Of a DNA stretch of 62,223 nucleotides, positions 1-62,223 are shown in pieces (position 1 is the stretch's first letter; every line of letters starts with the position of its first letter). A program made the translations under genes and the position numbers. The DNA is from Alphaproteobacteria bacterium MarineAlpha9_Bin6. GTDB lineage: Bacteria; Pseudomonadota; Alphaproteobacteria; UBA7887. The notes under the pieces were generated by a model. The model searched no databases, was not told where the DNA came from, and worked only from the letters and a program-made list of their open reading frames with translations. The DNA is taken from assembly GCA_002937585.1 (NCBI GenBank), contig PTKE01000004.1:1-62223 (forward strand), written 5' to 3'.

Positions 1-1151
1 AATTCTACGCCATTTAGGAAATCGATTAATGCTTCAGTCACTGCCGTGGGTTGTTCTTGCTGGACCCAGTGGCCGGCGCCTTCTATCAGGTGACAGCCGC
101 GAATGTCAGTTAAAGTTTCAGCCTGCATGCGTTCAAATGCGCCGGGCATTTGGTATACACCCCAGTCGCTTTTTCCTGCGATGAAGCACGACGGAATGTC
201 GATTGTCTTCCCAGCGAATAGTTTCAGTTCATTGTCGAAAGCTCCCGTGGTGGAACACCGATACCATTGTAGGCCGCCCTGAAACCCGGTGACTTCAAAT
301 GCGCAGCTGTAAACCTGTAGTTCATCATCGGTCAGCCATTGGCACTTTTCGATTTCGGCAAGTGTGGGCATTTCGGGTGCTACGGTATCAGGCATATTTT
401 GGTGCAGATGCATGATATAATAGGTCGGCAGTTTGGCCAATTCACCGGCGGTCCAGGATCTAAGTGGGAACGGCCTGTTTTGCTGCCAGTCCGCGCTCTT
501 GTGATGGTAGTAGGCGCGAAGGAAACTATGGAGGCCTTGCGGGCAATTCCGCATATCCCCGTCTGCCTCACGGGTTGAATAATACCATTGGTAGTGTTTG
601 CGAGGCTTACTGAGTGCTGCAAGGGTTTCATGGATGTCAGGAGCATTTGTCTGGGATTGCCGAGGAGACCCTCTGTGTGAAACTAGTTTTGGCGCGCCCG
701 CAAAAGGTGCGCTCATCAGTGATACACCGCGAAACACGTCTGGTCGCGTCAACGCGCAATAAGCGGCTACAGGTGAACCAAAATCGTGTCCTATTACGAG
801 AGCTTCTCGATAATTTAGCGCCGACAAGAGCCCGAGTGCGTCCTTCACTAAATTAGTCATTCGGAAGGATTTAAGTTCTCCATCGTATGTGGCATTCCAA
901 CCCCTTGTGCCTCCGTATCCGCGTTGGTCAGGCGCCACCACGTAGTAACCTGCGGCTGCGATGGGAGCCATTATTTTGCGCCAGCTGTAGGCTAGCTCAG
1001 GAAACCCGTGGAGAAGTAGGACGCAGGGCTGTTTGCCATTCTCAAAGCCGGCTTCAAGAATATGCATTTTGAGACCGTTGCCGTTAGCCACGAAGCGAGA
1101 TCGTAGGCCGTTAGGTAGGATGCCATGATTAAGGAATGGCAGTTGCGTCAT
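1..1151 (-). CDS. Epoxide-hydrolase-type alpha/beta-fold hydrolase; C-terminus cut by the left window edge
   Basis: This gene is absent from the ORF track because it runs off the edge. My reverse-strand translation starts at ATG 1151 (GGAGA 5 nt upstream) and reads MTQLPFLNHG...VLLLHGFPELAYSWRK...VIGHDFGSPVA...GAGHWVQQEQPTAVTEALIDFLNGVE with no stop down to position 1. The HGFPE motif, the GHDxGS nucleophile elbow and the C-terminal GHW are epoxide-hydrolase hallmarks. Confidence 0.8.
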   Translation of the reverse strand, partial: MTQLPFLNHGILPNGLRSRFVANGNGLKMHILEAGFENGKQPCVLLLHGFPELAYSWRKIMAPIAAAGYYVVAPDQRGYGGTRGWNATYDGELKSFRMTNLVKDALGLLSALNYREALVIGHDFGSPVAAYCALTRPDVFRGVSLMSAPFAGAPKLVSHRGSPRQSQTNAPDIHETLAALSKPRKHYQWYYSTREADGDMRNCPQGLHSFLRAYYHHKSADWQQNRPFPLRSWTAGELAKLPTYYIMHLHQNMPDTVAPEMPTLAEIEKCQWLTDDELQVYSCAFEVTGFQGGLQWYRCSTTGAFDNELKLFAGKTIDIPSCFIAGKSDWGVYQMPGAFERMQAETLTDIRGCHLIEGAGHWVQQEQPTAVTEALIDFLNGVE

Positions 1152-1372
1152 CCTGATCTCCATTCGTTTGCTGATAAGGTGGTTGCTTTAGATTTAAACT
1201 CTCTAGGTCTTTCACAAAAGACTGGTTTTCGTTTTATCGTTCTTTTGGATATACGTAATTATCAAGCTTGTTAGGATTAGAAAATTAGAAGTTGGGGTTA
1301 ACTGGATTTTGGAGCGTACGAGAATTCGGCAACCTGACTAACTTTATGTGACCAATTAATTTTGTAGCTTCC

Positions 1373-1882
1373 ATGGCAACATTGATGTTGCTCCGCCACG
1401 CTAAGTCGAGTCGAGTTCAGTCGAATATCCCAGATATCGATCGGCCTTTGAACAATCGCGGTCGCGGAGCAAGTCAGAAAATGGCTCAATTTATGGCTGA
1501 ACAAGGTCTTACTGCCGATCTTGTTTTATGCTCATCTGCGCGCCGTGCTCGCGAAACATTAGACCAGCTGTCGCTAGTGCTTATTGGAGAACCTATACTT
1601 TTGTTCGATTCGGCGTTTTATAGAGCTGATGCTTGTGCGCTGCTATATGGTTTGCGAGCAGTCACCAAAGATGTTGAGCGGATATTGCTTATTGGTCACA
1701 ATCCGAGCATCAGTGACCTTGCATCCATGTTAGTTAATGGCGGTGCGAAAGAGGGGATTAATTCTATGACGAGGAAAGTTCCAACAGCCGCTTTGGCCAT
1801 ATTTAGTTTAAGTATTTCTTGGTCAGACGTTGGTCCAGCATGCGCGACGCTCGACCGTTTCGTGACCCCAAGGGATTTTTAA
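1373..1882 (+). CDS. SixA-family histidine phosphatase (phosphohistidine phosphatase-like)
   Basis: The ORF is 169 aa. It carries LLRHAKS (RH catalytic motif), RPLNNRG, SSARRARET and IGHNPS, and its size and layout match SixA-type histidine phosphatase superfamily branch 1. Confidence 0.75.
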   Translation: MATLMLLRHAKSSRVQSNIPDIDRPLNNRGRGASQKMAQFMAEQGLTADLVLCSSARRARETLDQLSLVLIGEPILLFDSAFYRADACALLYGLRAVTKDVERILLIGHNPSISDLASMLVNGGAKEGINSMTRKVPTAALAIFSLSISWSDVGPACATLDRFVTPRDF

Positions 1883-1918
1883 TTTAAAGTTCTATGCGGG
1901 TAACTAAGAGCAAATACA

Positions 1919-2480
1919 TCACATAATGTGTGGAATTTTAATTTTAGTATCGACGCATTTTGCCGATACATAGCCAGCATAAATAGTTGATATGGCATCG
2001 GCCGCCAGGCTGCTGTCGGACTCGACTTTTTCACCAAATGCCGCGGCGCGATAGAATGCCTAGTGCTGTTTTTTTTCCGCCGTTCGCATGCGTTCTACGC
2101 TAGCTCCAGCTTGTTCAAGCGCTGTTTGTTTTGGCGCATTAGCGCCGTTGAAGTCAACACTTCCATCACCGAAATAGCCGGTCAAAGTTTTTTCGACTAT
2201 CGCATATTTATCGCGTTCAAGTGCTGCTATTACAATTTCTTCGTGAACGTAGGATGGGGTGCATACGTGAATCACATCGATCGCATCGAGGAAGGAGTCT
2301 AAGTTGTCCCACACTTTGAGGCCGCGTTGCTTAGCGAAGAATGCCGAGTTGTTGTGGTTTGGTGAAATAAACGCCACGCAAAAGAACTTTTACGCTGAAT
2401 ACTCGCCGTATTGCCTCAAAATCGAAGGCAGCAGCAAACCCAGATCCGACAATTCCTGAGCGAACGTTTGGTCTGCCCAA
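1919..2480 (-). pseudogene. Decayed Gfo/Idh/MocA-family oxidoreductase (frameshift, in-frame stop and probable internal deletion)
   Basis: Reverse-strand reading from TTG 2480 gives LGRPNVRSGIVGSGFAAAF...LLRGVY, a Rossmann GxGxxA start, which then hits a stop at 2331. The protein continues in another frame as track ORF 2377..2060 (ISPNHNNSAFFAKQRGLKVWDNLDSFLDAIDVIHVCTPSYVHEEIVIAALERDKYAIVEK). An in-frame TAG at 2062-2060 sits beside an A8 run. A further 46 sense codons follow (AFYRAAAFGEKVE...ISTIYAGYVSAKC) to TGA 1921-1919. The total is about 190 aa, against the 330-400 aa usual for this family. Confidence 0.6.
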
Positions 2481-2555
2481 AATTTAACCCCCGGGGTGAT
2501 CCTTTAAATGAAGATGTGGCCAGATGGCAAAAGTTTGTTTTTGGGCAGAATATTT

Positions 2556-3584
2556 TTAATCGCGTGGAGTACGGAAGTAGTCATAGCGGCTCGCTGACTT
2601 CACTGTTACCTCAACGCCAACGGCATCTCGCATGACTGTCAGCGGCACAACGGTGCCTGCATCACCCAGGTTCCACATTTTTCGGTACATATGCGCTAAG
2701 TCATTAATGGGCTCTTCGGCGACGCGAAGTATTACATCGTCCAGCGCTAAACCAGAACGGTGGGCTGGGCCTTCGGGAGTGAGATGCACTACCACTAACC
2801 CCGTTTGTGTTTCGGCGGTGAACATTCCAAGCCATGGTCGAGGCGGTCGTCGGACTCGGCCAGCCGAGAGTAAATCATCAAGTATTGGTCTCAATAGCTC
2901 GATAGGAACAAACATATTGCCGCGTGTACCTACAGTGTCGTTTGCCGCATCGTCAATTAAAAGAGAACCTATGCCGTACAGTAGGCCATCAACGCCTATT
3001 AGAGCTGCACCGCTCCAGTTTGGATGTGCGGGAGCAGTAAAAATCGCATTTTCTAGAAGATATTCCCAATAACCAGCAAACTCATGCCTGTCAATTATTG
3101 TGGCACTAATGCAATGGTCTGGCCCACCATGCGCGGCTATAATAACTTCGGAGCCTTGTTCTAATTTTGTTGAGTCTCCAAGTTTGATAGGGGTTAAATT
3201 AAGTGGCTTTTGTGCCCGCGCGAGACCAAAGCCCGAATCGAAATCGTAACCAACATAGTCAGCGCTGATCCAACTTCCATCCTGTGCCATCACCCACACT
3301 GCGCGGGACTCAAGCAACAGATATCCTATCGTAAGAATTAGTCCATCCGAATTGATTAGTGCCGCATTACCTTCTCGTTCCAAGCCAAGATATGGTGCCG
3401 TGTGGGCGTCTGATGGCACTTCAGTGCGGATGGAGGTCACTGATGCTGCAATTAGCTTAGGGTCGACTATCACTTTGCTTACATCAAGCGCAGCAGAGGA
3501 CCTTTCTTGGTGGAACAGCTGGGCCAAGATTTTAGGGGGTCGGTGCCCATTTACTTTGTTTTCGCCTTTGGGCGTGTCTGCCAC
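2556..3584 (-). CDS. S1C (HtrA-like) trypsin-fold protein with C-terminal PDZ domain; possibly a non-canonical catalytic set
   Basis: The ORF is 342 aa with a GTG start and AGGA 8 nt upstream. The trypsin-like core ends in PNWSGAAL (compare HtrA GNSGGAL). A PDZ-like segment follows (PWLGMF...GLVVVHLTPEGPAHRSGLALDDVILRV). No N-terminal hydrophobic signal peptide is visible. Confidence 0.7.
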   Translation of the reverse strand: MADTPKGENKVNGHRPPKILAQLFHQERSSAALDVSKVIVDPKLIAASVTSIRTEVPSDAHTAPYLGLEREGNAALINSDGLILTIGYLLLESRAVWVMAQDGSWISADYVGYDFDSGFGLARAQKPLNLTPIKLGDSTKLEQGSEVIIAAHGGPDHCISATIIDRHEFAGYWEYLLENAIFTAPAHPNWSGAALIGVDGLLYGIGSLLIDDAANDTVGTRGNMFVPIELLRPILDDLLSAGRVRRPPRPWLGMFTAETQTGLVVVHLTPEGPAHRSGLALDDVILRVAEEPINDLAHMYRKMWNLGDAGTVVPLTVMRDAVGVEVTVKSASRYDYFRTPRD

Positions 3585-3722
3585 TGTTCAATCCTAAAAG
3601 CCGTACAACATTGTCTGTCAATCGTAATGAAGTTCTATCAGAAAATTGGCGGTCAAACATCTCCTCACTTTTGAGTTTAGTGCCTGTATATGCACGCGTA
3701 TCCGCTATATATTTATTTGAGT

Positions 3723-5162
3723 TTAGCCGCCCAGATGGAAATTGAGTCTTAATTCCCGCCATTTTTCAAACTCGTTTCCCGGTAGGCCTATAAGCGTTTT
3801 TGTTTTACTTACCGCCCGATAGGCACTTTCGGCCAATGCTCTGTATCGCTCATTTGTTTCCTCCACTTTGTCCAGATATTCGATCAATAAGATTACGCCA
3901 TTTCGATTTAGTAAGACGCGTAATAGGACGGGTTTTAGGTCAGCGTCCAGGGAGCCCGGCGGCAAGCGCCAATTTGCTGTAATTTGTGAATTAATTAGCT
4001 TGGAAATTTCGGAATCTAATGGAGTGCCACTGGCACCCTCAAATGCGCTCGCTTTTACCATCACCTGGTTAATAGAAGCGGATTTCGTTCTTGCAATATC
4101 TGTTTGTGACACTTGCCTATCTATTTGTTTTTTCTCCAGTTCTGCAATTTTTTGCAAAACCGAAGCAAACGGGTCGGGTGGTGGCTCTTCTGGAGGAACT
4201 TTTGCTGATGCTGGGACCCTGGGTGATGTCGCCGGTGTCGCCAGGATGCTTCGGTCCATGTCAGTTGGCTCGGCGATAGTGGGGGACGGTCTAGATTGGT
4301 ACAGCGCTAATTCGATGGGCCCCGTGGCCGTGGCTATCTGATTTTGTCTCTCAATTCCTTCAATATGTATCGATTCTGTTTTGGGTTCATCGACTGAGGC
4401 TAGTGGGGGAACTATTTTTAATGGTGCTGGTCGTGTGGGTATCTGTGCGGAGGTTGAAATTGTAAAAACTAACAACGACTTCGGGTTCTCATCTGATTCG
4501 GGCCAGTATAATTCGGAAGGAGTAGGTGCTTGCGCGGGCGCACTGAGTTGCGTTGGTTCTATCTGTATGCGTTCACTTGCGGTTAGCGTTAGCCTTTTTA
4601 TAATTTGTCTCGCTGCTGGTTCAGGTCTTGGCATTAGGCTTGGTGTCGGTAGCGTTTGTACTATGGAGAGATTGCCCGTGGCTGTTATCAACGCCAGCAT
4701 TAATTTTGTTTCTCCTAACGGTCCGGGTTCGTTAATGGCCTCTGCCAGAAATCGGTGTGGCGGGTCTACGGGAGCAACCTTCTTGGGTGTGGCTGAGTTG
4801 GTGTTTGGAACTATCCCCATAATTAACGTATTTTGTTTTGCTATTTCTTGAAGACGGTGCGGCACCGTTCCTGCGAGTAAATCGTTCACCGGGTCGGCCT
4901 GGGCAACAATTGCTGGTAGGGTGATCGCCGTTGCCGACTCCATGCTCGGTTCGGATGCAGATAGTGCCGCACCATCTCCCTCAGCAATCAGCTTTAAATA
5001 GATAATTTCCGGCGATGACACCTTGATGCGAGAAAATTCGAGTGTCATTAATGATATGACGGCAACATGGACTAGTGCTGCCAGCGTCACCGCGAGGCCT
5101 AGCTGGCCTAGGGTTACCTGGATCATAGTTTTGCCAAAATAGGCTTCGCTAAGTCCGTACAT
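3723..5162 (-). CDS. TolA/TonB-like membrane-anchored protein with a long Pro/Ala/Ser/Thr-rich spacer
   Basis: The ORF is 479 aa. It has one N-terminal TM helix (LGLAVTLAALVHVAVISLM) and a low-complexity spacer of about 330 aa. The C-terminal ~90 aa (ITANWRLPPGSLDADLKPVLLRVLLNRNGVILLIEYL...) resemble TolA domain III or the TonB C-terminal fold. The start could be M1 or M13. Confidence 0.55.
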   Translation of the reverse strand: MYGLSEAYFGKTMIQVTLGQLGLAVTLAALVHVAVISLMTLEFSRIKVSSPEIIYLKLIAEGDGAALSASEPSMESATAITLPAIVAQADPVNDLLAGTVPHRLQEIAKQNTLIMGIVPNTNSATPKKVAPVDPPHRFLAEAINEPGPLGETKLMLALITATGNLSIVQTLPTPSLMPRPEPAARQIIKRLTLTASERIQIEPTQLSAPAQAPTPSELYWPESDENPKSLLVFTISTSAQIPTRPAPLKIVPPLASVDEPKTESIHIEGIERQNQIATATGPIELALYQSRPSPTIAEPTDMDRSILATPATSPRVPASAKVPPEEPPPDPFASVLQKIAELEKKQIDRQVSQTDIARTKSASINQVMVKASAFEGASGTPLDSEISKLINSQITANWRLPPGSLDADLKPVLLRVLLNRNGVILLIEYLDKVEETNERYRALAESAYRAVSKTKTLIGLPGNEFEKWRELRLNFHLGG

Positions 5163-5367
5163 TCCCGTTTGCAGTTTAGACCGTTTTAATGATATGCGAA
5201 ATTGGCATAATCACGTGGATGATGCTCTGTTTGGAGCCACATTACGTTGAGCTACTAAAGTATGAGGTCATAAATTTAATTGAAATAAAAATTTATGCGC
5301 CTGCTGATCTCAATCATCGGATGGAAATGCGGGATCGTCATTCGCTCTACTGTTTCCTGAGCACCCC

Positions 5368-7008
5368 CTAATCACTGCGTCTTGCACCGAATTGGTGAGG
5401 CCTAAAAAGGTTGGTCTTATTCCTGAAAAAAGGCAAGAAGAGTAGGGCGAAAACGGCCAATAGGGCAGCAAGTTGTGTTACATCGTTGAAAGCCATGATC
5501 ATTGCTTGGCGCGTAGCTATCTCTACTAATAAGTTCAGTCCGGCTTGCTCTGCAGTGGGTGAGTTACCATAACGCCCTTCAAATAATTCGGACAACCGTG
5601 GCAAGGACTCACCAACCGACGGTTGGTCGAATGATACGGTATCCGCAATTTCTGAATAATGACGTAACGTTCTGTTTTCTAATTCGTTGCTGCCGACTGC
5701 GATTGCAACAGCAGCGCCCAGACGCATCACTAAATTGAACAATGCGCTAGCGTTCTTAACTTTATCCGGAGGCACTGAACTCAGCGCTAAAGTAACCACG
5801 GATAACCAGCAGCACTGAGAAGCTAGCCCGCGCACTACCTGTGGTAGAACCAGCTCAGCAAAACCGTAATCAGCAGTAAGTTGGCCCTGAAGCCAGGTGC
5901 CGATAGCCATTCCGCCAAATCCTATGAATGCAACCCAGCGCAGCTGAACTAGGCGGAGGAGCAGTCCTGCAATCGGCGTAGAAATTGCCATCGAAAGCCC
6001 CAATACCACCACAATGGTGCCAATCTCAAAGGTGTCGATTGCCCGCACCTCTGCAAGATAAAGGGGTAGAAGAAACAAAGGCACATATAGGATTGCGCCG
6101 AACACGAAGATGTAAAAACAGCTGATCGAAAAGTCGCGATTCAAAAAAGCGCGCAAATCTACTACTGGGTGACGACAAGTTAATTCTCGCCAAAGGAATA
6201 AATAGGCTGATAAGCCCGAGACTAAAGTGAGAGAGAGAATTAAACGCGAATCGAACCAATCGTGTCGGCGACCCTCTTCGAGTACCACTAAAAGGCAGAG
6301 CAAAGCGGTCGCGGCCAGGCTAATGCCCAAGAAATCAATATTCCGTGCCAGCGATGGTTCGGCTTTATCGATCCGGATCAAAAACATTGAAGCAAACATA
6401 AGTGCGAAACCGGTTGGTACGCTGATCCAGAAAATCCAGTGCCAAGAAAGGATATCGGTGATCCAGCCACCTAACACAGGTCCAGCAGCAGAAGACGTTA
6501 CCATGCAAAACGACAGTATGGTCATCACCGTGGTTTGGCGGTGTGGTGGAAATATCGTGTAAACGGCGGCAAAGACCAGTGGCATTAATGCGCCGCCGCT
6601 AAAGCCCTGTAAGGCCCGGAATACAATCATAGATTCTATGTTCCAGGCGCTCGCGCAGCCTATGCTTGCAAGGCTGAAACCTCCCAAACAAGCAGTGAAT
6701 AGCCATCGTGTGGAACACATTCGTGATAGCCATCCTGATAACGGTAACATGATGACTTCGGCGATCAGGGCCGAAGTTAACACCCAACTGATTTGATCCG
6801 AACCAGCCGCAAGGCCGCCTTGTATCTCTTTAAAGGAGCTATTAACGATTTGAATATTGGTGAGGCCTAAATACATCCCTAGGCACATCACAGAGAAGGC
6901 GACGATGTCCCGAGTTGACGGATTAGCACTGGGGGGTTCACCAGCGAAATCCGGCGAGTTGTTAAACACAGGGTTCGGGGTGCAGGGGGGGCGACCTGTG
7001 TTAGACAT
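5368..7008 (-). CDS. MFS transporter, DHA2 (EmrB/QacA-like, 14-TMS) drug:H+ antiporter family
   Basis: The ORF is 546 aa and hydrophobic throughout, with about 14 helices. It has an MFS motif-A-like LSGWLSRMCSTRW and the central extra helix pair typical of DHA2. Confidence 0.8.
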   Translation of the reverse strand: MSNTGRPPCTPNPVFNNSPDFAGEPPSANPSTRDIVAFSVMCLGMYLGLTNIQIVNSSFKEIQGGLAAGSDQISWVLTSALIAEVIMLPLSGWLSRMCSTRWLFTACLGGFSLASIGCASAWNIESMIVFRALQGFSGGALMPLVFAAVYTIFPPHRQTTVMTILSFCMVTSSAAGPVLGGWITDILSWHWIFWISVPTGFALMFASMFLIRIDKAEPSLARNIDFLGISLAATALLCLLVVLEEGRRHDWFDSRLILSLTLVSGLSAYLFLWRELTCRHPVVDLRAFLNRDFSISCFYIFVFGAILYVPLFLLPLYLAEVRAIDTFEIGTIVVVLGLSMAISTPIAGLLLRLVQLRWVAFIGFGGMAIGTWLQGQLTADYGFAELVLPQVVRGLASQCCWLSVVTLALSSVPPDKVKNASALFNLVMRLGAAVAIAVGSNELENRTLRHYSEIADTVSFDQPSVGESLPRLSELFEGRYGNSPTAEQAGLNLLVEIATRQAMIMAFNDVTQLAALLAVFALLFLPFFRNKTNLFRPHQFGARRSD

Positions 7009-7020
7009 TGGGATCAGGTT

Positions 7021-7713
7021 TTACCAGCCCGGCCCGAGGGGACGCCAGGCATGGGTTGTGTCAATCGGTGCATCAACACCAGGTCGCGCGAGCCCCTTCT
7101 CTGAGAGTCGTAGCCGGATTAGTGGCAGATGTTCGCGACCCCAAAAAATCTCATCATCCAGAACGTAGGTAGGAACACCGAAAACGCCTTTTTTTTCGGC
7201 CTCAGTGCGAACTTTATCGTGCAATAAACGACCCTCATCAGCTGCAAAAGCGTCGAAGTCGGTGACGTCCACGTTCGTTTCTCCAAGCACTGATTTGATG
7301 ACTGACGTGTCTTCGATATCAAGCTCCCGACGCCAGAAGCGCTCGTAAACGTTGCTGTTATAATCCCGACACTTGCCATGTTTTTGCGCGTAAAGAAGGC
7401 CAATACCAGCGAGAGAAGAATCCCAAATTTTTTGTGGTCCTCGTATGGTCAAGCCGCGTAAATTAGCGTAACGGCGCGCGTCCATGTATGAGTATCGTAC
7501 TTTCCGCCACTGATGTGGGGACCGGTCTTCTTCCAATACCTCTCCCTGATTATTTACTTTAGCGCTGCCCAGAAAATCCGGAATATCCAGAGTGTAGGGA
7601 AGCCATTCAAGAGCAACTTTGTAATCACGTGCGAGCGTCCATGTTGGTTCTACGGCGAGGTAGGCGTAAGGGCTTTTATAATCAATATAAACCGTGACAC
7701 GTTGATCAATCAT
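7021..7713 (-). CDS. DsbA-fold 2-hydroxychromene-2-carboxylate isomerase family protein
   Basis: The ORF is 230 aa with AAGGA upstream of the ATG. VTVYIDYKSPYAYLA at the N-terminus and GVFGVPTYVLDDEIFWGREHL near the C-terminus are characteristic of the HCCA isomerase/DsbA-like family. Confidence 0.75.
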   Translation of the reverse strand: MIDQRVTVYIDYKSPYAYLAVEPTWTLARDYKVALEWLPYTLDIPDFLGSAKVNNQGEVLEEDRSPHQWRKVRYSYMDARRYANLRGLTIRGPQKIWDSSLAGIGLLYAQKHGKCRDYNSNVYERFWRRELDIEDTSVIKSVLGETNVDVTDFDAFAADEGRLLHDKVRTEAEKKGVFGVPTYVLDDEIFWGREHLPLIRLRLSEKGLARPGVDAPIDTTHAWRPLGPGW

Positions 7714-7907
7714 CAGCTGTCGTCCTTGTTTGGTTCTCGTAAGGCGTGGTACGCAACCCAGCTTAATACCACCCTCAAGGTTGCGGCATAATTTTAAGCG
7801 TTGCGACTAATTTATTCCTTGTAACAATCTCGAGACGTTGTTTCCTTTTGTGCGCTCGCTATTTGGGATTCGTGATGTTTAGTAATGACAAAGGAGTGCC
7901 GGTTGTG

Positions 7908-9170
7908 ATGGCAAAGTGTGTTTCTCTTTTTTGTGGCGTTTTAACGCCCCTGTTGCTCTTAATTGTAGGGCATAGCGTTGGCTTTGCGGACAATCCGGGC
8001 CAGTCATTTCTGGCGCTGGAGTTTCAAGAAATCCGGGGTTATGTCTCTACTGAAGCACGACTGTTTCCTGAGCAACAGGCATTCCCCGGTCAGTCACGGC
8101 ATGAGATATCGATGGCTGCTGAGCCTGAGTATTATATAGAGTGGGAGAATTACACGAGCCTCACGGTTACCCCGTTCGCGCGTGTAGACTCTGCTGATTC
8201 CCGACGGACTCATGTCGATATGCGAGAGTTCTTGCTGAGAATAGTTCCTGGCAATTGGACGCTGGCGGCTGGTTTAGGCAAAGTCTTTTGGGGTGTGACG
8301 GAATCCAAGCATTTAATCGATATCGTCAATCAAACTGACATAATAGAGAGTTTAAATGGAGAGGATAAGTTTGGCCAGCCAATGGTCAACCTTTCCTTCA
8401 CTTACGACTGGGGCTTTGTCGATATGTTTGTGATGCCGTATTTTCGGGAGAGGCTTTTCCCTTCCCGGAGTGGGAGATTGCGAGGCTCTGTATTGGTGGA
8501 TGCTAGCCAAGCCCGTTTCAGTAGTGGCGCGGGAAGATGGCACCCAGATTTTGCAGTCCGGTACAGCAACAGCGTTGGTGGCTGGGACATAGGGGTATCG
8601 CATTTTTATGGGACCAATCGCGAACCGACCCTTAATAGTCTTGGATTAAGTGCGGATGGTACGGTCGTGTTAGTGCCAGAGTACGAGTTAGTAAATCAAT
8701 CCAGCATTGACCTTCAATACACCATTGGAGCATGGCTGTGGAAATTAGAGAGTTTATTTCGACAGGGCCAGAAGAACGCGCTTGGAACAGAGCAGAACTT
8801 TTATTCTTTCATCGGCGGCTTTGAATACAATGTTTTTGGCGCTTTCAAGACTAATTCAGATTTGGGATTGCTTATCGAATATATGCGTGATAGCCGACTC
8901 AATAAATCGACCGACTTACTACAACATGATGTTTTTACGGGTATCCGGTGGACGTTAAACGACGAGCCCGGCACTCAAGCTCTGATAGGCGTACTTCAGG
9001 ATCTTCGTGAAAGCACACGCCAGTTTTTTGTCGAAGCTAGCCGACGGATAAATGATAGAATGCGCGCTAGCGTGGAACTTCAGATTTCTAGTTCTATTGA
9101 GAGTGGTGACATCCTGAGTGATTTACGCGACGATGATTTCCTTGGAGTTGAGATCGCTTACTACTATTGA
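7908..9170 (+). CDS. Putative outer-membrane beta-barrel protein of unknown function
   Basis: The track ORF starts at TTG 7848. I prefer ATG 7908, which has AAGGAG upstream and yields the signal peptide MAKCVSLFCGVLTPLLLLIVGHSVGFA/DN. The sequence has alternating aromatic/polar beta-strand character and ends in EIAYYY, an aromatic OMP-type C-terminus. Confidence 0.5.
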   Translation: MAKCVSLFCGVLTPLLLLIVGHSVGFADNPGQSFLALEFQEIRGYVSTEARLFPEQQAFPGQSRHEISMAAEPEYYIEWENYTSLTVTPFARVDSADSRRTHVDMREFLLRIVPGNWTLAAGLGKVFWGVTESKHLIDIVNQTDIIESLNGEDKFGQPMVNLSFTYDWGFVDMFVMPYFRERLFPSRSGRLRGSVLVDASQARFSSGAGRWHPDFAVRYSNSVGGWDIGVSHFYGTNREPTLNSLGLSADGTVVLVPEYELVNQSSIDLQYTIGAWLWKLESLFRQGQKNALGTEQNFYSFIGGFEYNVFGAFKTNSDLGLLIEYMRDSRLNKSTDLLQHDVFTGIRWTLNDEPGTQALIGVLQDLRESTRQFFVEASRRINDRMRASVELQISSSIESGDILSDLRDDDFLGVEIAYYY

Positions 9171-9409
9171 CATATAGTGTGACTATGATCTCTATTGATA
9201 TAGTTTATGATGTTGCCGTGACTGTGTTTATTGAGGCACTTGAACCTTTTAAATCCGCTTCCTAAGTTAACCATCTACGAAAGCCGGTGCTTGTTTCCAG
9301 CCTTTCTTAACAAGGCCTTGTTGTGGTTTGGCATCCTTCCTGCTTTCTCTGTGGAGCGTTTGCTCTGCACGGTGATCGAATGTGCAGTATGAAGGGAGAG
9401 TGATGATCA

Positions 9410-10375
9410 ATGACTGCGTTAATTGAAGTTGGCTCGGTGTCAAAGCAATTTGGCTCCATACGGGCGGTTGACTCTGTTTCGTTCACGGTCAATCGCGGTG
9501 AAGTCCTGGGATTTCTTGGTCCGAATGGTGCCGGAAAGTCCACTACAATGCGCATTATTACAGGGTTTTTAACGCCAACGTCAGGTAGCGCTAGCGTTTG
9601 CGGGTATGACTTGGCGGAGGAGGGCATTGCAGCACGTGCGCGGCTAGGCTATTTGCCCGAGGGGTCGCCACTCTATGGGGAAATGACGGCTCTTGAATTC
9701 CTTCGGTTCACGGCAAGTGTGCGTGGTTTGTCGACATCCAAGGTTGCCGAACGGATCAAATGGGTAGTGGGGCAGCTCGGACTAGGCCCCGTGTTAGCGC
9801 AGCCAATTGAAACCCTTTCCAAAGGTTTCAAGCGCCGGGTAGGACTCGCGCAATCCGTGCTTCACGATCCTGATGTTTTGATTCTTGATGAACCGACCGA
9901 TGGTCTGGATCCTAATCAAAAACATGAGGTCCGCGGTCTTATTCGGACCATGTCTGCGCATAAGGCAATTATTATATCGACTCATTTGCTAGAAGAAGTT
10001 GACGCGGTATGTACACGTGCCATGGTCATCAATCACGGAAAAGTCATTGTAGATTGTACGCCGGACGAGCTGGCTTCCATGTCGCGTTATCGGAATGCAG
10101 TGACAGTATGTGCAAGCACGTCCAGTGGTGGTGACTTGCGGGTTACCCTGGAGGGTTTGGCTGGGGTCTCCAGTGTTGAGCATGTGCCAAAGGCAACCGT
10201 TAGCAACCGCTTCATTGCATTTCCTAAGGATGGAAAGTCAATTGTTGGTGAGGTCACTCGCCATTTGCAAGAAAAGGGTTGGGAAATTGAAGAACTTGAA
10301 GTCGATGGTGGGCGTCTCGATGAAGTTTTCCGTGACTTGACCACTACTGGGAGCGCTAAGAAGCCCCTTCATTAA
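9410..10375 (+). CDS. ABC transporter ATP-binding protein (ABC-2 / GldA-like)
   Basis: Walker A is GPNGAGKST, the signature is LSKGFKRRV and Walker B is VLILDEPTDGLD. The protein is 321 aa with a C-terminal extension. AAGGGAGAG lies upstream. Confidence 0.9.
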   Translation: MTALIEVGSVSKQFGSIRAVDSVSFTVNRGEVLGFLGPNGAGKSTTMRIITGFLTPTSGSASVCGYDLAEEGIAARARLGYLPEGSPLYGEMTALEFLRFTASVRGLSTSKVAERIKWVVGQLGLGPVLAQPIETLSKGFKRRVGLAQSVLHDPDVLILDEPTDGLDPNQKHEVRGLIRTMSAHKAIIISTHLLEEVDAVCTRAMVINHGKVIVDCTPDELASMSRYRNAVTVCASTSSGGDLRVTLEGLAGVSSVEHVPKATVSNRFIAFPKDGKSIVGEVTRHLQEKGWEIEELEVDGGRLDEVFRDLTTTGSAKKPLH

Positions 10376-10391
10376 GGCCAGCGGCATTAAA

Positions 10392-11126
10392 ATGATTCAG
10401 ATTCTGAGTATCTTTCGACGTGAGTTTTCTGGTTATTTTTCCACACCGATCGCGTATGTATTTATCGTCATTTTTCTTTTCCTGAACTGTATCTTCACGT
10501 TTTTTCTTGGTGATATCTACGCTCGAGGACAGGCTGATTTGGAGCCCTTTTTCACATGGCACCCTTGGCTTTATCTTTTTCTTGTGCCTGCCCTTGCGAT
10601 GCGCCTTTGGTCCGAAGAAAGGCGAGTTGGCACAGTAGAACTGCTTATGACACTTCCGGTTACAGTGTGGCAGGCGGTTCTGGGGAAATACCTTGCAGCT
10701 TGGGCGTTTACCGGTATTGCGTTAATGCTGACGTTTCCGGTTTGGATCACCGTCAATTATCTCGGAGATCCGGACAACGGCGTCGTTATCGCTGCCTACA
10801 TCGGCAGTTTCCTGATGGCAGGCGCCTATTTGGCTATTGGGGCTTGCATCTCAGCGTTAACAAAGAACCAGGTTATTGCGTTCGTTGTTGCGGTAGTCGT
10901 TTGCTTCCTTTTTACTATTACCGGTCTGCCAATGGTCACCAACCTATTCAGTTCTTGGGCGCCACAAGCCGTTATCGAAACGATTAGCTCGCTTAGCTTT
11001 GTTACCAACTTTCAGAATATTTCCCGGGGTGTCATTGATGCCCGGAATTTAGTTTACTTTGCTTCATTGATAGTGTTCTGGCTGTTTGTTAACACGCTAG
11101 TTGTTGGCAACCGTGACGGGGCGTGA
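10392..11126 (+). CDS. ABC-2 family permease (GldF-like)
   Basis: The ORF is 244 aa with about 6 hydrophobic helices. It starts 16 nt after the ATPase stop. Confidence 0.8.
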   Translation: MIQILSIFRREFSGYFSTPIAYVFIVIFLFLNCIFTFFLGDIYARGQADLEPFFTWHPWLYLFLVPALAMRLWSEERRVGTVELLMTLPVTVWQAVLGKYLAAWAFTGIALMLTFPVWITVNYLGDPDNGVVIAAYIGSFLMAGAYLAIGACISALTKNQVIAFVVAVVVCFLFTITGLPMVTNLFSSWAPQAVIETISSLSFVTNFQNISRGVIDARNLVYFASLIVFWLFVNTLVVGNRDGA

Positions 11127-11138
11127 GGGAGCAATTTG

Positions 11139-13079
11139 ATGAGCAATAAGCGAGGTAACAATAGAACTCTTTTTACAGGCGTGGCCTTAGCGCTCGGAGT
11201 TCTGCTTCTGATTTCGGTAAATTTGCTCGGCAACAGCGCATTTCGTAATCTTAGAGTGGACCTTACCGAAGACAAACTATTCACTTTATCAGATGGCACA
11301 GAGGGTTTGCTGCATACTCTTGAGGAACCTTTACTTCTTCGTTTGTATTTCAATCAAAATCTTGCCAACGAATTTCCCGCCATACGAGATTACGCGCGCC
11401 GAGTACGTGATGTATTGGCCGAATATGTGGCTGCGTCTAATGGAATGATCACGTTCGAAGTCATGAACCCAGAGCCGTTTTCTGATACCGAGGATGATGC
11501 GGCCGGTTTTGGCTTGCAAGGTGTGCCCGTGGACGCCGCAGGTGATCGCCTGTATTTTGGTTTAGTAGGCACTAATACGGTAGATGAACAATCGGTGATC
11601 GAGTTTTTCAGGCAGGAACGTGAGCCTTTTCTTGAATATGATTTGACCAGGCTTATTTATGAAATCTCGACAGCCAGAAAGCCCGTTGTTGGAGTGATTT
11701 CCTCATTGCCGGTCTACGGCGGGCCAGGGAATCCTCGAGCTGGTGAACCAGCGTTTAAGCCGCCCTGGGCCGTAATCACCCAGCTTGAACAGATTTTTGA
11801 AATGCGCCAAATCAATTTAGATGCTGGTCCTGTTGACGACGACGTCAACATTTTGTTGCTGATTCATCCGAGCAACTTGTCCGGTGTCTCACGTTATGAA
11901 ATAGACCAGTTTGTGCTCAATGGTGGTCGAGCGCTGATTTTCGTCGATCCATTATCCGAGGAAAGCGCCAAGACTCCAGATCCTGAGAATCCCTTGGCCC
12001 CAAAAAGTTCGGCATTACCTGATCTGTTCAAGGCATGGGGTATGGAAATAGTGCCCGGTATGTTGGTTGCGGATGCACGCGCCGCGCAACGGGTTCAAAC
12101 GTCTGAGCAAGGCCGAACCGTGGTTGTTCCTTATCTACCTTGGCTGTCGCTAGAAGCACCAAATTTTAACCCAGAAGAAGTTGCGACCAGTCAACTTGGG
12201 CGTCTCAATATGAGAAGCGCTGGACGTCTAGAGCCTGTCGAGGAATCGGAAGTTGAATTCATACCGCTGATTCAAAGCTCACCGGAATCTATGATGCTCG
12301 AGCGATTCTATGTTCAATTTGGCGGCAATCCGACAGCGCTTTTAGATAGGTTTGAGGCGCAGGGAATCCCATATACGCTTGCGGTTCGACTAAATGGAAA
12401 TGTGTCGTCGGCTTTTCCCAATGGACCGCTCAAGGCTGAAACTAGTGCCGGCGGGAGTGACGCGGGGTCCGAGCCTCTAGGCGAAGTGCCGGAAGGTCAT
12501 ATTTCTCAATCTGTGGAGCCTATAAACGTTGTTGTGGTCAGTGACAGTGACATGCTGGTCGATAGCACGTGGGTGCAGACCCAACGATTTCTGGGTCGAA
12601 CTCTAACTCTGCCGGTTGCCGACAATGGGGCTTTTGTTGCTAATGTTCTTGAGTTGTTAGGAGGCGGCGCAGACTTGATCGGTTTGCGCACGCGTGGCAC
12701 CGGACAACGGCCATTCAAGGTGGTTGATGATCTGCAAAGAGAAGCCGAGGCGCTCTTCCGGGAGACTGAAAATGGTTTGCAGCAGCGGCTTGAAGAGACT
12801 GAGAAGAAGCTGTCTGAAATGCGGTCTGGAGGCGGTGTTAATTTAGAAATGCTCTCCGAAGAAGAAGAGGCTACGATTGCAGCTTTCCAAAAGGATCTGA
12901 TCAGCATCAGAAAGCAATTGCGAGATGTACGTCATGAGTTGCGCAAGGACATCGAAGGATTGGGGACGATTTTAAAGGCTATAAACATTGGAGTCATCCC
13001 GATCATGGTCGGCATAATTGCAGTTTTTGTATCTTTGCTTCGACGACGCTATCGCCGACGTGCACTCGCAATGCAGTAG
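11139..13079 (+). CDS. GldG-like ABC-transport auxiliary component (ABC_transp_aux architecture)
   Basis: The track start is TTG 11136. ATG 11139 lies 7 nt after GAGGGAG. N- and C-terminal TM anchors (LFTGVALALGVLLLISV; GVIPIMVGIIAVFVSLL) flank a soluble domain of about 580 aa. The position directly after the ABC-2 permease matches gldA-F-G type clusters. Confidence 0.7.
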   Translation: MSNKRGNNRTLFTGVALALGVLLLISVNLLGNSAFRNLRVDLTEDKLFTLSDGTEGLLHTLEEPLLLRLYFNQNLANEFPAIRDYARRVRDVLAEYVAASNGMITFEVMNPEPFSDTEDDAAGFGLQGVPVDAAGDRLYFGLVGTNTVDEQSVIEFFRQEREPFLEYDLTRLIYEISTARKPVVGVISSLPVYGGPGNPRAGEPAFKPPWAVITQLEQIFEMRQINLDAGPVDDDVNILLLIHPSNLSGVSRYEIDQFVLNGGRALIFVDPLSEESAKTPDPENPLAPKSSALPDLFKAWGMEIVPGMLVADARAAQRVQTSEQGRTVVVPYLPWLSLEAPNFNPEEVATSQLGRLNMRSAGRLEPVEESEVEFIPLIQSSPESMMLERFYVQFGGNPTALLDRFEAQGIPYTLAVRLNGNVSSAFPNGPLKAETSAGGSDAGSEPLGEVPEGHISQSVEPINVVVVSDSDMLVDSTWVQTQRFLGRTLTLPVADNGAFVANVLELLGGGADLIGLRTRGTGQRPFKVVDDLQREAEALFRETENGLQQRLEETEKKLSEMRSGGGVNLEMLSEEEEATIAAFQKDLISIRKQLRDVRHELRKDIEGLGTILKAINIGVIPIMVGIIAVFVSLLRRRYRRRALAMQ

Positions 13080-13128
13080 TGCGAGCTTGTAGCGAATAAA
13101 TAGACTCCACAGGACATGATGAGAGGCC

Positions 13129-14271
13129 ATGAAGCGAAATAGTTTAATAGGGCTCGCAATAGCTGCGGCAGTGGTAGTTGTGCTGGCGGTTATGGTTGCA
13201 CAGCAACGAACCTCTGAAACAAAACCTGCCGGTGGTGGCGGACTTATGTTTGAAGGTCTGATAGGAAAAGTCAACTCGGTTGCATCGATCGAGGTCAATA
13301 ACGGTGACGAGGTCTTTACCATTACTCGTAAAGCCCAAAGTTGGGGAGTTGCTGAGAAATCTGACTATCCCGTTCAATTTGATTTGGTAAAAAAGACAAT
13401 TATGGGGGTTGCAGAGCTAGAACTTATCGCAGCGAAAACCAAAGATCCTGATCGACATGGAGCGCTTTTGTTAAACACACCAGAAGCGGAGGAGGGTGGA
13501 TCGATCGGTCTCGTCTTGGCCGATGACACGGGCGCCACCTTAGCGAGCTTGTTGGTCGGGAAGACTGTGCGTGCCGGGGGAGAACGTCGGTATGTTCGCC
13601 GCCGGAACGAAGATCAGACTTGGTTGGGTAGTGGTGGCATTGATGTGGGTAAAACACCACTGGACTGGATAGAAATCATACTTACTCAAATTCGCCATGA
13701 TCGGGTTCGGAAAATTACGCTCAGCCATCCGGATGGAGACCATGCTGTGCTGGAGCGAATGGAGCAGTCCGACTTTGATTTTACTTATATGGAAATTCCA
13801 GATGGCATGCGGGCACTTGCGCCAAGTAAACTTAACTCGGTCGGTGGGGCACTAGCGTTTCTGAGCATGAAAGACGTGCGGCTGGCCTCCGACATGAATT
13901 TCGATCCAACGGACGCAAGTGTTACTCGGTTTGAGACCTGGGATGGAGTAGTAGTAACGGTGTCCACCATCGAGGCAGACGAAAAAAAATGGGCGCGGTT
14001 TGAGGTTGAATTTGATGAATCTCTCGTTTTGGAGACAGTCCCTTCGGCAGCATCTGATGTTGATGAATCTGCGGAGGGGACAGAAGAAGTCGAGGATCCA
14101 CACGCTGTTGCGCGTGAAGAAGCAGGTACCATAAGTACTCGAACGCGTGGCTGGGCCTATGCTCTTGACGACCACAAGATGGACCAGCTTCGCAAGCGCA
14201 GTGAAGATTTTATCGAACCTGATTTACCGGATGAGGCAGATGGGTCCGAGGATTTGACCACAAACCAGTAG
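13129..14271 (+). CDS. Membrane-anchored protein, probably DUF4340 family
   Basis: The ORF is 380 aa with an N-terminal anchor (LIGLAIAAAVVVVLAVMVA) and an acidic tail. It is the fourth gene after a GldG-like protein, the usual position of DUF4340. The family assignment is from recalled context, not a search. Confidence 0.5.
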   Translation: MKRNSLIGLAIAAAVVVVLAVMVAQQRTSETKPAGGGGLMFEGLIGKVNSVASIEVNNGDEVFTITRKAQSWGVAEKSDYPVQFDLVKKTIMGVAELELIAAKTKDPDRHGALLLNTPEAEEGGSIGLVLADDTGATLASLLVGKTVRAGGERRYVRRRNEDQTWLGSGGIDVGKTPLDWIEIILTQIRHDRVRKITLSHPDGDHAVLERMEQSDFDFTYMEIPDGMRALAPSKLNSVGGALAFLSMKDVRLASDMNFDPTDASVTRFETWDGVVVTVSTIEADEKKWARFEVEFDESLVLETVPSAASDVDESAEGTEEVEDPHAVAREEAGTISTRTRGWAYALDDHKMDQLRKRSEDFIEPDLPDEADGSEDLTTNQ

Positions 14272-14287
14272 AAAGTTGCTCGTTTGG

Positions 14288-15175
14288 TTACTTGTTTTCT
14301 TCAGGTCCAAGCATAGCCGATCCTAAAGAACGCGGATCCCGCACTTCCCAGCGCCCATTGTCCACCGTTGTGATAAAAGCGTGGAGCACACTATTGAAGA
14401 CGTCAGGTTCTTCAAGGTTTATCGTGTGGCCGCTTCGTGGAAGTATGCTTAAACCAGCGCTCGGAATGGCACGCTTCAAGTAAAGCGCTGGCTCGAGGCA
14501 GGGTTCATCCTCGTCTCCGGTTACAATTAATGTGGGCACATATAGTTTTGTGAGTTGGCCTTCTAGATCGTACAGTGACGGCCGAGTTTTTTGATATCCG
14601 CGCATTGTATTAGCGGCGCCGGTTGCGGAATGTTGTCCTAGTTGAGTTTTGAACTCAGCCCATCCACGGGGGTTTTTGTTTTGAAACTGAACCCGAGTGC
14701 TTGACAACGAGTAGAAATCTGCAACGGCCACTGAGCCGTTGTTGTCATATTGAAGAGCTACTTTTTCGGCCTCACTCAAAAATTGCTCGCGATTGCCTTT
14801 GTCGGCACCATATCCACAACCCGTCACTGCAAGGCTGATCGCGCGCTCGGGGTGGCGCAGGCCGAAATGTAGGGTCGCAAAGCCTCCCATGGAAAGGCCA
14901 ACTATATGCGCTTTGTCGATCCCTAAGTGATCAAGAACGTTAACTGCGTCGTCAGCCTGATTTTCTTGGTTGTAGTCTGAAATATTGGCTGGAATATCTG
15001 ATGGTGGGTAACCGCGAGCGTTGTAACAGACACAACGATAACGGGTTGAGAAATATCGCATCTGAGGTTCCCAACTACGATGGTCGCCAGCAAATTCGTG
15101 AAGAAAAATGATCTCTGTCCCGGTTCCTGCCTCCTCGTAGTAAAGTTTAACCCCGTTTGAATTCGCATACGGCAT
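14288..15175 (-). CDS. Alpha/beta-fold hydrolase
   Basis: The track ORF extends to 15253. ATG 15175 has GGGAGGAG upstream and gives MPYANSNGVKLYYEEAG. The sequence has IIFLHEFAGD, the nucleophile elbow GLSMGG and a C-terminal SGH. Confidence 0.85.
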   Translation of the reverse strand: MPYANSNGVKLYYEEAGTGTEIIFLHEFAGDHRSWEPQMRYFSTRYRCVCYNARGYPPSDIPANISDYNQENQADDAVNVLDHLGIDKAHIVGLSMGGFATLHFGLRHPERAISLAVTGCGYGADKGNREQFLSEAEKVALQYDNNGSVAVADFYSLSSTRVQFQNKNPRGWAEFKTQLGQHSATGAANTMRGYQKTRPSLYDLEGQLTKLYVPTLIVTGDEDEPCLEPALYLKRAIPSAGLSILPRSGHTINLEEPDVFNSVLHAFITTVDNGRWEVRDPRSLGSAMLGPEENK

Positions 15176-15249
15176 GATTTGTTCTCCTCCCTTTTCCGCT
15201 AGGTTTTGAAGCGATACGTTACGGTAATAGTCCGAGATTGGACAACAGT

Positions 15250-15813
15250 TCAAAACAGAAAAAACTGTTTCTTAGTTATGGTGAGAGGCCATCGTCCAAC
15301 TTGGAATAACGCGAACTTCAGTTTTGCTGGGTGATGTGCAACAGTTTCCGTTAGCATGCTCAGAGCAGTGTCAAAAGCCGCCTCTGAAAATGCGCCGACT
15401 GCAGCCTTGGCAATTGAAATGTCGCCCGGGTTAGCGTGCTGGGCCGTTTCCAATGCAATATTGGCGGCTACCGAAATCGCTTTGAAGGAGTCTTCAAGAA
15501 GGGTTGCGCAACCGCCTGGCTTGTGTAGTTCATCGGCCTGGCGCCGAAGGTTATGCCGTTCAGTGATCTGCGCTGCGAGGAGTTCACGGTCCCAGCCCAA
15601 GTCACGGGCGGCACGACGAGCTCCGTCCCAACCAGGGACCGGTTCAATTCTTGTATTTCCCCTGTGGACGCTCCGTAAATACTGTTGAGCAAGTTGCTCC
15701 GTATGGCTATCAACCTCCATGCCAAGTTGGGTAAACCAGATACTATCTGTTAAGGATGTGAGAAAGCACGTAAATCGGGTTGAATGGCTAAATTGAGGGG
15801 CTGGGATGCTCAC
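15250..15813 (-). CDS. Hypothetical all-helical protein, translationally coupled to the di-iron oxygenase gene
   Basis: The ORF is 187 aa. Its GTG start overlaps the upstream stop (GTGA at 15810-15813). I recognise no family motif. Confidence 0.6.
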   Translation of the reverse strand: MSIPAPQFSHSTRFTCFLTSLTDSIWFTQLGMEVDSHTEQLAQQYLRSVHRGNTRIEPVPGWDGARRAARDLGWDRELLAAQITERHNLRRQADELHKPGGCATLLEDSFKAISVAANIALETAQHANPGDISIAKAAVGAFSEAAFDTALSMLTETVAHHPAKLKFALFQVGRWPLTITKKQFFLF

Positions 15814-16514
15814 GCGGGCGCTAAATCTGGCAGCCGCATTCCTAGTTCCTCAACAACTTTATGCGCTTGTGTTAGATAGTCGGCACGCATTTCTTCGTTC
15901 TTGCGTTGTTTGATTCCCCATTTCCGAAAAATCTCATTGTTGCGCGATTTGGGTCTCCCAAAAAAAGCTGGAAGCATTGGGAAATACTGGTCAATGGCAT
16001 CTTGAACGTCTCGTTGGCCCTGCTCTGTCTGGCATAGTTCTGCGCAGAAATCTTTACCGAACTTGGCGTGGAACCGTTCCTCGGGCATGGTCATGCGGGC
16101 TAGTTTTCGCAATGGATGGAAACTGCATTGGATCAAATCCTCTACTTGGAGGATTTCGGCTAGATCGGCCAATAGCTTAATCACGCAGAATTCTGCCCAA
16201 CTTTTTAGTGGGAACTCAAAAATCGACAACGGTTTTTTGGTTGCTGGCGACATGTCATGTAACTCGATACCCAGTTCTGTGCCAAGATCTTTGAAGCGAA
16301 CATGGTGTCCATATTCCTCCATTGCTACCCGGCATGTCAGCCACTTGGCGTAGGGGTCGGGAGCCAGCGCAATTGCCGGTTCGTCAAAAACCTGTGCACC
16401 ATAGAGTTCGTTGACAGCGTGGCTGATCACAATTTTTCGAACGGCTCCCTGGAATTCTTCTGGCATAGCACGAAACTCTTCAATAGTTTTCACCTGCTGT
16501 TGTGTAGCCATCAT
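15810..16514 (-). CDS. Ferritin-like di-iron carboxylate oxygenase, PaaA/BoxB-like
   Basis: The ORF is 234 aa. The full ligand set is visible: NELYG, MEEYGHH (ExxH), ADLAEILQVEDL and PEERFHAKFG (ExxH). FEFPLKSWAEF...SFHPLRKLARMTMPEERFH resembles the FNxPxxxWxD...SSYxPxARxxxKIxKEExxH region of PaaA as I recall it. AGGAG lies upstream. Confidence 0.6.
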   Translation of the reverse strand: MMATQQQVKTIEEFRAMPEEFQGAVRKIVISHAVNELYGAQVFDEPAIALAPDPYAKWLTCRVAMEEYGHHVRFKDLGTELGIELHDMSPATKKPLSIFEFPLKSWAEFCVIKLLADLAEILQVEDLIQCSFHPLRKLARMTMPEERFHAKFGKDFCAELCQTEQGQRDVQDAIDQYFPMLPAFFGRPKSRNNEIFRKWGIKQRKNEEMRADYLTQAHKVVEELGMRLPDLAPA

Positions 16515-16520
16515 GCACTC

Positions 16521-17453
16521 CTAGATCACAGGTTCTGTGTTGAAGGCTTCAAGGTCGGTCTCGAGAGCCGTGAAGCTTGACTTAAGGTCTTCATCAACTG
16601 CTACGGCCAAAGTATCCACCGACCAATCAGTCTCAGTGTTCACCGTTCGAGCCTTTGGTCGTGGCTGGTTAAAAATAAAAACCTCGCGTCCGCGTACGGC
16701 AAAAAGCTGGCCGGATACATGCTGCGCCTTTTCGTCACACAAATATGTGACGAAGGTTGCAACGTGGTCTGCCGGCAGGCGTAAAGCACGCGCTTTGTAC
16801 TTTGCTTGAGATTCATTGGCTGGCTGAATGGTTTCTGTTACTCGGGTGGTGGCGAATGGCGCTACCGCGTTACACGTGATCCCGGCCCTGGCCATATCTA
16901 GCGCAACTGCCCGAGTTAGCCCCAAAAGTCCAGCTTTTGCACTAGCGTATGTTGCTTGTCCGAAGTTGCCATAAAACCCAGCAGTTGAGGTGATATTTAC
17001 AATGCGTCCGTTTCTATAGTCTTTGTTAGCCTTGCTTTGCGCACGTAGCAACGGTGTTGCAGCAGCTAGCAAGTAATAAGCTGCTGAGAGATTAGTCTCA
17101 ATTACCGAGTCCCAATCGGTCGGGTCTCCTTTAAAAATAAATGAGTCCCTCAGGATCGCTGCATTATTAACCACAATGTCGATACGTCCAAAAGAGTCGT
17201 TTGCGTAATCTACTAAAGCTTTGGCCGCTGTCGGTGAGGTTAAGCCTTCAGTAAATGCGATCGAAGATCCGCCGATTTTTTCTGCCGCTGTGTGACCTAT
17301 CGTCGGATCCGGCTCTGTGCCATCAATTGATACTCCGGAGTCAGCAATAACAACGTTTGCGCCCGCCTTAGACAAAGCGTTAGCGATTGACAGACCGATG
17401 CCTCGACCGGCTCCAGTGACAATCGCAACGCGCCCATGCAGTGATTTCGTCAT
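16521..17453 (-). CDS. SDR with C-terminal extension, MFE-2-type (3-hydroxyacyl-CoA dehydrogenase-like)
   Basis: The ORF is 310 aa with TGAGRGIG, NNAA and YASAK, plus about 60 extra C-terminal residues. The ATG overlaps the reductase stop (ATGA at 17450-17453), and AAGGAGA lies upstream. Confidence 0.8.
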   Translation of the reverse strand: MTKSLHGRVAIVTGAGRGIGLSIANALSKAGANVVIADSGVSIDGTEPDPTIGHTAAEKIGGSSIAFTEGLTSPTAAKALVDYANDSFGRIDIVVNNAAILRDSFIFKGDPTDWDSVIETNLSAAYYLLAAATPLLRAQSKANKDYRNGRIVNITSTAGFYGNFGQATYASAKAGLLGLTRAVALDMARAGITCNAVAPFATTRVTETIQPANESQAKYKARALRLPADHVATFVTYLCDEKAQHVSGQLFAVRGREVFIFNQPRPKARTVNTETDWSVDTLAVAVDEDLKSSFTALETDLEAFNTEPVI

Positions 17454-18478
17454 TCTCCTTGGTCCAGTATGGCCTTTTCAGCCTCTGTGTAAAACGCGTC
17501 AGCGTGGCAGTCTTCGCGTCGAATACCAAGTAATTGGAACTTCTCCACTGCCATTTCAACCATCGCTGGCGGGCCTGCAATATACGCTTTGCAGCCATCC
17601 AGGTCATCAAAATCGGAGAGTACTGCATCAGTCACCAGGCCACTCCGATACTTAACTTGCTCTGATGGCTCGGACAAAACCGGCGTAAAGGTCAGGCTAG
17701 GATAATCCGTCGCCAATAGTTCAAGGGCATCGGTCATGTACAAGTCACGTTCATCCCTAACTCCTAAATAGAGATAAATGCTTTGCTTCATTCCAATTTG
17801 AAGTGCACTACCGACAATTGATTTTATAGGGGCTAAGCCAGTCGAGCCAGCGACTGCCAAAATGGGCCCGCGATGCAGTTTGCGCAAATAAGATACGCCG
17901 TAGGGACCTTCGACATTGACTCTGTCACCAACCTTAAGTTGATCTAGGATGTGGTCACTAACTTTTCCACCTGTTATGCGGCGAATATGAAACTCGAGAC
18001 GGTCTTCATCTGCACGGTTGGCCATCGAAAAATCACGCGGTGGTAGGCCAGAGAAGGTAAGCGCCGCATACTGCCCAGGGGAAAAACTAAAAGGACCTCC
18101 TCCGATCACATCGATTTGAATTACCCGGATGTCGTGAGTAGCTTCCGTAATGCGGCCAATTTTGCAGTCCATTACCCGATGGGGATGTGCGACGACCTCG
18201 TCTTGGTCCAGAGGGGCAATCTCACAATCGGTGAGCGGTACTGAGCGGCAGGCGAGAACCAATCCTTGGTCTCGCTCCGAGGTTTCCAATGCAAATTCGG
18301 AATAAGGAGCCAAGTCTACCTTGCCGGTAAATAGGCGTGATTTGCAGGCTCCGCAATTTCCCGATTGACAGCCGCACGGGTAGTCAATTTTTGCCGCCAA
18401 AGCAGCGTCAAGTATTGTCTGGCCATCGGCTACTTCCAGCTCTATGTCAAATGTACGAAAATGAACTTTGTGGGTCAC
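17450..18478 (-). CDS. 2Fe-2S ferredoxin-FAD/NAD(P) reductase (DmpP/MmoC/AscD-type oxygenase reductase)
   Basis: The ORF is 342 aa. The N-terminal plant-type cluster is CQSGNCGAC...ACRS. The FAD motif is RDFSMA and the NAD motif is GSTGLAP. The start is GTG. Confidence 0.85.
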   Translation of the reverse strand: MTHKVHFRTFDIELEVADGQTILDAALAAKIDYPCGCQSGNCGACKSRLFTGKVDLAPYSEFALETSERDQGLVLACRSVPLTDCEIAPLDQDEVVAHPHRVMDCKIGRITEATHDIRVIQIDVIGGGPFSFSPGQYAALTFSGLPPRDFSMANRADEDRLEFHIRRITGGKVSDHILDQLKVGDRVNVEGPYGVSYLRKLHRGPILAVAGSTGLAPIKSIVGSALQIGMKQSIYLYLGVRDERDLYMTDALELLATDYPSLTFTPVLSEPSEQVKYRSGLVTDAVLSDFDDLDGCKAYIAGPPAMVEMAVEKFQLLGIRREDCHADAFYTEAEKAILDQGE

Positions 18479-18626
18479 GGATTAACGGTTCCAGTTATTG
18501 AGTCTGGGTACTTTGTGCACTAACGCCCCTTGTAGTTCAATACAAGCTTCGCCCGAAGTTTACTGGACACCCTTGGGCTCGAACTCGTACAGTTCCAGCT
18601 ATAATCAAAAGCCTGAGTTTGAGCCA
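18479..18626. promoter_or_regulatory. Divergent control region between the reductase operon and the gentisate operon
   Basis: This is a 148-bp gap between divergent starts. A perfect TATAAT sits at 18600-18605, 21 nt upstream of ATG 18627. I could not identify a convincing -35 element or operator. Confidence 0.3.
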
Positions 18627-19682
18627 ATGAGCAAAGCTAGCCAGCAAATCGACGTCCGAGAAAAATTTTATCAGGACATTGACGGCTATAATATGGCCCC
18701 GTTATGGGAAGTTTATCGTACCTTGATTACGCCTAGTCCAAGGACACCCGCGGTGCCGCATTGTTGGCACTACGATGATGTGCGCGATTGGGTGCTACGT
18801 GCTGGTGACGTAATCAGTGCGCGCGAGGCGGAACGTCGGGTTCTGGTGCTTGAAAATCCAGGTTTACGGGGGCAGACGAGAATCACTAATTCGCTGTATG
18901 CTGGCCTGCAACTGATCTTGCCTGGTGAGGTCGCGCCAAGTCACCGCCATAGCCAATCAGCGTTACGTTTTATTATTGAGGGGGCTGGTGCATATACTGC
19001 GGTGGACGGAGAACGTGCCTATATGGCCCGTGGGGATCTGATCCTTACCCCTCCTATGACTTGGCACGACCATGGTAGTCATGGAAAAGGTCCCACTGTG
19101 TGGCTTGATGGCCTCGATATTCCCATCATCCAAACATTCGATGCGAGTTTTCTTGAGGGATTCCCTGAGGAAAGCCAACCTTCTACCCGGTTACCCGGAG
19201 ATAGCCACGCGCGGTATGGTCGTAACATGCGTCCATTTGGTGCGGCGCCGAAGAATGCTTCGTCCCCAGTATTCTCTTACCCGTATGCGGATTACCGGGA
19301 AGCTCTAGAGAAAATGCGTGTGCAGGAAGACTGGGATTCTTGTCACGGCCTCAAAATGACTTTTATCAATCCACAGACGGGTGGTCCGGTGATGCCGACG
19401 ATTGCCGCATTCGTGCAACTTCTACCAAAGGCTTTCAGCACTTCCCCATATCGCTCTACGGACGGCACCATCTATACAGTGGTCGATGGTGAGGGTCGCG
19501 CTCGTGTAGGAGACAAGGACTTCCAGTTGACCCCCAGTGACATTTTTGTTGTGCCTAGTTGGTGTTCTCTGCAGCTGGAAGCCAAAGAGGATCTGGTATT
19601 ATTTAGCTTCTCTGATAGGAGTGCGCAGGAGAAGCTTTGCCTGTGGCGCGAGCAGCGAGGCGATGACGGAGATACGTTATGA
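18627..19682 (+). CDS. Gentisate 1,2-dioxygenase (bicupin)
   Basis: The track ORF begins at 18498, but MSKASQQIDVREKFYQDIDGYNMAPLWEV at 18627 gives the usual length of about 350 aa. It has the cupin metal motif APSHRHSQSALRFIIEG...WHDH and a second cupin near the C-terminus. Confidence 0.85.
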   Translation: MSKASQQIDVREKFYQDIDGYNMAPLWEVYRTLITPSPRTPAVPHCWHYDDVRDWVLRAGDVISAREAERRVLVLENPGLRGQTRITNSLYAGLQLILPGEVAPSHRHSQSALRFIIEGAGAYTAVDGERAYMARGDLILTPPMTWHDHGSHGKGPTVWLDGLDIPIIQTFDASFLEGFPEESQPSTRLPGDSHARYGRNMRPFGAAPKNASSPVFSYPYADYREALEKMRVQEDWDSCHGLKMTFINPQTGGPVMPTIAAFVQLLPKAFSTSPYRSTDGTIYTVVDGEGRARVGDKDFQLTPSDIFVVPSWCSLQLEAKEDLVLFSFSDRSAQEKLCLWREQRGDDGDTL

Positions 19683-20389
19683 GCGAAGATAGATATAACA
19701 GTGATTACGTTATTTCGATATGGGATCAGCCGTCGATAGCAGTCGCGGGCGGTGCCGCGTATCCGGTGCGCCATATCTATTGTGTGGGTCGTAATTACGC
19801 GGAACACGCTCGTGAAATGGGCACTGATCCGGAGCGGGAGGCACCATTTTTTTTTATGAAAGCAGCAGATAGCATTGTGCCAAGTGGTGCCCGGATTAAA
19901 TATCCACCTCGAACACAGGATCTCCACCACGAGGTTGAGTTAGTGGTTGCCATCGGGGCAAGTGGCGCTGATATTGCACGCTCCGATGCGTCCGACCATA
20001 TCTTCGGTTACGCTGTGGGTGTCGACTTGACTCGACGCGACCTCCAACAAGCGATGAAGGCGAAAGGTCGACCCTGGGAGATCGGAAAGTCGTTTGCTCA
20101 GGCGGCTCCGGTTGGTGAAATTCAGCCGGCTTGGAATATTGGTCATCCGCGCGAGGGGAAGATAAGTCTCTTGGTTAATGGAGAGATTCGCCAAGAAGCC
20201 GATCTAAAGGAGATGATTTGGGATGTTGACGAGGTGATTGCTGAGCTATCTACATATTACAAACTGGAGCCCGGGGATCTTGTTTTTACCGGCACGCCGG
20301 CGGGCGTTGCGGCAGTAATCCGTGGTGACAGTGTCAACTGCACTATCGATGCGCTTGAACCATTGGATTTCTCGATCTCGGCCGTCTGA
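19679..20389 (+). CDS. Fumarylacetoacetate hydrolase family enzyme (fumarylpyruvate or maleylpyruvate hydrolase candidate)
   Basis: The ORF is 236 aa with HHEVELVVAIG, DLTRRDLQ and KGRPWEIGKSF. Its ATG overlaps the dioxygenase stop (ATGA). Confidence 0.85.
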   Translation: MSEDRYNSDYVISIWDQPSIAVAGGAAYPVRHIYCVGRNYAEHAREMGTDPEREAPFFFMKAADSIVPSGARIKYPPRTQDLHHEVELVVAIGASGADIARSDASDHIFGYAVGVDLTRRDLQQAMKAKGRPWEIGKSFAQAAPVGEIQPAWNIGHPREGKISLLVNGEIRQEADLKEMIWDVDEVIAELSTYYKLEPGDLVFTGTPAGVAAVIRGDSVNCTIDALEPLDFSISAV

Positions 20390-20427
20390 ATTTCTGTATG
20401 GCGATCGATCTACTAACTTTACTTTTG

Positions 20428-20838
20428 TCAGCCAAACAAAACCTTAACTTCGTCCGGAATAATGCCAGCGCGGATCGCTCCGTCATCTTTTCGGGTTCCC
20501 CATATGCGTGTCTCGAAACCGGACGCAACTTTTGTATCGTCACAAGTAAATTCGTGTCTTAACCGAAAGCTTTTGCGGCTCCATTGGTCGACTTGACTCG
20601 TTACTGTCAGCTTGTCTCCCATGCGGGCAGGTGCCACGAAGGTTGCGCCCGTGTCAACCAATGGCCCGCCGAATACGCCAAAGCGACGATTAAGGGCTTC
20701 AAGTGTCAAATTCTGGCTCTCAAAAAGTAACCAAAACCCTCGGTCCATCCAGCGATAAAAATTAGGATAGAATACGATTCCGGCTGGGTCACAATCCCCC
20801 CAATCGACTCGGATTGAATAACGGTTCACTATGGCCAT
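20428..20838 (-). CDS. 4HBT/YbgC-type hotdog acyl-CoA thioesterase
   Basis: The track ORF extends to 20976. MAIVNRYSIRVDWGDCDPAGIVFYPNFYRWMD at 20838 gives the usual length of about 136 aa, with the catalytic Asp context DxDxxGxV. Confidence 0.8.
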   Translation of the reverse strand: MAIVNRYSIRVDWGDCDPAGIVFYPNFYRWMDRGFWLLFESQNLTLEALNRRFGVFGGPLVDTGATFVAPARMGDKLTVTSQVDQWSRKSFRLRHEFTCDDTKVASGFETRIWGTRKDDGAIRAGIIPDEVKVLFG

Positions 20839-21073
20839 CAGCGTTCCGTCAGGTGATGCATTGACCAGGGTTTTGTTTCGACTTGTACATGGAGGAAGTA
20901 GACAGCCCTGTATTGTCTCAAGATTTTGGGACTGCACGGTTCGACATGGCTTGCTTCTATCGTTGCCTGTCTGCACGGTGCAGGCATTAGTTTAACACAC
21001 ACAATTTATCCTCTGCAGCGTAGTATAGTGGATCTCACGCGGCCGAGAAGGTTTCTAATGGAGGATATAGACA

Positions 21074-22243
21074 ATGCGGAGTTGGTATGTCGCGTGGATA
21101 GCGGGACTAGGCTTGGCCGCAGTGGCCCAAGCTGAAGAGACGATTAAGATAGGTGTCGTGCTGCCGTATTCGGGTGTCTATGCTTCGCTAGGTGGCGACA
21201 TCACCGACGGCATGCAGTTAGCATTTGATCTATATGGCTCAGAAATTGCGGGCAGAAAAATCGTTCTCATTACCGAGGATTCTGAAGTCAAACCCAACGT
21301 AGGCCTCACCAAGACGAAGAAGTTGGTATTTCAAGATAAGGTTGACCTTTTAGTGGGGCCGGTGGCTTCTAACGTTGCCGGGGCGATGCGTGATTTCGTG
21401 CACAACGCCAAAATTCCACTGATTATTCCAAATGCCGGGAATAATTTGCTGACCGGAGAAAAATGCAGTCCGTGGGTAATTCGAACCTCCTTTTCTAACG
21501 ACCAGATCAATCGGGTAATGGGCCCTTGGCTCTACGAACAGGGGCACCGCACCTTATACCTTATGGCGGCTGACTATTCTGCCGGTCATCAAATGATGGA
21601 GGCAGTTAGGAGAGGCTTCACTGAGGCTGGCGGAGAAATTGTCGGGGAGGAATATCCGCCACTTCGAGAAACAAAGGACTTTGCCCCCTACCTAGCTAAG
21701 GTCAAAGCTATCCGGCCAGATGCCTTGTATGTGTTTTTTGCGGGCGGTTTGGCCATTCAATTTGTAAAACAATATCAGGATTTTGGGCTCAAGGGTGAGA
21801 TACCATTGACCGGTGCCGGCTGGCTGACGTCGCCTTTGTTCCTGCCGGCCCAGGGTACGGCTGCAACGGGCTTTATTGGTGCGCTCAACTATGTCCCAAC
21901 AATCGATTCTGAGGAAAACAGGGCATTTCAGGCTGCATTCAGTGAAAAACATCAGCGAACTGCTTCGGAGTTCACGGTGCAAGGTTTTGATACCGGCCGT
22001 CTAATAGTAGAAGCGCTCAAGCTTACGAGCGGGAAGACGGCTGACAAGGCAGCTTTGGTGGAGGCAATTCACCGGGTACATTTTACCAGTCCGCGCGGGC
22101 CCTTCCGCATAGATCCGGCTACCAACAACGTAATTCAGGATATCTACATATTTGAGATGCGGCAGACAGGCTACGATATCCGTCATGTGGTGATCGATAA
22201 AATAGCTGATGTCCAGGATCCTCCGAACGGCTGCAAAATGTAG
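21074..22243 (+). CDS. Periplasmic substrate-binding protein, Leu/Ile/Val-binding (LivK/J) family
   Basis: The ORF is 389 aa with signal peptide MRSWYVAWIAGLGLAAVAQA followed by ETIKIGVVLPYSGVYASLG. GGAGG lies 9 nt upstream. Confidence 0.85.
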   Translation: MRSWYVAWIAGLGLAAVAQAEETIKIGVVLPYSGVYASLGGDITDGMQLAFDLYGSEIAGRKIVLITEDSEVKPNVGLTKTKKLVFQDKVDLLVGPVASNVAGAMRDFVHNAKIPLIIPNAGNNLLTGEKCSPWVIRTSFSNDQINRVMGPWLYEQGHRTLYLMAADYSAGHQMMEAVRRGFTEAGGEIVGEEYPPLRETKDFAPYLAKVKAIRPDALYVFFAGGLAIQFVKQYQDFGLKGEIPLTGAGWLTSPLFLPAQGTAATGFIGALNYVPTIDSEENRAFQAAFSEKHQRTASEFTVQGFDTGRLIVEALKLTSGKTADKAALVEAIHRVHFTSPRGPFRIDPATNNVIQDIYIFEMRQTGYDIRHVVIDKIADVQDPPNGCKM

Positions 22244-22260
22244 CGGCCGAAGCCTTTCGG

Positions 22261-23136
22261 ATGTTTTTCGAGCCGACCTTCCTTGCCATTCAATTTCTCA
22301 ATGGGTTGCAGCTCGCTAGCCTGTTGTTTCTGCTTTCGGTTGGGTTATCCGTAGTATACGGGTTGATGAATTTCATCAATCTAGCCCATGGAACGCTGTA
22401 CATGTTGGGCGCATATATCGGGCTTACAGTGGCTCGAGAAAGCGGATCCTTTTGGCTCGCTCTCGTCGGAGCTCCCCTCGCCATCGCAGCTTTAGGGGCG
22501 CTTTTTCACGTCCTGTTATTGCGGCGTATGCAGGCTGCAAGCCCGATGAAGCAGGTTCTAGTGACTTTCGGTCTAATCTTTATCGGTCTGGACGTGGTTC
22601 GTTATATCTGGGGTGATTTCACCCATTCGATCGAGACGCCGGCCATTTTCTCAGGATCGGTGCAGTTGTTAGGGGAGGTGTATCCAAGTTATCGACTATT
22701 CGTGATTGGGCTAGGCTTGTTTGTCTTTGTCGCTCTTTATCTCGGTCTTGAACGTACCCGTCTCGGTGCAGTAGTGCGCGCTGGGGTCGATGATAGAGAG
22801 GTTGCGATGTCACTTGGTCTTAATATTGAACTGGCGTTTTTTATTGTGTTCTGTCTGGGTTGCGGGCTGGCTGGGCTGGCTGGTGTAATAGCGGCTCCGG
22901 TTCTGTCGGTGTATCCCGGTATGGACATGTCGATACTAGTGTTGACCTTGATTGTGGTTGTCATAGGAGGGCCCGGAAGCCTAAAGGGAGCGGCATTAGG
23001 TGCTTTTCTGATCGGAATGTTTGAGACGTTCGGTCAGGTATTTATGCCCGCTCTGGCGAGCGTAATTATTTATGCGTTGATGGCGGTCGTTCTTTTAGTT
23101 CGTCCCGGTGGTTTGCTGCCGGTGCGACCTGGTTAA
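22261..23136 (+). CDS. LivH-type ABC permease
   Basis: The ORF is a 291-aa polytopic membrane protein with NLAHGTLYMLGAY at the N-terminus, typical of LivH. Confidence 0.85.
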   Translation: MFFEPTFLAIQFLNGLQLASLLFLLSVGLSVVYGLMNFINLAHGTLYMLGAYIGLTVARESGSFWLALVGAPLAIAALGALFHVLLLRRMQAASPMKQVLVTFGLIFIGLDVVRYIWGDFTHSIETPAIFSGSVQLLGEVYPSYRLFVIGLGLFVFVALYLGLERTRLGAVVRAGVDDREVAMSLGLNIELAFFIVFCLGCGLAGLAGVIAAPVLSVYPGMDMSILVLTLIVVVIGGPGSLKGAALGAFLIGMFETFGQVFMPALASVIIYALMAVVLLVRPGGLLPVRPG

Positions 23137-23144
23137 AGACGCTG

Positions 23145-24107
23145 ATGATAAAAAAAAGGGCGCTAGCCAATCGTGATATTGCTGCCTGTATTCTGTTGTT
23201 GATAGCAATAATCGCGTGGTTTCGCGCCGACATTTTTGGTCATGAGTTGCTTGCGCAGATCTCGATCTTAGCGATCTTTGCGATGAGCCTTGATCTCTTA
23301 ACCGGCTATACAGGGCTGGTGTCATTAGGTCACGCCGCTTTTTACGGTGTAGGTGCATATGCGACCGCGGGTCTTGCCGCCCTGGCAGGTTGGCCAATGT
23401 GGGCCGTGATGCCGACAGCGATGCTGTTATCGGCGTTGCTGGCGGTTTTTGCCGGTGTTTTTGCAGTACGTCTGGTCGGTGTATTTTTCATTATGATTAC
23501 ACTTGCAATCGGTGAAATGGTTCACGCCTTCGCTTTTCGCAGTCGTGTCTTTGGCGGCGATGATGGTCTTGGCGGAGTGCCGCGCATAAATTTCGATGCG
23601 GTTGGTATAAATTTGTTAGACCCTGCGCAATTTTCTTTGTTCACATTGATTGTTGCGGCGTTGGTATATTTTGTGGCCGCTCATTTGGTGGATTCCCCCT
23701 TCGGGAGAGTGTTGGTTGGCATCCACCAGAACGAATCAAGGATGCGCGCGCTCGGATGTCCTGTGAGACATTACAAACTGGCAGCATTTGTCCTAGCCGC
23801 CTCATTCGCTGGTTTGGCGGGGTCGCTCGCTGCCCAGCATAATAATTTTGTTTCGCCAGAATTATTGACCTGGACTACGTCCGGTGAGGCATTAATTGTA
23901 GTAATCATTGGTGGTATTGGCAGTTTAGTCGGCCCTGCAGCAGGTGCGGCCGTATTCGTTATGCTCGCCCATCACCTAAGCGGTATCACTGATTACTGGA
24001 TGTTTTTTATGGGCTTGTTTTTTGTTGCCGTGGTGTTGTTTGGTGGCGATGGACTTTACGGTTTGATAGGGCGCATGCGCCGAGCATTAACACATGCTCG
24101 TCGTTGA
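23145..24107 (+). CDS. LivM-type ABC permease
   Basis: The ORF is a 320-aa polytopic protein with TGYTGLVSLGHAAFYGVGAY, typical of LivM. Confidence 0.85.
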   Translation: MIKKRALANRDIAACILLLIAIIAWFRADIFGHELLAQISILAIFAMSLDLLTGYTGLVSLGHAAFYGVGAYATAGLAALAGWPMWAVMPTAMLLSALLAVFAGVFAVRLVGVFFIMITLAIGEMVHAFAFRSRVFGGDDGLGGVPRINFDAVGINLLDPAQFSLFTLIVAALVYFVAAHLVDSPFGRVLVGIHQNESRMRALGCPVRHYKLAAFVLAASFAGLAGSLAAQHNNFVSPELLTWTTSGEALIVVIIGGIGSLVGPAAGAAVFVMLAHHLSGITDYWMFFMGLFFVAVVLFGGDGLYGLIGRMRRALTHARR

Positions 24108-24831
24108 AAAACTCAACAAGGCATTCGGTGCACTGCAAGTAACGTGCGATATCTCACTTCACGTTGAGCCAGGTGCTCGTCACGCACTGATTGGCCCCAA
24201 CGGTGCTGGAAAGACCACGTTGTTTAATCTTTTGACAGGGGAGATCAGGGCAGATTCCGGAAGCATAACGTTGGCCGGAAAGGATCTCACGCGTGCGCGT
24301 CCAGATATTCGTGCTCGCTTAGGCATGGCGCGTTCTTATCAGCAAAACAACTTATTTGCAGATCTGACTGTGACCCAAAATCTGGTGACAGCGCTTGTGG
24401 TGGCGCGTGGGTATGGCCTCCGCTTATGGCAGCGTCTCTCTGACAGGAATGAGCTCGCACTAGGCGCTGTCGAGATTGCAGAACTAATTGGTTTAGCCGA
24501 TGTCCTAGATGAGCCTGCCCATCGACTTGCCTATGGCATGAAACGCCAATTAGAGGTCGGGTTAGCCCTGGCTGTGGAGCCAAAACTTCTATTGCTTGAT
24601 GAGCCCACAGCAGGAATGAGCCCCGATGAGACTAAGCTCATGCTCACGCTAATAGGCAGTCTGCCTCCAACCTTAACGGTGTTGATCATCGAGCATGATA
24701 TGGACGTCGTGTTCAAATTTGCTGAACGGATCACTGTTCTCGATGAAGGCGCAGTGCTATTTGAAGGTTCACCGGATGAGGTTCATTGCTCCGACGTTGT
24801 GCGTGCCCGATATCTCAAGCTTGCAACATGA
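24094..24831 (+). CDS. LivG-type ABC ATPase
   Basis: Walker A is GPNGAGKTT and Walker B is LLLLDEPTAGM. It overlaps the permease gene by 14 nt. Confidence 0.9.
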   Translation: MLVVEKLNKAFGALQVTCDISLHVEPGARHALIGPNGAGKTTLFNLLTGEIRADSGSITLAGKDLTRARPDIRARLGMARSYQQNNLFADLTVTQNLVTALVVARGYGLRLWQRLSDRNELALGAVEIAELIGLADVLDEPAHRLAYGMKRQLEVGLALAVEPKLLLLDEPTAGMSPDETKLMLTLIGSLPPTLTVLIIEHDMDVVFKFAERITVLDEGAVLFEGSPDEVHCSDVVRARYLKLAT

Positions 24832-25532
24832 TCGGACCGGGCCTCATTGTGGAGAATTTAAACGCTTGGTATGGGGACAGCCATATCTTGCAGGGTGTAT
24901 CGCTAGCCATACCTCAGGGTGCGGCGGCGGCCATTCTCGGGAGAAACGGCGCTGGAAAGACGACGACGCTTAAGTCCATTATGGGTTTGACCCCGCGACG
25001 AAGTGGGTCTGTCCGATTAGGCGCCCTTAAACTGGATGGATTGCCGCCCTACCGTGTGGCGCGCGCGGGGGTTGCTTATGTACCTGAAGTGCGCGGCGTC
25101 TTTTCATCCTTGTCAGTAGAGGAAAATTTGACTGTGAGCGCCAGGGCGACCCAAGGCGGCTGGACCTTGGAGCAAATATTTGACCGATTTCCTCGGCTCG
25201 CCAATCGACGTAATCATGGCGGCAACATGTTATCCGGTGGTGAGCAACAAATGCTTGCCATAGCGCGTGCGTTAATGACCAACGGCAGGCTTTTGATGCT
25301 TGATGAGCCGACTGAGGGCCTTGCCCCGACCATTGTTGAGGAGCTGTCTGTCCTGTTGCGTGAGTTGTTGGAAGATGGCTTATCGCTGCTACTGGTGGAA
25401 CAGAATTTTACGTTCGCCACAAATCTATCGAAAAAGATTCATGTGTTGGGCAAGGGGCGGATACGGTGGTCAGGTAGTGCTTCGGACTTGATGAAAGACG
25501 AGGATATAACCCGCACCTGGTTAGGCGTATAG
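24828..25532 (+). CDS. LivF-type ABC ATPase
   Basis: The track start is 24786. ATG 24828 overlaps the upstream stop (ATGA) and gives MIGPGLIVENLNAWYG. Walker A is GRNGAGKTT, the signature is LSGGEQQM and Walker B is LLMLDEPTEGL. Confidence 0.9.
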   Translation: MIGPGLIVENLNAWYGDSHILQGVSLAIPQGAAAAILGRNGAGKTTTLKSIMGLTPRRSGSVRLGALKLDGLPPYRVARAGVAYVPEVRGVFSSLSVEENLTVSARATQGGWTLEQIFDRFPRLANRRNHGGNMLSGGEQQMLAIARALMTNGRLLMLDEPTEGLAPTIVEELSVLLRELLEDGLSLLLVEQNFTFATNLSKKIHVLGKGRIRWSGSASDLMKDEDITRTWLGV

Positions 25533-25562
25533 ACGCAGATTCGGTCGGAAGCGAAGCATTTA

Positions 25563-26021
25563 ATGAAGAAAATATATTTTGAGGATTTCAGGGTTGGCCA
25601 AGTAATCGAACTTGGTTCTTGCACGGTCAGCAAGGATGAAATCATCGCGTTTGCTCGCAAGTTCGACCCGCAGCCCTTTCATATTGACGAAGCTGCTGCG
25701 GAGCGCAGTATTTATGGTGGTTTGATTGCGAGTGGTTGGCACACCGGATCCCTATTTATGCGTCTTCTCTACGACGGGTTGTTATCGCATGCTGCCAGCA
25801 TGGGTTCGCCAGGTCAGGATGAACTACGCTGGATCAAACCGGTCCGACCTGGTGATACACTGAGTGCGCGTGGTTTGGTGGAGGAATTGATTCCGTCTCG
25901 CTCCAAACCCGACCGAGGTCTGATCCGGACTACATATGAAGTATTTAACCAAGATGGAGACAAGGTGATGATGGTGCGTGGCCTTGGCATGTTTGGCAAA
26001 CGTCCGACGAAAGAGGTGTGA
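25563..26021 (+). CDS. MaoC-like hotdog (R-specific enoyl-CoA hydratase/acyl dehydratase) protein
   Basis: The ORF is 152 aa, with [32 protein letters not shown] as the MaoC dehydratase signature region. Confidence 0.8.
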
Positions 26022-26094
26022 TTGAACAGTTGCGTCTTTTGAGTGTGGTTGCTGTAGGGCTTGATCCAGTTTTGTATCGTTGGAACTGAAGGGT

Positions 26095-26712
26095 CTATTG
26101 TTCGGGCTCTTTCGCTGCTTGGACCCCGATCATAGAGTCTCGGTTCACGAGTGCAGCTAGTTTGTCTTCCGCCCAGCCTTCTGTCCCGGCAGGGCGAGCG
26201 GGAAGCACCAGATAACGCATGTCGGCCGTTGAATCGTGAACCCGGATTGTTACGGAATCGGACAAAACAGTCCCAAATTCTGCCAGGACTGCGCGCGGTT
26301 CCTTGACTGCGCGGGCGCGATAAGCTGCTTTCTTATACCAGTCTGGTGGCAGGCCCAGGATATTTCGCGGGTAGCACGAACATAGTGTGCAGACCACGAG
26401 GTTGTGCACCTCTTCAGTATTCTCAACCACTATCAGTCGAGTGCCGTCGACTGGAATGCCCAGTTCCTCCACCCCCGCTGAGCCATCGAGAAGCAGCCTT
26501 GTCTTGTAGTTGGGATCGACCCAAGCGTGGGCCACCACACGCGCGCCTAACGCGGGGCCGCGAGCCTCCATTTTTTTAATTGTGGCCACAATCTGCGCAT
26601 CGGTCAGGATACCTTTTTCGATCAACAGCTCTCGCACCGCTGTTGCCATACGTTGGTAATAGGCGAGGCGTTCCGGATCGATTGTCGGGCCATGGTGGTG
26701 GTCGTGTGACAT
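26095..26712 (-). CDS. Nitrile hydratase alpha subunit, cobalt-type signature
   Basis: The ORF is 205 aa. The metal claw VVCTLCSCYP has Thr and Tyr in the Co-type pattern VCTLCSCY, versus Fe-type VCSLCSCT. PDWYK and AVKEPRAVLAEFG are typical alpha-subunit blocks. Confidence 0.85.
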   Translation of the reverse strand: MSHDHHHGPTIDPERLAYYQRMATAVRELLIEKGILTDAQIVATIKKMEARGPALGARVVAHAWVDPNYKTRLLLDGSAGVEELGIPVDGTRLIVVENTEEVHNLVVCTLCSCYPRNILGLPPDWYKKAAYRARAVKEPRAVLAEFGTVLSDSVTIRVHDSTADMRYLVLPARPAGTEGWAEDKLAALVNRDSMIGVQAAKEPEQ

Positions 26713-26721
26713 CAGGTTGTC

Positions 26722-27009
26722 CTAACTAACAGGTTCCAGCCAATGTTGGTAAATCTCAATATCAACCGTGTCTGTGAAAGACCCCTGATATTCCGGCCAC
26801 ACATGGCTTTGCAAAAATCGCACTCGATAAAGCGGTTGTCTCGGCAAGCCATCACCACCATACGCCAGACTTTCAGGATTGCGAAACGAGCCGCAAAAGC
26901 GTTCGATCACACCGCTTTTTCCACGAATATATGTAGGAGTGCGCTTATGTCCGTCAACCTCTCGATTTGAAACTATAACCGAGGCTCCGGGTTTAAAAAT
27001 CGGTTTCAT
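26722..27009 (-). CDS. Nitrile hydratase beta subunit, C-terminal half as a separate ORF
   Basis: The ORF is 95 aa. FKPGASVIV...GHKRTPTYIRGKSGVIERF...LYRVRFLQSHVWPE...VDIEIYQHWLEP aligns by eye to the C-terminal half of classical beta subunits (FKEGDVV...GHARRARYVRGKTG...LYTVRF...LWG). The ATG overlaps the upstream stop (ATGA at 27006-27009). Confidence 0.8.
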   Translation of the reverse strand: MKPIFKPGASVIVSNREVDGHKRTPTYIRGKSGVIERFCGSFRNPESLAYGGDGLPRQPLYRVRFLQSHVWPEYQGSFTDTVDIEIYQHWLEPVS

Positions 27010-27317
27010 GACGTAGTTTTTCGGGTTGAAATTTCAGCCATGCGAGCCTCAAGTTCTGTCGAAGTTATAACGTCTTTTTCAACAAGTATTTTTGCAATCG
27101 AGGCTATCCAACGTTCGTAATAGCTTAACTCGTTATATGCATCGATATCGAGGGATTCGATTCCTCTTCGAAGCTCATCCACGCGCATTATTTGCTTTTC
27201 ACTTGCCAGTAGCACTAGGAGTGCGTCTATGCGTTTTTCCCATAAAGCATAGTCGTGCTCAGATTGATCTATTTGGTTGTTTGGCAAGCCGCCAATGTCG
27301 TGAACACCGCGCTTCAT
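27006..27317 (-). CDS. Nitrile hydratase beta subunit, N-terminal half as a separate ORF
   Basis: The ORF is 103 aa. MKRGVHDIGGL...ALWEKRIDAL...VDELRRGIESLD..YNELSYYERWI aligns by eye to the beta N-terminus (MNGxHDxGG...WE..., DEFRxGIE, YY..W). Confidence 0.8.
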   Translation of the reverse strand: MKRGVHDIGGLPNNQIDQSEHDYALWEKRIDALLVLLASEKQIMRVDELRRGIESLDIDAYNELSYYERWIASIAKILVEKDVITSTELEARMAEISTRKTTS

Positions 27318-27429
27318 TGAATAATTGTTACCTCCTTTCCCCCGAACATGCGTAGCGACTGTTGTAAAGACAATAGTAAGCTAATGTATATTTATCTGGT
27401 ATGAGCGAGTCTGCATCCAAAAGGAACGT

Positions 27430-28317
27430 TTAGCCGAGTTTATTAGAAAAATTCTTAATTGCCAGACCAATTTCGTCAGGCGAATCTTCCTGGATAAAAT
27501 GAAGCCCTTTGACCGTGACTTCGCTTTGGTTTGGCCAGGTTCGGCAAAATTCACGTTGTGCTCCGATCAGTATGGCGCCGGGATCAGCGTTGATAAAAAG
27601 TTTGGGCATGTCATTTTGACACATCCACTGGCTATATGCTGCTACAATTGCAACCACTTCCTCCGGTTCTCCACCGACAGGGATTTGACGTGGCCAGGTA
27701 AGCGTGGGGCGGCGAGACTCGCCGGGTTCTAGGTAGGGTTTTCGGTAGACCACCATTTCCTTTTCACTAAGATCGCGCAGGACGGAACCCGGCAATATCC
27801 GTTCCACGAAGACGTTTTTTTGGAGCACAATTTCTTCCCCTGCGCCCGAACGCATGGCCTGGAAGATGCTGCGCGATTGTTCGGGCCATTCTTCCCAATC
27901 CATCGGTCGCACCAACGCTTCCATGTAGGCAATACCAGACACTCTGGTAGGTTGCCGTTGTGCCCAATAAAATCCGAGGGCCGAACCCCAATCGTGAACT
28001 ACCAAGATCGCATTGGTGATTTGAAGTGATTCAAACCACGCATCCAAATATCGCACGTGTTCGGTAAAGCTATATTTTCCGTCCGGGGTTCTTCCTGATT
28101 GTCCCATGCCAACAAGGTCTGGGGCCAGACACCGGCTTGATTCGCTGACGTGAGGAATGATATTGCGCCATAAGTACGACGAAGTAGGGTTCCCGTGTAG
28201 GAACACAATGGGTCGTTCATCGGGGTTTCCCGTATCGATATAGGAAATATCGACGCCATCCACTGTAACTTGTTTGCGCGGGTGGGGGTCGGCCGAAGCC
28301 GGAACTGAATTGGGCAT
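27430..28317 (-). CDS. Haloalkane dehalogenase, HLD-II (DhaA/LinB/DmbA-like)
   Basis: The track start is TTG 28329. ATG 28317 lies 6 nt after GGAG. The sequence has FLHGNPTSSYLWRNIIPH, the nucleophile VVHDWGS, the acid IAYMEA and the histidine GLHFIQED. The complete catalytic pentad positions are visible. Confidence 0.85.
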   Translation of the reverse strand: MPNSVPASADPHPRKQVTVDGVDISYIDTGNPDERPIVFLHGNPTSSYLWRNIIPHVSESSRCLAPDLVGMGQSGRTPDGKYSFTEHVRYLDAWFESLQITNAILVVHDWGSALGFYWAQRQPTRVSGIAYMEALVRPMDWEEWPEQSRSIFQAMRSGAGEEIVLQKNVFVERILPGSVLRDLSEKEMVVYRKPYLEPGESRRPTLTWPRQIPVGGEPEEVVAIVAAYSQWMCQNDMPKLFINADPGAILIGAQREFCRTWPNQSEVTVKGLHFIQEDSPDEIGLAIKNFSNKLG

Positions 28318-28448
28318 AAGGAACTCCAAAATCTGGCGTTTTTTTAAGGGACGTTGTTCATAGGCGGGTGAGAAGTTATTGTCTGCCCCCCCCTGGGCTT
28401 TGTTGTCCAGAATGGGAGAGTGCCAGTCAAGTAATGTAGGTCAAGATA

Positions 28449-29672
28449 ATGAATTTTGAATTTCCAACAAAAGTCAAAGATCTCCAAGCGCGTGTTACTG
28501 GATTTATGGAGGGAAATGTTTATCCAAACGAAAAAGTTTATGAGCAGCAACTCGACGAAGGTGAAACTCGTTGGCAGATACCGCCAATCATGGAAGAGCT
28601 CAAAGCGAAGGCTAAATCGGAAAATCTGTGGAACCTTTTTTTGCCTGAAAGCGAACGTGGGTATGGCTTAAGCAATCTTGAGTACGCGCCGCTGTGTGAG
28701 ATCATGGGTCGCTCGCCAATCGGTGCCGAGGTGTTTAACTGCTCAGCACCGGATACGGGTAATATGGAGGTGCTTGAACGCTATGGCCTCGAAGAGCATA
28801 AAAAACAATGGCTAGAGCCTCTGTTGAGCGGGGATATTCGCTCGGCATTTGCGATGACGGAGCCGGGGGTTGCTTCCTCTGACGCTACCAATATCGAATC
28901 CTCGATCAAGTTAGAGGGTAACGAGTACGTCATCAATGGGCGGAAATGGTGGACTTCGGGTATCGGTGACCCTCGCTGCAAAATCTTGATCTTTATGGGG
29001 AAGACAGATCCAGACAATCCGGACCGTCACAAACAGCAATCAATGATTCTCGTCCCTACTGATGCTCCTGGGATTACGGTCCTGCGAACGCTGCCCGTAT
29101 TTGGCTTTGATGATGCGCCCCATGGCCATGGGGAAGTCGAATTCGACAATGTTCGAGTTCCGGCAACTAATATATTGCTTGGTGAAGGTCGTGGTTTTGA
29201 GATTGCGCAGGGACGTTTAGGGCCAGGTAGGATTCATCACTGCATGCGACAGATTGGAGTTGCTGAGCGTAGTCTTGAAAAAATGCTGAAGCGGGTCAAG
29301 GAACGTGTGGCATTTGGGAAGACCCTGGCAGAGCAGGGAACCATCATGGCGGATATTGCCAATTCGCGTATCGAGATCGAACAAGCGCGTTTGTTGGTGC
29401 TAAAGGCGGCCTACATGATGGACACAGTTGGAAATAAAGAAGCGCGCGCCGAGATAGCAATGATAAAGGTGTCGGTTCCAAATATGACGCTCAGAGTTAT
29501 TGACCGAGCACTTCAAGCACATGGAGGTGGAGGTGTGACCACCGATTTTGGTCTGGCCCACCAGTGGGCGAGTTCGCGTACGTTGCGACTTGCCGATGGT
29601 CCGGATGAGGTGCATCGGGTAGCCGTCGCAAAGATGGAGTTACGCAAGCAAGTTCGTCCCGATTTTAACTAG
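28449..29672 (+). CDS. Acyl-CoA dehydrogenase (FadE2/ACAD10-11 C-terminal-domain type)
   Basis: The ORF is 407 aa with [21 protein letters not shown] and a C-terminal GPDEVH, typical of this ACAD subgroup. Confidence 0.85.
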
Positions 29673-29682
29673 GACTTTCGCG

Positions 29683-30459
29683 ATGGATCGGGTGAAGGGC
29701 AAGATTGCGTTAATTAGTGGCGGGGCTTCTGGTTTGGGACGCCAAGCAGCTCGCAGGTTGGCGGAGGAAGGGGCACGCGTGGTAGTCGCCGACCTCAATA
29801 AGGTTGCCGGCTCCGCCGTGGCGGAGGAACTTGGTGAGGCTGGGCTATTTGTTCCACTTGATGTCACCCAGGAGGATGATTGGGTGCGTGTGATTGAAGC
29901 CACACTGGATAGTTTTGGCCGTCTCGACGTTTTGGTTAATTCGGCCGGGGTCGGAAATATGAACTCAGTTGAGGACTGCACCCTTGAAGAATGGAAGCAT
30001 GTTATGGCCGTCAATGGCGACGGTGTATTCCTTGGCTGTAAGCACGGTATTGGTGCAATCAAACGGACCTCATCCGAGCCTGGAGCCGGTGGTTCTATCG
30101 TCAATATTTCATCCGTGTCGGGGCTGATTGGAGGACATAACCTCGCTGCTTACAATGCGAGCAAGGGCGCGGTCCGCCTTTTAACCAAATCTGTAGCGCT
30201 CCATTGCGCGCGCCAGGGCTACAACATTCGTTGTAATTCCGTGCACCCTACTTTCATCGATACGCCAATGGTTCGGGCAATGATCGATAATGCTTCAGAC
30301 CCAGCGCGCGTTGAGCAGAAATTAGCTCGTCAGGTTCCTATCGGTCACATAGGGGAGCCTGATGATATTGCTTGGGGGATTGTCTACCTCGCGTCCAACG
30401 AGTCCAAGTTTATGACAGGTGCGGAGTTTGTAGTGGACGGTGGCATTACCGCAATGTAA
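29683..30459 (+). CDS. Short-chain dehydrogenase/reductase
   Basis: The ORF is 258 aa with GGASGLG, NSAG and YNASK. Confidence 0.85.
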   Translation: MDRVKGKIALISGGASGLGRQAARRLAEEGARVVVADLNKVAGSAVAEELGEAGLFVPLDVTQEDDWVRVIEATLDSFGRLDVLVNSAGVGNMNSVEDCTLEEWKHVMAVNGDGVFLGCKHGIGAIKRTSSEPGAGGSIVNISSVSGLIGGHNLAAYNASKGAVRLLTKSVALHCARQGYNIRCNSVHPTFIDTPMVRAMIDNASDPARVEQKLARQVPIGHIGEPDDIAWGIVYLASNESKFMTGAEFVVDGGITAM

Positions 30460-30532
30460 GGCTGATATGATGCGTAACAAAGTACGGAGTGAGTGTAGCG
30501 CTGAGCGGATTCTGTCGCTGTATCTCCCCAGT

Positions 30533-30991
30533 TTATGTGTAGAGAATTCCAATTGACTCTGCGATGCAGGCAGGACGATCTTCCCCTTCAATTTCGAATG
30601 TAGTTTCTCCGACTATTTTTAAGCCGTTGTTCTTTACGTCTTCAACAGTTTTCAATGTGTAACGGCCACGTACCCGGCTCCCCGCCGGGACCGGCGCGGT
30701 GAAACGGATTCGGTCTGAGCCGTAATTTAGACTGTGACGTACTCCTTTTACTTTGTAGATGTCTTGCACGATCCTGGGTAAGAGCGACAAGGTTAAAAAA
30801 CCGTGCGCAATTGTGGTGCCTCCAGGAAGTTCGGTTTTAGCGCGCTCGGTATCAACGTGAATCCACTGGTGATCACCGGTCGCATCGGCAAATTTGTTAA
30901 TGCGCTCTTGGCTTATTTCTATCCATTCGCTGGTACCCAATTCTTGACCGACCAGGCTTTTTAATTCCTCAATATTTTCTACAGTGTGCAT
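30533..30991 (-). CDS. MaoC-like hotdog dehydratase
   Basis: The track ORF extends to 31057. ATG 30991 gives MHTVENIEELKSLVGQELGTSEWIEISQERINKFADATGDHQWIHVD, a MaoC signature, at 152 aa. Confidence 0.75.
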   Translation of the reverse strand: MHTVENIEELKSLVGQELGTSEWIEISQERINKFADATGDHQWIHVDTERAKTELPGGTTIAHGFLTLSLLPRIVQDIYKVKGVRHSLNYGSDRIRFTAPVPAGSRVRGRYTLKTVEDVKNNGLKIVGETTFEIEGEDRPACIAESIGILYT

Positions 30992-31074
30992 TGTTCCAGA
31001 CCCCAACTGATATTTGACAGAGATCAAGATTAATGTGTGATATGCATTAATCAACATTGATATCCGCGTGTGCT

Positions 31075-31094
31075 ACCTAAAACTTATTTTAGGT
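31075..31094. repeat. Perfect 8-bp inverted repeat (ACCTAAAA-CTTA-TTTTAGGT) in a divergent promoter region
   Basis: I read this directly from the sequence. It lies between the MaoC gene (start 30991, minus) and the ABC ATPase gene (start 31220, plus). It could be an operator or a hairpin. A second repeat, TTAATG-N9-CATTAA, lies about 35 nt to the left. Confidence 0.4.
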
Positions 31095-31219
31095 ATGCGA
31101 GCAGTAAAAGTTTACGGTCCCGATAATTAGATGTAAGGGAGAACCCGAGTGACGGAGGATGCTAACGTGCGATTTGTGCTCTTTGTTTCTCGGACCGACA
31201 GAGTCTTCTCGGAGTTAGC

Positions 31220-31987
31220 ATGATGGCGCTGCTCGAGGTAGATAACGTGGTCGTTCGGTTTGGAGGGATTGTTGCGCTGGATGGAGTGACTTTTGATATC
31301 CTTGAGGGACAAATTGTTGGACTTATAGGGCCGAATGGAGCAGGCAAGACAACGCTATTTAATTGTTGTTCGCGTCTTTACACACCGAATGCGGGCGATG
31401 TGTTGTTTAAGGGCACCTCCGTCTTAGGATTGCGGGCCGATAAAATTGCCTCTTTAGGCATAGGACGTACTTTCCAAAATTTAGCTCTTTTCCCTACGCT
31501 AAGCGTGTTGGATAACGTTTTAATTGGCGGTCATAGCCGGACCAAGAGTGACACAATTTCTAATGCTTTCCGCTTACCTTGGGTTCGCCGTGAAGAGAGC
31601 GAACTCATGGCTAAATCGATGGACCTGATAGAATTTATGGGCTTAGCCGAGGTCGTAAATACATCAGTTGGGGCTTTGCCATTCCCATATCAAAAACGAG
31701 TGGAGATGGCCCGAGCTCTGGCCAGTGATCCTGAACTGCTGCTTTTGGATGAGCCTGCGGGAGGTCTGAATCACGAGGAACTTGACCACCTGATGGAGCA
31801 AATTCGTGACGTCCGAACCAATCGTCAAATTACGGTGTTGTTGGTAGAGCACCATATGAATTTTGTGATGCAGGTTTCAGATAAGGTTGTTGCCATTGAT
31901 TTTGGCCGCAAAATCGCCGATGGCACCCCAACCGAGGTGCAGAGCGATCCAAAAGTAATCGAAGCTTATTTGGGAACCTCTGAATAA
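31220..31987 (+). CDS. LivG-type ABC ATPase (second transporter)
   Basis: Walker A is GPNGAGKTT and Walker B is LLLLDEPAGGL. The C-terminal VIEAYLG is typical of LivG. Confidence 0.9.
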   Translation: MMALLEVDNVVVRFGGIVALDGVTFDILEGQIVGLIGPNGAGKTTLFNCCSRLYTPNAGDVLFKGTSVLGLRADKIASLGIGRTFQNLALFPTLSVLDNVLIGGHSRTKSDTISNAFRLPWVRREESELMAKSMDLIEFMGLAEVVNTSVGALPFPYQKRVEMARALASDPELLLLDEPAGGLNHEELDHLMEQIRDVRTNRQITVLLVEHHMNFVMQVSDKVVAIDFGRKIADGTPTEVQSDPKVIEAYLGTSE

Positions 31988-32697
31988 TGCCGTTTTTGGA
32001 AGTAAAAGGCCTCAACGCCTACTATAGGAATACCCAGGCGCTTTTCGGCTTAGACTTTGAACTGGAAGAAGGGTCAATTACCACGATATTGGGGGCGAAC
32101 GGTGCTGGCAAAACCACTACTCTACGCTCCATATGCCGGATGGTTCGTACCGAAGGTGAGATAAGGTTTGATGGAGATGATTTAACAAGTTTCTCAACCG
32201 AGAAAGTTGCTCGACGGGGTATAGCCCATGTACCCGAAGGTCGTGGCACTTTCGTGCGACAAACGGTTGAGGATAATCTACAGCTTGGGGCTTACACTCG
32301 GAAGAACAAAGCGGAAATTGCCGAGGATATTGAAAGGGTTTACTCATATTTCCCCCCCTTGCGCGAAAGATTTAAACAGCAAGCTGGGACTCTTTCCGGG
32401 GGCGAACAGCAGATGTTGGCGATTGGTAGGGCTTTGATGTTACGCCCGCGCTTGATGCTGCTCGATGAGCCTAGCTTTGGGTTGGGACCTCTCATAGTCC
32501 AGGAAATCTATAGCATCATGCGTCAGATCCGAGAGCAGGAGGGAACGTCCATGCTGCTCGTTGAGCAAAATGCTAATATAGCTTTGAATCTGGCCGACCA
32601 CGCCTACCTGTTAGAGACGGGGACAGTGGTGATGTCTGGTGAATCTCACATTATTCGCGACGACGAAAACGTCCGTCGAAGTTACCTTGGCTATTAG
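31987..32697 (+). CDS. LivF-type ABC ATPase (second transporter)
   Basis: Walker A is GANGAGKTT, the signature is LSGGEQQM and Walker B is LMLLDEPSFGL. A TAATG stop-start overlap joins it to the upstream gene. Confidence 0.9.
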   Translation: MPFLEVKGLNAYYRNTQALFGLDFELEEGSITTILGANGAGKTTTLRSICRMVRTEGEIRFDGDDLTSFSTEKVARRGIAHVPEGRGTFVRQTVEDNLQLGAYTRKNKAEIAEDIERVYSYFPPLRERFKQQAGTLSGGEQQMLAIGRALMLRPRLMLLDEPSFGLGPLIVQEIYSIMRQIREQEGTSMLLVEQNANIALNLADHAYLLETGTVVMSGESHIIRDDENVRRSYLGY

Positions 32698-32708
32698 GGG
32701 CGGGAATC

Positions 32709-33584
32709 ATGGAGCTTTTTCTACAACTTACTCTGGCAGGTCTGGCAATTGGCTCGATTTATTCGTGCGTCGCGTTATCCGTCGTAATGGTTTATCAGGC
32801 CAGCGATCACTTTAATTTTGCCCAAGGCGAGATGGCGATGTTTTCGACCTATATCGCCTGGACCTTTCTCGGGATGGGGGCTCCTATTTGGCTCTCTTTC
32901 GTTTTAGCGGTCGCCCTTTCGTTTTTAGCGGGGGTAGTCATTGAAAGATTGTTGGTAAAGCCAGTTGAAGATGCGCCTATTTTGAACCAGATCATGGTTT
33001 TCATTGGTCTATTGGTGATTTTTAATAATATGGCGGGTTGGATTTGGGAATTTACGATTAAACCATTTCCCAGCTTATTCCCCGCAGACTTTGGATTTAA
33101 ATCAAGTCTGATTGGACCACATCACATGGGCGTGATCGGCTTAACCTTGTTGGTATTGTTACTTGTTTTCTGCTTTTTCCGATTCACCCGGGTGGGACTC
33201 GCAATGCGCGCCGCGGCCGCAAACCCAGATTCAGCGCGTTTAGTGGGTGTTTCAGTTGGCTGGATGCTGGCGCTTGGTTGGGGTTTGGCCGCAGCTATAG
33301 GCGCGGTAGGTGGTATTTTAGTTGCGCCGATCGTTTACCTGGAGCCAAACATGATGGCCGGAGTGCTTTTATATGGGTTTGCAGGCGCGTTACTCGGTGG
33401 GATTACAAGTCCAGGTGGTGCTGTTCTAGGTGGCTTGATAATAGGTGTTTTGGAGAATTGGGTCGGTGGATATGTCCCCGGAGGGTCTGAACTCAAACTC
33501 ACATTTGCTCTTATACTTATTATCGCCGTACTGCTCTTCAAGCCGGCGGGACTTTTCGGTCGCGTAGTAGTGAAGCGGGTTTAA
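32709..33584 (+). CDS. LivH-type ABC permease (second transporter)
   Basis: The ORF is a 291-aa polytopic protein with NFAQGEMAMFSTY near the N-terminus. Confidence 0.85.
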   Translation: MELFLQLTLAGLAIGSIYSCVALSVVMVYQASDHFNFAQGEMAMFSTYIAWTFLGMGAPIWLSFVLAVALSFLAGVVIERLLVKPVEDAPILNQIMVFIGLLVIFNNMAGWIWEFTIKPFPSLFPADFGFKSSLIGPHHMGVIGLTLLVLLLVFCFFRFTRVGLAMRAAAANPDSARLVGVSVGWMLALGWGLAAAIGAVGGILVAPIVYLEPNMMAGVLLYGFAGALLGGITSPGGAVLGGLIIGVLENWVGGYVPGGSELKLTFALILIIAVLLFKPAGLFGRVVVKRV

Positions 33585-33590
33585 CTAGCG

Positions 33591-34577
33591 ATGGACCGCC
33601 CCAATCCTATTACACCTGGCCTGTTGATCGGTTTTGCGATCGCAGTTGCGTTCGGTATCGCGCTACCGCATTTGGTTTCTGATTTCATTACGTACCAATT
33701 TACCCTGGCAATGGCTTGGGCAATCGCCATGTTGGGCCTTAATGTGTTAACGGGTTATAATGGGCAGTTTTCCATCGGTCACAGCGCTTTCTTTGCTGCC
33801 GGAGCGTATTCTGCAGCGATATTCATTGACCACTTTGGATGGGGTCCCTACGAAGCTATTGTCGCGGCTGCATTGATTTCGTTTGTGTTCGGTTTTTTGT
33901 TTGGCTTGCCCGCCTTGAGACTAGAAGGTCTTTATCTGGCGCTTGCAACATTTGCTTTGGCCGTAGCGACGCCCCAGCTTCTAAAATTCGATGCATTTGA
34001 ACATTGGACAGGCGGGGTTCAGGGTATTTACGTCCCTAAACCCGACCCGATCGTATCGTCGATAAGTGCGGATCAATCACTTTATTACGTTGCGCTGTTT
34101 ATTATTTTATCCTTGATGGTGATCACCTGGTGTCTACTGCACAGCAGATCAGGCCGGGCGATGATGGCGATTCGTGATAATCCGATTGCTGCCAAGACTA
34201 TGGGCATAAACACGCCGCTGGTTAAAACCACAACGTTCGGTATAAGTGCTATGTATGCAGGGATTGGGGGAGCTTTGTTTACCTATGCAAGTGAGTTCGT
34301 CAGCCCAGACGCATTCAACTTTTTTGTCGCCGTTTATATTTTGGTCGGCTCCGTGGTCGGTGGAATAGTCTCTATACCGGGTGCTATATTTGGCGGACTA
34401 TTTATTGTCTTTATGCCGAATTTTGCCCAAGATATTAGGTTGGCGTACGAATGGCTGCCTCCTCCTTGGGCAATCTTCGGTGTGTTCCTGATTCTGATAA
34501 TTTATTTTGTGCCTTTTGGTGTATGGGGATCTTTGGAACGGTTGATAGTATGGACGAAACGAAAAGTATCAGGCTAA
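33591..34577 (+). CDS. LivM-type ABC permease (second transporter)
   Basis: The ORF is a 328-aa polytopic protein with TGYNGQFSIGHSAFFAAGAY. Confidence 0.85.
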   Translation: MDRPNPITPGLLIGFAIAVAFGIALPHLVSDFITYQFTLAMAWAIAMLGLNVLTGYNGQFSIGHSAFFAAGAYSAAIFIDHFGWGPYEAIVAAALISFVFGFLFGLPALRLEGLYLALATFALAVATPQLLKFDAFEHWTGGVQGIYVPKPDPIVSSISADQSLYYVALFIILSLMVITWCLLHSRSGRAMMAIRDNPIAAKTMGINTPLVKTTTFGISAMYAGIGGALFTYASEFVSPDAFNFFVAVYILVGSVVGGIVSIPGAIFGGLFIVFMPNFAQDIRLAYEWLPPPWAIFGVFLILIIYFVPFGVWGSLERLIVWTKRKVSG

Positions 34578-34655
34578 ATATAGTTGGTAGGGTCTAGATA
34601 GCCCCAACCAAAAGGACGCGTTGAGAGTTTTGAAGAGAAAGTGGGAGATACCCAA

Positions 34656-35852
34656 ATGCGAATCAGCACTTTTGTGACCAGCGTGGCGGCAACTCTGCTG
34701 CTGACTGCTTCGGCAAGCGCTCAGACGGTCGGCGTTACAGATACCTCGATAAAGATTGGGAACACCAACCCATACTCTGGCCCTGCCTCGGTTTATTCAT
34801 CGATTGGTAAAACTATCGTTGCTTATTTTAAGGCGGTGAATGCAGACGGCGGTATCAACGGTCGTACCATTGATCTTATCTCTTTAGATGACAGTTACAG
34901 CCCTCCGCGCACTGTTGAGCAGGTCCGTAAATTGGTCGAACAAGAGAAAGTGGCGTTCTTATTCCAAACGCTGGGAACACCCACCAACTCCGCAATTCAC
35001 CGCTATGTGAACGCAAAAAAGGTGCCCCATATTTTTGTAGCCACCGGTGCGTCTAAGTGGGGACAGCCCGAAAAGTATCCTTGGACCATCGGGTATCAAC
35101 CTACTTACGACGTCGAAGGTGGGATTTATGCGAATTACGCCCTGGCAAATGTGAAAAATCCTAAAATCGCGATTCTCTTCCAGAACGACGACTACGGAAA
35201 AGATTACAGAGACGGGTTTCTACAAGGTCTAGGAGACAGAGCCGACGAATTAGTTGTCAAGATGTTGCCATATGAGGTGACAGATCCGACCATCGATTCT
35301 CAGATTTTGGAACTGGCAGCAAGTGGCGCGAATGTATTTTTCAATATTACAATTCCAAAATTTGCAGCTCAAGCAATTAAAAAATCATGTGAGATCAACT
35401 GGAAACCGTTGCACCTTTTGAACAATGTTTCGTCGTCTGTTAAATCCACGCTAGTGCCTGCGGGACTTGAGTGTTCCAAAGGGCTGATCACTGCCCAGTT
35501 TATGAAAGATCCGACTGATCCGCAGTGGGCGGACTCGGCTGGTTTTAAAGAATGGTCTGCATGGATGGAAAAAAACATGCCAAACGCCGACCGTGGCGAT
35601 ATTTTATATGCTTATGCTTACAACGTCTCGAAATTGCTCCATATGATGCTCAATGGATGTGACGATCTTAGCCGGCCCGGCATCATGGCGTGTGCAACCA
35701 ATTTGAAAGACGTTGAGCTTCCCATGCTTATTCCGGGGATCAAAGTTAACACTAGCCCCACCGATTTTTATCCGATCGAAGCGGAACAGCTTTCCGAGTT
35801 TGACGGCGAAAAGTGGGTCTTGTTTGGAGACGTCATTGATTTGAGCAGGTAA
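34656..35852 (+). CDS. Periplasmic substrate-binding protein, LivK/J family (second transporter)
   Basis: The track start is GTG 34641. ATG 34656 lies 8 nt after GGGAGA. It has the signal peptide MRISTFVTSVAATLLLTASASAQ followed by IKIGNTNPYSGPAS. Confidence 0.85.
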   Translation: MRISTFVTSVAATLLLTASASAQTVGVTDTSIKIGNTNPYSGPASVYSSIGKTIVAYFKAVNADGGINGRTIDLISLDDSYSPPRTVEQVRKLVEQEKVAFLFQTLGTPTNSAIHRYVNAKKVPHIFVATGASKWGQPEKYPWTIGYQPTYDVEGGIYANYALANVKNPKIAILFQNDDYGKDYRDGFLQGLGDRADELVVKMLPYEVTDPTIDSQILELAASGANVFFNITIPKFAAQAIKKSCEINWKPLHLLNNVSSSVKSTLVPAGLECSKGLITAQFMKDPTDPQWADSAGFKEWSAWMEKNMPNADRGDILYAYAYNVSKLLHMMLNGCDDLSRPGIMACATNLKDVELPMLIPGIKVNTSPTDFYPIEAEQLSEFDGEKWVLFGDVIDLSR

Positions 35853-35896
35853 ATTCATAGGTTTGATTAAGGTAGAGGGTGGAAGAGATACGTAAC

Positions 35897-35933
35897 AAAA
35901 AGGCCCGCCACAATGGCAGGCCTTTTATTTTTT
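35897..35933. terminator. Bidirectional rho-independent terminator between convergent genes
   Basis: AAAAAGGCCCGCC-ACAAT-GGCAGGCCTTTTATTTTTT forms a stem of 8 bp with one mismatch. It is flanked by an A-run on the left and a T-run on the right. It sits between the + gene ending at 35852 and the - gene ending at 35955. Confidence 0.75.
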
Positions 35934-35954
35934 GGAAATCTGATTTGTGCTAGT

Positions 35955-37139
35955 CTAATTCACTTCAAATAGCCCAGCAGCGCCCATGCCGCCCCCAATA
36001 CACATAGTTGTAACTACGTATTTTGCTCCGCGTCGTTTTCCTTCGATCAGCGCGTGACCGACCATACGCGCGCCACTCATACCGTATGGATGGCCGATCG
36101 AGACGGCTCCACCGTCGACATTTAATATGTCGTTGTCTATGCCCAGCCGATCGCGGCAGTAGAGAACTTGGACTGCAAACGCCTCATTGAGTTCCCAGAG
36201 GTCGATATCATCAACCTTGAGGCCATTGCGCTCCAGCAAACGCGGTACTGCAAAGGCTGGTCCGATACCCATTTCGTCGGGCTCGCATCCGGCAACGGCG
36301 AGTCCGCGATAAATACCGAGCGGCTGTAGCCCACGTTTTTCCGCGAGCTTAGAGTCCATGACAATACAGGCCGATGCACCGTCGGAAAGCTGACTGGCAT
36401 TACCAGCGGTTATGCAGTGCCCTTCGCCACGCACAGGCTCGAGTCCTGCAAGCCCTTCCATGGTGGTACTTGGGCGATTGCCCTCATCTTTTTCAAGTGT
36501 AACTTCCTCTTCCCAACTCTCCCCCGTTTTCTTATCGAACGCCATTTTCGTAGTCGGGAGAGGTACGATTTCATCGTCGAAACGGCCTGCTTGTTGTCCG
36601 GCCGCAGTACGGAGCTGACTCTGTAGGCCGTATTCGTCTTGGTCTTCACGACTGATGTTGTAGCGCTTACCCACAACTTCAGCGGTGTCGATCATAGGCA
36701 AATATAGCTCCGGTTTGTTTTCATTGAGCCAGTCTTCGTGAGCACGGAAACCGTTTTGGTTTTCATTCTGCACTAAGCTGATTGACTCCAAACCTCCTGC
36801 CAAAGCAACGGGGACGCCATCGACCGTAACGCGATGTGCTGCAGTGCTGATTGCTTGCAATCCAGAGGAGCAGAAGCGATTGATTGTCGCTGCGGCTGTA
36901 GTTACTGGCAGTCCTGCTCTCAGTGCAGCTTGGCGCGCAATATTGCCGCCTGTCGCTCCCTCCGGCATTGCGCAACCTAGAATTACATCTTCAACTTCTT
37001 CGGGATCAATTTTTGCGCGTTTGACGGCTTGCTCGATTACATGACCCGCCATAGTCGCGCCATGGGTATTATTGAACGCTCCCCGGTATGCTTTACCTAT
37101 CGGCGTACGTGCCGTGGATACAACAACTGCTTCTGCCAT
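35955..37139 (-). CDS. Acetyl-CoA C-acyltransferase (degradative thiolase, FadA-like)
   Basis: The ORF is 394 aa with the nucleophile region [20 protein letters not shown] and CIGGGMG. Confidence 0.9.
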
Positions 37140-37197
37140 AACTTTCTCCTGAAGCTTTCTCGGACTATTTCACCGTGAATTTAAATCCCCGGTTAAC

Positions 37198-39288
37198 CTA
37201 AAGATCGTTAAATGTTGCTCCTTGCTCTGCGAGGCGCTTGAGTAACGGCGCCGGCTCCCAAATTTCTCCATATTGCTTGTGATAGCCACAAACGGCTTTG
37301 TAAACCTTGCCTAAGCCCACCATATCAGCATAAAGCATTGGACCCGCGCGGTAACGAGGGAAACCATAGCCGTTCGCATAAATTACGTCGATATCACTTG
37401 CTCTGAGTGCCATACCTTCTTCCAAAATTTTAGCACCTTCGTTAACGAGCGCGTAGATGCAGCGCTCTATGATTTCCTGTTCATCAATCGGACGACGCTG
37501 AATTTGGCGTTCCTCACAATACCTGGTGATGAGTTGCTCGATCTCAGGGTCAGGAATAGGCACACGGCTTCCCGGCTCGTACTTGTACCAACCGGCATTT
37601 GTTTTTTGCCCAAAACGCCCCATTTCGCAAATTTGATCGTCAATGCCGGCGTCGTCTTTGATGGCAGCGTTTTCAGTGGCGCGCCGTTTGCGGATACGCC
37701 AACCTACATCAAGCCCTGCAAGATCACCCATTGCAAACGGGCCCATCGCAAGGCCAAAATCAAATACAGCCTTGTCTACATCTTGCGGCAATGCACCTTC
37801 TAGCACCATTTGGTATGCCTGTTTGCTGTAACGGGCTAGCATGCGGTTTCCAACGAAGCCGTCGCACACACCAACCAACACGGGAACTTTTTTGATTGTC
37901 TTGCCGAGCTGCATCACGGTAGCAATAACTTCTTTTTTGGTGTGTGCGCCGCGCACAACTTCCAAAAGCCGCATCACGTTGGCTGGGCTGAAAAAGTGGG
38001 TGCCGATGACCATTTCTGGGCGTTCAGTCACGGCGGCAATTTCATCTACATCGAGTGTCGAGGTGTTGGTGGCCAAAATTGCGTCGGGTTTCATAATATC
38101 GTCGAGTTTTCGAAATACCTCTTTCTTGATATCCATTTCCTCGAACACGGCTTCAACAACGATATCGGCATTCGCGATATCATCGTAGGACAAGGTCGGC
38201 GTGATCAACGACATGCGTTTGTCCATTTTATCTTGGGAAAGCCGGCCCTTCTTGACAGTATTCGCGTAATTTGCGCGAATAATTTCAAGGCCACGGTCGA
38301 GTGCCTCCTGGCTCATTTCCAGGATTGTGACTGGGATGCCTACATTGACAAAGTTCATCGTGATTCCGCCACCCATTGTGCCGGCTCCGAGTACTGCGGC
38401 ACTAGCAATGTTTTGGGTTGGCGTGTCCCGCGGCACGTCAGGTATTTTCGTGCACGTGCGTTCGCCAAAGAAGAGGTTCATTAAACCCTTTGACTGATCC
38501 GATTCCAGGCACTCTCGGAATAGTTTGCGTTCGAGTTCCACGCCGTCCTCGAATGGCAATTCAACCGCCGCTTTGGCAGCCTCAATAATTTTATATGGGG
38601 CTAAATGGCCGCGAGCACGTTTGGCAATCGATTTTTCAAAATTCTCGTAAAATCCATCGGTTGGTACACTCGCCGTTTCGTCACGAATTTTTCGGAGCGG
38701 GTGTCCTTCCGCAACGATCCTTTCGGCGAACGCGATCGCTCCATCAAGAAGATCACCGTCCACGATCTCGTCGATTATGCCGAGTGCTAGAGCGGTTTTG
38801 GCTGGCACGAACTCTCCACTGACCATTAACGGCAACGCTTTTTCGACACCGCAAATTCGTGGTAGACGCTGAGTGCCGTGGCCTCCAGGTATAATGCCGA
38901 TTAGCACTTCCGGAAATCCGTAAACAGCCTCCCCTGTGCCACACCGATAATGGCACGCAAGTGCAGTTTCTAAGCCGCCACCGAGAGCGTTGCCATGAAT
39001 GGCCGCGACTATGGGTTTGGTAGAGTTTTCGAAACAGGTAATGACATCGTCCAAACTGGCACTGCCAGGCGGTGGTGGACTTAAAAATTCATTGATGTCT
39101 GCACCTGCGATAAAGCCTCGACCTGCGCCGCGAAGGACAACTGCGGTAATGCCCGAATCGGTTTCTCCGGCTTTAACTCCGTCCATAATCCCCTGGGGCA
39201 CGCCAACGGACAAGGCGTTGACCGGTGGATTATCGACCGTGATAACGCCGATTGGACCGCGTTTCTCAAAGTTTACCAAGTTCGCCAT
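37198..39288 (-). CDS. Bifunctional enoyl-CoA hydratase / 3-hydroxyacyl-CoA dehydrogenase (FadB/FadJ-type)
   Basis: The track start is 39312. ATG 39288 follows GGGAGG and gives MANLVNFEKRG. The N-terminal part is a crotonase fold (FIAGADINEF, GGGLETALACH). The central part has the Rossmann motif VLGAGTMGGGI of HACD. Confidence 0.9.
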   Translation of the reverse strand: MANLVNFEKRGPIGVITVDNPPVNALSVGVPQGIMDGVKAGETDSGITAVVLRGAGRGFIAGADINEFLSPPPPGSASLDDVITCFENSTKPIVAAIHGNALGGGLETALACHYRCGTGEAVYGFPEVLIGIIPGGHGTQRLPRICGVEKALPLMVSGEFVPAKTALALGIIDEIVDGDLLDGAIAFAERIVAEGHPLRKIRDETASVPTDGFYENFEKSIAKRARGHLAPYKIIEAAKAAVELPFEDGVELERKLFRECLESDQSKGLMNLFFGERTCTKIPDVPRDTPTQNIASAAVLGAGTMGGGITMNFVNVGIPVTILEMSQEALDRGLEIIRANYANTVKKGRLSQDKMDKRMSLITPTLSYDDIANADIVVEAVFEEMDIKKEVFRKLDDIMKPDAILATNTSTLDVDEIAAVTERPEMVIGTHFFSPANVMRLLEVVRGAHTKKEVIATVMQLGKTIKKVPVLVGVCDGFVGNRMLARYSKQAYQMVLEGALPQDVDKAVFDFGLAMGPFAMGDLAGLDVGWRIRKRRATENAAIKDDAGIDDQICEMGRFGQKTNAGWYKYEPGSRVPIPDPEIEQLITRYCEERQIQRRPIDEQEIIERCIYALVNEGAKILEEGMALRASDIDVIYANGYGFPRYRAGPMLYADMVGLGKVYKAVCGYHKQYGEIWEPAPLLKRLAEQGATFNDL

Positions 39289-39414
39289 AGTGCCTCCCGC
39301 AGCCTGGTACATATCACTTGTTTAGAGTGGCAATTCACTAAGCATATGTCTGCCACCCACGCAACCGCCAGTGTGGAGATTGCTTTCTAAAAGTCTGGCT
39401 GGGTCCTTATTCTG

Positions 39415-40293
39415 TTAATCGTAGAGTCGAATAAACTGACTCACATCTCTGTCCCCAAGACCGCGGGCTATTGCAAGCCGCACCACTTCGGTTGCGGTGC
39501 CGCACATTGGCAATGGGGTACCAGTTTCCCGTCCGGCGGCGCGTATCAAATCGAGGTCTTTTTGGGCGATGGTCAGTCGGCCCGTCAGTTCCGGGTCTCT
39601 TCGTGCCATGCGCTGACCAAATAATTGCAACACTTGTGAGTTCGCGAAGCCTTCGGCCAGGATTTCCGGTATTTGGGTCGAATCAACACCGCTATTCTCC
39701 GCTAACTTCAGCATTTCTGCCATGGTTACAAAAGTGGTCATGACCATCACTTGATTGCATAGTTTTGTAGTCTGTCCAGCACCATTGGCACCTATGTGAA
39801 GCAATTTACCGGCCAAGTGGGAGATAGCTGGCCGTACTGCTTCGATGTCCGAAGATTCTCCCCCCGCGAACACCGTAAGGTTACCCTTTATAGCCCCTGG
39901 TACACCGCCGGTGACGGGCGCATCTATGAAACGAATGTCGTGGTGGTCTCGGAGCCGGGCGGCAAATTCAATGGCAGCCTTGGGACTAATGGTCGAATGG
40001 TCGACTACGATCTTCCCCGATCCGCCATTCGTGATTCCGTGACGCCCGAACAGGACGTCTTCGACGGCTTCGGTATCGGTCAAGCAAAGGAAAATTATGT
40101 CGCTCGCTTTCGCAACCTCTGCAGGACTTTCAGCGAGAATTGCGCCTGCCTCGATTGCTGTTGCTGTTTTTTTTCGCGTGCGGTTCCACACCGTGAGTGG
40201 ATATCCCGCTGCGCATAACTTAAGACTCATAGGTTCACCCATCAGGCCCAGTCCAATAAAACCGGTCGCAGTTCGTTTGTCGGACATAATCAA
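39415..40293 (-). CDS. 3-hydroxyisobutyrate dehydrogenase family NAD(P)-dependent oxidoreductase
   Basis: The ORF is 292 aa with GFIGLGLMGEPM and the 6PGDH-like C-terminal domain (GAGQTTKLCNQ). Confidence 0.8.
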   Translation of the reverse strand: MIMSDKRTATGFIGLGLMGEPMSLKLCAAGYPLTVWNRTRKKTATAIEAGAILAESPAEVAKASDIIFLCLTDTEAVEDVLFGRHGITNGGSGKIVVDHSTISPKAAIEFAARLRDHHDIRFIDAPVTGGVPGAIKGNLTVFAGGESSDIEAVRPAISHLAGKLLHIGANGAGQTTKLCNQVMVMTTFVTMAEMLKLAENSGVDSTQIPEILAEGFANSQVLQLFGQRMARRDPELTGRLTIAQKDLDLIRAAGRETGTPLPMCGTATEVVRLAIARGLGDRDVSQFIRLYD

Positions 40294-40345
40294 CTCTTTG
40301 AAGTAGGTGGAAGTTTATTTGAAGATTAGTGCGAGTCAGGATTCA

Positions 40346-42031
40346 TTAGCCCGTCTTGCCACCTAGGGTTTTGCTCCAGCTGTCTCGAAGGCCAATTGTT
40401 CGGTTTAAAACTAATCGCTCCGGAGTCGAGTCAGTGTCGGAGCAGAAATAGCCCATCCGCTCGAATTGAACTGTTTGGCCTTTGCTCAGGTTGACAAGGC
40501 AGGGTTCCAACTTGCAGTTGTTGAGGACCTCAAGCGATGTGGGATTGATGTCCTGTATCAAATTGCCGTCAACCCCTGGTTCCGACACTGCGAATAGATA
40601 TTCGTAGAGACGCACTTCAGCATCTACCGCATGTGACGCGGAGACCCAATGCAGCGTTCCTTTTACTTTTCGACCATCCGGCGTCTTGCCGCCCCTTGTT
40701 GCCGGATCATACGTGCAGCGGAGTTCAGTAACCTCTCCGTTGACGTCTTTGATCACGTTGGTGCAGGTAATGAGATAGCCGTAGCGCAGGCGCACCTCAC
40801 GGTCTGGTGCGAGACGGAAGAATTTTTTTGGCGGCGCTTCCATGAAGTCATCTTGTTCAATATAGAGTTCACGAGAAAACGGAATAGTGCGTGTCCCTGA
40901 GCTTTCATTTCCGGGGTTGTTTGCTGCCTCAAGTTCCTCCACTTGGCTATCAGGATAATTTTCGATTATGACTTTAAGAGGACGCAAAACCGCCATGCGA
41001 CGATCTGCATTCTGATTTAAAATGTCGCGGACACAATGTTCCAGCATTGCGACATCTACCACCGCATCACGTTTTGCAACTCCAATTCGACTGGCAAAAT
41101 CGCGGATTGCCTCTGGCGGGAAACCGCGACGCCGAAGTCCGGCAAGGGTCGGCATGCGGGGGTCATCCCACCCTGAGACACGATTTTCTCGGACCAGTTG
41201 TGTCAGGATACGTTTTGACAGAACCGTGTACGAGAGATTGAGACGTGCAAATTCGTGTTGATGGGGGCGTGATGGTACGGGGAGATTTTCGATAAACCAG
41301 TCATACAGTGGGCGATGATCCTCGAATTCTAGGGTGCAGATAGAGTGTGAGATATGTTCGATTGCGTCTGACTGGCCGTGTGCGAAGTCATAAGTCGGAT
41401 AGATGCACCACTTGCTTGCGGTGCGCGGGTGTTTGGTGTGAATAATCCTATAAATGATTGGGTCGCGGAGATTAATATTGCCCGAGGCCATATCAATCTT
41501 GGCACGAAGAACACATCTTCCTTCGGGGAAATCTCCCGATCGCATACGGGCGAACAAATGAAGATTCTCTTCAATAGGTCTATCACGGTAGGGGCTATTA
41601 CGACCTGGATCGGTCAGGGTGCCACGATAGTCTCGAATTTCATCAGCTGTTAAATCATCGACATAAGCGTTCCCGGTTTGGATCAAATGGACAGCCCAGT
41701 CGTAGAGCTGTTCAAAATAATCTGAAGCGTAATAGAGGTGTTTCCCCCAGTCTAATCCCAGCCAGCGAATATCTGTTTTGATTGCATCTATATATTCTTG
41801 TTCCTCGCGGGTTGGGTTCGTGTCGTCGAAACGCAAATGACACCGCCCGCCGAAGTCCTGTGCAATACCAAAGTTGAGGCAGATGGATTTTGCATGGCCA
41901 ATGTGCAGGTAGCCGTTTGGCTCGGGTGGAAAGCGTGTGGCAATTTCTTTGCAGTGACCACTGCTCAGATCATCAGCCACTATATCCCGAATAAAGTTAC
42001 GGTTTTCGGTATCCGAGGATTGCTCGCTCAC
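40346..42031 (-). CDS. glnS: Glutamine--tRNA ligase
   Basis: The ORF is 561 aa. [11 protein letters not shown]...[41 protein letters not shown] is near-identical in pattern to E. coli GlnRS (HIGH motif). VLSKR is the KMSKS-equivalent. Confidence 0.97.
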
Positions 42032-42164
42032 GATTCTTTCCCAGCTGGTCTGAGGGGCACCCTACGCGCTCTAGTATTTAAAAAAAAGCACCCGGAGAGT
42101 TTCTCGTTGATCCCATATTAAGGTTCTTGAATTCACATACTTCCAAGTCGCAAGTCGCGCCCTT

Positions 42165-43445
42165 ATGTACGGTCATGCTATTGTGGTTACTAGTTTGAGA
42201 TCTGAATGTCGGTATGTCGGAGATAAGGCATTGATTAGTCGACGTAGGTTTATAGAACTAGGTGTGGTTGCCGGCGTGGGCCTCAAAGCTGTTGCGGCAA
42301 CCGCGAAGGTTAAGGGAAGTGAGTTGTCGGGGGAAGTACCCACTATTCGCTCCTATGTGGAGCTAGGCGGAACGGGATTAAAAATTTCGGATATATCCTT
42401 TGGCTCGAGTCAGTCCTCAGATCCTGACTTGGTTCGTCACGCACTTGATCGTGGAATCACTTACTTTGATACGGCGGAGAGCTACCGGTTTGGCACCTCA
42501 GAGGTCGCAATAGGAGACGGCTTGAGAGGTGTTAGAGACCGAGTGATTCTGGCCTCTAAAACCAAGGCCGCCGCGAATGCTAATCGAGTGGAGATCATGA
42601 GGGCACTCGAAGGCAGCCTTGGACGACTTAAAACAGATTATCTTGATGTCTACTTTAATCATGCCGTCAATGACGTTGCCAGAATACAAAATGAAGAGTG
42701 GTGGGAATTTATTCAACTTGCAAAGCAACAAGGCAAGATTCGGTATTGTGGCATGTCCGGACACGGAAGCCAGCTAGTCCGTTGTTTGGATTATGCGTTA
42801 GAACATGACTTAGTCGACGTGATCCTGGTTGCGTACAATTTTGGTCAGGATCCAGATTTCCTCAACCGGCTGAAACAAAGCTTACATTTTTCCAATCTAC
42901 AGCCAGATCTTCCGCGCATGCTTTTCAAAGCCAAGCAGAAGAACGTCGGTGTTATCGCAATGAAAACTCTGATGGGTGCCCGTCGCAATGACATTCGCCT
43001 CTATGAGCGCGACGGCAACACTTTTGCGCAAGCTGCGTTTCGCTGGGTATTGTCAAACCCTTACGTTGACGGTCTGGTAGTGTCGATGACTAGTAAGAAG
43101 GACATTGACGAATATGTAGGTGGTTCCAGTGCATCCAAATTGGCTGACTACGAAATTCGTCTACTTGATCGTTACATGGCGTTAAACGGATCCCGATATT
43201 GCCGACACGGGTGCGATCTATGCGCCGATGCATGCCCTAAGGGCGTAGAAATAGCCGAAGTGTTGCGGACTCGCATGTACGACGTGGATTACGGGAACCC
43301 GGATTTGGCCCAAACCGATTATGTTGCACTTGGATCAGGGGCGAGTGCGTGCGTTACTTGTGCAGATCAGCCGTGTCAAAATTCATGCCCGGTCGGAATT
43401 CCAATTTCGACATGGACCCGTGACGCTGCCCTTCGTTTTAGCTGA
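42165..43445 (+). CDS. Aldo/keto reductase fused to a C-terminal 2x[4Fe-4S] ferredoxin-like domain, with a twin-arginine signal
   Basis: The ORF is 426 aa with the Tat motif SRRRFIELGVVAGVGLKAVAATA. The AKR core has FDTAESY and GMSGHG. The C-terminal clusters are CRHGCDLCADACP and CVTCADQPCQNSCP. The true start may be TTG 42231, which lies 7 nt after GGAGA and gives MISRRRF. Confidence 0.75.
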   Translation: MYGHAIVVTSLRSECRYVGDKALISRRRFIELGVVAGVGLKAVAATAKVKGSELSGEVPTIRSYVELGGTGLKISDISFGSSQSSDPDLVRHALDRGITYFDTAESYRFGTSEVAIGDGLRGVRDRVILASKTKAAANANRVEIMRALEGSLGRLKTDYLDVYFNHAVNDVARIQNEEWWEFIQLAKQQGKIRYCGMSGHGSQLVRCLDYALEHDLVDVILVAYNFGQDPDFLNRLKQSLHFSNLQPDLPRMLFKAKQKNVGVIAMKTLMGARRNDIRLYERDGNTFAQAAFRWVLSNPYVDGLVVSMTSKKDIDEYVGGSSASKLADYEIRLLDRYMALNGSRYCRHGCDLCADACPKGVEIAEVLRTRMYDVDYGNPDLAQTDYVALGSGASACVTCADQPCQNSCPVGIPISTWTRDAALRFS

Positions 43446-43483
43446 TTGTTGGCGGTTTTTCTAAGTTCCTTTCAGGCTAGGCG

Positions 43484-43867
43484 GTGCACGTGATTAGGTT
43501 TTTCGCGCATTTTTTGTTCGTGCTAGCGGCGTGGACTTTAGTCATTAAGTTTGCATTTCCGTTTGCTTTTTCGTGGTATGAGGGGACACCACTAGACACT
43601 TACATTATGTGGGATTTTTGGTGGGTGATTCACTTATGGCTGGGCTGGGCGCTGCTCTCCTGGCAACGCTACACATACGCGTTAGCGGTATCTGTATCAG
43701 TAGTTGAAATAACTATTATATCAGTCAAACTTAAAGTGTTCCTCGGTGATCCGAGTTGGACCATTTGGACCGCTAATTGGTTTACAAACAAGTTATTTGT
43801 TATTACATGCTTTGTTTTGATGCTCGGGTATTTTGTCGCTAAACATCGTAAATTGCGCGCCTATTAA
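43484..43867 (+). CDS. Small integral membrane protein, unknown function
   Basis: The ORF is 127 aa with a GTG start and 4 hydrophobic Trp-rich segments. I recognise no family. Its stop overlaps the convergent gene's stop. Confidence 0.55.
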   Translation: MHVIRFFAHFLFVLAAWTLVIKFAFPFAFSWYEGTPLDTYIMWDFWWVIHLWLGWALLSWQRYTYALAVSVSVVEITIISVKLKVFLGDPSWTIWTANWFTNKLFVITCFVLMLGYFVAKHRKLRAY

Positions 43868-44622
43868 TTGTCCCATACCTGATCCGGAAGTGGTAGTCCG
43901 GCCAGGTCGTCGGTAAGTAGCGGGCCATCTGGTTTGATGTCGAGTTTGTTGAGGACCATCATCAATTGGCGTGTGTGCTGAGCGCTGTGCCAGGTGGTTC
44001 TTTCCAGCACTACATGCAGAGTTTGCTTGCCAAAATACGTCGCGATTGATTCTCCTTCTTTGTCATCTGGTGTATTCTTCCACCAGGACTCAACTGCCCC
44101 CAGCACCCCTTGCCCGTATTCCGCGATATCTGCTCCGGTTTGGAGGTCCTCACCAGGTGGTGAGTTCAGGTCTTCATCAGTCAAGGTGGCGCCGGCTTCG
44201 GCCTCCAGAAAACACTCTGCAATCCGGAATATATGGTACCCGAGTTCTCGATAACTGCGCGTTCGGCCCGGCAAAGCATGGTTAAGGTGAGAAACAGGGA
44301 TTTGTCGTATATAACGTTGTGCAGCCGCTAACACCATGTGTAACTTGATGACTAGTTCGTCGACCGGAAGCGGCTGAGCGTCATCGTCTTCAAGGCCTAG
44401 AAAATTGGCGATTTCCGTAAGCACCTGAGCCAATATGAATCGGTCGCCTTGTGTTATTACTGGAACGTTCTTGATCCCGCGTGCAGCTAGCCTCTGAAAA
44501 CCAGTGGGATCGTCAACCACATTAATTGATTCAAAATCGACGCCGTGCGAGTGCAAGAATTCCTTCGCCCGCAAGCAGCTCGTGCACCCTGGCTGCCAAT
44601 ACAGGATGATAGGTTCCGACAT
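43864..44622 (-). CDS. Glutaredoxin-like domain fused to a DinB-family helical bundle
   Basis: The track ORF extends to 44679. ATG 44622 lies 1 nt after the upstream TAG, with AAAGGAAC upstream. The N-terminus ILYWQPGCTSCLRAKEFL...VPVI has a CxxC thioredoxin fold. The C-terminal ~160 aa carry spaced histidines (LHMVL, GYHIF, WHSAQHTRQL), as in DinB/MDMPI_N-type domains. Confidence 0.65.
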   Translation of the reverse strand: MSEPIILYWQPGCTSCLRAKEFLHSHGVDFESINVVDDPTGFQRLAARGIKNVPVITQGDRFILAQVLTEIANFLGLEDDDAQPLPVDELVIKLHMVLAAAQRYIRQIPVSHLNHALPGRTRSYRELGYHIFRIAECFLEAEAGATLTDEDLNSPPGEDLQTGADIAEYGQGVLGAVESWWKNTPDDKEGESIATYFGKQTLHVVLERTTWHSAQHTRQLMMVLNKLDIKPDGPLLTDDLAGLPLPDQVWDN

Positions 44623-44623
44623 C

Positions 44624-45499
44624 CTAGTTCCTTTTCGATTGTTCCTTTGTGAAGGGATAAATTTTTGTGAAGTCGGCACCTGGCATCACGGACATCATCT
44701 TCTTAAGAAGATGTCCAACCGTTTGAGCAATGACGTCCTGGTTTGTGCCTTTGGCTACTTCTTCCAAATATAGATTTACGTCTTTGGTTAAGAGATCAAT
44801 AGTAAAACCTGCATCGAACTGTTTGGTCAGAATGCGTCGCGGGAATTTGTCACTGGTGGCGGTGTTTTGGCCGCTAGACGCATTGAATACGTCAATCATG
44901 ATCCGCGGATCGAGTCCAAGTGATTCACCAAATGCGACTGCCTCACTGGTTGCTGCCATGGCTGTAGCTGACAGGAAATTATTGAGGAGTTTCATTGCCT
45001 GTCCTTGGCCGGGCTCAGGTCCAATATAAAATCGATTTTTTGCCAATGCTGCTAAGACTGGGTCCAGTCGATCGAATAACGCTTGATCTCCAGATGCCAT
45101 CAGCGACAGTGTTCCTTGGCGTGCTCCAAGGGTGCCCCCGCTGACCGGCGCATCGAGATAAGCGATGCCGGCAGTTGCTAAAAGGCCATGAACGGCTCGT
45201 GCGGCCTCGACACCAATGGTTGAGTGATCAACCATTACGCGCGCCGTGCGCTGGGGCGTAGATATAATTTGTCTTGCTACCTCAGTTACCGCATTTCCGT
45301 CAGGCAAGGAGAGCAGCAAAGTTTCACAAGCCGTTGCTATACCCTCTACGCCGTTGGCGACGCGGGTTCCTTTCGGTGCGCGAGCTTCCGTGCCCGCAGA
45401 GTCAAACGCTACCACAGTGTGTCCTGCAGCCACGACGTTGGTGGCCATCGGTACCCCCATATTGCCTAGGCCAATAAACCCGATCGTAACTTTATCCAT
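44624..45499 (-). CDS. 3-hydroxyisobutyrate dehydrogenase family NAD(P)-dependent oxidoreductase (second copy)
   Basis: The ORF is 291 aa with IGFIGLGNMGVPM and GQGQAMKLLNN. Confidence 0.8.
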   Translation of the reverse strand: MDKVTIGFIGLGNMGVPMATNVVAAGHTVVAFDSAGTEARAPKGTRVANGVEGIATACETLLLSLPDGNAVTEVARQIISTPQRTARVMVDHSTIGVEAARAVHGLLATAGIAYLDAPVSGGTLGARQGTLSLMASGDQALFDRLDPVLAALAKNRFYIGPEPGQGQAMKLLNNFLSATAMAATSEAVAFGESLGLDPRIMIDVFNASSGQNTATSDKFPRRILTKQFDAGFTIDLLTKDVNLYLEEVAKGTNQDVIAQTVGHLLKKMMSVMPGADFTKIYPFTKEQSKRN

Positions 45500-45610
45500 G
45501 CTATCATCCTATAACGGTTGTTTGGCGCTGTTCCAAAATGCTTTTTTATGCCGGTACTAAGATCGGTAGTCTGACTTATTATCATTAGAAACTCGATTCT
45601 GAGGACGCCT

Positions 45611-46786
45611 ATGATTTCCAACCATTTGCCGCAACTGAGCTTCGACCTTGGAGAAAGCACTGAAATGCTGCGCGATATGGTGGCAAGCTTTGCCGCCGAT
45701 GAAATTTCGCCTCGTGCCGCCGAAATAGACCTCAGTAACAATTTTCCTTCCGATCTATGGCGGAAATTCGGAGACCTTGGCTTGCTCGGGATAACGGTTG
45801 AAGAGGAATACGGTGGGGCTGGCATGGGTTATTTAGATCACGTAGTGGCGGTGGAGGAAATCAGCCGCGGTTCTGCGGCTGTTGGTCTTTCCTACGGCGC
45901 ACACTCTAATCTCTGTGTAAACCAAATTCGTCGTAATGCTACCGACGAACAGAAGCGACGCTATTTACCCAAACTTATATCAGGAGAACATGTAGGCGCA
46001 TTGGCGATGAGCGAATCGGAGGCAGGGTCTGACGTTGTCTCAATGCGTCTTCGTGCCGAGAAACGCGGCGAACGCTACGTTCTTAATGGTTCAAAAATGT
46101 GGATCACCAATGGTCCGGATGCCGACGTTTTGGTGGTGTACGCAAAGACCGATGTCGAAGCTGGCTCGCGCGGCATATCTGCTTTTCTAATTGAACGTGG
46201 TTTCAAGGGTTTTAAATCTGCACAGAAACTCGACAAACTGGGTATGCGTGGTTCTAACACCGGCGAGTTAGTCTTTGAGGATTGCGAGGTTCCAGCAGAG
46301 AACCTGCTAGGAATTGAGAATGAAGGCGGTAAGGTTTTGATGAGTGGACTCGATTATGAGCGCGCAGTCCTTTCTGGTGGTCCCATCGGTCTCATGCAAT
46401 CATGTCTTGACGTGGTCTTTCCGTATGTCCACGTGCGGACGCAATTCGGCCAGCCGATCGGAACGTTTCAGCTCATGCAAGGGAAACTTGCTGACATGTA
46501 TACGACCCTAAGTGCCTGCCGAGCTTATGTATATGCAGTTGCCAAAGCCCTCGATCGTGGTGAGGCGACTCGCAAGGATGCTGCTGGCGTGATTCTTTTT
46601 GCGGCCGAAAAGGCTACGTGGATGGCCCTTGAAGCAATTCAGTGCTTAGGTGGGAATGGCTATATCAATGAATATCCCACTGGACGCTTATTGAGAGATG
46701 CAAAGCTTTATGAAATCGGCGCTGGCACTCAGGAAATACGTCGCTGGCTAATAGGGCGTGAGCTTTTTGAAGAGACGGGGCAATAG
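45611..46786 (+). CDS. liuA: Isovaleryl-CoA dehydrogenase
   Basis: The ORF is 391 aa. [96 protein letters not shown] closely tracks Pseudomonas LiuA/IVD as I recall it. GAGGA lies upstream. Confidence 0.9.
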
Positions 46787-46940
46787 AACAGTGCTCTCTG
46801 GGCGCGGCTACCACCTCATTCTAATCAAGTTAAAATTGCGGTGTGGTGCCCCACATTATGAGGCACTCACGTAGTTGCTTCTGGTTATACTGTATCCATA
46901 GCGTCCGATTTTAGTAGCATTTGGCGGATTGGAGAGGTTC

Positions 46941-48050
46941 GTGAAAATCGTAGATGTCACGCTTACAATATTCGCTTGGGAGGATATTCCGAAGACTAGT
47001 TATAACCAGCTTACTGGCGTCTTTGGTGGTGCTAGTCAGCTCGGCCTACTCACAATTATGACAGACGAGGGTATTGACGGGCACTCTTTCCTGGGAAGCG
47101 CCATGTCTAGTGTAGAGTTCGATGGTTCAAGCCTGATCCGCCATCTCAAGCCATTGTTGTTAGGGGAAGACGCGTTAAGTCGTGAACGGATTTACCAACG
47201 GATTTGCCAGAGAAGTCGGTACACTACGTGGCGAGCAATTGGTGCAGTTGATATTGCCCTCTGGGATATTGCTGGAAAAGCGGCTGACCTTCCGATCCAT
47301 AAATTACTGGGCAGCTACCGGGATAAAGTGCCGGCCTATGCATCATCAGCAGTGCTTAGCTCGGTTGGGGCCTACGCTGACGAAGCGGTCCAATTCCGTG
47401 ACTCGGGCTGGTCTGCGTACAAAATTCACCCGCCAACACGGTGGCGGGAGGATATAGAAGTTTGCCAAGCAGTACGACGTGCAGTTGGCGATGAATATCT
47501 AGTGATGCTCGATTCTACATGGAGTTATCGTTATGAAGAAGCACTCCGGGTTGGGCGTGCGGTCGAAGGTTTGAATTTTTATTGGTACGAGGATCCCTTA
47601 GCAGACGACGACATATACAATTATGTGAAGCTCAAGCAAAAGCTTGATATTCCAATCATGGCAACTGAATATTCCCCTGGCGCATTTCACTCCTATGCAC
47701 CCTGGATCATTGCTCAGGCAACCGATTTTTTGCGAGGGGATGTTGCAGTAAAGGGTGGGATCACGGCTCTAATAAAAACAGCGCATTTGGCGGAAGGGTT
47801 TCGGATGAACTACGAGGTTCATCACGGAGGAAATTCCCTGAACAACGTTGCAAATCTTCACGCGATTCTTGCTATACAGAATTGTGAATTTTTTGAGGTA
47901 TTGCTGCCGGAAGGAGCGCAAAAATATGGTTTGGCGGAGGACATAGAGGTCGACGAGAATGGGTATGTTCATGCGCCGACAACGGCGGGTCTTGGCGCCA
48001 ACATCGATTTTGAATTGATTGAAAGGAACAAGCTTACGGTGCTTCGTTAG
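46941..48050 (+). CDS. Enolase-superfamily enzyme (mandelate racemase/muconate-lactonizing family), substrate unknown
   Basis: The track start is TTG 46929. GTG 46941 follows GGAGAGG. The TIM-barrel metal ligand blocks are VMLDSTW, YWYEDP and IMATEY, and AYKIHPP and EVHHGG are candidate acid/base residues. Confidence 0.75.
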   Translation: MKIVDVTLTIFAWEDIPKTSYNQLTGVFGGASQLGLLTIMTDEGIDGHSFLGSAMSSVEFDGSSLIRHLKPLLLGEDALSRERIYQRICQRSRYTTWRAIGAVDIALWDIAGKAADLPIHKLLGSYRDKVPAYASSAVLSSVGAYADEAVQFRDSGWSAYKIHPPTRWREDIEVCQAVRRAVGDEYLVMLDSTWSYRYEEALRVGRAVEGLNFYWYEDPLADDDIYNYVKLKQKLDIPIMATEYSPGAFHSYAPWIIAQATDFLRGDVAVKGGITALIKTAHLAEGFRMNYEVHHGGNSLNNVANLHAILAIQNCEFFEVLLPEGAQKYGLAEDIEVDENGYVHAPTTAGLGANIDFELIERNKLTVLR

Positions 48051-48089
48051 AGACATCTGTAAAGCATCGAACGGATCGGGTACTATAAA

Positions 48090-50582
48090 ATGGAACACCA
48101 CGTTTGGCACACCGTTTTTGGCTTGGCTGGTCTGCTTGCAGTAGCGGTCGTAATGGTCCCCGCAGCTAGGCGTTTCAATTTCCCATATACAGTTTTGTTA
48201 GCGGTTCTTGGTTGTGTGATCGGCGCAGCAGAGCTCTCATTTGGTGAACTGCACGGGCTGGGAATTTTTGGCGATTTTTTTGGTGCTCTAAGCGGCTTTA
48301 AAATCTCGTCTGAAGCCATCTTTTTTGTATTTCTACCTGCATTAATTTTCGAATCCGCTCTGTCGATCGATGTGCGGCGGTTATTCGATGACATCGGGTC
48401 TATTCTCCTACTCGCAGTCATCGGGTTGTTAATTTCGACCATTGTGGTCGGCTACTCACTCTGGGCAGTCTCCGGTTTTGCGCTGGTTGCTTGTCTACTC
48501 GTCGGCGCGATTGTGTCCGCGACCGATCCGGTGGCCGTTGTGGCCATCTTCAAGGATCTCGGCGCACCAAAGCGACTGGCCATTTTAGTCGAGGGAGAAA
48601 GCCTGCTAAACGATGCCACTGCCATCGTCATATTTAGCATTCTCGTCGTCATGTTGACCGGAGAGTCTGAACCTAGTTTGCTGGCCGGTGCTTGGGCATT
48701 CGTTAAGGTGTTTATTGGTGGCATTTTGGTTGGCTACGTATGTGCTCGGGCAGTTTGTTACGTGATAGCCCGACTGCGGAACCTACCGTTGGCTGAAACC
48801 ACCTTGACTATTAGTCTCGCGTACTTGTCTTTCATTATTGCGGAGCATTACTTGCATGTCTCGGGAGTAATGGCCGTAGTGACTGCAGCGTTGGTGGTTG
48901 GTTCGATCGGACGTACTGCCATTTCAGCAGAATCTTGGCACGGTTTAAGAGAAACCTGGGAGCAACTGGGTTTTTGGGCCAATTCATTGATCTTTGTTCT
49001 TGTAGGTATTGTAGTGCCACGACTTTTGATTCAAACAGGGACAAAAGAGGTAGTATTATTTTTTGTTCTCCTCGTCGCTGCATTCGCGGCACGTGCGGCA
49101 ATCATTTACGGTGTTCTGCCGCTTTTGAGATATACCGGTCTCGCGGAACGGGTTAACACGGGTTACAAAACGGTAATGTTTTGGGGTGGCCTGCGAGGAG
49201 CAGTATCGCTCGCTCTGGCTCTTGCCATTATTGAAAACCCGGCTATTCCGAGTGATGTGCAGAGTTTTGTGGGCGTTCTAGTAGCTGCCTTCGTACTGTT
49301 CACGTTGTTCGTGAATGCCACGACCATGGGTACAGTGCTCTCCATGTTCGGACTCGATAAGCTTTCTCCTGCAGAGGAAGCTATTCGGGATCGCGCGATG
49401 GGCTTGTCATTGACGCGGGTTGGAGAAGATGTTGAGGCAGTAGCGGCTGAATATCAGATCAATCCCAATATCTCCCAAAAATTTGTACGTGAATATGAGA
49501 CGCGAGTTAAAACGGTCGGCGAAAGGCTACAAAATCTTGAGGGTATAACTCAGGATGAGTGGATTCGCATTGGGCTCGCAGCGTTGGGAAATCAGGAACG
49601 GAAGTCTTACTTGGATTTCTACGCCAAAGGGTATGTTGGGCCAAACATAGCGCGCCTATTGCTTGATCGGATAGACGACATACTGGATGGACTGAAACAC
49701 GGAGGCGTAGATATGTACCGTCAGGCGGTCGATAAGTCTCTTGCTTTCGACTGGCGATTTCGTTTGGCGCTCTATTTCCATCGCCGCTTTGGTTTAACGG
49801 ATTTACTTTCAGAAAATTTTGTTAAACGGTTTGAGGTGCTGTCCGCCACAATTCCAACGCTTACTACCCAACTCAACAGCGGTCTTGCTAAGGTTGGTGA
49901 GGTTGTTGGTGATAACGTGCGATTGCAGTTGAAGGAGCTTCTTGAACAACGGTTAGCAATAACCACAAGAGCATTTGCGGCGCTGGAATTACAATACCCC
50001 CAATATTCACGCACACTAAAGGAATGTCATCTAGGACGACTTGCTGTTCGCTTGGAAGAGTCAAATTATCGCTCTATGTATGACGAGGCGGTAATTAGCT
50101 CAGAGGTTTTCAAAAACCTCGAGATAGAGTTAGAGGAACGCCTGAGGCTACTTGAGGCCCAGCCGCGCCTTGATCTTGGGCTTGATGCGCAGCAACTTGT
50201 TTCCCGTGTGCCGTTTTTCGAGAGTCTTGACGACGTTAGGATTGCGGAAATTGCTAAACTTTTAAGGCCGTCTCTGGTTGTGCCGGATGAGCAGATCCTA
50301 AAAAAGGGGGAAGTGGGCGAGTGCATGTATTTTATTGCCTCGGGTGTCGTCGAAGTCGGCCTTGAGCCAGAGCCAGTTAGTTTAGGAAGTGGTGAATTTT
50401 TTGGCGAAATGGCTTTGATCAACGAAGCCCCTCGGGTTGCAAACGTAACCGCTAAAGCTTTCTGTGATCTCCTAATTCTTGAGAACCGTGAATTTCATAC
50501 ATTGCTCGAAGCAAACCCGGAAATGCGCGCGACGATATATGAGATTGCGGGAAAACGACTCGGAGTGACGGAAAAAACATAA
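48090..50582 (+). CDS. CPA1 (NhaP-type) Na+/H+ or K+/H+ antiporter fused to a C-terminal cyclic-nucleotide-binding domain
   Basis: The ORF is 830 aa. The N-terminal ~420 aa are polytopic, with VSATDPVAV and ESLLNDATAIV (CPA1 signatures). A helical linker of about 250 aa follows. The C-terminus FFESLDD...GECMYFIASGVVEV...GEFFGEMALI...RVANVTA is a cNMP-binding fold. Confidence 0.85.
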   Translation: MEHHVWHTVFGLAGLLAVAVVMVPAARRFNFPYTVLLAVLGCVIGAAELSFGELHGLGIFGDFFGALSGFKISSEAIFFVFLPALIFESALSIDVRRLFDDIGSILLLAVIGLLISTIVVGYSLWAVSGFALVACLLVGAIVSATDPVAVVAIFKDLGAPKRLAILVEGESLLNDATAIVIFSILVVMLTGESEPSLLAGAWAFVKVFIGGILVGYVCARAVCYVIARLRNLPLAETTLTISLAYLSFIIAEHYLHVSGVMAVVTAALVVGSIGRTAISAESWHGLRETWEQLGFWANSLIFVLVGIVVPRLLIQTGTKEVVLFFVLLVAAFAARAAIIYGVLPLLRYTGLAERVNTGYKTVMFWGGLRGAVSLALALAIIENPAIPSDVQSFVGVLVAAFVLFTLFVNATTMGTVLSMFGLDKLSPAEEAIRDRAMGLSLTRVGEDVEAVAAEYQINPNISQKFVREYETRVKTVGERLQNLEGITQDEWIRIGLAALGNQERKSYLDFYAKGYVGPNIARLLLDRIDDILDGLKHGGVDMYRQAVDKSLAFDWRFRLALYFHRRFGLTDLLSENFVKRFEVLSATIPTLTTQLNSGLAKVGEVVGDNVRLQLKELLEQRLAITTRAFAALELQYPQYSRTLKECHLGRLAVRLEESNYRSMYDEAVISSEVFKNLEIELEERLRLLEAQPRLDLGLDAQQLVSRVPFFESLDDVRIAEIAKLLRPSLVVPDEQILKKGEVGECMYFIASGVVEVGLEPEPVSLGSGEFFGEMALINEAPRVANVTAKAFCDLLILENREFHTLLEANPEMRATIYEIAGKRLGVTEKT

Positions 50583-50685
50583 TCCAATCCGTTTATGATT
50601 GGGTAACCACAAATTTGATTGGCATACACGAGGGTTTTCTGGCCGATGAGTTGAGAGCTCGCAGTCAGATGTAAGGAGCCAGATA

Positions 50686-51483
50686 GTGCATTTTGATTTG
50701 ACAGGAAAACTTGCTCTTGTGACGGGTTCGACGCGGGGTATCGGACTAGCTGCTGCGAGGGGATTGGCGAGGATGGGGGCTGCAGTGGTAGTGAACGGGC
50801 GTGAGCAGTCAGCGGTTGATGGCGCGGTCTCCTCCATCGTAGATGACAACACCAGTGCTAAACTTCATGGCATAGCTGCAGATCTCTCCAATGCGGCTGG
50901 CTGCGCCGCTGTAATCGAAGCGTTTCCTGATGTCGATATCCTGGTTAACAATATGGGGGTTTATGAACCTAAACCGTTCTTTGACGTTTCGGACGAAGAT
51001 TGGGAATGGATGTTTGAGGCGAATGTTATGAGTGGGGTTCGTCTCACACGACACTATCTTCGGGATATGATCGAAAAAAAAGACTGGGGGAGAGTTGTTT
51101 TTGTATCAAGTGAATCGGGCGTGCTGATCCCTAAGGAAATGGTGCATTACGGATTTTCCAAGAGCGCGCAGTTATCGATTGCCCGAGGGGCAGCCGAGTA
51201 CACTAAAGGAACGAACATTACGGTGAATTCGGTTTTGCCTGGACCAACCTGGGTTGAGGCAACAGCGGAGCGATTATCGTCGCGAGCGGTCGCGCAGGGT
51301 ACGACGGTCGATGCACTCAAGACTAGCCTCTTCTCAGAGAGGCGAAGGTCATCGCTGCTTCAGCGATTTGCCACGCCGGAAGAGGTGGCGAATATGATTT
51401 GTTACATTTGTTCAGCTGCATCCAGTGCCACTAATGGTGCTGCCATGCGGGTGGAAGGTGGCATTGTTACTAACCCTTTTTAG
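50686..51483 (+). CDS. Short-chain dehydrogenase/reductase
   Basis: The ORF is 265 aa with a GTG start 7 nt after AAGGAG. It has TGSTRGIG, NNMG and YGFSK. Confidence 0.85.
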   Translation: MHFDLTGKLALVTGSTRGIGLAAARGLARMGAAVVVNGREQSAVDGAVSSIVDDNTSAKLHGIAADLSNAAGCAAVIEAFPDVDILVNNMGVYEPKPFFDVSDEDWEWMFEANVMSGVRLTRHYLRDMIEKKDWGRVVFVSSESGVLIPKEMVHYGFSKSAQLSIARGAAEYTKGTNITVNSVLPGPTWVEATAERLSSRAVAQGTTVDALKTSLFSERRRSSLLQRFATPEEVANMICYICSAASSATNGAAMRVEGGIVTNPF

Positions 51484-51616
51484 GCTCCTGCCGGGTTACC
51501 TTTTCGCATTTACAAAACATGGTTATATAGGTTCTTGATATTGGGTTCGTCGGGCCCAATTCTCGGGTTATGGCGTACTTGCTCTGCAGAGCGCCTCCCC
51601 TTTAAGGAGATGGGAA

Positions 51617-52804
51617 ATGACTAAAGACCCAATTGTTATCGTTGGTATGGCGCGAACGCCGATGGGAAGCTTTCAGGGATCTCTGTCATCGATGTCAGGA
51701 CCAAAATTAGGCTCTGTAGCGATAAAATCCGCCCTAGAGCGTGCTCAGGTTTTAAATGAAAATGTCTCCGAGGTCATAATGGGTTGCGTCTTGCCCGCCG
51801 GACAGGGACAGGCGCCTGCGCGTCAGGCGGCACTCGGAGCCGGGATACCTATGGATGTTGGGGCTACCACTATAAATAAAATGTGTGGCTCTGGCATGAA
51901 GGCAACAATGTTTGGCCATGATTTGATCGTTGCGGGCTCTGCAAATATCGCTGTGGTCGGTGGTCTAGAGAGCATGTCTAACGCTCCGTATTTGCTTCCT
52001 AAGGTACGCCAGGGTCTGCGCATGGGGCATGCGGAGGTTAAGGATCATATGTTTATTGATGGTCTTGAGGATGCATACGATAAGGGGCAATTGATGGGTG
52101 TATTTGCAGAAAATACGGCCGAGAAATACCAGTTTACCCGCGAATCTCAGGATGAATTTGCCATCCGTTCACTTAAGCGTGGCAAGAAGGCCAATGAAGA
52201 TGGGAGTTTCGATGCAGAAATGGCGCCCGTCACGATCAAAACGCGAAAGGAGGAGGTATTGGTTGATCGAGATGAACAACCATTTTCCGCTAATCTTGAA
52301 AAAATACCCACTCTTAAGCCCGCTTTCCGCAAGGATGGCACAGTGACTGCAGCTAATTCGAGTTCGATTTCAGATGGTGCAAGTGCTCTTGTGTTGATGC
52401 GTCGGTCTGAGGCAGAGAAGAGAGGCATTACGCCTCTGGCTACCATCGTCGCACATGCGACCCATAGCCAGGCACCGGAATGGTTTACCACGGCCCCAGT
52501 TGGCGCTATTTCGCGGCTTTTTGAAAGAACAGGCTGGTCCAAGGATGAAGTAGGCCTGTTTGAGATCAATGAGGCCTTCGCTGTAGTTACAATGGCAGCG
52601 ATGAGAGAGCATGGGCTTTCTGTTGAACAGGTCAATGTACACGGGGGCGCCTGCGCTATGGGGCATCCAGTCGGCTCCTCTGGTTCCCGGATAATTTGCA
52701 CATTGGTTGGTGCAATGCATAAGTACGATGTAAGCAAGGGTGTTGCCGCATTATGCATCGGTGGAGGTGAAGCCACGGCAGTCGCCATAGAACGCGTTAA
52801 CTAG
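51617..52804 (+). CDS. Acetyl-CoA acetyltransferase (thiolase II-like)
   Basis: The ORF is 395 aa with NKMCGSGMKA, GHPVGSSGSR and CIGGGEA. AAGGAG lies upstream. Confidence 0.9.
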   Translation: MTKDPIVIVGMARTPMGSFQGSLSSMSGPKLGSVAIKSALERAQVLNENVSEVIMGCVLPAGQGQAPARQAALGAGIPMDVGATTINKMCGSGMKATMFGHDLIVAGSANIAVVGGLESMSNAPYLLPKVRQGLRMGHAEVKDHMFIDGLEDAYDKGQLMGVFAENTAEKYQFTRESQDEFAIRSLKRGKKANEDGSFDAEMAPVTIKTRKEEVLVDRDEQPFSANLEKIPTLKPAFRKDGTVTAANSSSISDGASALVLMRRSEAEKRGITPLATIVAHATHSQAPEWFTTAPVGAISRLFERTGWSKDEVGLFEINEAFAVVTMAAMREHGLSVEQVNVHGGACAMGHPVGSSGSRIICTLVGAMHKYDVSKGVAALCIGGGEATAVAIERVN

Positions 52805-52921
52805 CTTAGGTATTATGCCAACTGAGCAGCTTTTATCTGGTCACCGCGCACTGGAGTCATGTTCTGCGCAACTTAGTAAATCGGCATTTCCCACAAGTGC
52901 CAAGCTGAGGAGTGTCAAGGT

Positions 52922-54058
52922 ATGCTACTAACCGATGACCAAACCATGATCCGCGAGGCGGCACGCACCTTTGCCCAGGCTGAGGTCGCACCGCTTGCTG
53001 CTGAATGGGATCAGACTGCTGAGTTTCCTACTGACATTGCGAGGCGGCTGGGAGAGCTTGGTTTTCTTGGAATGACCATTTCTGAAGAATGGGGCGGTGC
53101 CGGCGCTGATAATGTTTCACTGGCTCTGGTAATAGAAGAAATATCCGCTGCTGATGCCGCATGCGGCCTACTGGTCGGTCTACAAAACTCCGTAGTCTGC
53201 GCACCTATTAATCAGTTTGGTACGAATGAGCAAAAAGAACGTTATCTGCGGCCTGCTGCGCGAGGTGAAATACGTGGTTGTTTCTGCCTGACGGAACCAC
53301 AGGCCGGTTCCGACGCTTCAAACCTCCGCACTACGGCAGATTTACGAGGTAATCGGTATGTGATCAACGGTTCCAAACAATTCATTTCGTCTGGTGCCAG
53401 CGCGGATATTGCGCTTATTTTTGGTGTTACAGATTCGGATTCTGGGAAAAAGGGGATCAGCGCCTTTATCGCTCCCACAGACTCTCCTGGATATAAGGTG
53501 GTCGCCAAAGAGGATAAATTAGGCCAGCGTGCCTCCGATACATGCCAGCTTTCATTTGAGGATCTGGAGGTATTCCCGGATATGGTTCTTGGTGAGCTAG
53601 GTGAGGGGTATCGGATTGCACTCGCTAACTTGGAAGGTGGTCGCATTGGTATAGGTGCACAGGCACTTGGCATTGCGCGAGCGGCTTATGAAGCCGCCCT
53701 TTCCTACGCTAAAGAGCGCGAGAGCATGGGACAGGCTATCATTCAACATCAAGCGGTCGCTTTTCGACTCGCCGACATGGCGACTAAGATCGAAGTCGCC
53801 CGACAGATGATTTGGCACGCGGCCGCCTTAAAAGATTCGGGCCGGCCCGCTCTTAAGGAGGCCTGCATGGCCAAGCTGTTTGCCTCTGAGATGGCTGAGG
53901 AGGTATGTTCCGCGGCAATTCAAATTCATGGTGGGTATGGCTTTGTACGCGGTTATCCTGTGGAGAGACTTTGGCGTGACGTGCGGGTGTGCACGATTTA
54001 CGAGGGCACTAGCGATGTGCAGCGTTTGGTGATCAGTCGCGCAGTAGCATCCGAATAG
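52922..54058 (+). CDS. Acyl-CoA dehydrogenase (short/branched-chain type)
   Basis: The ORF is 378 aa with CLTEPQAGSDAS, a C-terminal YEGTSDVQ and catalytic Glu context. GAGGAG lies upstream. Confidence 0.88.
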   Translation: MLLTDDQTMIREAARTFAQAEVAPLAAEWDQTAEFPTDIARRLGELGFLGMTISEEWGGAGADNVSLALVIEEISAADAACGLLVGLQNSVVCAPINQFGTNEQKERYLRPAARGEIRGCFCLTEPQAGSDASNLRTTADLRGNRYVINGSKQFISSGASADIALIFGVTDSDSGKKGISAFIAPTDSPGYKVVAKEDKLGQRASDTCQLSFEDLEVFPDMVLGELGEGYRIALANLEGGRIGIGAQALGIARAAYEAALSYAKERESMGQAIIQHQAVAFRLADMATKIEVARQMIWHAAALKDSGRPALKEACMAKLFASEMAEEVCSAAIQIHGGYGFVRGYPVERLWRDVRVCTIYEGTSDVQRLVISRAVASE

Positions 54059-54282
54059 TGTGTCGGAAAGGTGTACCGATCGATTTCAGCTTCGAATTCG
54101 ATTTCTTTCTCTCCTAAAAGATTTCCTGCCACTATGACAGCGGAATCTCTGCGTGCCCCGCGATGTTTGAGGCTAGTCACTCTGTGTTTTATATGGCCAA
54201 GTTTTCGCTTGCCGCTAAGCGGCGCGATGAGGCAGGTTAGTCATGGACTCATAGATTTTTATTGGCAAATACGGTCTCCTTG

Positions 54283-55890
54283 ATGAGCGTTCTGCATTCA
54301 GATCTAGACACATCGTCTAGGGGTTTTAAGGAAAATGCGTCCCACATGCGGAAATTGGTTGAGGATCTCCGTGTGGAGGTCTTAAAGGTCGGCCAGGGCG
54401 GCGGCGATGCAGCTCGTTCCCGTCATCTTGAACGTGGCAAACTTCTTCCTCGTGATCGCGTGGATCGCCTGCTCGATCCGGGCGCACCATTCCTTGAGCT
54501 GTCGCAGCTCGCGGCGTATGGCATGTATGAGGGCGACGCACCGGGTGGCGGTCTCATAACTGGGGTTGGGCGGGTCAGTGGGCGCGAGTGCCTGGTTTTG
54601 GCCAATGATGCGACTGTCAAAGGCGGTACCTACTATCCGATCACGGTTAAGAAGCACCTGCGCGCCCAGGAGGTGGCACGTAAGAATCGTTTGCCATGTA
54701 TTTATCTAGTTGATTCCGGTGGTGCTAACTTGCCCAATCAGGACGAAGTATTTCCGGATCGCGAGCACTTCGGTCGCATTTTCTTTAATCAGGCGACGAT
54801 GTCAGCTGAAGGAATATCTCAGATAGCAGTTGTAATGGGAAGTTGCACTGCAGGCGGCGCCTATGTTCCAGCGATGTCTGACGAATGCGTAATTGTGCGC
54901 AATCAAGGCACAGTCTTCCTGGGCGGTCCACCTTTAGTGCGAGCTGCTACTGGCGAAGAAGTCAGTGCTGAAGACCTTGGTGGTGCCGACGTTCATGCTC
55001 GCATCTCCGGAGTGGTTGATCATTATGCTGCCGATGACTCCCATGCACTGGCGATTGCTCGGCGTATCGTTGCCAATCTTGTAGACAAGAAACGGGTTGA
55101 TCTTGATCTTACGCCACCCGTATTGCCAAGGTACGACTCTGTGGACCTTTATGGTCTCGTCCCATCGGATCTACGGCAACAATTTGAAGTTCGAGAGGTG
55201 ATTGCGCGGTTAGTTGATGGCAGCGAATTCGATGAATTCAAGCAGCTCTATGGCCGGACTTTAGTTACCGGCTTTGCCCGTTTAGCCGGTTACCCCATTG
55301 GAATTGTTGCTAACAACGGCATTCTGTTTTCCGAATCTGCTCTCAAGGGTGCTCACTTTATTGAGCTTTGTTGTCAGCGCCGGGTGCCGTTGGTTTTTCT
55401 TCAGAATATTACAGGCTTTATGGTCGGTAAAAAATATGAAGCTGCTGGAATTGCGAAGGATGGTGCCAAGCTGGTTACCGCGGTGGCCTGTGCCCAGGTT
55501 CCGAAGTTCACGGTAATTATTGGAGGGAGTTTCGGTGCTGGCAACTATGCCATGTGCGGACGCGCCTACGAGCCGAGATTTCTATGGATGTGGCCGAATG
55601 CCAGAGTGTCGGTCATGGGCGGGGAGCAGGCTGCGAACGTTCTTGCAACCGTTCGTGCAGACAACCTTGCGAAGCGTGGTGAAAGCTGGACCCCGGTGCA
55701 GGAGGAAGAATTTAAAGCTCCCATACTTCGCCAATATGAGGAACAGGGTAGTCCGTATTATGCGACAGCGCGCCTATGGGACGATGGCATAATAGATCCG
55801 GCGGCAACAAGAACCACCCTCGCTTTGGGGTTATCTGCATCCTTCAACGCACCGGTGCCGGACACTCGGTTTGGAGTTTTTCGAATGTGA
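54283..55890 (+). CDS. liuB: Methylcrotonoyl-CoA carboxylase beta subunit (carboxyltransferase)
   Basis: The track start is TTG 54262. ATG 54283 gives MSVLHSDLD..., which is collinear with Pseudomonas LiuB (MAILHTQIN...) as I recall it. Long near-identical blocks include [57 protein letters not shown] and the C-terminal FGVFRM. Confidence 0.92.
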
Positions 55891-56098
55891 GTAATTTTGA
55901 GCCAATCTTAGGCATCGGCAACACTTATTTGGGGCCGTGCTTCGGAATTTAAAAAAGAATCCTCCTTGTGGATAGTTGGTGTCCGTCATTTTGACACGTT
56001 ACTTTGAGCATTAGTATTTCTTAAGGCTGTCGATGACACTCAAGTTCTTTAATTTCTACAGGCGTCTATATTTTTGGATTGAGGGAGATTGATGGCAG

Positions 56099-56566
56099 AT
56101 GGCAAGCCAACGAAAGAGTCCCAAGCCTAAAGTATTGGGACGCAAGATGGCGCTTCCGGAAAGTCCCGAGCAAGCCGTGCTCGACCGGATTGTGAATAAA
56201 AACAAAGGCCATCAATTCACAGTACGATTCACTTGCCCGGAGTTTACAGCATTGTGTCCAATTACTGGACAGCCTGATTTTGCGCATTTCGTTCTGGATT
56301 ATGTTCCGGGTGAGTGGCTGATAGAGAGCAAGTCACTTAAATTTTATTTTTCGTCGTTTCGTAACGTCGGTGTGTTCAATGAGGAATGCACGATTATGAT
56401 AGCGAGGCGCCTGGTCGAACTAATTGTACCACATTGGTTGCGCTTAAGCGGATTTTGGTATCCGCGTGGTGGCATGCCGATCGATGTCTGGTATCAGACG
56501 TCCTTGCCACCTGATGGCGTGCATGTGCCCGATCCTGGAGTATCTCCCTACAGAGGGCGTGGTTGA
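56099..56566 (+). CDS. queF: NADPH-dependent 7-cyano-7-deazaguanine (preQ0) reductase, unimodular type
   Basis: The ORF is 155 aa. It has [19 protein letters not shown] (catalytic Cys context as in B. subtilis YkvM CPKTGQPDF), the QueF motif [14 protein letters not shown] and [15 protein letters not shown] lies 10 nt upstream. Confidence 0.88.
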
Positions 56567-58566
56567 TGTTTAAAACGGTGTTGATTGCCAACCGAGGTGA
56601 GATTGCATGTAGAATCATGGCAACAGCACGAAAGCTGGGTATTCGCACAATTGCAGTTTATTCTGATGCTGACGCCGATGCTCGCCATGTTCATCTCGCG
56701 GATGCTGCATACAGAGTAGGTGCGGCTCCCGCTGCCGAAAGTTATCTGCGAATAGAAGCATTGCTTGATGCCGCTGAACGATCAGGCGCCGACGTGATTC
56801 ATCCAGGCTACGGTTTCCTTTCAGAAGATTCTGAGTTTGCTCAGGCTTGTCTAGACGGTGGCTTTGCGTTCGTCGGTCCGTCCCCGGAGGCAATTCGTTT
56901 GATGGGCAACAAAGATGAGGCAAAGCGCTTAATGGTTGGTGCGGGGGTGCCCGTGGTGCCAGGGTGCGACGACCTAAATATAGACCTCAAGGTGATTTTA
57001 GCTGAGGCGCGCCAAATTGGTTATCCGGTGATGATTAAGGCGGTTGCAGGTGGTGGAGGTCGCGGTATGCGGATCGTCGGCAATGAACTGGAACTTCAGG
57101 ACGGACTAAATTCTGCCCGACGGGAAGCCATGGCGGCTTTCGGCGGTGACCGGCTGCTACTAGAAAAAGTTGTCTCTGATCCACGCCACATAGAGGTTCA
57201 GATTTTTGCGGATCAGTATAATAACGTGGTTCACATGTTCGAGCGGGATTGCTCGATTCAACGTCGCTATCAGAAAGTAGTTGAGGAGGCTCCAGGGCCA
57301 ACGGTCTCCACCGAACTTCGTCAAAATTTGACTGAAACCGCCCTCATAGCGGCAAGAGCAATCAATTATGTAGGTGCTGGCACGGTTGAGTTTGTCGTGG
57401 ATCGTCAGGATAATTTTTATTTTCTTGAGATGAACACACGAATTCAGGTGGAGCATCGGGTTACTGAAATGCTCATACGGCAGGATTTGGTGGAATGGCA
57501 ATTCCGTATCGCGGCGAATGAGCTCCTTCCAATGACTCAGGATCAGATATCAATTGACGGTCATGCAATCGAAGCTCGTCTTTATGCGGAAAACCCAGCT
57601 CGTAAATTTATGCCCTCCCCTGGAGTGGTGACTCATTTGCGGTTTCCAAAAAATAAGCCTGGACTGTGCGTGGACAGTGCTCTCACAGCAGGTGATGAGG
57701 TCACGCCGTATTACGATCCGCTGATCGCGAAAATCATCGTGTGGGGTATCGATCGAAACGCTGCATTAGATTCTCTGCAACGGGCTCTAAACGATGTGCA
57801 GGTATCCGGAGTCGATACCAATCTGAACTTACTTTCGCAAATTGTAAGGCATGAACAATTCATCGCTGGTGAACACGACACTAGTTTTATAGAGAGATAT
57901 GGGGAGCAGTTGATAACGTCACCAAAGCCGGCTTCGGAATTGGTGCTGGCATTGGCGGCATTGTATTTGCTTTTGGAGCGCGAGAGGGAGGCAGTAGCAG
58001 TGGCAAGCCATACCGATGACCCCTATTCGCCTTGGGCAATGAATGATAGCTGGCGTCTCAATCAACCGGCAAAAGACATGATTCAATTCGTTGAGGGCGA
58101 TTGTGTGGTGGATGTGGGGGTAATGGTAGATGAAGGACAATATACCCTTGATTTGTCGAACGGAGCTATTTTGGTGAACGGTAGACTCAGGGGTGAGCAC
58201 GACGTTGACGCAGTTTTGGGTGGAATGCAAATCCGGGGTACTGTTGTGCGCGTCGAGGATGAATTAAACGTATGGCTGCATGATGCAGCCCACCGGCTTC
58301 GTATACACAATGCATTGTCAGTAACCGACACACATCAAGCCCATGGTGGGGACTTAATCTCACCAATGCCAGGTCGGATTACACGGGTAACGGTCGAAGA
58401 GGGGGATGACGTGAGACGTGGTGCATCACTGATGGTGTTAGAGTCGATGAAAATGGAGCATCAAATAACTGCGCCTAGTCCCGGGCGGGTTGAGAGGTTG
58501 AATTTTTCGGTCGGTGATTGGGTTGACGAGGGTGCGGTGCTGCTAGATTTTGCAGCAGTTGAGTAA
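56566..58566 (+). CDS. liuD: Methylcrotonoyl-CoA carboxylase alpha subunit (biotin carboxylase + BCCP)
   Basis: The track start is TTG 56563. ATG 56566 shares its A with the queF TGA (TGATG). It has [17 protein letters not shown], an ATP-grasp domain (GYPVMIKAVAGGGGRGMR) and the C-terminal biotinylation motif LESMKMEH. Confidence 0.92.
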   Translation: MFKTVLIANRGEIACRIMATARKLGIRTIAVYSDADADARHVHLADAAYRVGAAPAAESYLRIEALLDAAERSGADVIHPGYGFLSEDSEFAQACLDGGFAFVGPSPEAIRLMGNKDEAKRLMVGAGVPVVPGCDDLNIDLKVILAEARQIGYPVMIKAVAGGGGRGMRIVGNELELQDGLNSARREAMAAFGGDRLLLEKVVSDPRHIEVQIFADQYNNVVHMFERDCSIQRRYQKVVEEAPGPTVSTELRQNLTETALIAARAINYVGAGTVEFVVDRQDNFYFLEMNTRIQVEHRVTEMLIRQDLVEWQFRIAANELLPMTQDQISIDGHAIEARLYAENPARKFMPSPGVVTHLRFPKNKPGLCVDSALTAGDEVTPYYDPLIAKIIVWGIDRNAALDSLQRALNDVQVSGVDTNLNLLSQIVRHEQFIAGEHDTSFIERYGEQLITSPKPASELVLALAALYLLLEREREAVAVASHTDDPYSPWAMNDSWRLNQPAKDMIQFVEGDCVVDVGVMVDEGQYTLDLSNGAILVNGRLRGEHDVDAVLGGMQIRGTVVRVEDELNVWLHDAAHRLRIHNALSVTDTHQAHGGDLISPMPGRITRVTVEEGDDVRRGASLMVLESMKMEHQITAPSPGRVERLNFSVGDWVDEGAVLLDFAAVE

Positions 58567-58965
58567 AATTCAGGTCTATTTAGAATGAGATTTGGACATT
58601 AAAAGTGATTTTCTGTGACGGCCGACCAATGAAAGTGGAGTGATTTATCCTCGACGTGATAAGTCGTCTTCGAACGATCAGGATGCTCAGGCGTTTAAAA
58701 CACTCAAATGTAAGGCATGACGTGGGTGCTTGGTCTCGCTGGGGCGCCAGCGGTGTGTGTGTCTGCTGTCAGGTGATAGGGCTTCTCGACCCTATACTTC
58801 TGCCGTAACAGGCACCACCGTTGATGCGCACCGTCGAACTGGGATGAATTCGTGTTGCGGATATGGTGAGATGCACTCTGGTGCTGGCTATAATCGCCTC
58901 TGTGATACTGGTGCCGCCGGATTGTTTGTGGTTGTGTTGGCTGGGACTAGTGCATTGAGGTCGCT

Positions 58966-59403
58966 ATGGCGCTTCATATCTTAAAAATGGCTGTCGGCGT
59001 AGAAAACGTCGAGCATTTGTGTCGGGTCCAAGAACGACGCCTGACTACCATGCGTGATGCCGGAGATCCTGAAGTTTTGCGGCACTGGACCCGTAATACG
59101 CCGAAGCGCGCCGACGAAGTAATAGATGGAGGCTCGTTGTACTGGATTATCAAGGGTTATGTTCGTGCGCGCCAACGCATCCTTTCTATTGAGCGAAGCA
59201 AGGATAGTGAGGCAACTAAGAAATGTGCTTTTGTGCTGGACCGTTTGGTAGTTCGTACAGTGTTGCGGATTGCACGTCCGATTCAGGGTTGGCGATATCT
59301 AGAACCTGCTGGGGCACCGCTTGACCAAGATCAGAAAATAATAGAGATGGTTGATATGCCTGAGGAGATGGCGCGAGAATTGCGCGACTTGGGACTAATA
59401 TGA
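58966..59403 (+). CDS. DUF1489-like conserved protein
   Basis: The ORF is 145 aa. MALHILKMAVGVENVEHL...GGSLYWIIKG resembles my recollection of the DUF1489 N-terminus. GAGG lies upstream. The family assignment is unverified. Confidence 0.5.
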   Translation: MALHILKMAVGVENVEHLCRVQERRLTTMRDAGDPEVLRHWTRNTPKRADEVIDGGSLYWIIKGYVRARQRILSIERSKDSEATKKCAFVLDRLVVRTVLRIARPIQGWRYLEPAGAPLDQDQKIIEMVDMPEEMARELRDLGLI

Positions 59404-59566
59404 GGAAGTATTTTTGTTGGGTTTGTGTAACTTAAGGAAGAAACGACGTTACAGATTGGTTGTAGGTGCACAGAAAAGCCAATTACTAGGATTTGGATTG
59501 CCACGAGGAGCATTTTTCCTGTAGCAATGGTCTGTGGGTATGTTGGATGCAATTAGGGAGTAAATT

Positions 59567-60076
59567 ATGGTGAATGTGAGATCATGGCTGGTGCTGGGCA
59601 CTTTTCTTTTTGGGCTTGTACTGGGTGGCTCGGCACAAGCAATAGAGTCAAAGCCTGTTTTGACTCTGGATATGGCAAAAAAAATTGCAGACGCTTGTGA
59701 GTCTTTGCAGCAGGAAAAAGGTTTCCGACCTGTAAACATCGCAATCCACGACGATGGTGGAAACGTGAAGTTATTCCGACGCCAGGAAAACGCGTTTTTG
59801 GGCAGTATTCTAGTTGCGACGATGAAAGCGACGACTTCATCTAGTTTTCCGTTTACGTCTCGGCTCTTCGGAGAGTTGGCCTACGGAAAGGACGGTGCAC
59901 CCGGACCAGTACCTGGGATAGCAGAGTTGTCGGGTCACGCAGCCTTTCCAGGTGGCATTCCAATAATCACGAAAAGCGGGGCGCATATTGGTAGTGTTGG
60001 TGTCAGCGGTGCGAGTGGAGATGAAGACGAACAGTGCGCTCAGGCAGGTCTCGACGCAATCGCGGATATGCTTTAG
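59567..60076 (+). CDS. Secreted GlcG/HbpS-like (DUF336) haem-binding-fold protein
   Basis: The ORF is 169 aa with signal peptide MVNVRSWLVLGTFLFGLVLGGSAQA. The C-terminal GGIPIITKSGAHIGSVGVSGASGDEDEQCAQAG is the DUF336 signature. AGGGAG lies upstream. Confidence 0.75.
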   Translation: MVNVRSWLVLGTFLFGLVLGGSAQAIESKPVLTLDMAKKIADACESLQQEKGFRPVNIAIHDDGGNVKLFRRQENAFLGSILVATMKATTSSSFPFTSRLFGELAYGKDGAPGPVPGIAELSGHAAFPGGIPIITKSGAHIGSVGVSGASGDEDEQCAQAGLDAIADML

Positions 60077-60111
60077 AGCCTGGTTGCAATACAATAATAT
60101 AGAAGTGTGTG

Positions 60112-60141
60112 GTCCCCGGCGTTGTAGCCGGGGACTTTCTT
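60112..60141 (+). terminator. Rho-independent terminator after the GlcG-like gene
   Basis: GTCCCCGGC-GTTGTA-GCCGGGGAC forms a perfect 9-bp GC-rich stem followed by TTTCTT. It lies 36 nt after the stop at 60076. Confidence 0.7.
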
Positions 60142-60226
60142 GTGATTAGGGCAACGCAGTTCCATGGGAGGAGCCGCAATATGTATGGAAGTGTTTCGTA
60201 TTGAGTGACCGAAAAACAAGAAACAG

Positions 60227-60814
60227 CTAACTTTTCGTTAATTCCGCATGGTCCGCCACGAGGTATGAAAGAGCATACCATGGCCCAGAATCCCAGTAGC
60301 GTCGTGCCACTGCAGAGGTTGAAGGCAGCACAAAAATATTACTATCGCCTGTCAGCTCGGGCTGGAGACCGTAGATGATCGGATGTTTCAAGAAAGCTCG
60401 AGCTGGAGTTTTGCCATTGAAGGCCAAAATTGATGGACGAAATTTTATAACCTTTTTTGTTAATAGATCGGGATCGTAGGCATCTCCTGGTAAAGAACTA
60501 TCAGCGCCAGAAACACTTTTAGCTAAATCAGTCAGGCCCAGTCCGTAATCCGGTAAACACATAAATTCACTTGGTCGCAGGGTTCTGGGTGTCAATTTAA
60601 TCTCATGGAGGATCGGCCAAAAACGGTTTCCAGGTCCTGCATAATAAGCTCCAAGCAAAGCAGATTTGGTACTTGCGGCACTGCCACAAAACAATACGGT
60701 CAGGTCCGGCACAATAACATCGGGTAGAATTTGGGTTGTGTCCGTCCGATTACTGTGCTGGGTTGATGTTTTCAAGGATCGGATCGAGTGTTTTGGTTGG
60801 TCCCGCGATATCAC
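60227..60814 (-). CDS. Uracil-DNA glycosylase superfamily protein, TDG/MUG-like but with a divergent motif 1
   Basis: The ORF is 195 aa. Its GTG start overlaps the SDR stop (GTGA). LFCGSAAS...YYAGPGNRFWPIL and VLPSTSAVARRYW resemble TDG/MUG blocks (GINPG...NRFW; MPSSSAR), but GINPG is replaced. Confidence 0.6.
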   Translation of the reverse strand: MISRDQPKHSIRSLKTSTQHSNRTDTTQILPDVIVPDLTVLFCGSAASTKSALLGAYYAGPGNRFWPILHEIKLTPRTLRPSEFMCLPDYGLGLTDLAKSVSGADSSLPGDAYDPDLLTKKVIKFRPSILAFNGKTPARAFLKHPIIYGLQPELTGDSNIFVLPSTSAVARRYWDSGPWYALSYLVADHAELTKS

Positions 60815-61575
60815 AAGAGTGTCGTTCCTCCATCAACCATTAGAGTTTGCCCTGTGACAAATCGGCTGGCATCGCTGGCTAGATAAACAACCTGTCCGGC
60901 GACGTCAGCAGGCTCTAAGGTTCTTCGGAGTGACTGGTTTGAGCGAATTACCTCGGTTGCATGCTCAAATTTATCGCCGAAAAAATCGCGTGTCCCCTCG
61001 GTTGCGACAGCGCTTGGAGCAATAGCGTTGACACGAATCCAATGCCGGCCCAGTTCCCGCGCAAGACCGCGCGTAATCCCGATGACGGCTGCCTTTGAGG
61101 CAGTGTAGTGAAGGCAAAATGGCAGGCCATAGGTCGCGGCAAGCGAGGCCATATTGATAATGCTGCCCCCATCGCACTCACGCATAGTAGGCACTACGGC
61201 GCGACAAGCATTCCATACGCCTTTTACGTTGACCGCCATGCAGTCGTCCCACTCTTCTTCCGTTAGGTTATCAAAAGGAGCGCTGGTAAGGTTTGCGTAG
61301 AGGGCGGCATTATTGACGAGTATGTCGATCCGTCCATAGTCTCGTGTCACTTTGTCTGCCATATCCTTCAGGCTTTTGTGATCAGTCACGTCCGCTTGAT
61401 AGGAGGTGCCGCGGTCACCGTTTTTTTTGATCTCCGCTACTGTCTCCGCACAATTGTTTCGATCGGCAGCCACCACGACCGCTCCTGCACGTGCCAACTT
61501 GCATGAAAACATTTGGCCAAGACCGCGTGCGGCGCCTGTGACAATTGCAACTTTACCTTCAAGCATATTGGTCAT
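60811..61575 (-). CDS. Short-chain dehydrogenase/reductase
   Basis: The ORF is 254 aa with TGAARGLG, NNAA and YTASK. Confidence 0.85.
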   Translation of the reverse strand: MTNMLEGKVAIVTGAARGLGQMFSCKLARAGAVVVAADRNNCAETVAEIKKNGDRGTSYQADVTDHKSLKDMADKVTRDYGRIDILVNNAALYANLTSAPFDNLTEEEWDDCMAVNVKGVWNACRAVVPTMRECDGGSIINMASLAATYGLPFCLHYTASKAAVIGITRGLARELGRHWIRVNAIAPSAVATEGTRDFFGDKFEHATEVIRSNQSLRRTLEPADVAGQVVYLASDASRFVTGQTLMVDGGTTLL

Positions 61576-61718
61576 GACGTTCTCCTATTGGTCAAGAGAT
61601 TGAGATTAGGCCAAGGGAAAGGTCTTTCGCATACAATAACATGATCAATGACAGGCAATGTTTAGCGATGAACTCATTTTTTAGAATTATGATGAGGCGT
61701 TGGAAAATTAGGTGCAGG

Positions 61719-61746
61719 AAAAATTTCATTCCCATCTGAAATTTTT
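61719..61746. repeat. Perfect 10-bp AT-rich inverted repeat (AAAAATTTCA-N8-TGAAATTTTT)
   Basis: I read this directly from the sequence. It lies in the 567-bp gap between the SDR start (61575, minus) and pqqA (62143, plus). Confidence 0.4.
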
Positions 61747-62142
61747 GAATTTACGTCGCGAGAGTTTCCTAATCATTGGGTTAACCTTCCTTGACTAGCG
61801 ATTGCCCAATGTGGGCGGCTAGAGGGCGCCCGGCAAACGCTTGGGTATGTTAGTTAAATCATTCGGCAGACGAGTGATGGGGAAGGTGGCGAAGATTAAG
61901 CGAATGTCTTTTGTACCGTAGTAAATTGCAAACGTGCGCGCCTAATTACCATTGTTTTTTAACCAATTGGGCTCCATTTCTGGACTTTCTGGACGACATC
62001 TTTTAGGGGATATTGAAAAATACAATTGCATGTATAGCTAGCACTACAGCCCCTAAAATCGATATCAAGCACCGTTGTGTGTGCTCTTGCAGCGCATGCG
62101 ACGCGATCGGTCCAACCATTTTGTTTTGGAAAGGACAAAACC

Positions 62143-62217
62143 ATGTGGACAATTCCTGTCGTACGTGAGATCGCTGTTGGCCTAGAGATCAACTGCTACG
62201 CTTGCGCCGATCTCTAA
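62143..62217 (+). CDS. pqqA: Pyrroloquinoline quinone precursor peptide PqqA
   Basis: This 24-codon ORF is below the track cutoff. It reads MWTIPVVREIAVGLEINCYACADL, with AAGGA 7 nt upstream of the ATG. It contains the invariant Glu-X3-Tyr pair (E-INC-Y) that is cross-linked into PQQ. The overall pattern resembles the Gluconobacter-type PqqA (..W.TP.V.EI..G.EIN.Y.C..) as I recall it. The window ends 6 nt after the stop. Confidence 0.8.
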   Translation: MWTIPVVREIAVGLEINCYACADL

Positions 62218-62223
62218 GCTTGA

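Follow-up and report, generated by a model that had tools for sequence, protein, structure and literature searches.

A conserved module of di-iron oxygenase and gentisate cleavage genes in Alphaproteobacteria bacterium MarineAlpha9_Bin6, and a possible CoA-dependent route into gentisate

By which enzymes gentisate is formed is the question raised by a locus of Alphaproteobacteria bacterium MarineAlpha9_Bin6, in which genes for gentisate 1,2-dioxygenase (GDO) and a FAH-family hydrolase lie beside an operon for a PaaA-like di-iron oxygenase. The DNA analyzed comprises positions 1-62,223 of the forward strand of contig PTKE01000004.1 (GCA_002937585.1); these 62,223 nucleotides are referred to as the window. 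A sequence-only reading had suggested that the di-iron system together with a thioesterase supplies gentisate via a CoA thioester. For comparison, 80 loci were used, which are best matches from related lineages and not independent samples; related loci with flanks of at least 4.5 kb upstream and 5.5 kb downstream numbered 44 and are referred to as full-flank loci.

Genes of the two divergent operons

The minus-strand operon (reductase, SDR, DIFE, UNK187, and alpha/beta hydrolase; Table 1) shows 4-bp overlaps at three of its four junctions and a distance of 6 bp between SDR and DIFE. By direct reading, it diverges from the plus-strand GDO and FAH gene pair with 148 bp in between. The GDO stop codon is overlapped by the FAH start codon (ATGA), and the thioesterase gene is convergent with the FAH gene (38 bp gap). 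Each gene of the layout given in the sequence-only reading, namely the 148-bp divergence, the ATGA coupling, the convergent 4HBT gene, the terminal hydrolase, and the LivK importer, was found as described. Within the divergent intergenic region, a sigma-70-like site (18564-18593) and a GTGCAC palindrome (18512-18523) were no better than chance.

Table 1. Features of the cluster, with positions in the window
Feature	Position	Strand	Remark
Alpha/beta-fold serine hydrolase	14288-15253	-	Abhydrolase_1 3.7e-23; last in oxygenase operon
UNK187, 187 aa, predicted non-catalytic partner subunit	15250-15813	-	Without Pfam or NCBIfam family
DIFE, PaaA-like di-iron oxygenase subunit, 234 aa	15810-16514	-	PF05138 1.5e-27
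SDR, 310 aa, MFE-2 / (3R)-hydroxyacyl-CoA dehydrogenase type	16521-17453	-	PRK07791 212 bits
Reductase, [2Fe-2S] ferredoxin-FAD-NAD	17450-18478	-	Fer2, FAD_binding_6, NAD_binding_1
Divergent intergenic region	18479-18626	.	148 bp, up to reductase GTG start at 18478
Gentisate 1,2-dioxygenase (GDO)	18627-19682	+	TIGR02272 529.5 bits
FAH-family hydrolase, putative fumarylpyruvate hydrolase (NagK-like)	19679-20389	+	FAA_hydrolase 2.1e-56
4HBT (hotdog) aryl-CoA thioesterase, candidate gentisyl-CoA thioesterase	20428-20838	-	4HBT_2 and 4HBT
LivKHMGF-type ABC importer	21074-25532	+	Peripla_BP_6 2.5e-83
MaoC-type (R)-hydratase, cluster membership uncertain	25563-26021	+	MaoC_dehydratas 2.2e-17

With 98.7 bits, DIFE does not reach the cut-off of the PaaA equivalog TIGR02156 (280 bits), and it is 75 residues shorter than PaaA. 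In an alignment, E36, E67, H70, D117, E146, and H149 were invariant in 12 homologues, in motifs common to E. coli PaaA; the E, ExxH, D, and ExxH columns aligned with DIFE we take to be the iron ligands of PaaA. The sole characterised relatives of DIFE are PaaA proteins, acting on phenylacetyl-CoA. Its clade is tight and distinct, with 45 representatives below 1e-30 followed by a drop to proteins of ~30% identity, and over 2000 homologues are 70-99% identical to DIFE. Besides DIFE, the only PF05138-like protein of the genome is BoxB, and the system is without PaaB, PaaC or PaaD.

UNK187 homologues occur at 37 of the 44 full-flank loci and share merely 17-33% identity; no conserved acid, His or Cys was seen in their alignment. 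The AF2 model of UNK187 has a pLDDT of 92.6. In fold comparison, Rhs/polymorphic-toxin immunity proteins rank highest (Z 11.0 and 9.9), a level that may mean a common helical arrangement only. When modelled as a complex, DIFE and UNK187 gave an ipSAE of 0.87 versus 0.00 for the best control. Of 80 solved complexes, 58 attain this mark, as do 2 of 110 mismatched pairs. At least 98% of the contacts agreed among three runs, the partner pLDDT was at least 86, and the modelled interface involves the invariant PYAKWLTCR helix of DIFE and, on the UNK187 side, the few residues that are conserved. UNK187 is therefore predicted to bind DIFE as a new, non-catalytic partner subunit.

In the reductase, an N-terminal [2Fe-2S] ferredoxin domain is followed by the FAD and NAD domains (BenC/MmoC order). 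It scored 189 bits against BenC and 177 bits against MmoC, both under cut-off, and 120 bits against the PaaE model (cut-off 421); its gene is present at all 44 full-flank loci. The best solved relatives of the SDR are the yeast (3R)-hydroxyacyl-CoA dehydrogenase 2et6 (1.1e-68) and HSD17B4 (1gz6), and its sequence contains TGxxxGxG, NNAA, and S...YxxxK motifs. The SDR gene adjoins the di-iron gene at 43 of the 44 full-flank loci and also in a sister clade. Since a one-step hydroxylation of hydroxybenzoyl-CoA needs no SDR, a plain hydroxylation model leaves this conserved gene unexplained.

As judged by its sequence, the bicupin is a gentisate 1,2-dioxygenase: it exceeds the equivalog cut-off of 442.1 bits over profile positions 3-336, its closest solved structure is 2d40 (9.4e-115), and it reaches only 247 bits against the 5-aminosalicylate dioxygenase model (cut-off 650). 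The FAH-family protein is closest to 4maq (1.7e-76), itself just a 'putative' fumarylpyruvate hydrolase, and far more distant from the maleylpyruvate hydrolase 6jvv (1e-22). Best solved relatives of the thioesterase are the 4-hydroxybenzoyl-CoA thioesterases 5wh9 (6.4e-20) and 1bvq (9.7e-18), and among them it also resembles a 1,4-dihydroxy-2-naphthoyl-CoA hydrolase; its homologues occur at 13 of the 44 full-flank loci. The alpha/beta hydrolase carries a GLSMGG nucleophile motif in its translation, and its true start is likely the ATG near 15175. Its best NCBIfam match is PcaD, with 99 bits far under the cut-off of 255, and its homologues are confined to the closest relatives (L018-L020), with a weaker one near the cluster of genome G224.

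The LivK-type binding protein has 4zpj, 4evq/4evr, and 4ey3/4eyg/4eyk as nearest solved structures, and all but the first presumably bind benzoate derivatives. The LivKHMGF system is thus a probable aromatic-acid importer by similarity. It is syntenic in three relatives (L007, L008, and L020), in which the MaoC-type hydratase has the same position beside the cluster. Acyl-CoA dehydrogenases and thiolases are also present in the window.

Counterparts elsewhere in the genome and in relatives

The genome is 98.6% complete. The sequence-only reading had noted no flavoprotein 3-hydroxybenzoate 6-hydroxylase and no Rieske salicylate 5-hydroxylase in the window. Beside GDO, no flavin or Rieske hydroxylase was found, and the search of the whole genome gave the same picture: no PF00848 Rieske alpha subunit is encoded, and the sole real PF01494 (class-A flavin monooxygenase) protein is of the UbiH/Coq6 type (422 bits). 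By these profile searches, the genome is without a canonical gentisate-forming hydroxylase. The lack of a maleylpyruvate isomerase held for the surroundings of GDO and not for the genome, as a maiA equivalog (TIGR01262) of the glutathione-dependent type lies on contig C62, unlinked to GDO (296 bits, cut-off 171). No homogentisate dioxygenase was found in this genome, and maiA orthologues are located within the operon in at least eight relatives, e.g. Iodidimonas muriae, with 283-291 bits for those of L082, L073, and L054. Since the maiA on C62 has no homogentisate dioxygenase to serve and has in-operon orthologues, the pathway is not short of an isomerase, and MaiA is the putative maleylpyruvate isomerase of the gentisate pathway.

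Likewise, the missing CoA ligase was true of the window, in which neither an AMP-binding ligase nor a CoA-transferase is encoded, but candidate activating enzymes were found elsewhere in the genome. Contig C47 encodes a member of the benzoate-CoA ligase family and C78 an ADP-forming acyl-CoA synthetase, and the family III CoA-transferases number at least 12. An orthologue of the synthetase found in the operon of relatives is absent from the genome, the best own match being 31% identical. In relatives, a CoA-synthetase-like gene (ADP-forming type, alpha-like in most) occurs at 35 of the 44 full-flank loci. Two loci (L076 and L042) have benzoate-CoA-ligase-family genes in the operon, with the 3-hydroxybenzoate-CoA ligase HbdA as best match under cut-off, and at seven loci a family III CoA-transferase adjoins the thioesterase gene. 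On the basis of these family assignments, the activating gene is exchanged non-orthologously among relatives, with three unrelated families in the operon.

Close relatives of DIFE are encoded in at least 568 species genomes, and hundreds of bacterial species, most of them uncultured, keep the module; in the literature, we found no paper that describes this gene set. GDO is located near the di-iron gene at 38 of the 44 full-flank loci, usually in the same operon, and in most operons directly between the di-iron gene and the partner gene. This adjacency exceeds chance. The FAH gene is found at 27 of the 44 loci. A complete version of the module is present in Iodidimonas muriae (L082; RED-SDR-DIFE-GDO-UNK-FAH-COALIG-MaiA), and a genome of another class (G067) shows RED-SDR-DIFE-GDO-UNK-FAH-TE-MaiA with the gene for a full-length ADP-forming acyl-CoA synthetase behind it. 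At six of the 44 loci GDO is not nearby, and a few reduced loci (L001/L034 and L070) consist of RED-DIFE-FAH only. A MarR regulator gene is located upstream at 54 of the 80 loci. Many relatives have a TRAP system at the cluster, whose binding protein shows 53% identity and TM values of 0.90-0.96 to solved marine-metagenome proteins 'specific for aromatic acid ligands'. In four marine or vent RNA libraries, contigs match pieces of both operons at ~99% identity, with DNA carry-over possible; they give weak support for the module, and induction is not readable from them.

Proposed route and alternatives

We consider it reasonably probable that a CoA-dependent di-iron route leads to gentisyl-CoA and that thioesterase, ring-cleaving dioxygenase, MaiA, and hydrolase then act in turn. 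The acid would be taken up, here via the LivK-type ABC system and in many relatives via TRAP, and be converted to its aryl-CoA, here by an unlinked enzyme and in relatives by the product of the activating gene in the operon. NAD(P)H electrons would pass via the reductase to the DIFE-UNK187 complex, which would oxygenate the ring, and the MFE-2-like SDR would act on a ring hydroxy/oxo CoA-ester intermediate to give gentisyl-CoA. Gentisate would then be freed by the 4HBT thioesterase and its ring opened by GDO to maleylpyruvate, which the unlinked MaiA would isomerise with glutathione; fumarylpyruvate would finally be converted to fumarate and pyruvate by the FAH enzyme. The analysis establishes the family-level identities of the genes, their conservation in one operon, and the genome's lack of canonical hydroxylases; from gene context, we infer all chemistry before GDO, the use of a CoA ester, the roles of the SDR and the alpha/beta hydrolase, and the starting acid, which may be benzoate or 2-, 3- or 4-hydroxybenzoate. 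The best explanation of the locus is that both divergent operons make up a single catabolic unit. It would be one version of the conserved module through which a benzoate-type acid enters the gentisate pathway in the form of a CoA thioester. The CoA-thioester idea of the sequence-only reading gained from operon conservation, the likenesses of SDR and thioesterase, the CoA genes of relatives, and the genome's lack of a canonical hydroxylase, and it still rests on gene context. If true, this would be an undescribed di-iron route into gentisate from a CoA-activated benzoic acid.

Several observations would also suit a di-iron system that hydroxylates the free acid, i.e. salicylate at C5 or 3-hydroxybenzoate at C6, straight to gentisate and would be a novel soluble equivalent of NagGH or 3HB6H, with the CoA genes serving other steps or substrates. 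The domain order of the reductase is typical for oxygenases on free substrates, the window and the closest relatives are without a CoA-activating gene, and synthetase and thioesterase are both missing at 6 of the 44 loci. We regard this alternative as unlikely, since the sole characterised relatives of the oxygenase use a CoA ester, the SDR accompanying it at 43 loci belongs to the hydroxyacyl-CoA dehydrogenase type, and 38 of the 44 loci have a gene for either an aryl-CoA thioesterase or a CoA-synthetase-like protein. Also, the swapping of unrelated CoA-activating families at the same operon position is hard to explain without a thioester.

It seems similarly improbable that GDO, MaiA, and the FAH enzyme degrade imported gentisate, or gentisate from an unrecognised enzyme, and that the reductase, SDR, DIFE, and UNK187 carry out another oxidation within a shared regulon, such as that of a dearomatised or side-chain CoA ester derived from a phenylpropanoid-type acid, gentisate not being formed by them. 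The presence of GDO between the di-iron and partner genes in most operons fits consecutive steps best, and there is no other candidate gentisate maker in the genome. Beta-oxidative side-chain shortening would suit the SDR taken together with the window's acyl-CoA dehydrogenases, thiolases, and MaoC hydratase, but at related loci neither hydratase nor thiolase is a conserved component of the module. Further points for such a separate oxidation are that the TRAP binding proteins of relatives are 42-44% identical to the hydroxycinnamate-binding TarP and that some loci keep RED-SDR-DIFE-UNK-COALIG without GDO. That the two operons are unrelated and merely accidental neighbours would agree with their divergent transcription here, yet is hardly credible, being contradicted by the conserved proximity of GDO, usually in one operon and also in the relative from another class.

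Comparison with known systems

The closest known systems are the PaaABC(D)E phenylacetyl-CoA 1,2-epoxidase (E. coli, Klebsiella; 3pvr, 3pw8, 4iit) and the BoxAB benzoyl-CoA 2,3-epoxidase. Common features are a ferritin-like di-iron subunit in which none of the six ligand columns is lost, an NAD(P)H reductase of its own and, probably, a CoA-ester substrate. PaaC binds PaaA at the helix C face (PMC9493321), and UNK187 is predicted by the complex model to be a non-catalytic partner on this face as well. Unlike in Paa, the di-iron subunit has 234 instead of ~310 aa, PaaB, PaaC, and PaaD are absent and the partner, helical and 187 aa long, is unrelated to them, the ferredoxin domain of the reductase is N-terminal, an SDR is attached, and downstream lie gentisate pathway genes instead of those for ring-opening hydrolases.

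The lower part resembles the nagIKL pathway of Ralstonia sp. U2 (GDO, fumarylpyruvate hydrolase, and GSH-dependent maleylpyruvate isomerase) in having a GDO equivalog, a FAH-family protein closest to a putative fumarylpyruvate hydrolase, and a zeta-GST MaiA-type isomerase, encoded in the genome here and in the operon of relatives. In contrast to nag, the isomerase gene is unlinked here and the upstream hydroxylase is not the Rieske-type NagGH.

CoA-dependent routes to gentisate reportedly exist in Rhizobium sp. X9 (CehGHI) and in Brevibacillus (PhgABC), the latter starting from 4-hydroxybenzoyl-CoA with an NIH shift, and the hydroxylases of such routes are, to our knowledge, flavoproteins. A further CoA-dependent route to gentisate, cited in PMC13215587, is that of Streptomyces, with the salicylyl-CoA 5-hydroxylase SdgC and SdgA/B. 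The order proposed here is the same as in Sdg, Ceh, and Phg: ligase, aryl-CoA hydroxylase, gentisyl-CoA, thioesterase or spontaneous hydrolysis, and GDO, with the hotdog-type thioesterase as a candidate for gentisyl-CoA. Unlike in these systems, an aryl-CoA ligase is not encoded with the hydroxylase in the window, and a flavoprotein aryl-CoA monooxygenase of their kind is not found in the genome; instead, the candidate hydroxylase is of the di-iron kind and comes with a separate reductase, an SDR in addition, and a predicted new partner protein.

Gene arrangement and conservation of the gentisate cluster

The genome of Alphaproteobacteria bacterium MarineAlpha9_Bin6 comprises 2.38 Mb on 116 contigs with an estimated completeness of 98.6%, and the window is its contig C51. 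The locus has its nearest relatives in metagenome-assembled genomes of marine Rhodospirillaceae-like Alphaproteobacteria, and DNA near-identical to the window is contained in marine metagenomes of at least ten studies. Using gene calls, family searches and sequence reading, all genes named in the sequence-only reading were recovered in their places. The genes of the minus-strand operon overlap by 4 bp at three of the four junctions. Its last product, the alpha/beta hydrolase, is a serine hydrolase and not a conserved part of the module. Scans of the region for promoters, terminators and inverted repeats gave nothing above chance. Short contigs from four RNA libraries (~99% identity) cover pieces of both operons, and are silent on induction, strand and operon structure.

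Features of the gentisate cluster and its surroundings in the window
Feature	Position or size	Strand	Remarks
Gentisate 1,2-dioxygenase (GDO)	18627-19682	+	TIGR02272, 529.5 bits vs cut-off 442.1
FAH-family hydrolase (FAH)	19679-20389	+	ATGA-coupled to GDO
Divergent gap between GDO and five-gene operon	148 bp		
Five-gene operon		-	Order RED, SDR, DIFE, UNK187, alpha/beta hydrolase
Reductase (RED)		-	Domain order [2Fe-2S]-FAD-NAD
MFE-2-like short-chain dehydrogenase (SDR)	310 aa	-	
PaaA-like di-iron protein (DIFE)	234 aa	-	PaaA/PaaC family
UNK187	187 aa	-	Without family
4HBT thioesterase (TE)	136 aa		Converges on FAH gene
LivKHMGF-type ABC importer, then MaoC hydratase			Beyond TE/FAH

Directly past the MaoC gene, a nitrile hydratase alpha subunit, two short upstream ORFs and an alpha/beta hydrolase are encoded (26095-28329, minus strand), and the synteny of nitrile hydratase and gentisate cluster extends to three other loci (L007, L008, L020). 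The stretches 28449-39312 and 45611-58566 are rich in acyl-CoA enzymes, with three acyl-CoA dehydrogenases, two thiolases, a FadB-like protein, MaoC proteins and methylcrotonyl-CoA carboxylase subunits. With 18 AMP-forming ligases and at least 12 family III CoA-transferases, the metabolism encoded by this 2.4-Mb genome is unusually CoA-centred for its size.

Databases contain over 2000 homologues of DIFE with 70-99% identity, automatically labelled mostly as PaaA or PaaI, and relatives were found in at least 568 species genomes among those scanned. In the 80 best loci, genes were labelled by comparison with the window's own proteins, and the module was counted in the 44 loci with full flanks; as best matches from related lineages, these are not independent events. 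RED was present in all 44, the SDR in 43, a UNK187 homologue in 37, a CoA-synthetase-like gene (COALIG) in 35, FAH in 27 and TE in 13. The comparison of neighbourhoods proposed in the sequence-only reading thus placed GDO beside the di-iron gene in 38/44 loci. This conservation rules out a chance adjacency of two operons, and the juxtaposition of GDO and the di-iron operon is meaningful.

The commonest gene order in relatives is RED-SDR-DIFE-GDO-UNK-(FAH)-(xth)-COALIG, with a MarR gene upstream in 54 of the 80 loci and often a TRAP transporter, while the window has a rearranged order common to its nearest relatives. The cultured Iodidimonas muriae (strain JCM 17843) carries a complete eight-gene operon, RED-SDR-DIFE-GDO-UNK-FAH-COALIG-MaiA. 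In a genome of another class (G067), RED-SDR-DIFE-GDO-UNK-FAH-TE-MaiA is followed by a full-length ADP-forming acyl-CoA synthetase. Only 3 further carriers were detected in a phylum-wide sample of 400 genomes; the module is rare among named species and common in metagenome-assembled genomes.

Some loci (L001/L034, 8921-12313, and L070) hold a reduced module, RED-DIFE-FAH-xth, in which SDR, UNK partner and a nearby GDO are absent; these may be remnants or a different functional unit. The Exo_endo_phos gene xth was rejected as a pathway enzyme, being exodeoxyribonuclease III (TIGR00195, 187.8 bits, just above the cut-off of 182.55). This odd conserved DNA-repair gene inside a catabolic operon lies between FAH and COALIG at 13110-13901 of locus L004 and likewise in roughly half of the related loci, and also occurs in the reduced modules. 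Its presence is probably retained synteny.

Probable CoA-ester chemistry, candidate activating enzymes and substrate class

The only characterised relatives of DIFE are PaaA proteins (3pvr, 4iit; ~1e-17 to 1e-18). Residues E36, E67, H70, D117, E146 and H149 are invariant and lie within motifs common to PaaA, in which they correspond to the iron ligands. The SDR is nearest to the (3R)-hydroxyacyl-CoA dehydrogenase domains of MFE-2 and HSD17B4 and has kept the catalytic motifs, and TE is nearest to genuine 4-hydroxybenzoyl-CoA thioesterases. A synthetase-like gene or a thioesterase is carried by 38 of the 44 full-flank loci.

The putative activating gene varies among relatives by non-orthologous replacement. 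Most relatives encode a protein resembling the alpha part of ADP-forming synthetases (TIGR02717, 368 bits, below cut-off), while G067 has a fused full alpha-beta enzyme. In two loci (L076, L042), genes of the benzoate-CoA-ligase family stand at the COALIG position, with the 3-hydroxybenzoate-CoA ligase HbdA as best match, well below cut-off, and in 7 loci a family III CoA-transferase adjoins the thioesterase. At 13927-15372 of L004, as in most loci, COALIG (465-481 aa) is a complete alpha part, without an ATP-grasp beta part in the operon.

The sequence-only reading had found no CoA ligase, and within the window this holds, with AMP-forming ligase and CoA-transferase both absent; it does not extend to the rest of the genome, where candidates are encoded on contigs C47 and C78, nor to the operons of relatives. 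In this organism, the activating enzyme must be encoded away from the cluster. The C47 protein is the only true member of the benzoate-CoA ligase family in the genome (608 bits) and a candidate activator for the Box or the gentisate route. Its gene (5372-8758 of locus L102) stands among housekeeping genes, with genes for a dienelactone hydrolase and a second alpha/beta hydrolase as flanking neighbours. Further candidates are a 743-aa ADP-forming synthetase on C78, the 17 other AMP-forming ligases and the family III CoA-transferases. No orthologue of the relatives' in-operon synthetase was found in the genome, the best match being the C78 protein with 31-33% identity.

For the substrate class, the transport proteins were compared with solved structures. 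The TRAP binding protein of related clusters (model pLDDT 86.6) has 53% identity and TM 0.90-0.96 to marine-metagenome proteins titled 'specific for aromatic acid ligands', and 42-44% identity to TarP proteins solved with coumarate, ferulate, caffeate or cinnamate. The window's LivK-type binding protein is nearest to 4zpj, 4evq/4evr and 4ey3/4eyg/4eyk, the latter two groups presumably being Rhodopseudomonas palustris proteins that bind benzoate derivatives. The likeness of both binding proteins indicates an aromatic carboxylate as substrate.

Hydroxylases, isomerases and UNK187

Gentisate is a central intermediate in the breakdown of aromatic acids, and the gentisate-forming enzymes known to us belong to the Rieske or flavin hydroxylases. 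In the whole genome (98.6% complete assembly), Rieske ring-hydroxylating alpha subunits were not found, and class-A flavin monooxygenases have a single genuine member, a ubiquinone hydroxylase of the UbiH/Coq6 type (422 bits). The search of this assembly likewise gave no canonical 3-hydroxybenzoate 6-hydroxylase or salicylate 5-hydroxylase elsewhere, either of which would have spoken against the di-iron system and thioesterase as the gentisate source proposed from sequence. Contig C84 (G000:C84:12000-31000, locus L010) encodes at 9318-13790 BoxB (792 bits), BoxC (819 bits) and a divergent PaaK-like ligase. The genome thus has a second, classical di-iron aryl-CoA epoxidase pathway (Box, for benzoyl-CoA) beside the PaaA-like module.

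The claimed absence of a maleylpyruvate isomerase is correct beside GDO but not genome-wide, as contig C62 encodes a maiA equivalog (296 bits vs cut-off 171) next to transporter genes. The pathway that MaiA usually serves is absent, no homogentisate dioxygenase having been found in the genome. In-operon maiA orthologues with 283-291 bits occur in 7 of the 80 loci and in G067. Among solved structures, FAH matches the putative fumarylpyruvate hydrolase 4maq (1.7e-76) far better than the maleylpyruvate hydrolase 6jvv (1e-22); its likeness to 4maq, itself only annotated as 'putative', would fit an isomerase-dependent route. The window also encodes a 271-aa fusion of glutaredoxin and DinB_2 (43864-44679, minus strand), which is curious given that the genome has a gentisate pathway and that DinB-fold proteins include thiol-dependent maleylpyruvate isomerases. 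A role of the fusion as such an isomerase was dismissed, its gene lying 23 kb off with no link to the cluster.

UNK187 is conserved in position, while its sequence diverges fast (17-33% identity), and its homologues have no conserved acidic, His or Cys residue. With the structure model (pLDDT 92.6), Foldseek gave no match at E < 0.001, and VIA-align only Rhs/polymorphic-toxin immunity proteins with Z 11.0 and 9.9, a range that may reflect a common helical arrangement alone. Its atlas relatives are unnamed proteins only. Modelled as a complex, DIFE and UNK187 reached an ipSAE of 0.87 vs 0.00 for the best control; among solved complexes, 58 of 80 attained this mark, and among mismatched pairs 2 of 110. 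Runs agreed in at least 98% of contacts, with a partner pLDDT of at least 86. The predicted contacts involve DIFE residues 48-72 (the invariant PYAKWLTCR...EEYGHH helix) and the few conserved UNK187 residues. In PaaA, helices B and C form the contact with PaaC (PMC9493321, review), and the predicted UNK187 site overlaps this PaaC-binding face. UNK187 is predicted to be a new structural or coupling partner in PaaC's place. The position of its gene between GDO and FAH in most relatives had made it a candidate for a new maleylpyruvate isomerase, which was rejected: it has no conserved catalytic-type residue, its fold is unlike DinB, GST or any enzyme with only immunity-protein-like helical folds matched, it is predicted to bind the oxygenase, and a real maiA exists.

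Proposed route and comparison with known systems

The most likely reading is a CoA-dependent route of eight steps. An aromatic acid would be taken up, converted to its aryl-CoA ester and oxygenated at the ring by RED, DIFE and UNK187, after which the SDR would convert the intermediate to gentisyl-CoA and a thioesterase free gentisate; these five steps we infer from gene context. GDO would then open the ring, MaiA isomerise maleylpyruvate and the FAH enzyme yield fumarate and pyruvate, as suggested by family-level equivalogs.

The main feature left over by this plain model is the universal SDR. For a single hydroxylation of hydroxybenzoyl-CoA it is superfluous, which suggests a dearomatised oxygenase product; speculatively, an epoxide, dihydrodiol or quinol would be formed and then dehydrogenated, and benzoyl-CoA could be the substrate. 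In its full form, RED, DIFE and UNK187 would be a new two-subunit di-iron aryl-CoA oxygenase whose non-aromatic first product, e.g. a ring epoxide or quinol, is rearomatised by the obligatory MFE-2-like SDR, giving gentisyl-CoA from benzoyl-CoA or, via an NIH-type shift, from 4-hydroxybenzoyl-CoA. We put this forward tentatively, as a minority possibility. That the di-iron system hydroxylates the free aromatic acid is improbable: the BenC/MmoC-type reductase and the ligase-free window fit, but the CoA-type SDR, the thioesterase and the interchangeable activating genes do not. Just as low a probability is given to a different reaction in the same regulon, e.g. the processing of a phenylpropanoid-type CoA ester, which would account for the SDR, for the resemblance to TarP and for loci without GDO, but not for a GDO gene that stands between those of the oxygenase and its partner.

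If true, the CoA-dependent di-iron route, with a new partner subunit and a dehydrogenase of its own, would extend the PaaA/BoxB group by a new enzyme type, put right the label 'phenylacetate-CoA oxygenase PaaA/PaaI' routinely given to more than 2000 database proteins, and explain the use of hydroxybenzoates by streamlined marine Alphaproteobacteria, which have no textbook hydroxylases. The reading with a dearomatised product, if true, would moreover add a fourth entry to the gentisate pathway, distinct from the others in mechanism, and would be how the abundant uncultured Alphaproteobacteria of sea and soil chiefly consume benzoate-type acids.

Di-iron aryl-CoA oxygenases are known from the Paa and Box pathways. 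A literature search of partial coverage returned no paper on a cluster of the present kind. The succession of ligase, aryl-CoA hydroxylase, thioesterase and GDO has a precedent in SdgC-type systems (PMC13215587). The hydroxylases known for such routes are flavoproteins, whereas here a short PaaA-like enzyme would act with a new partner and an obligatory SDR, and this combination, joined to the gentisate pathway, appears to be undescribed.
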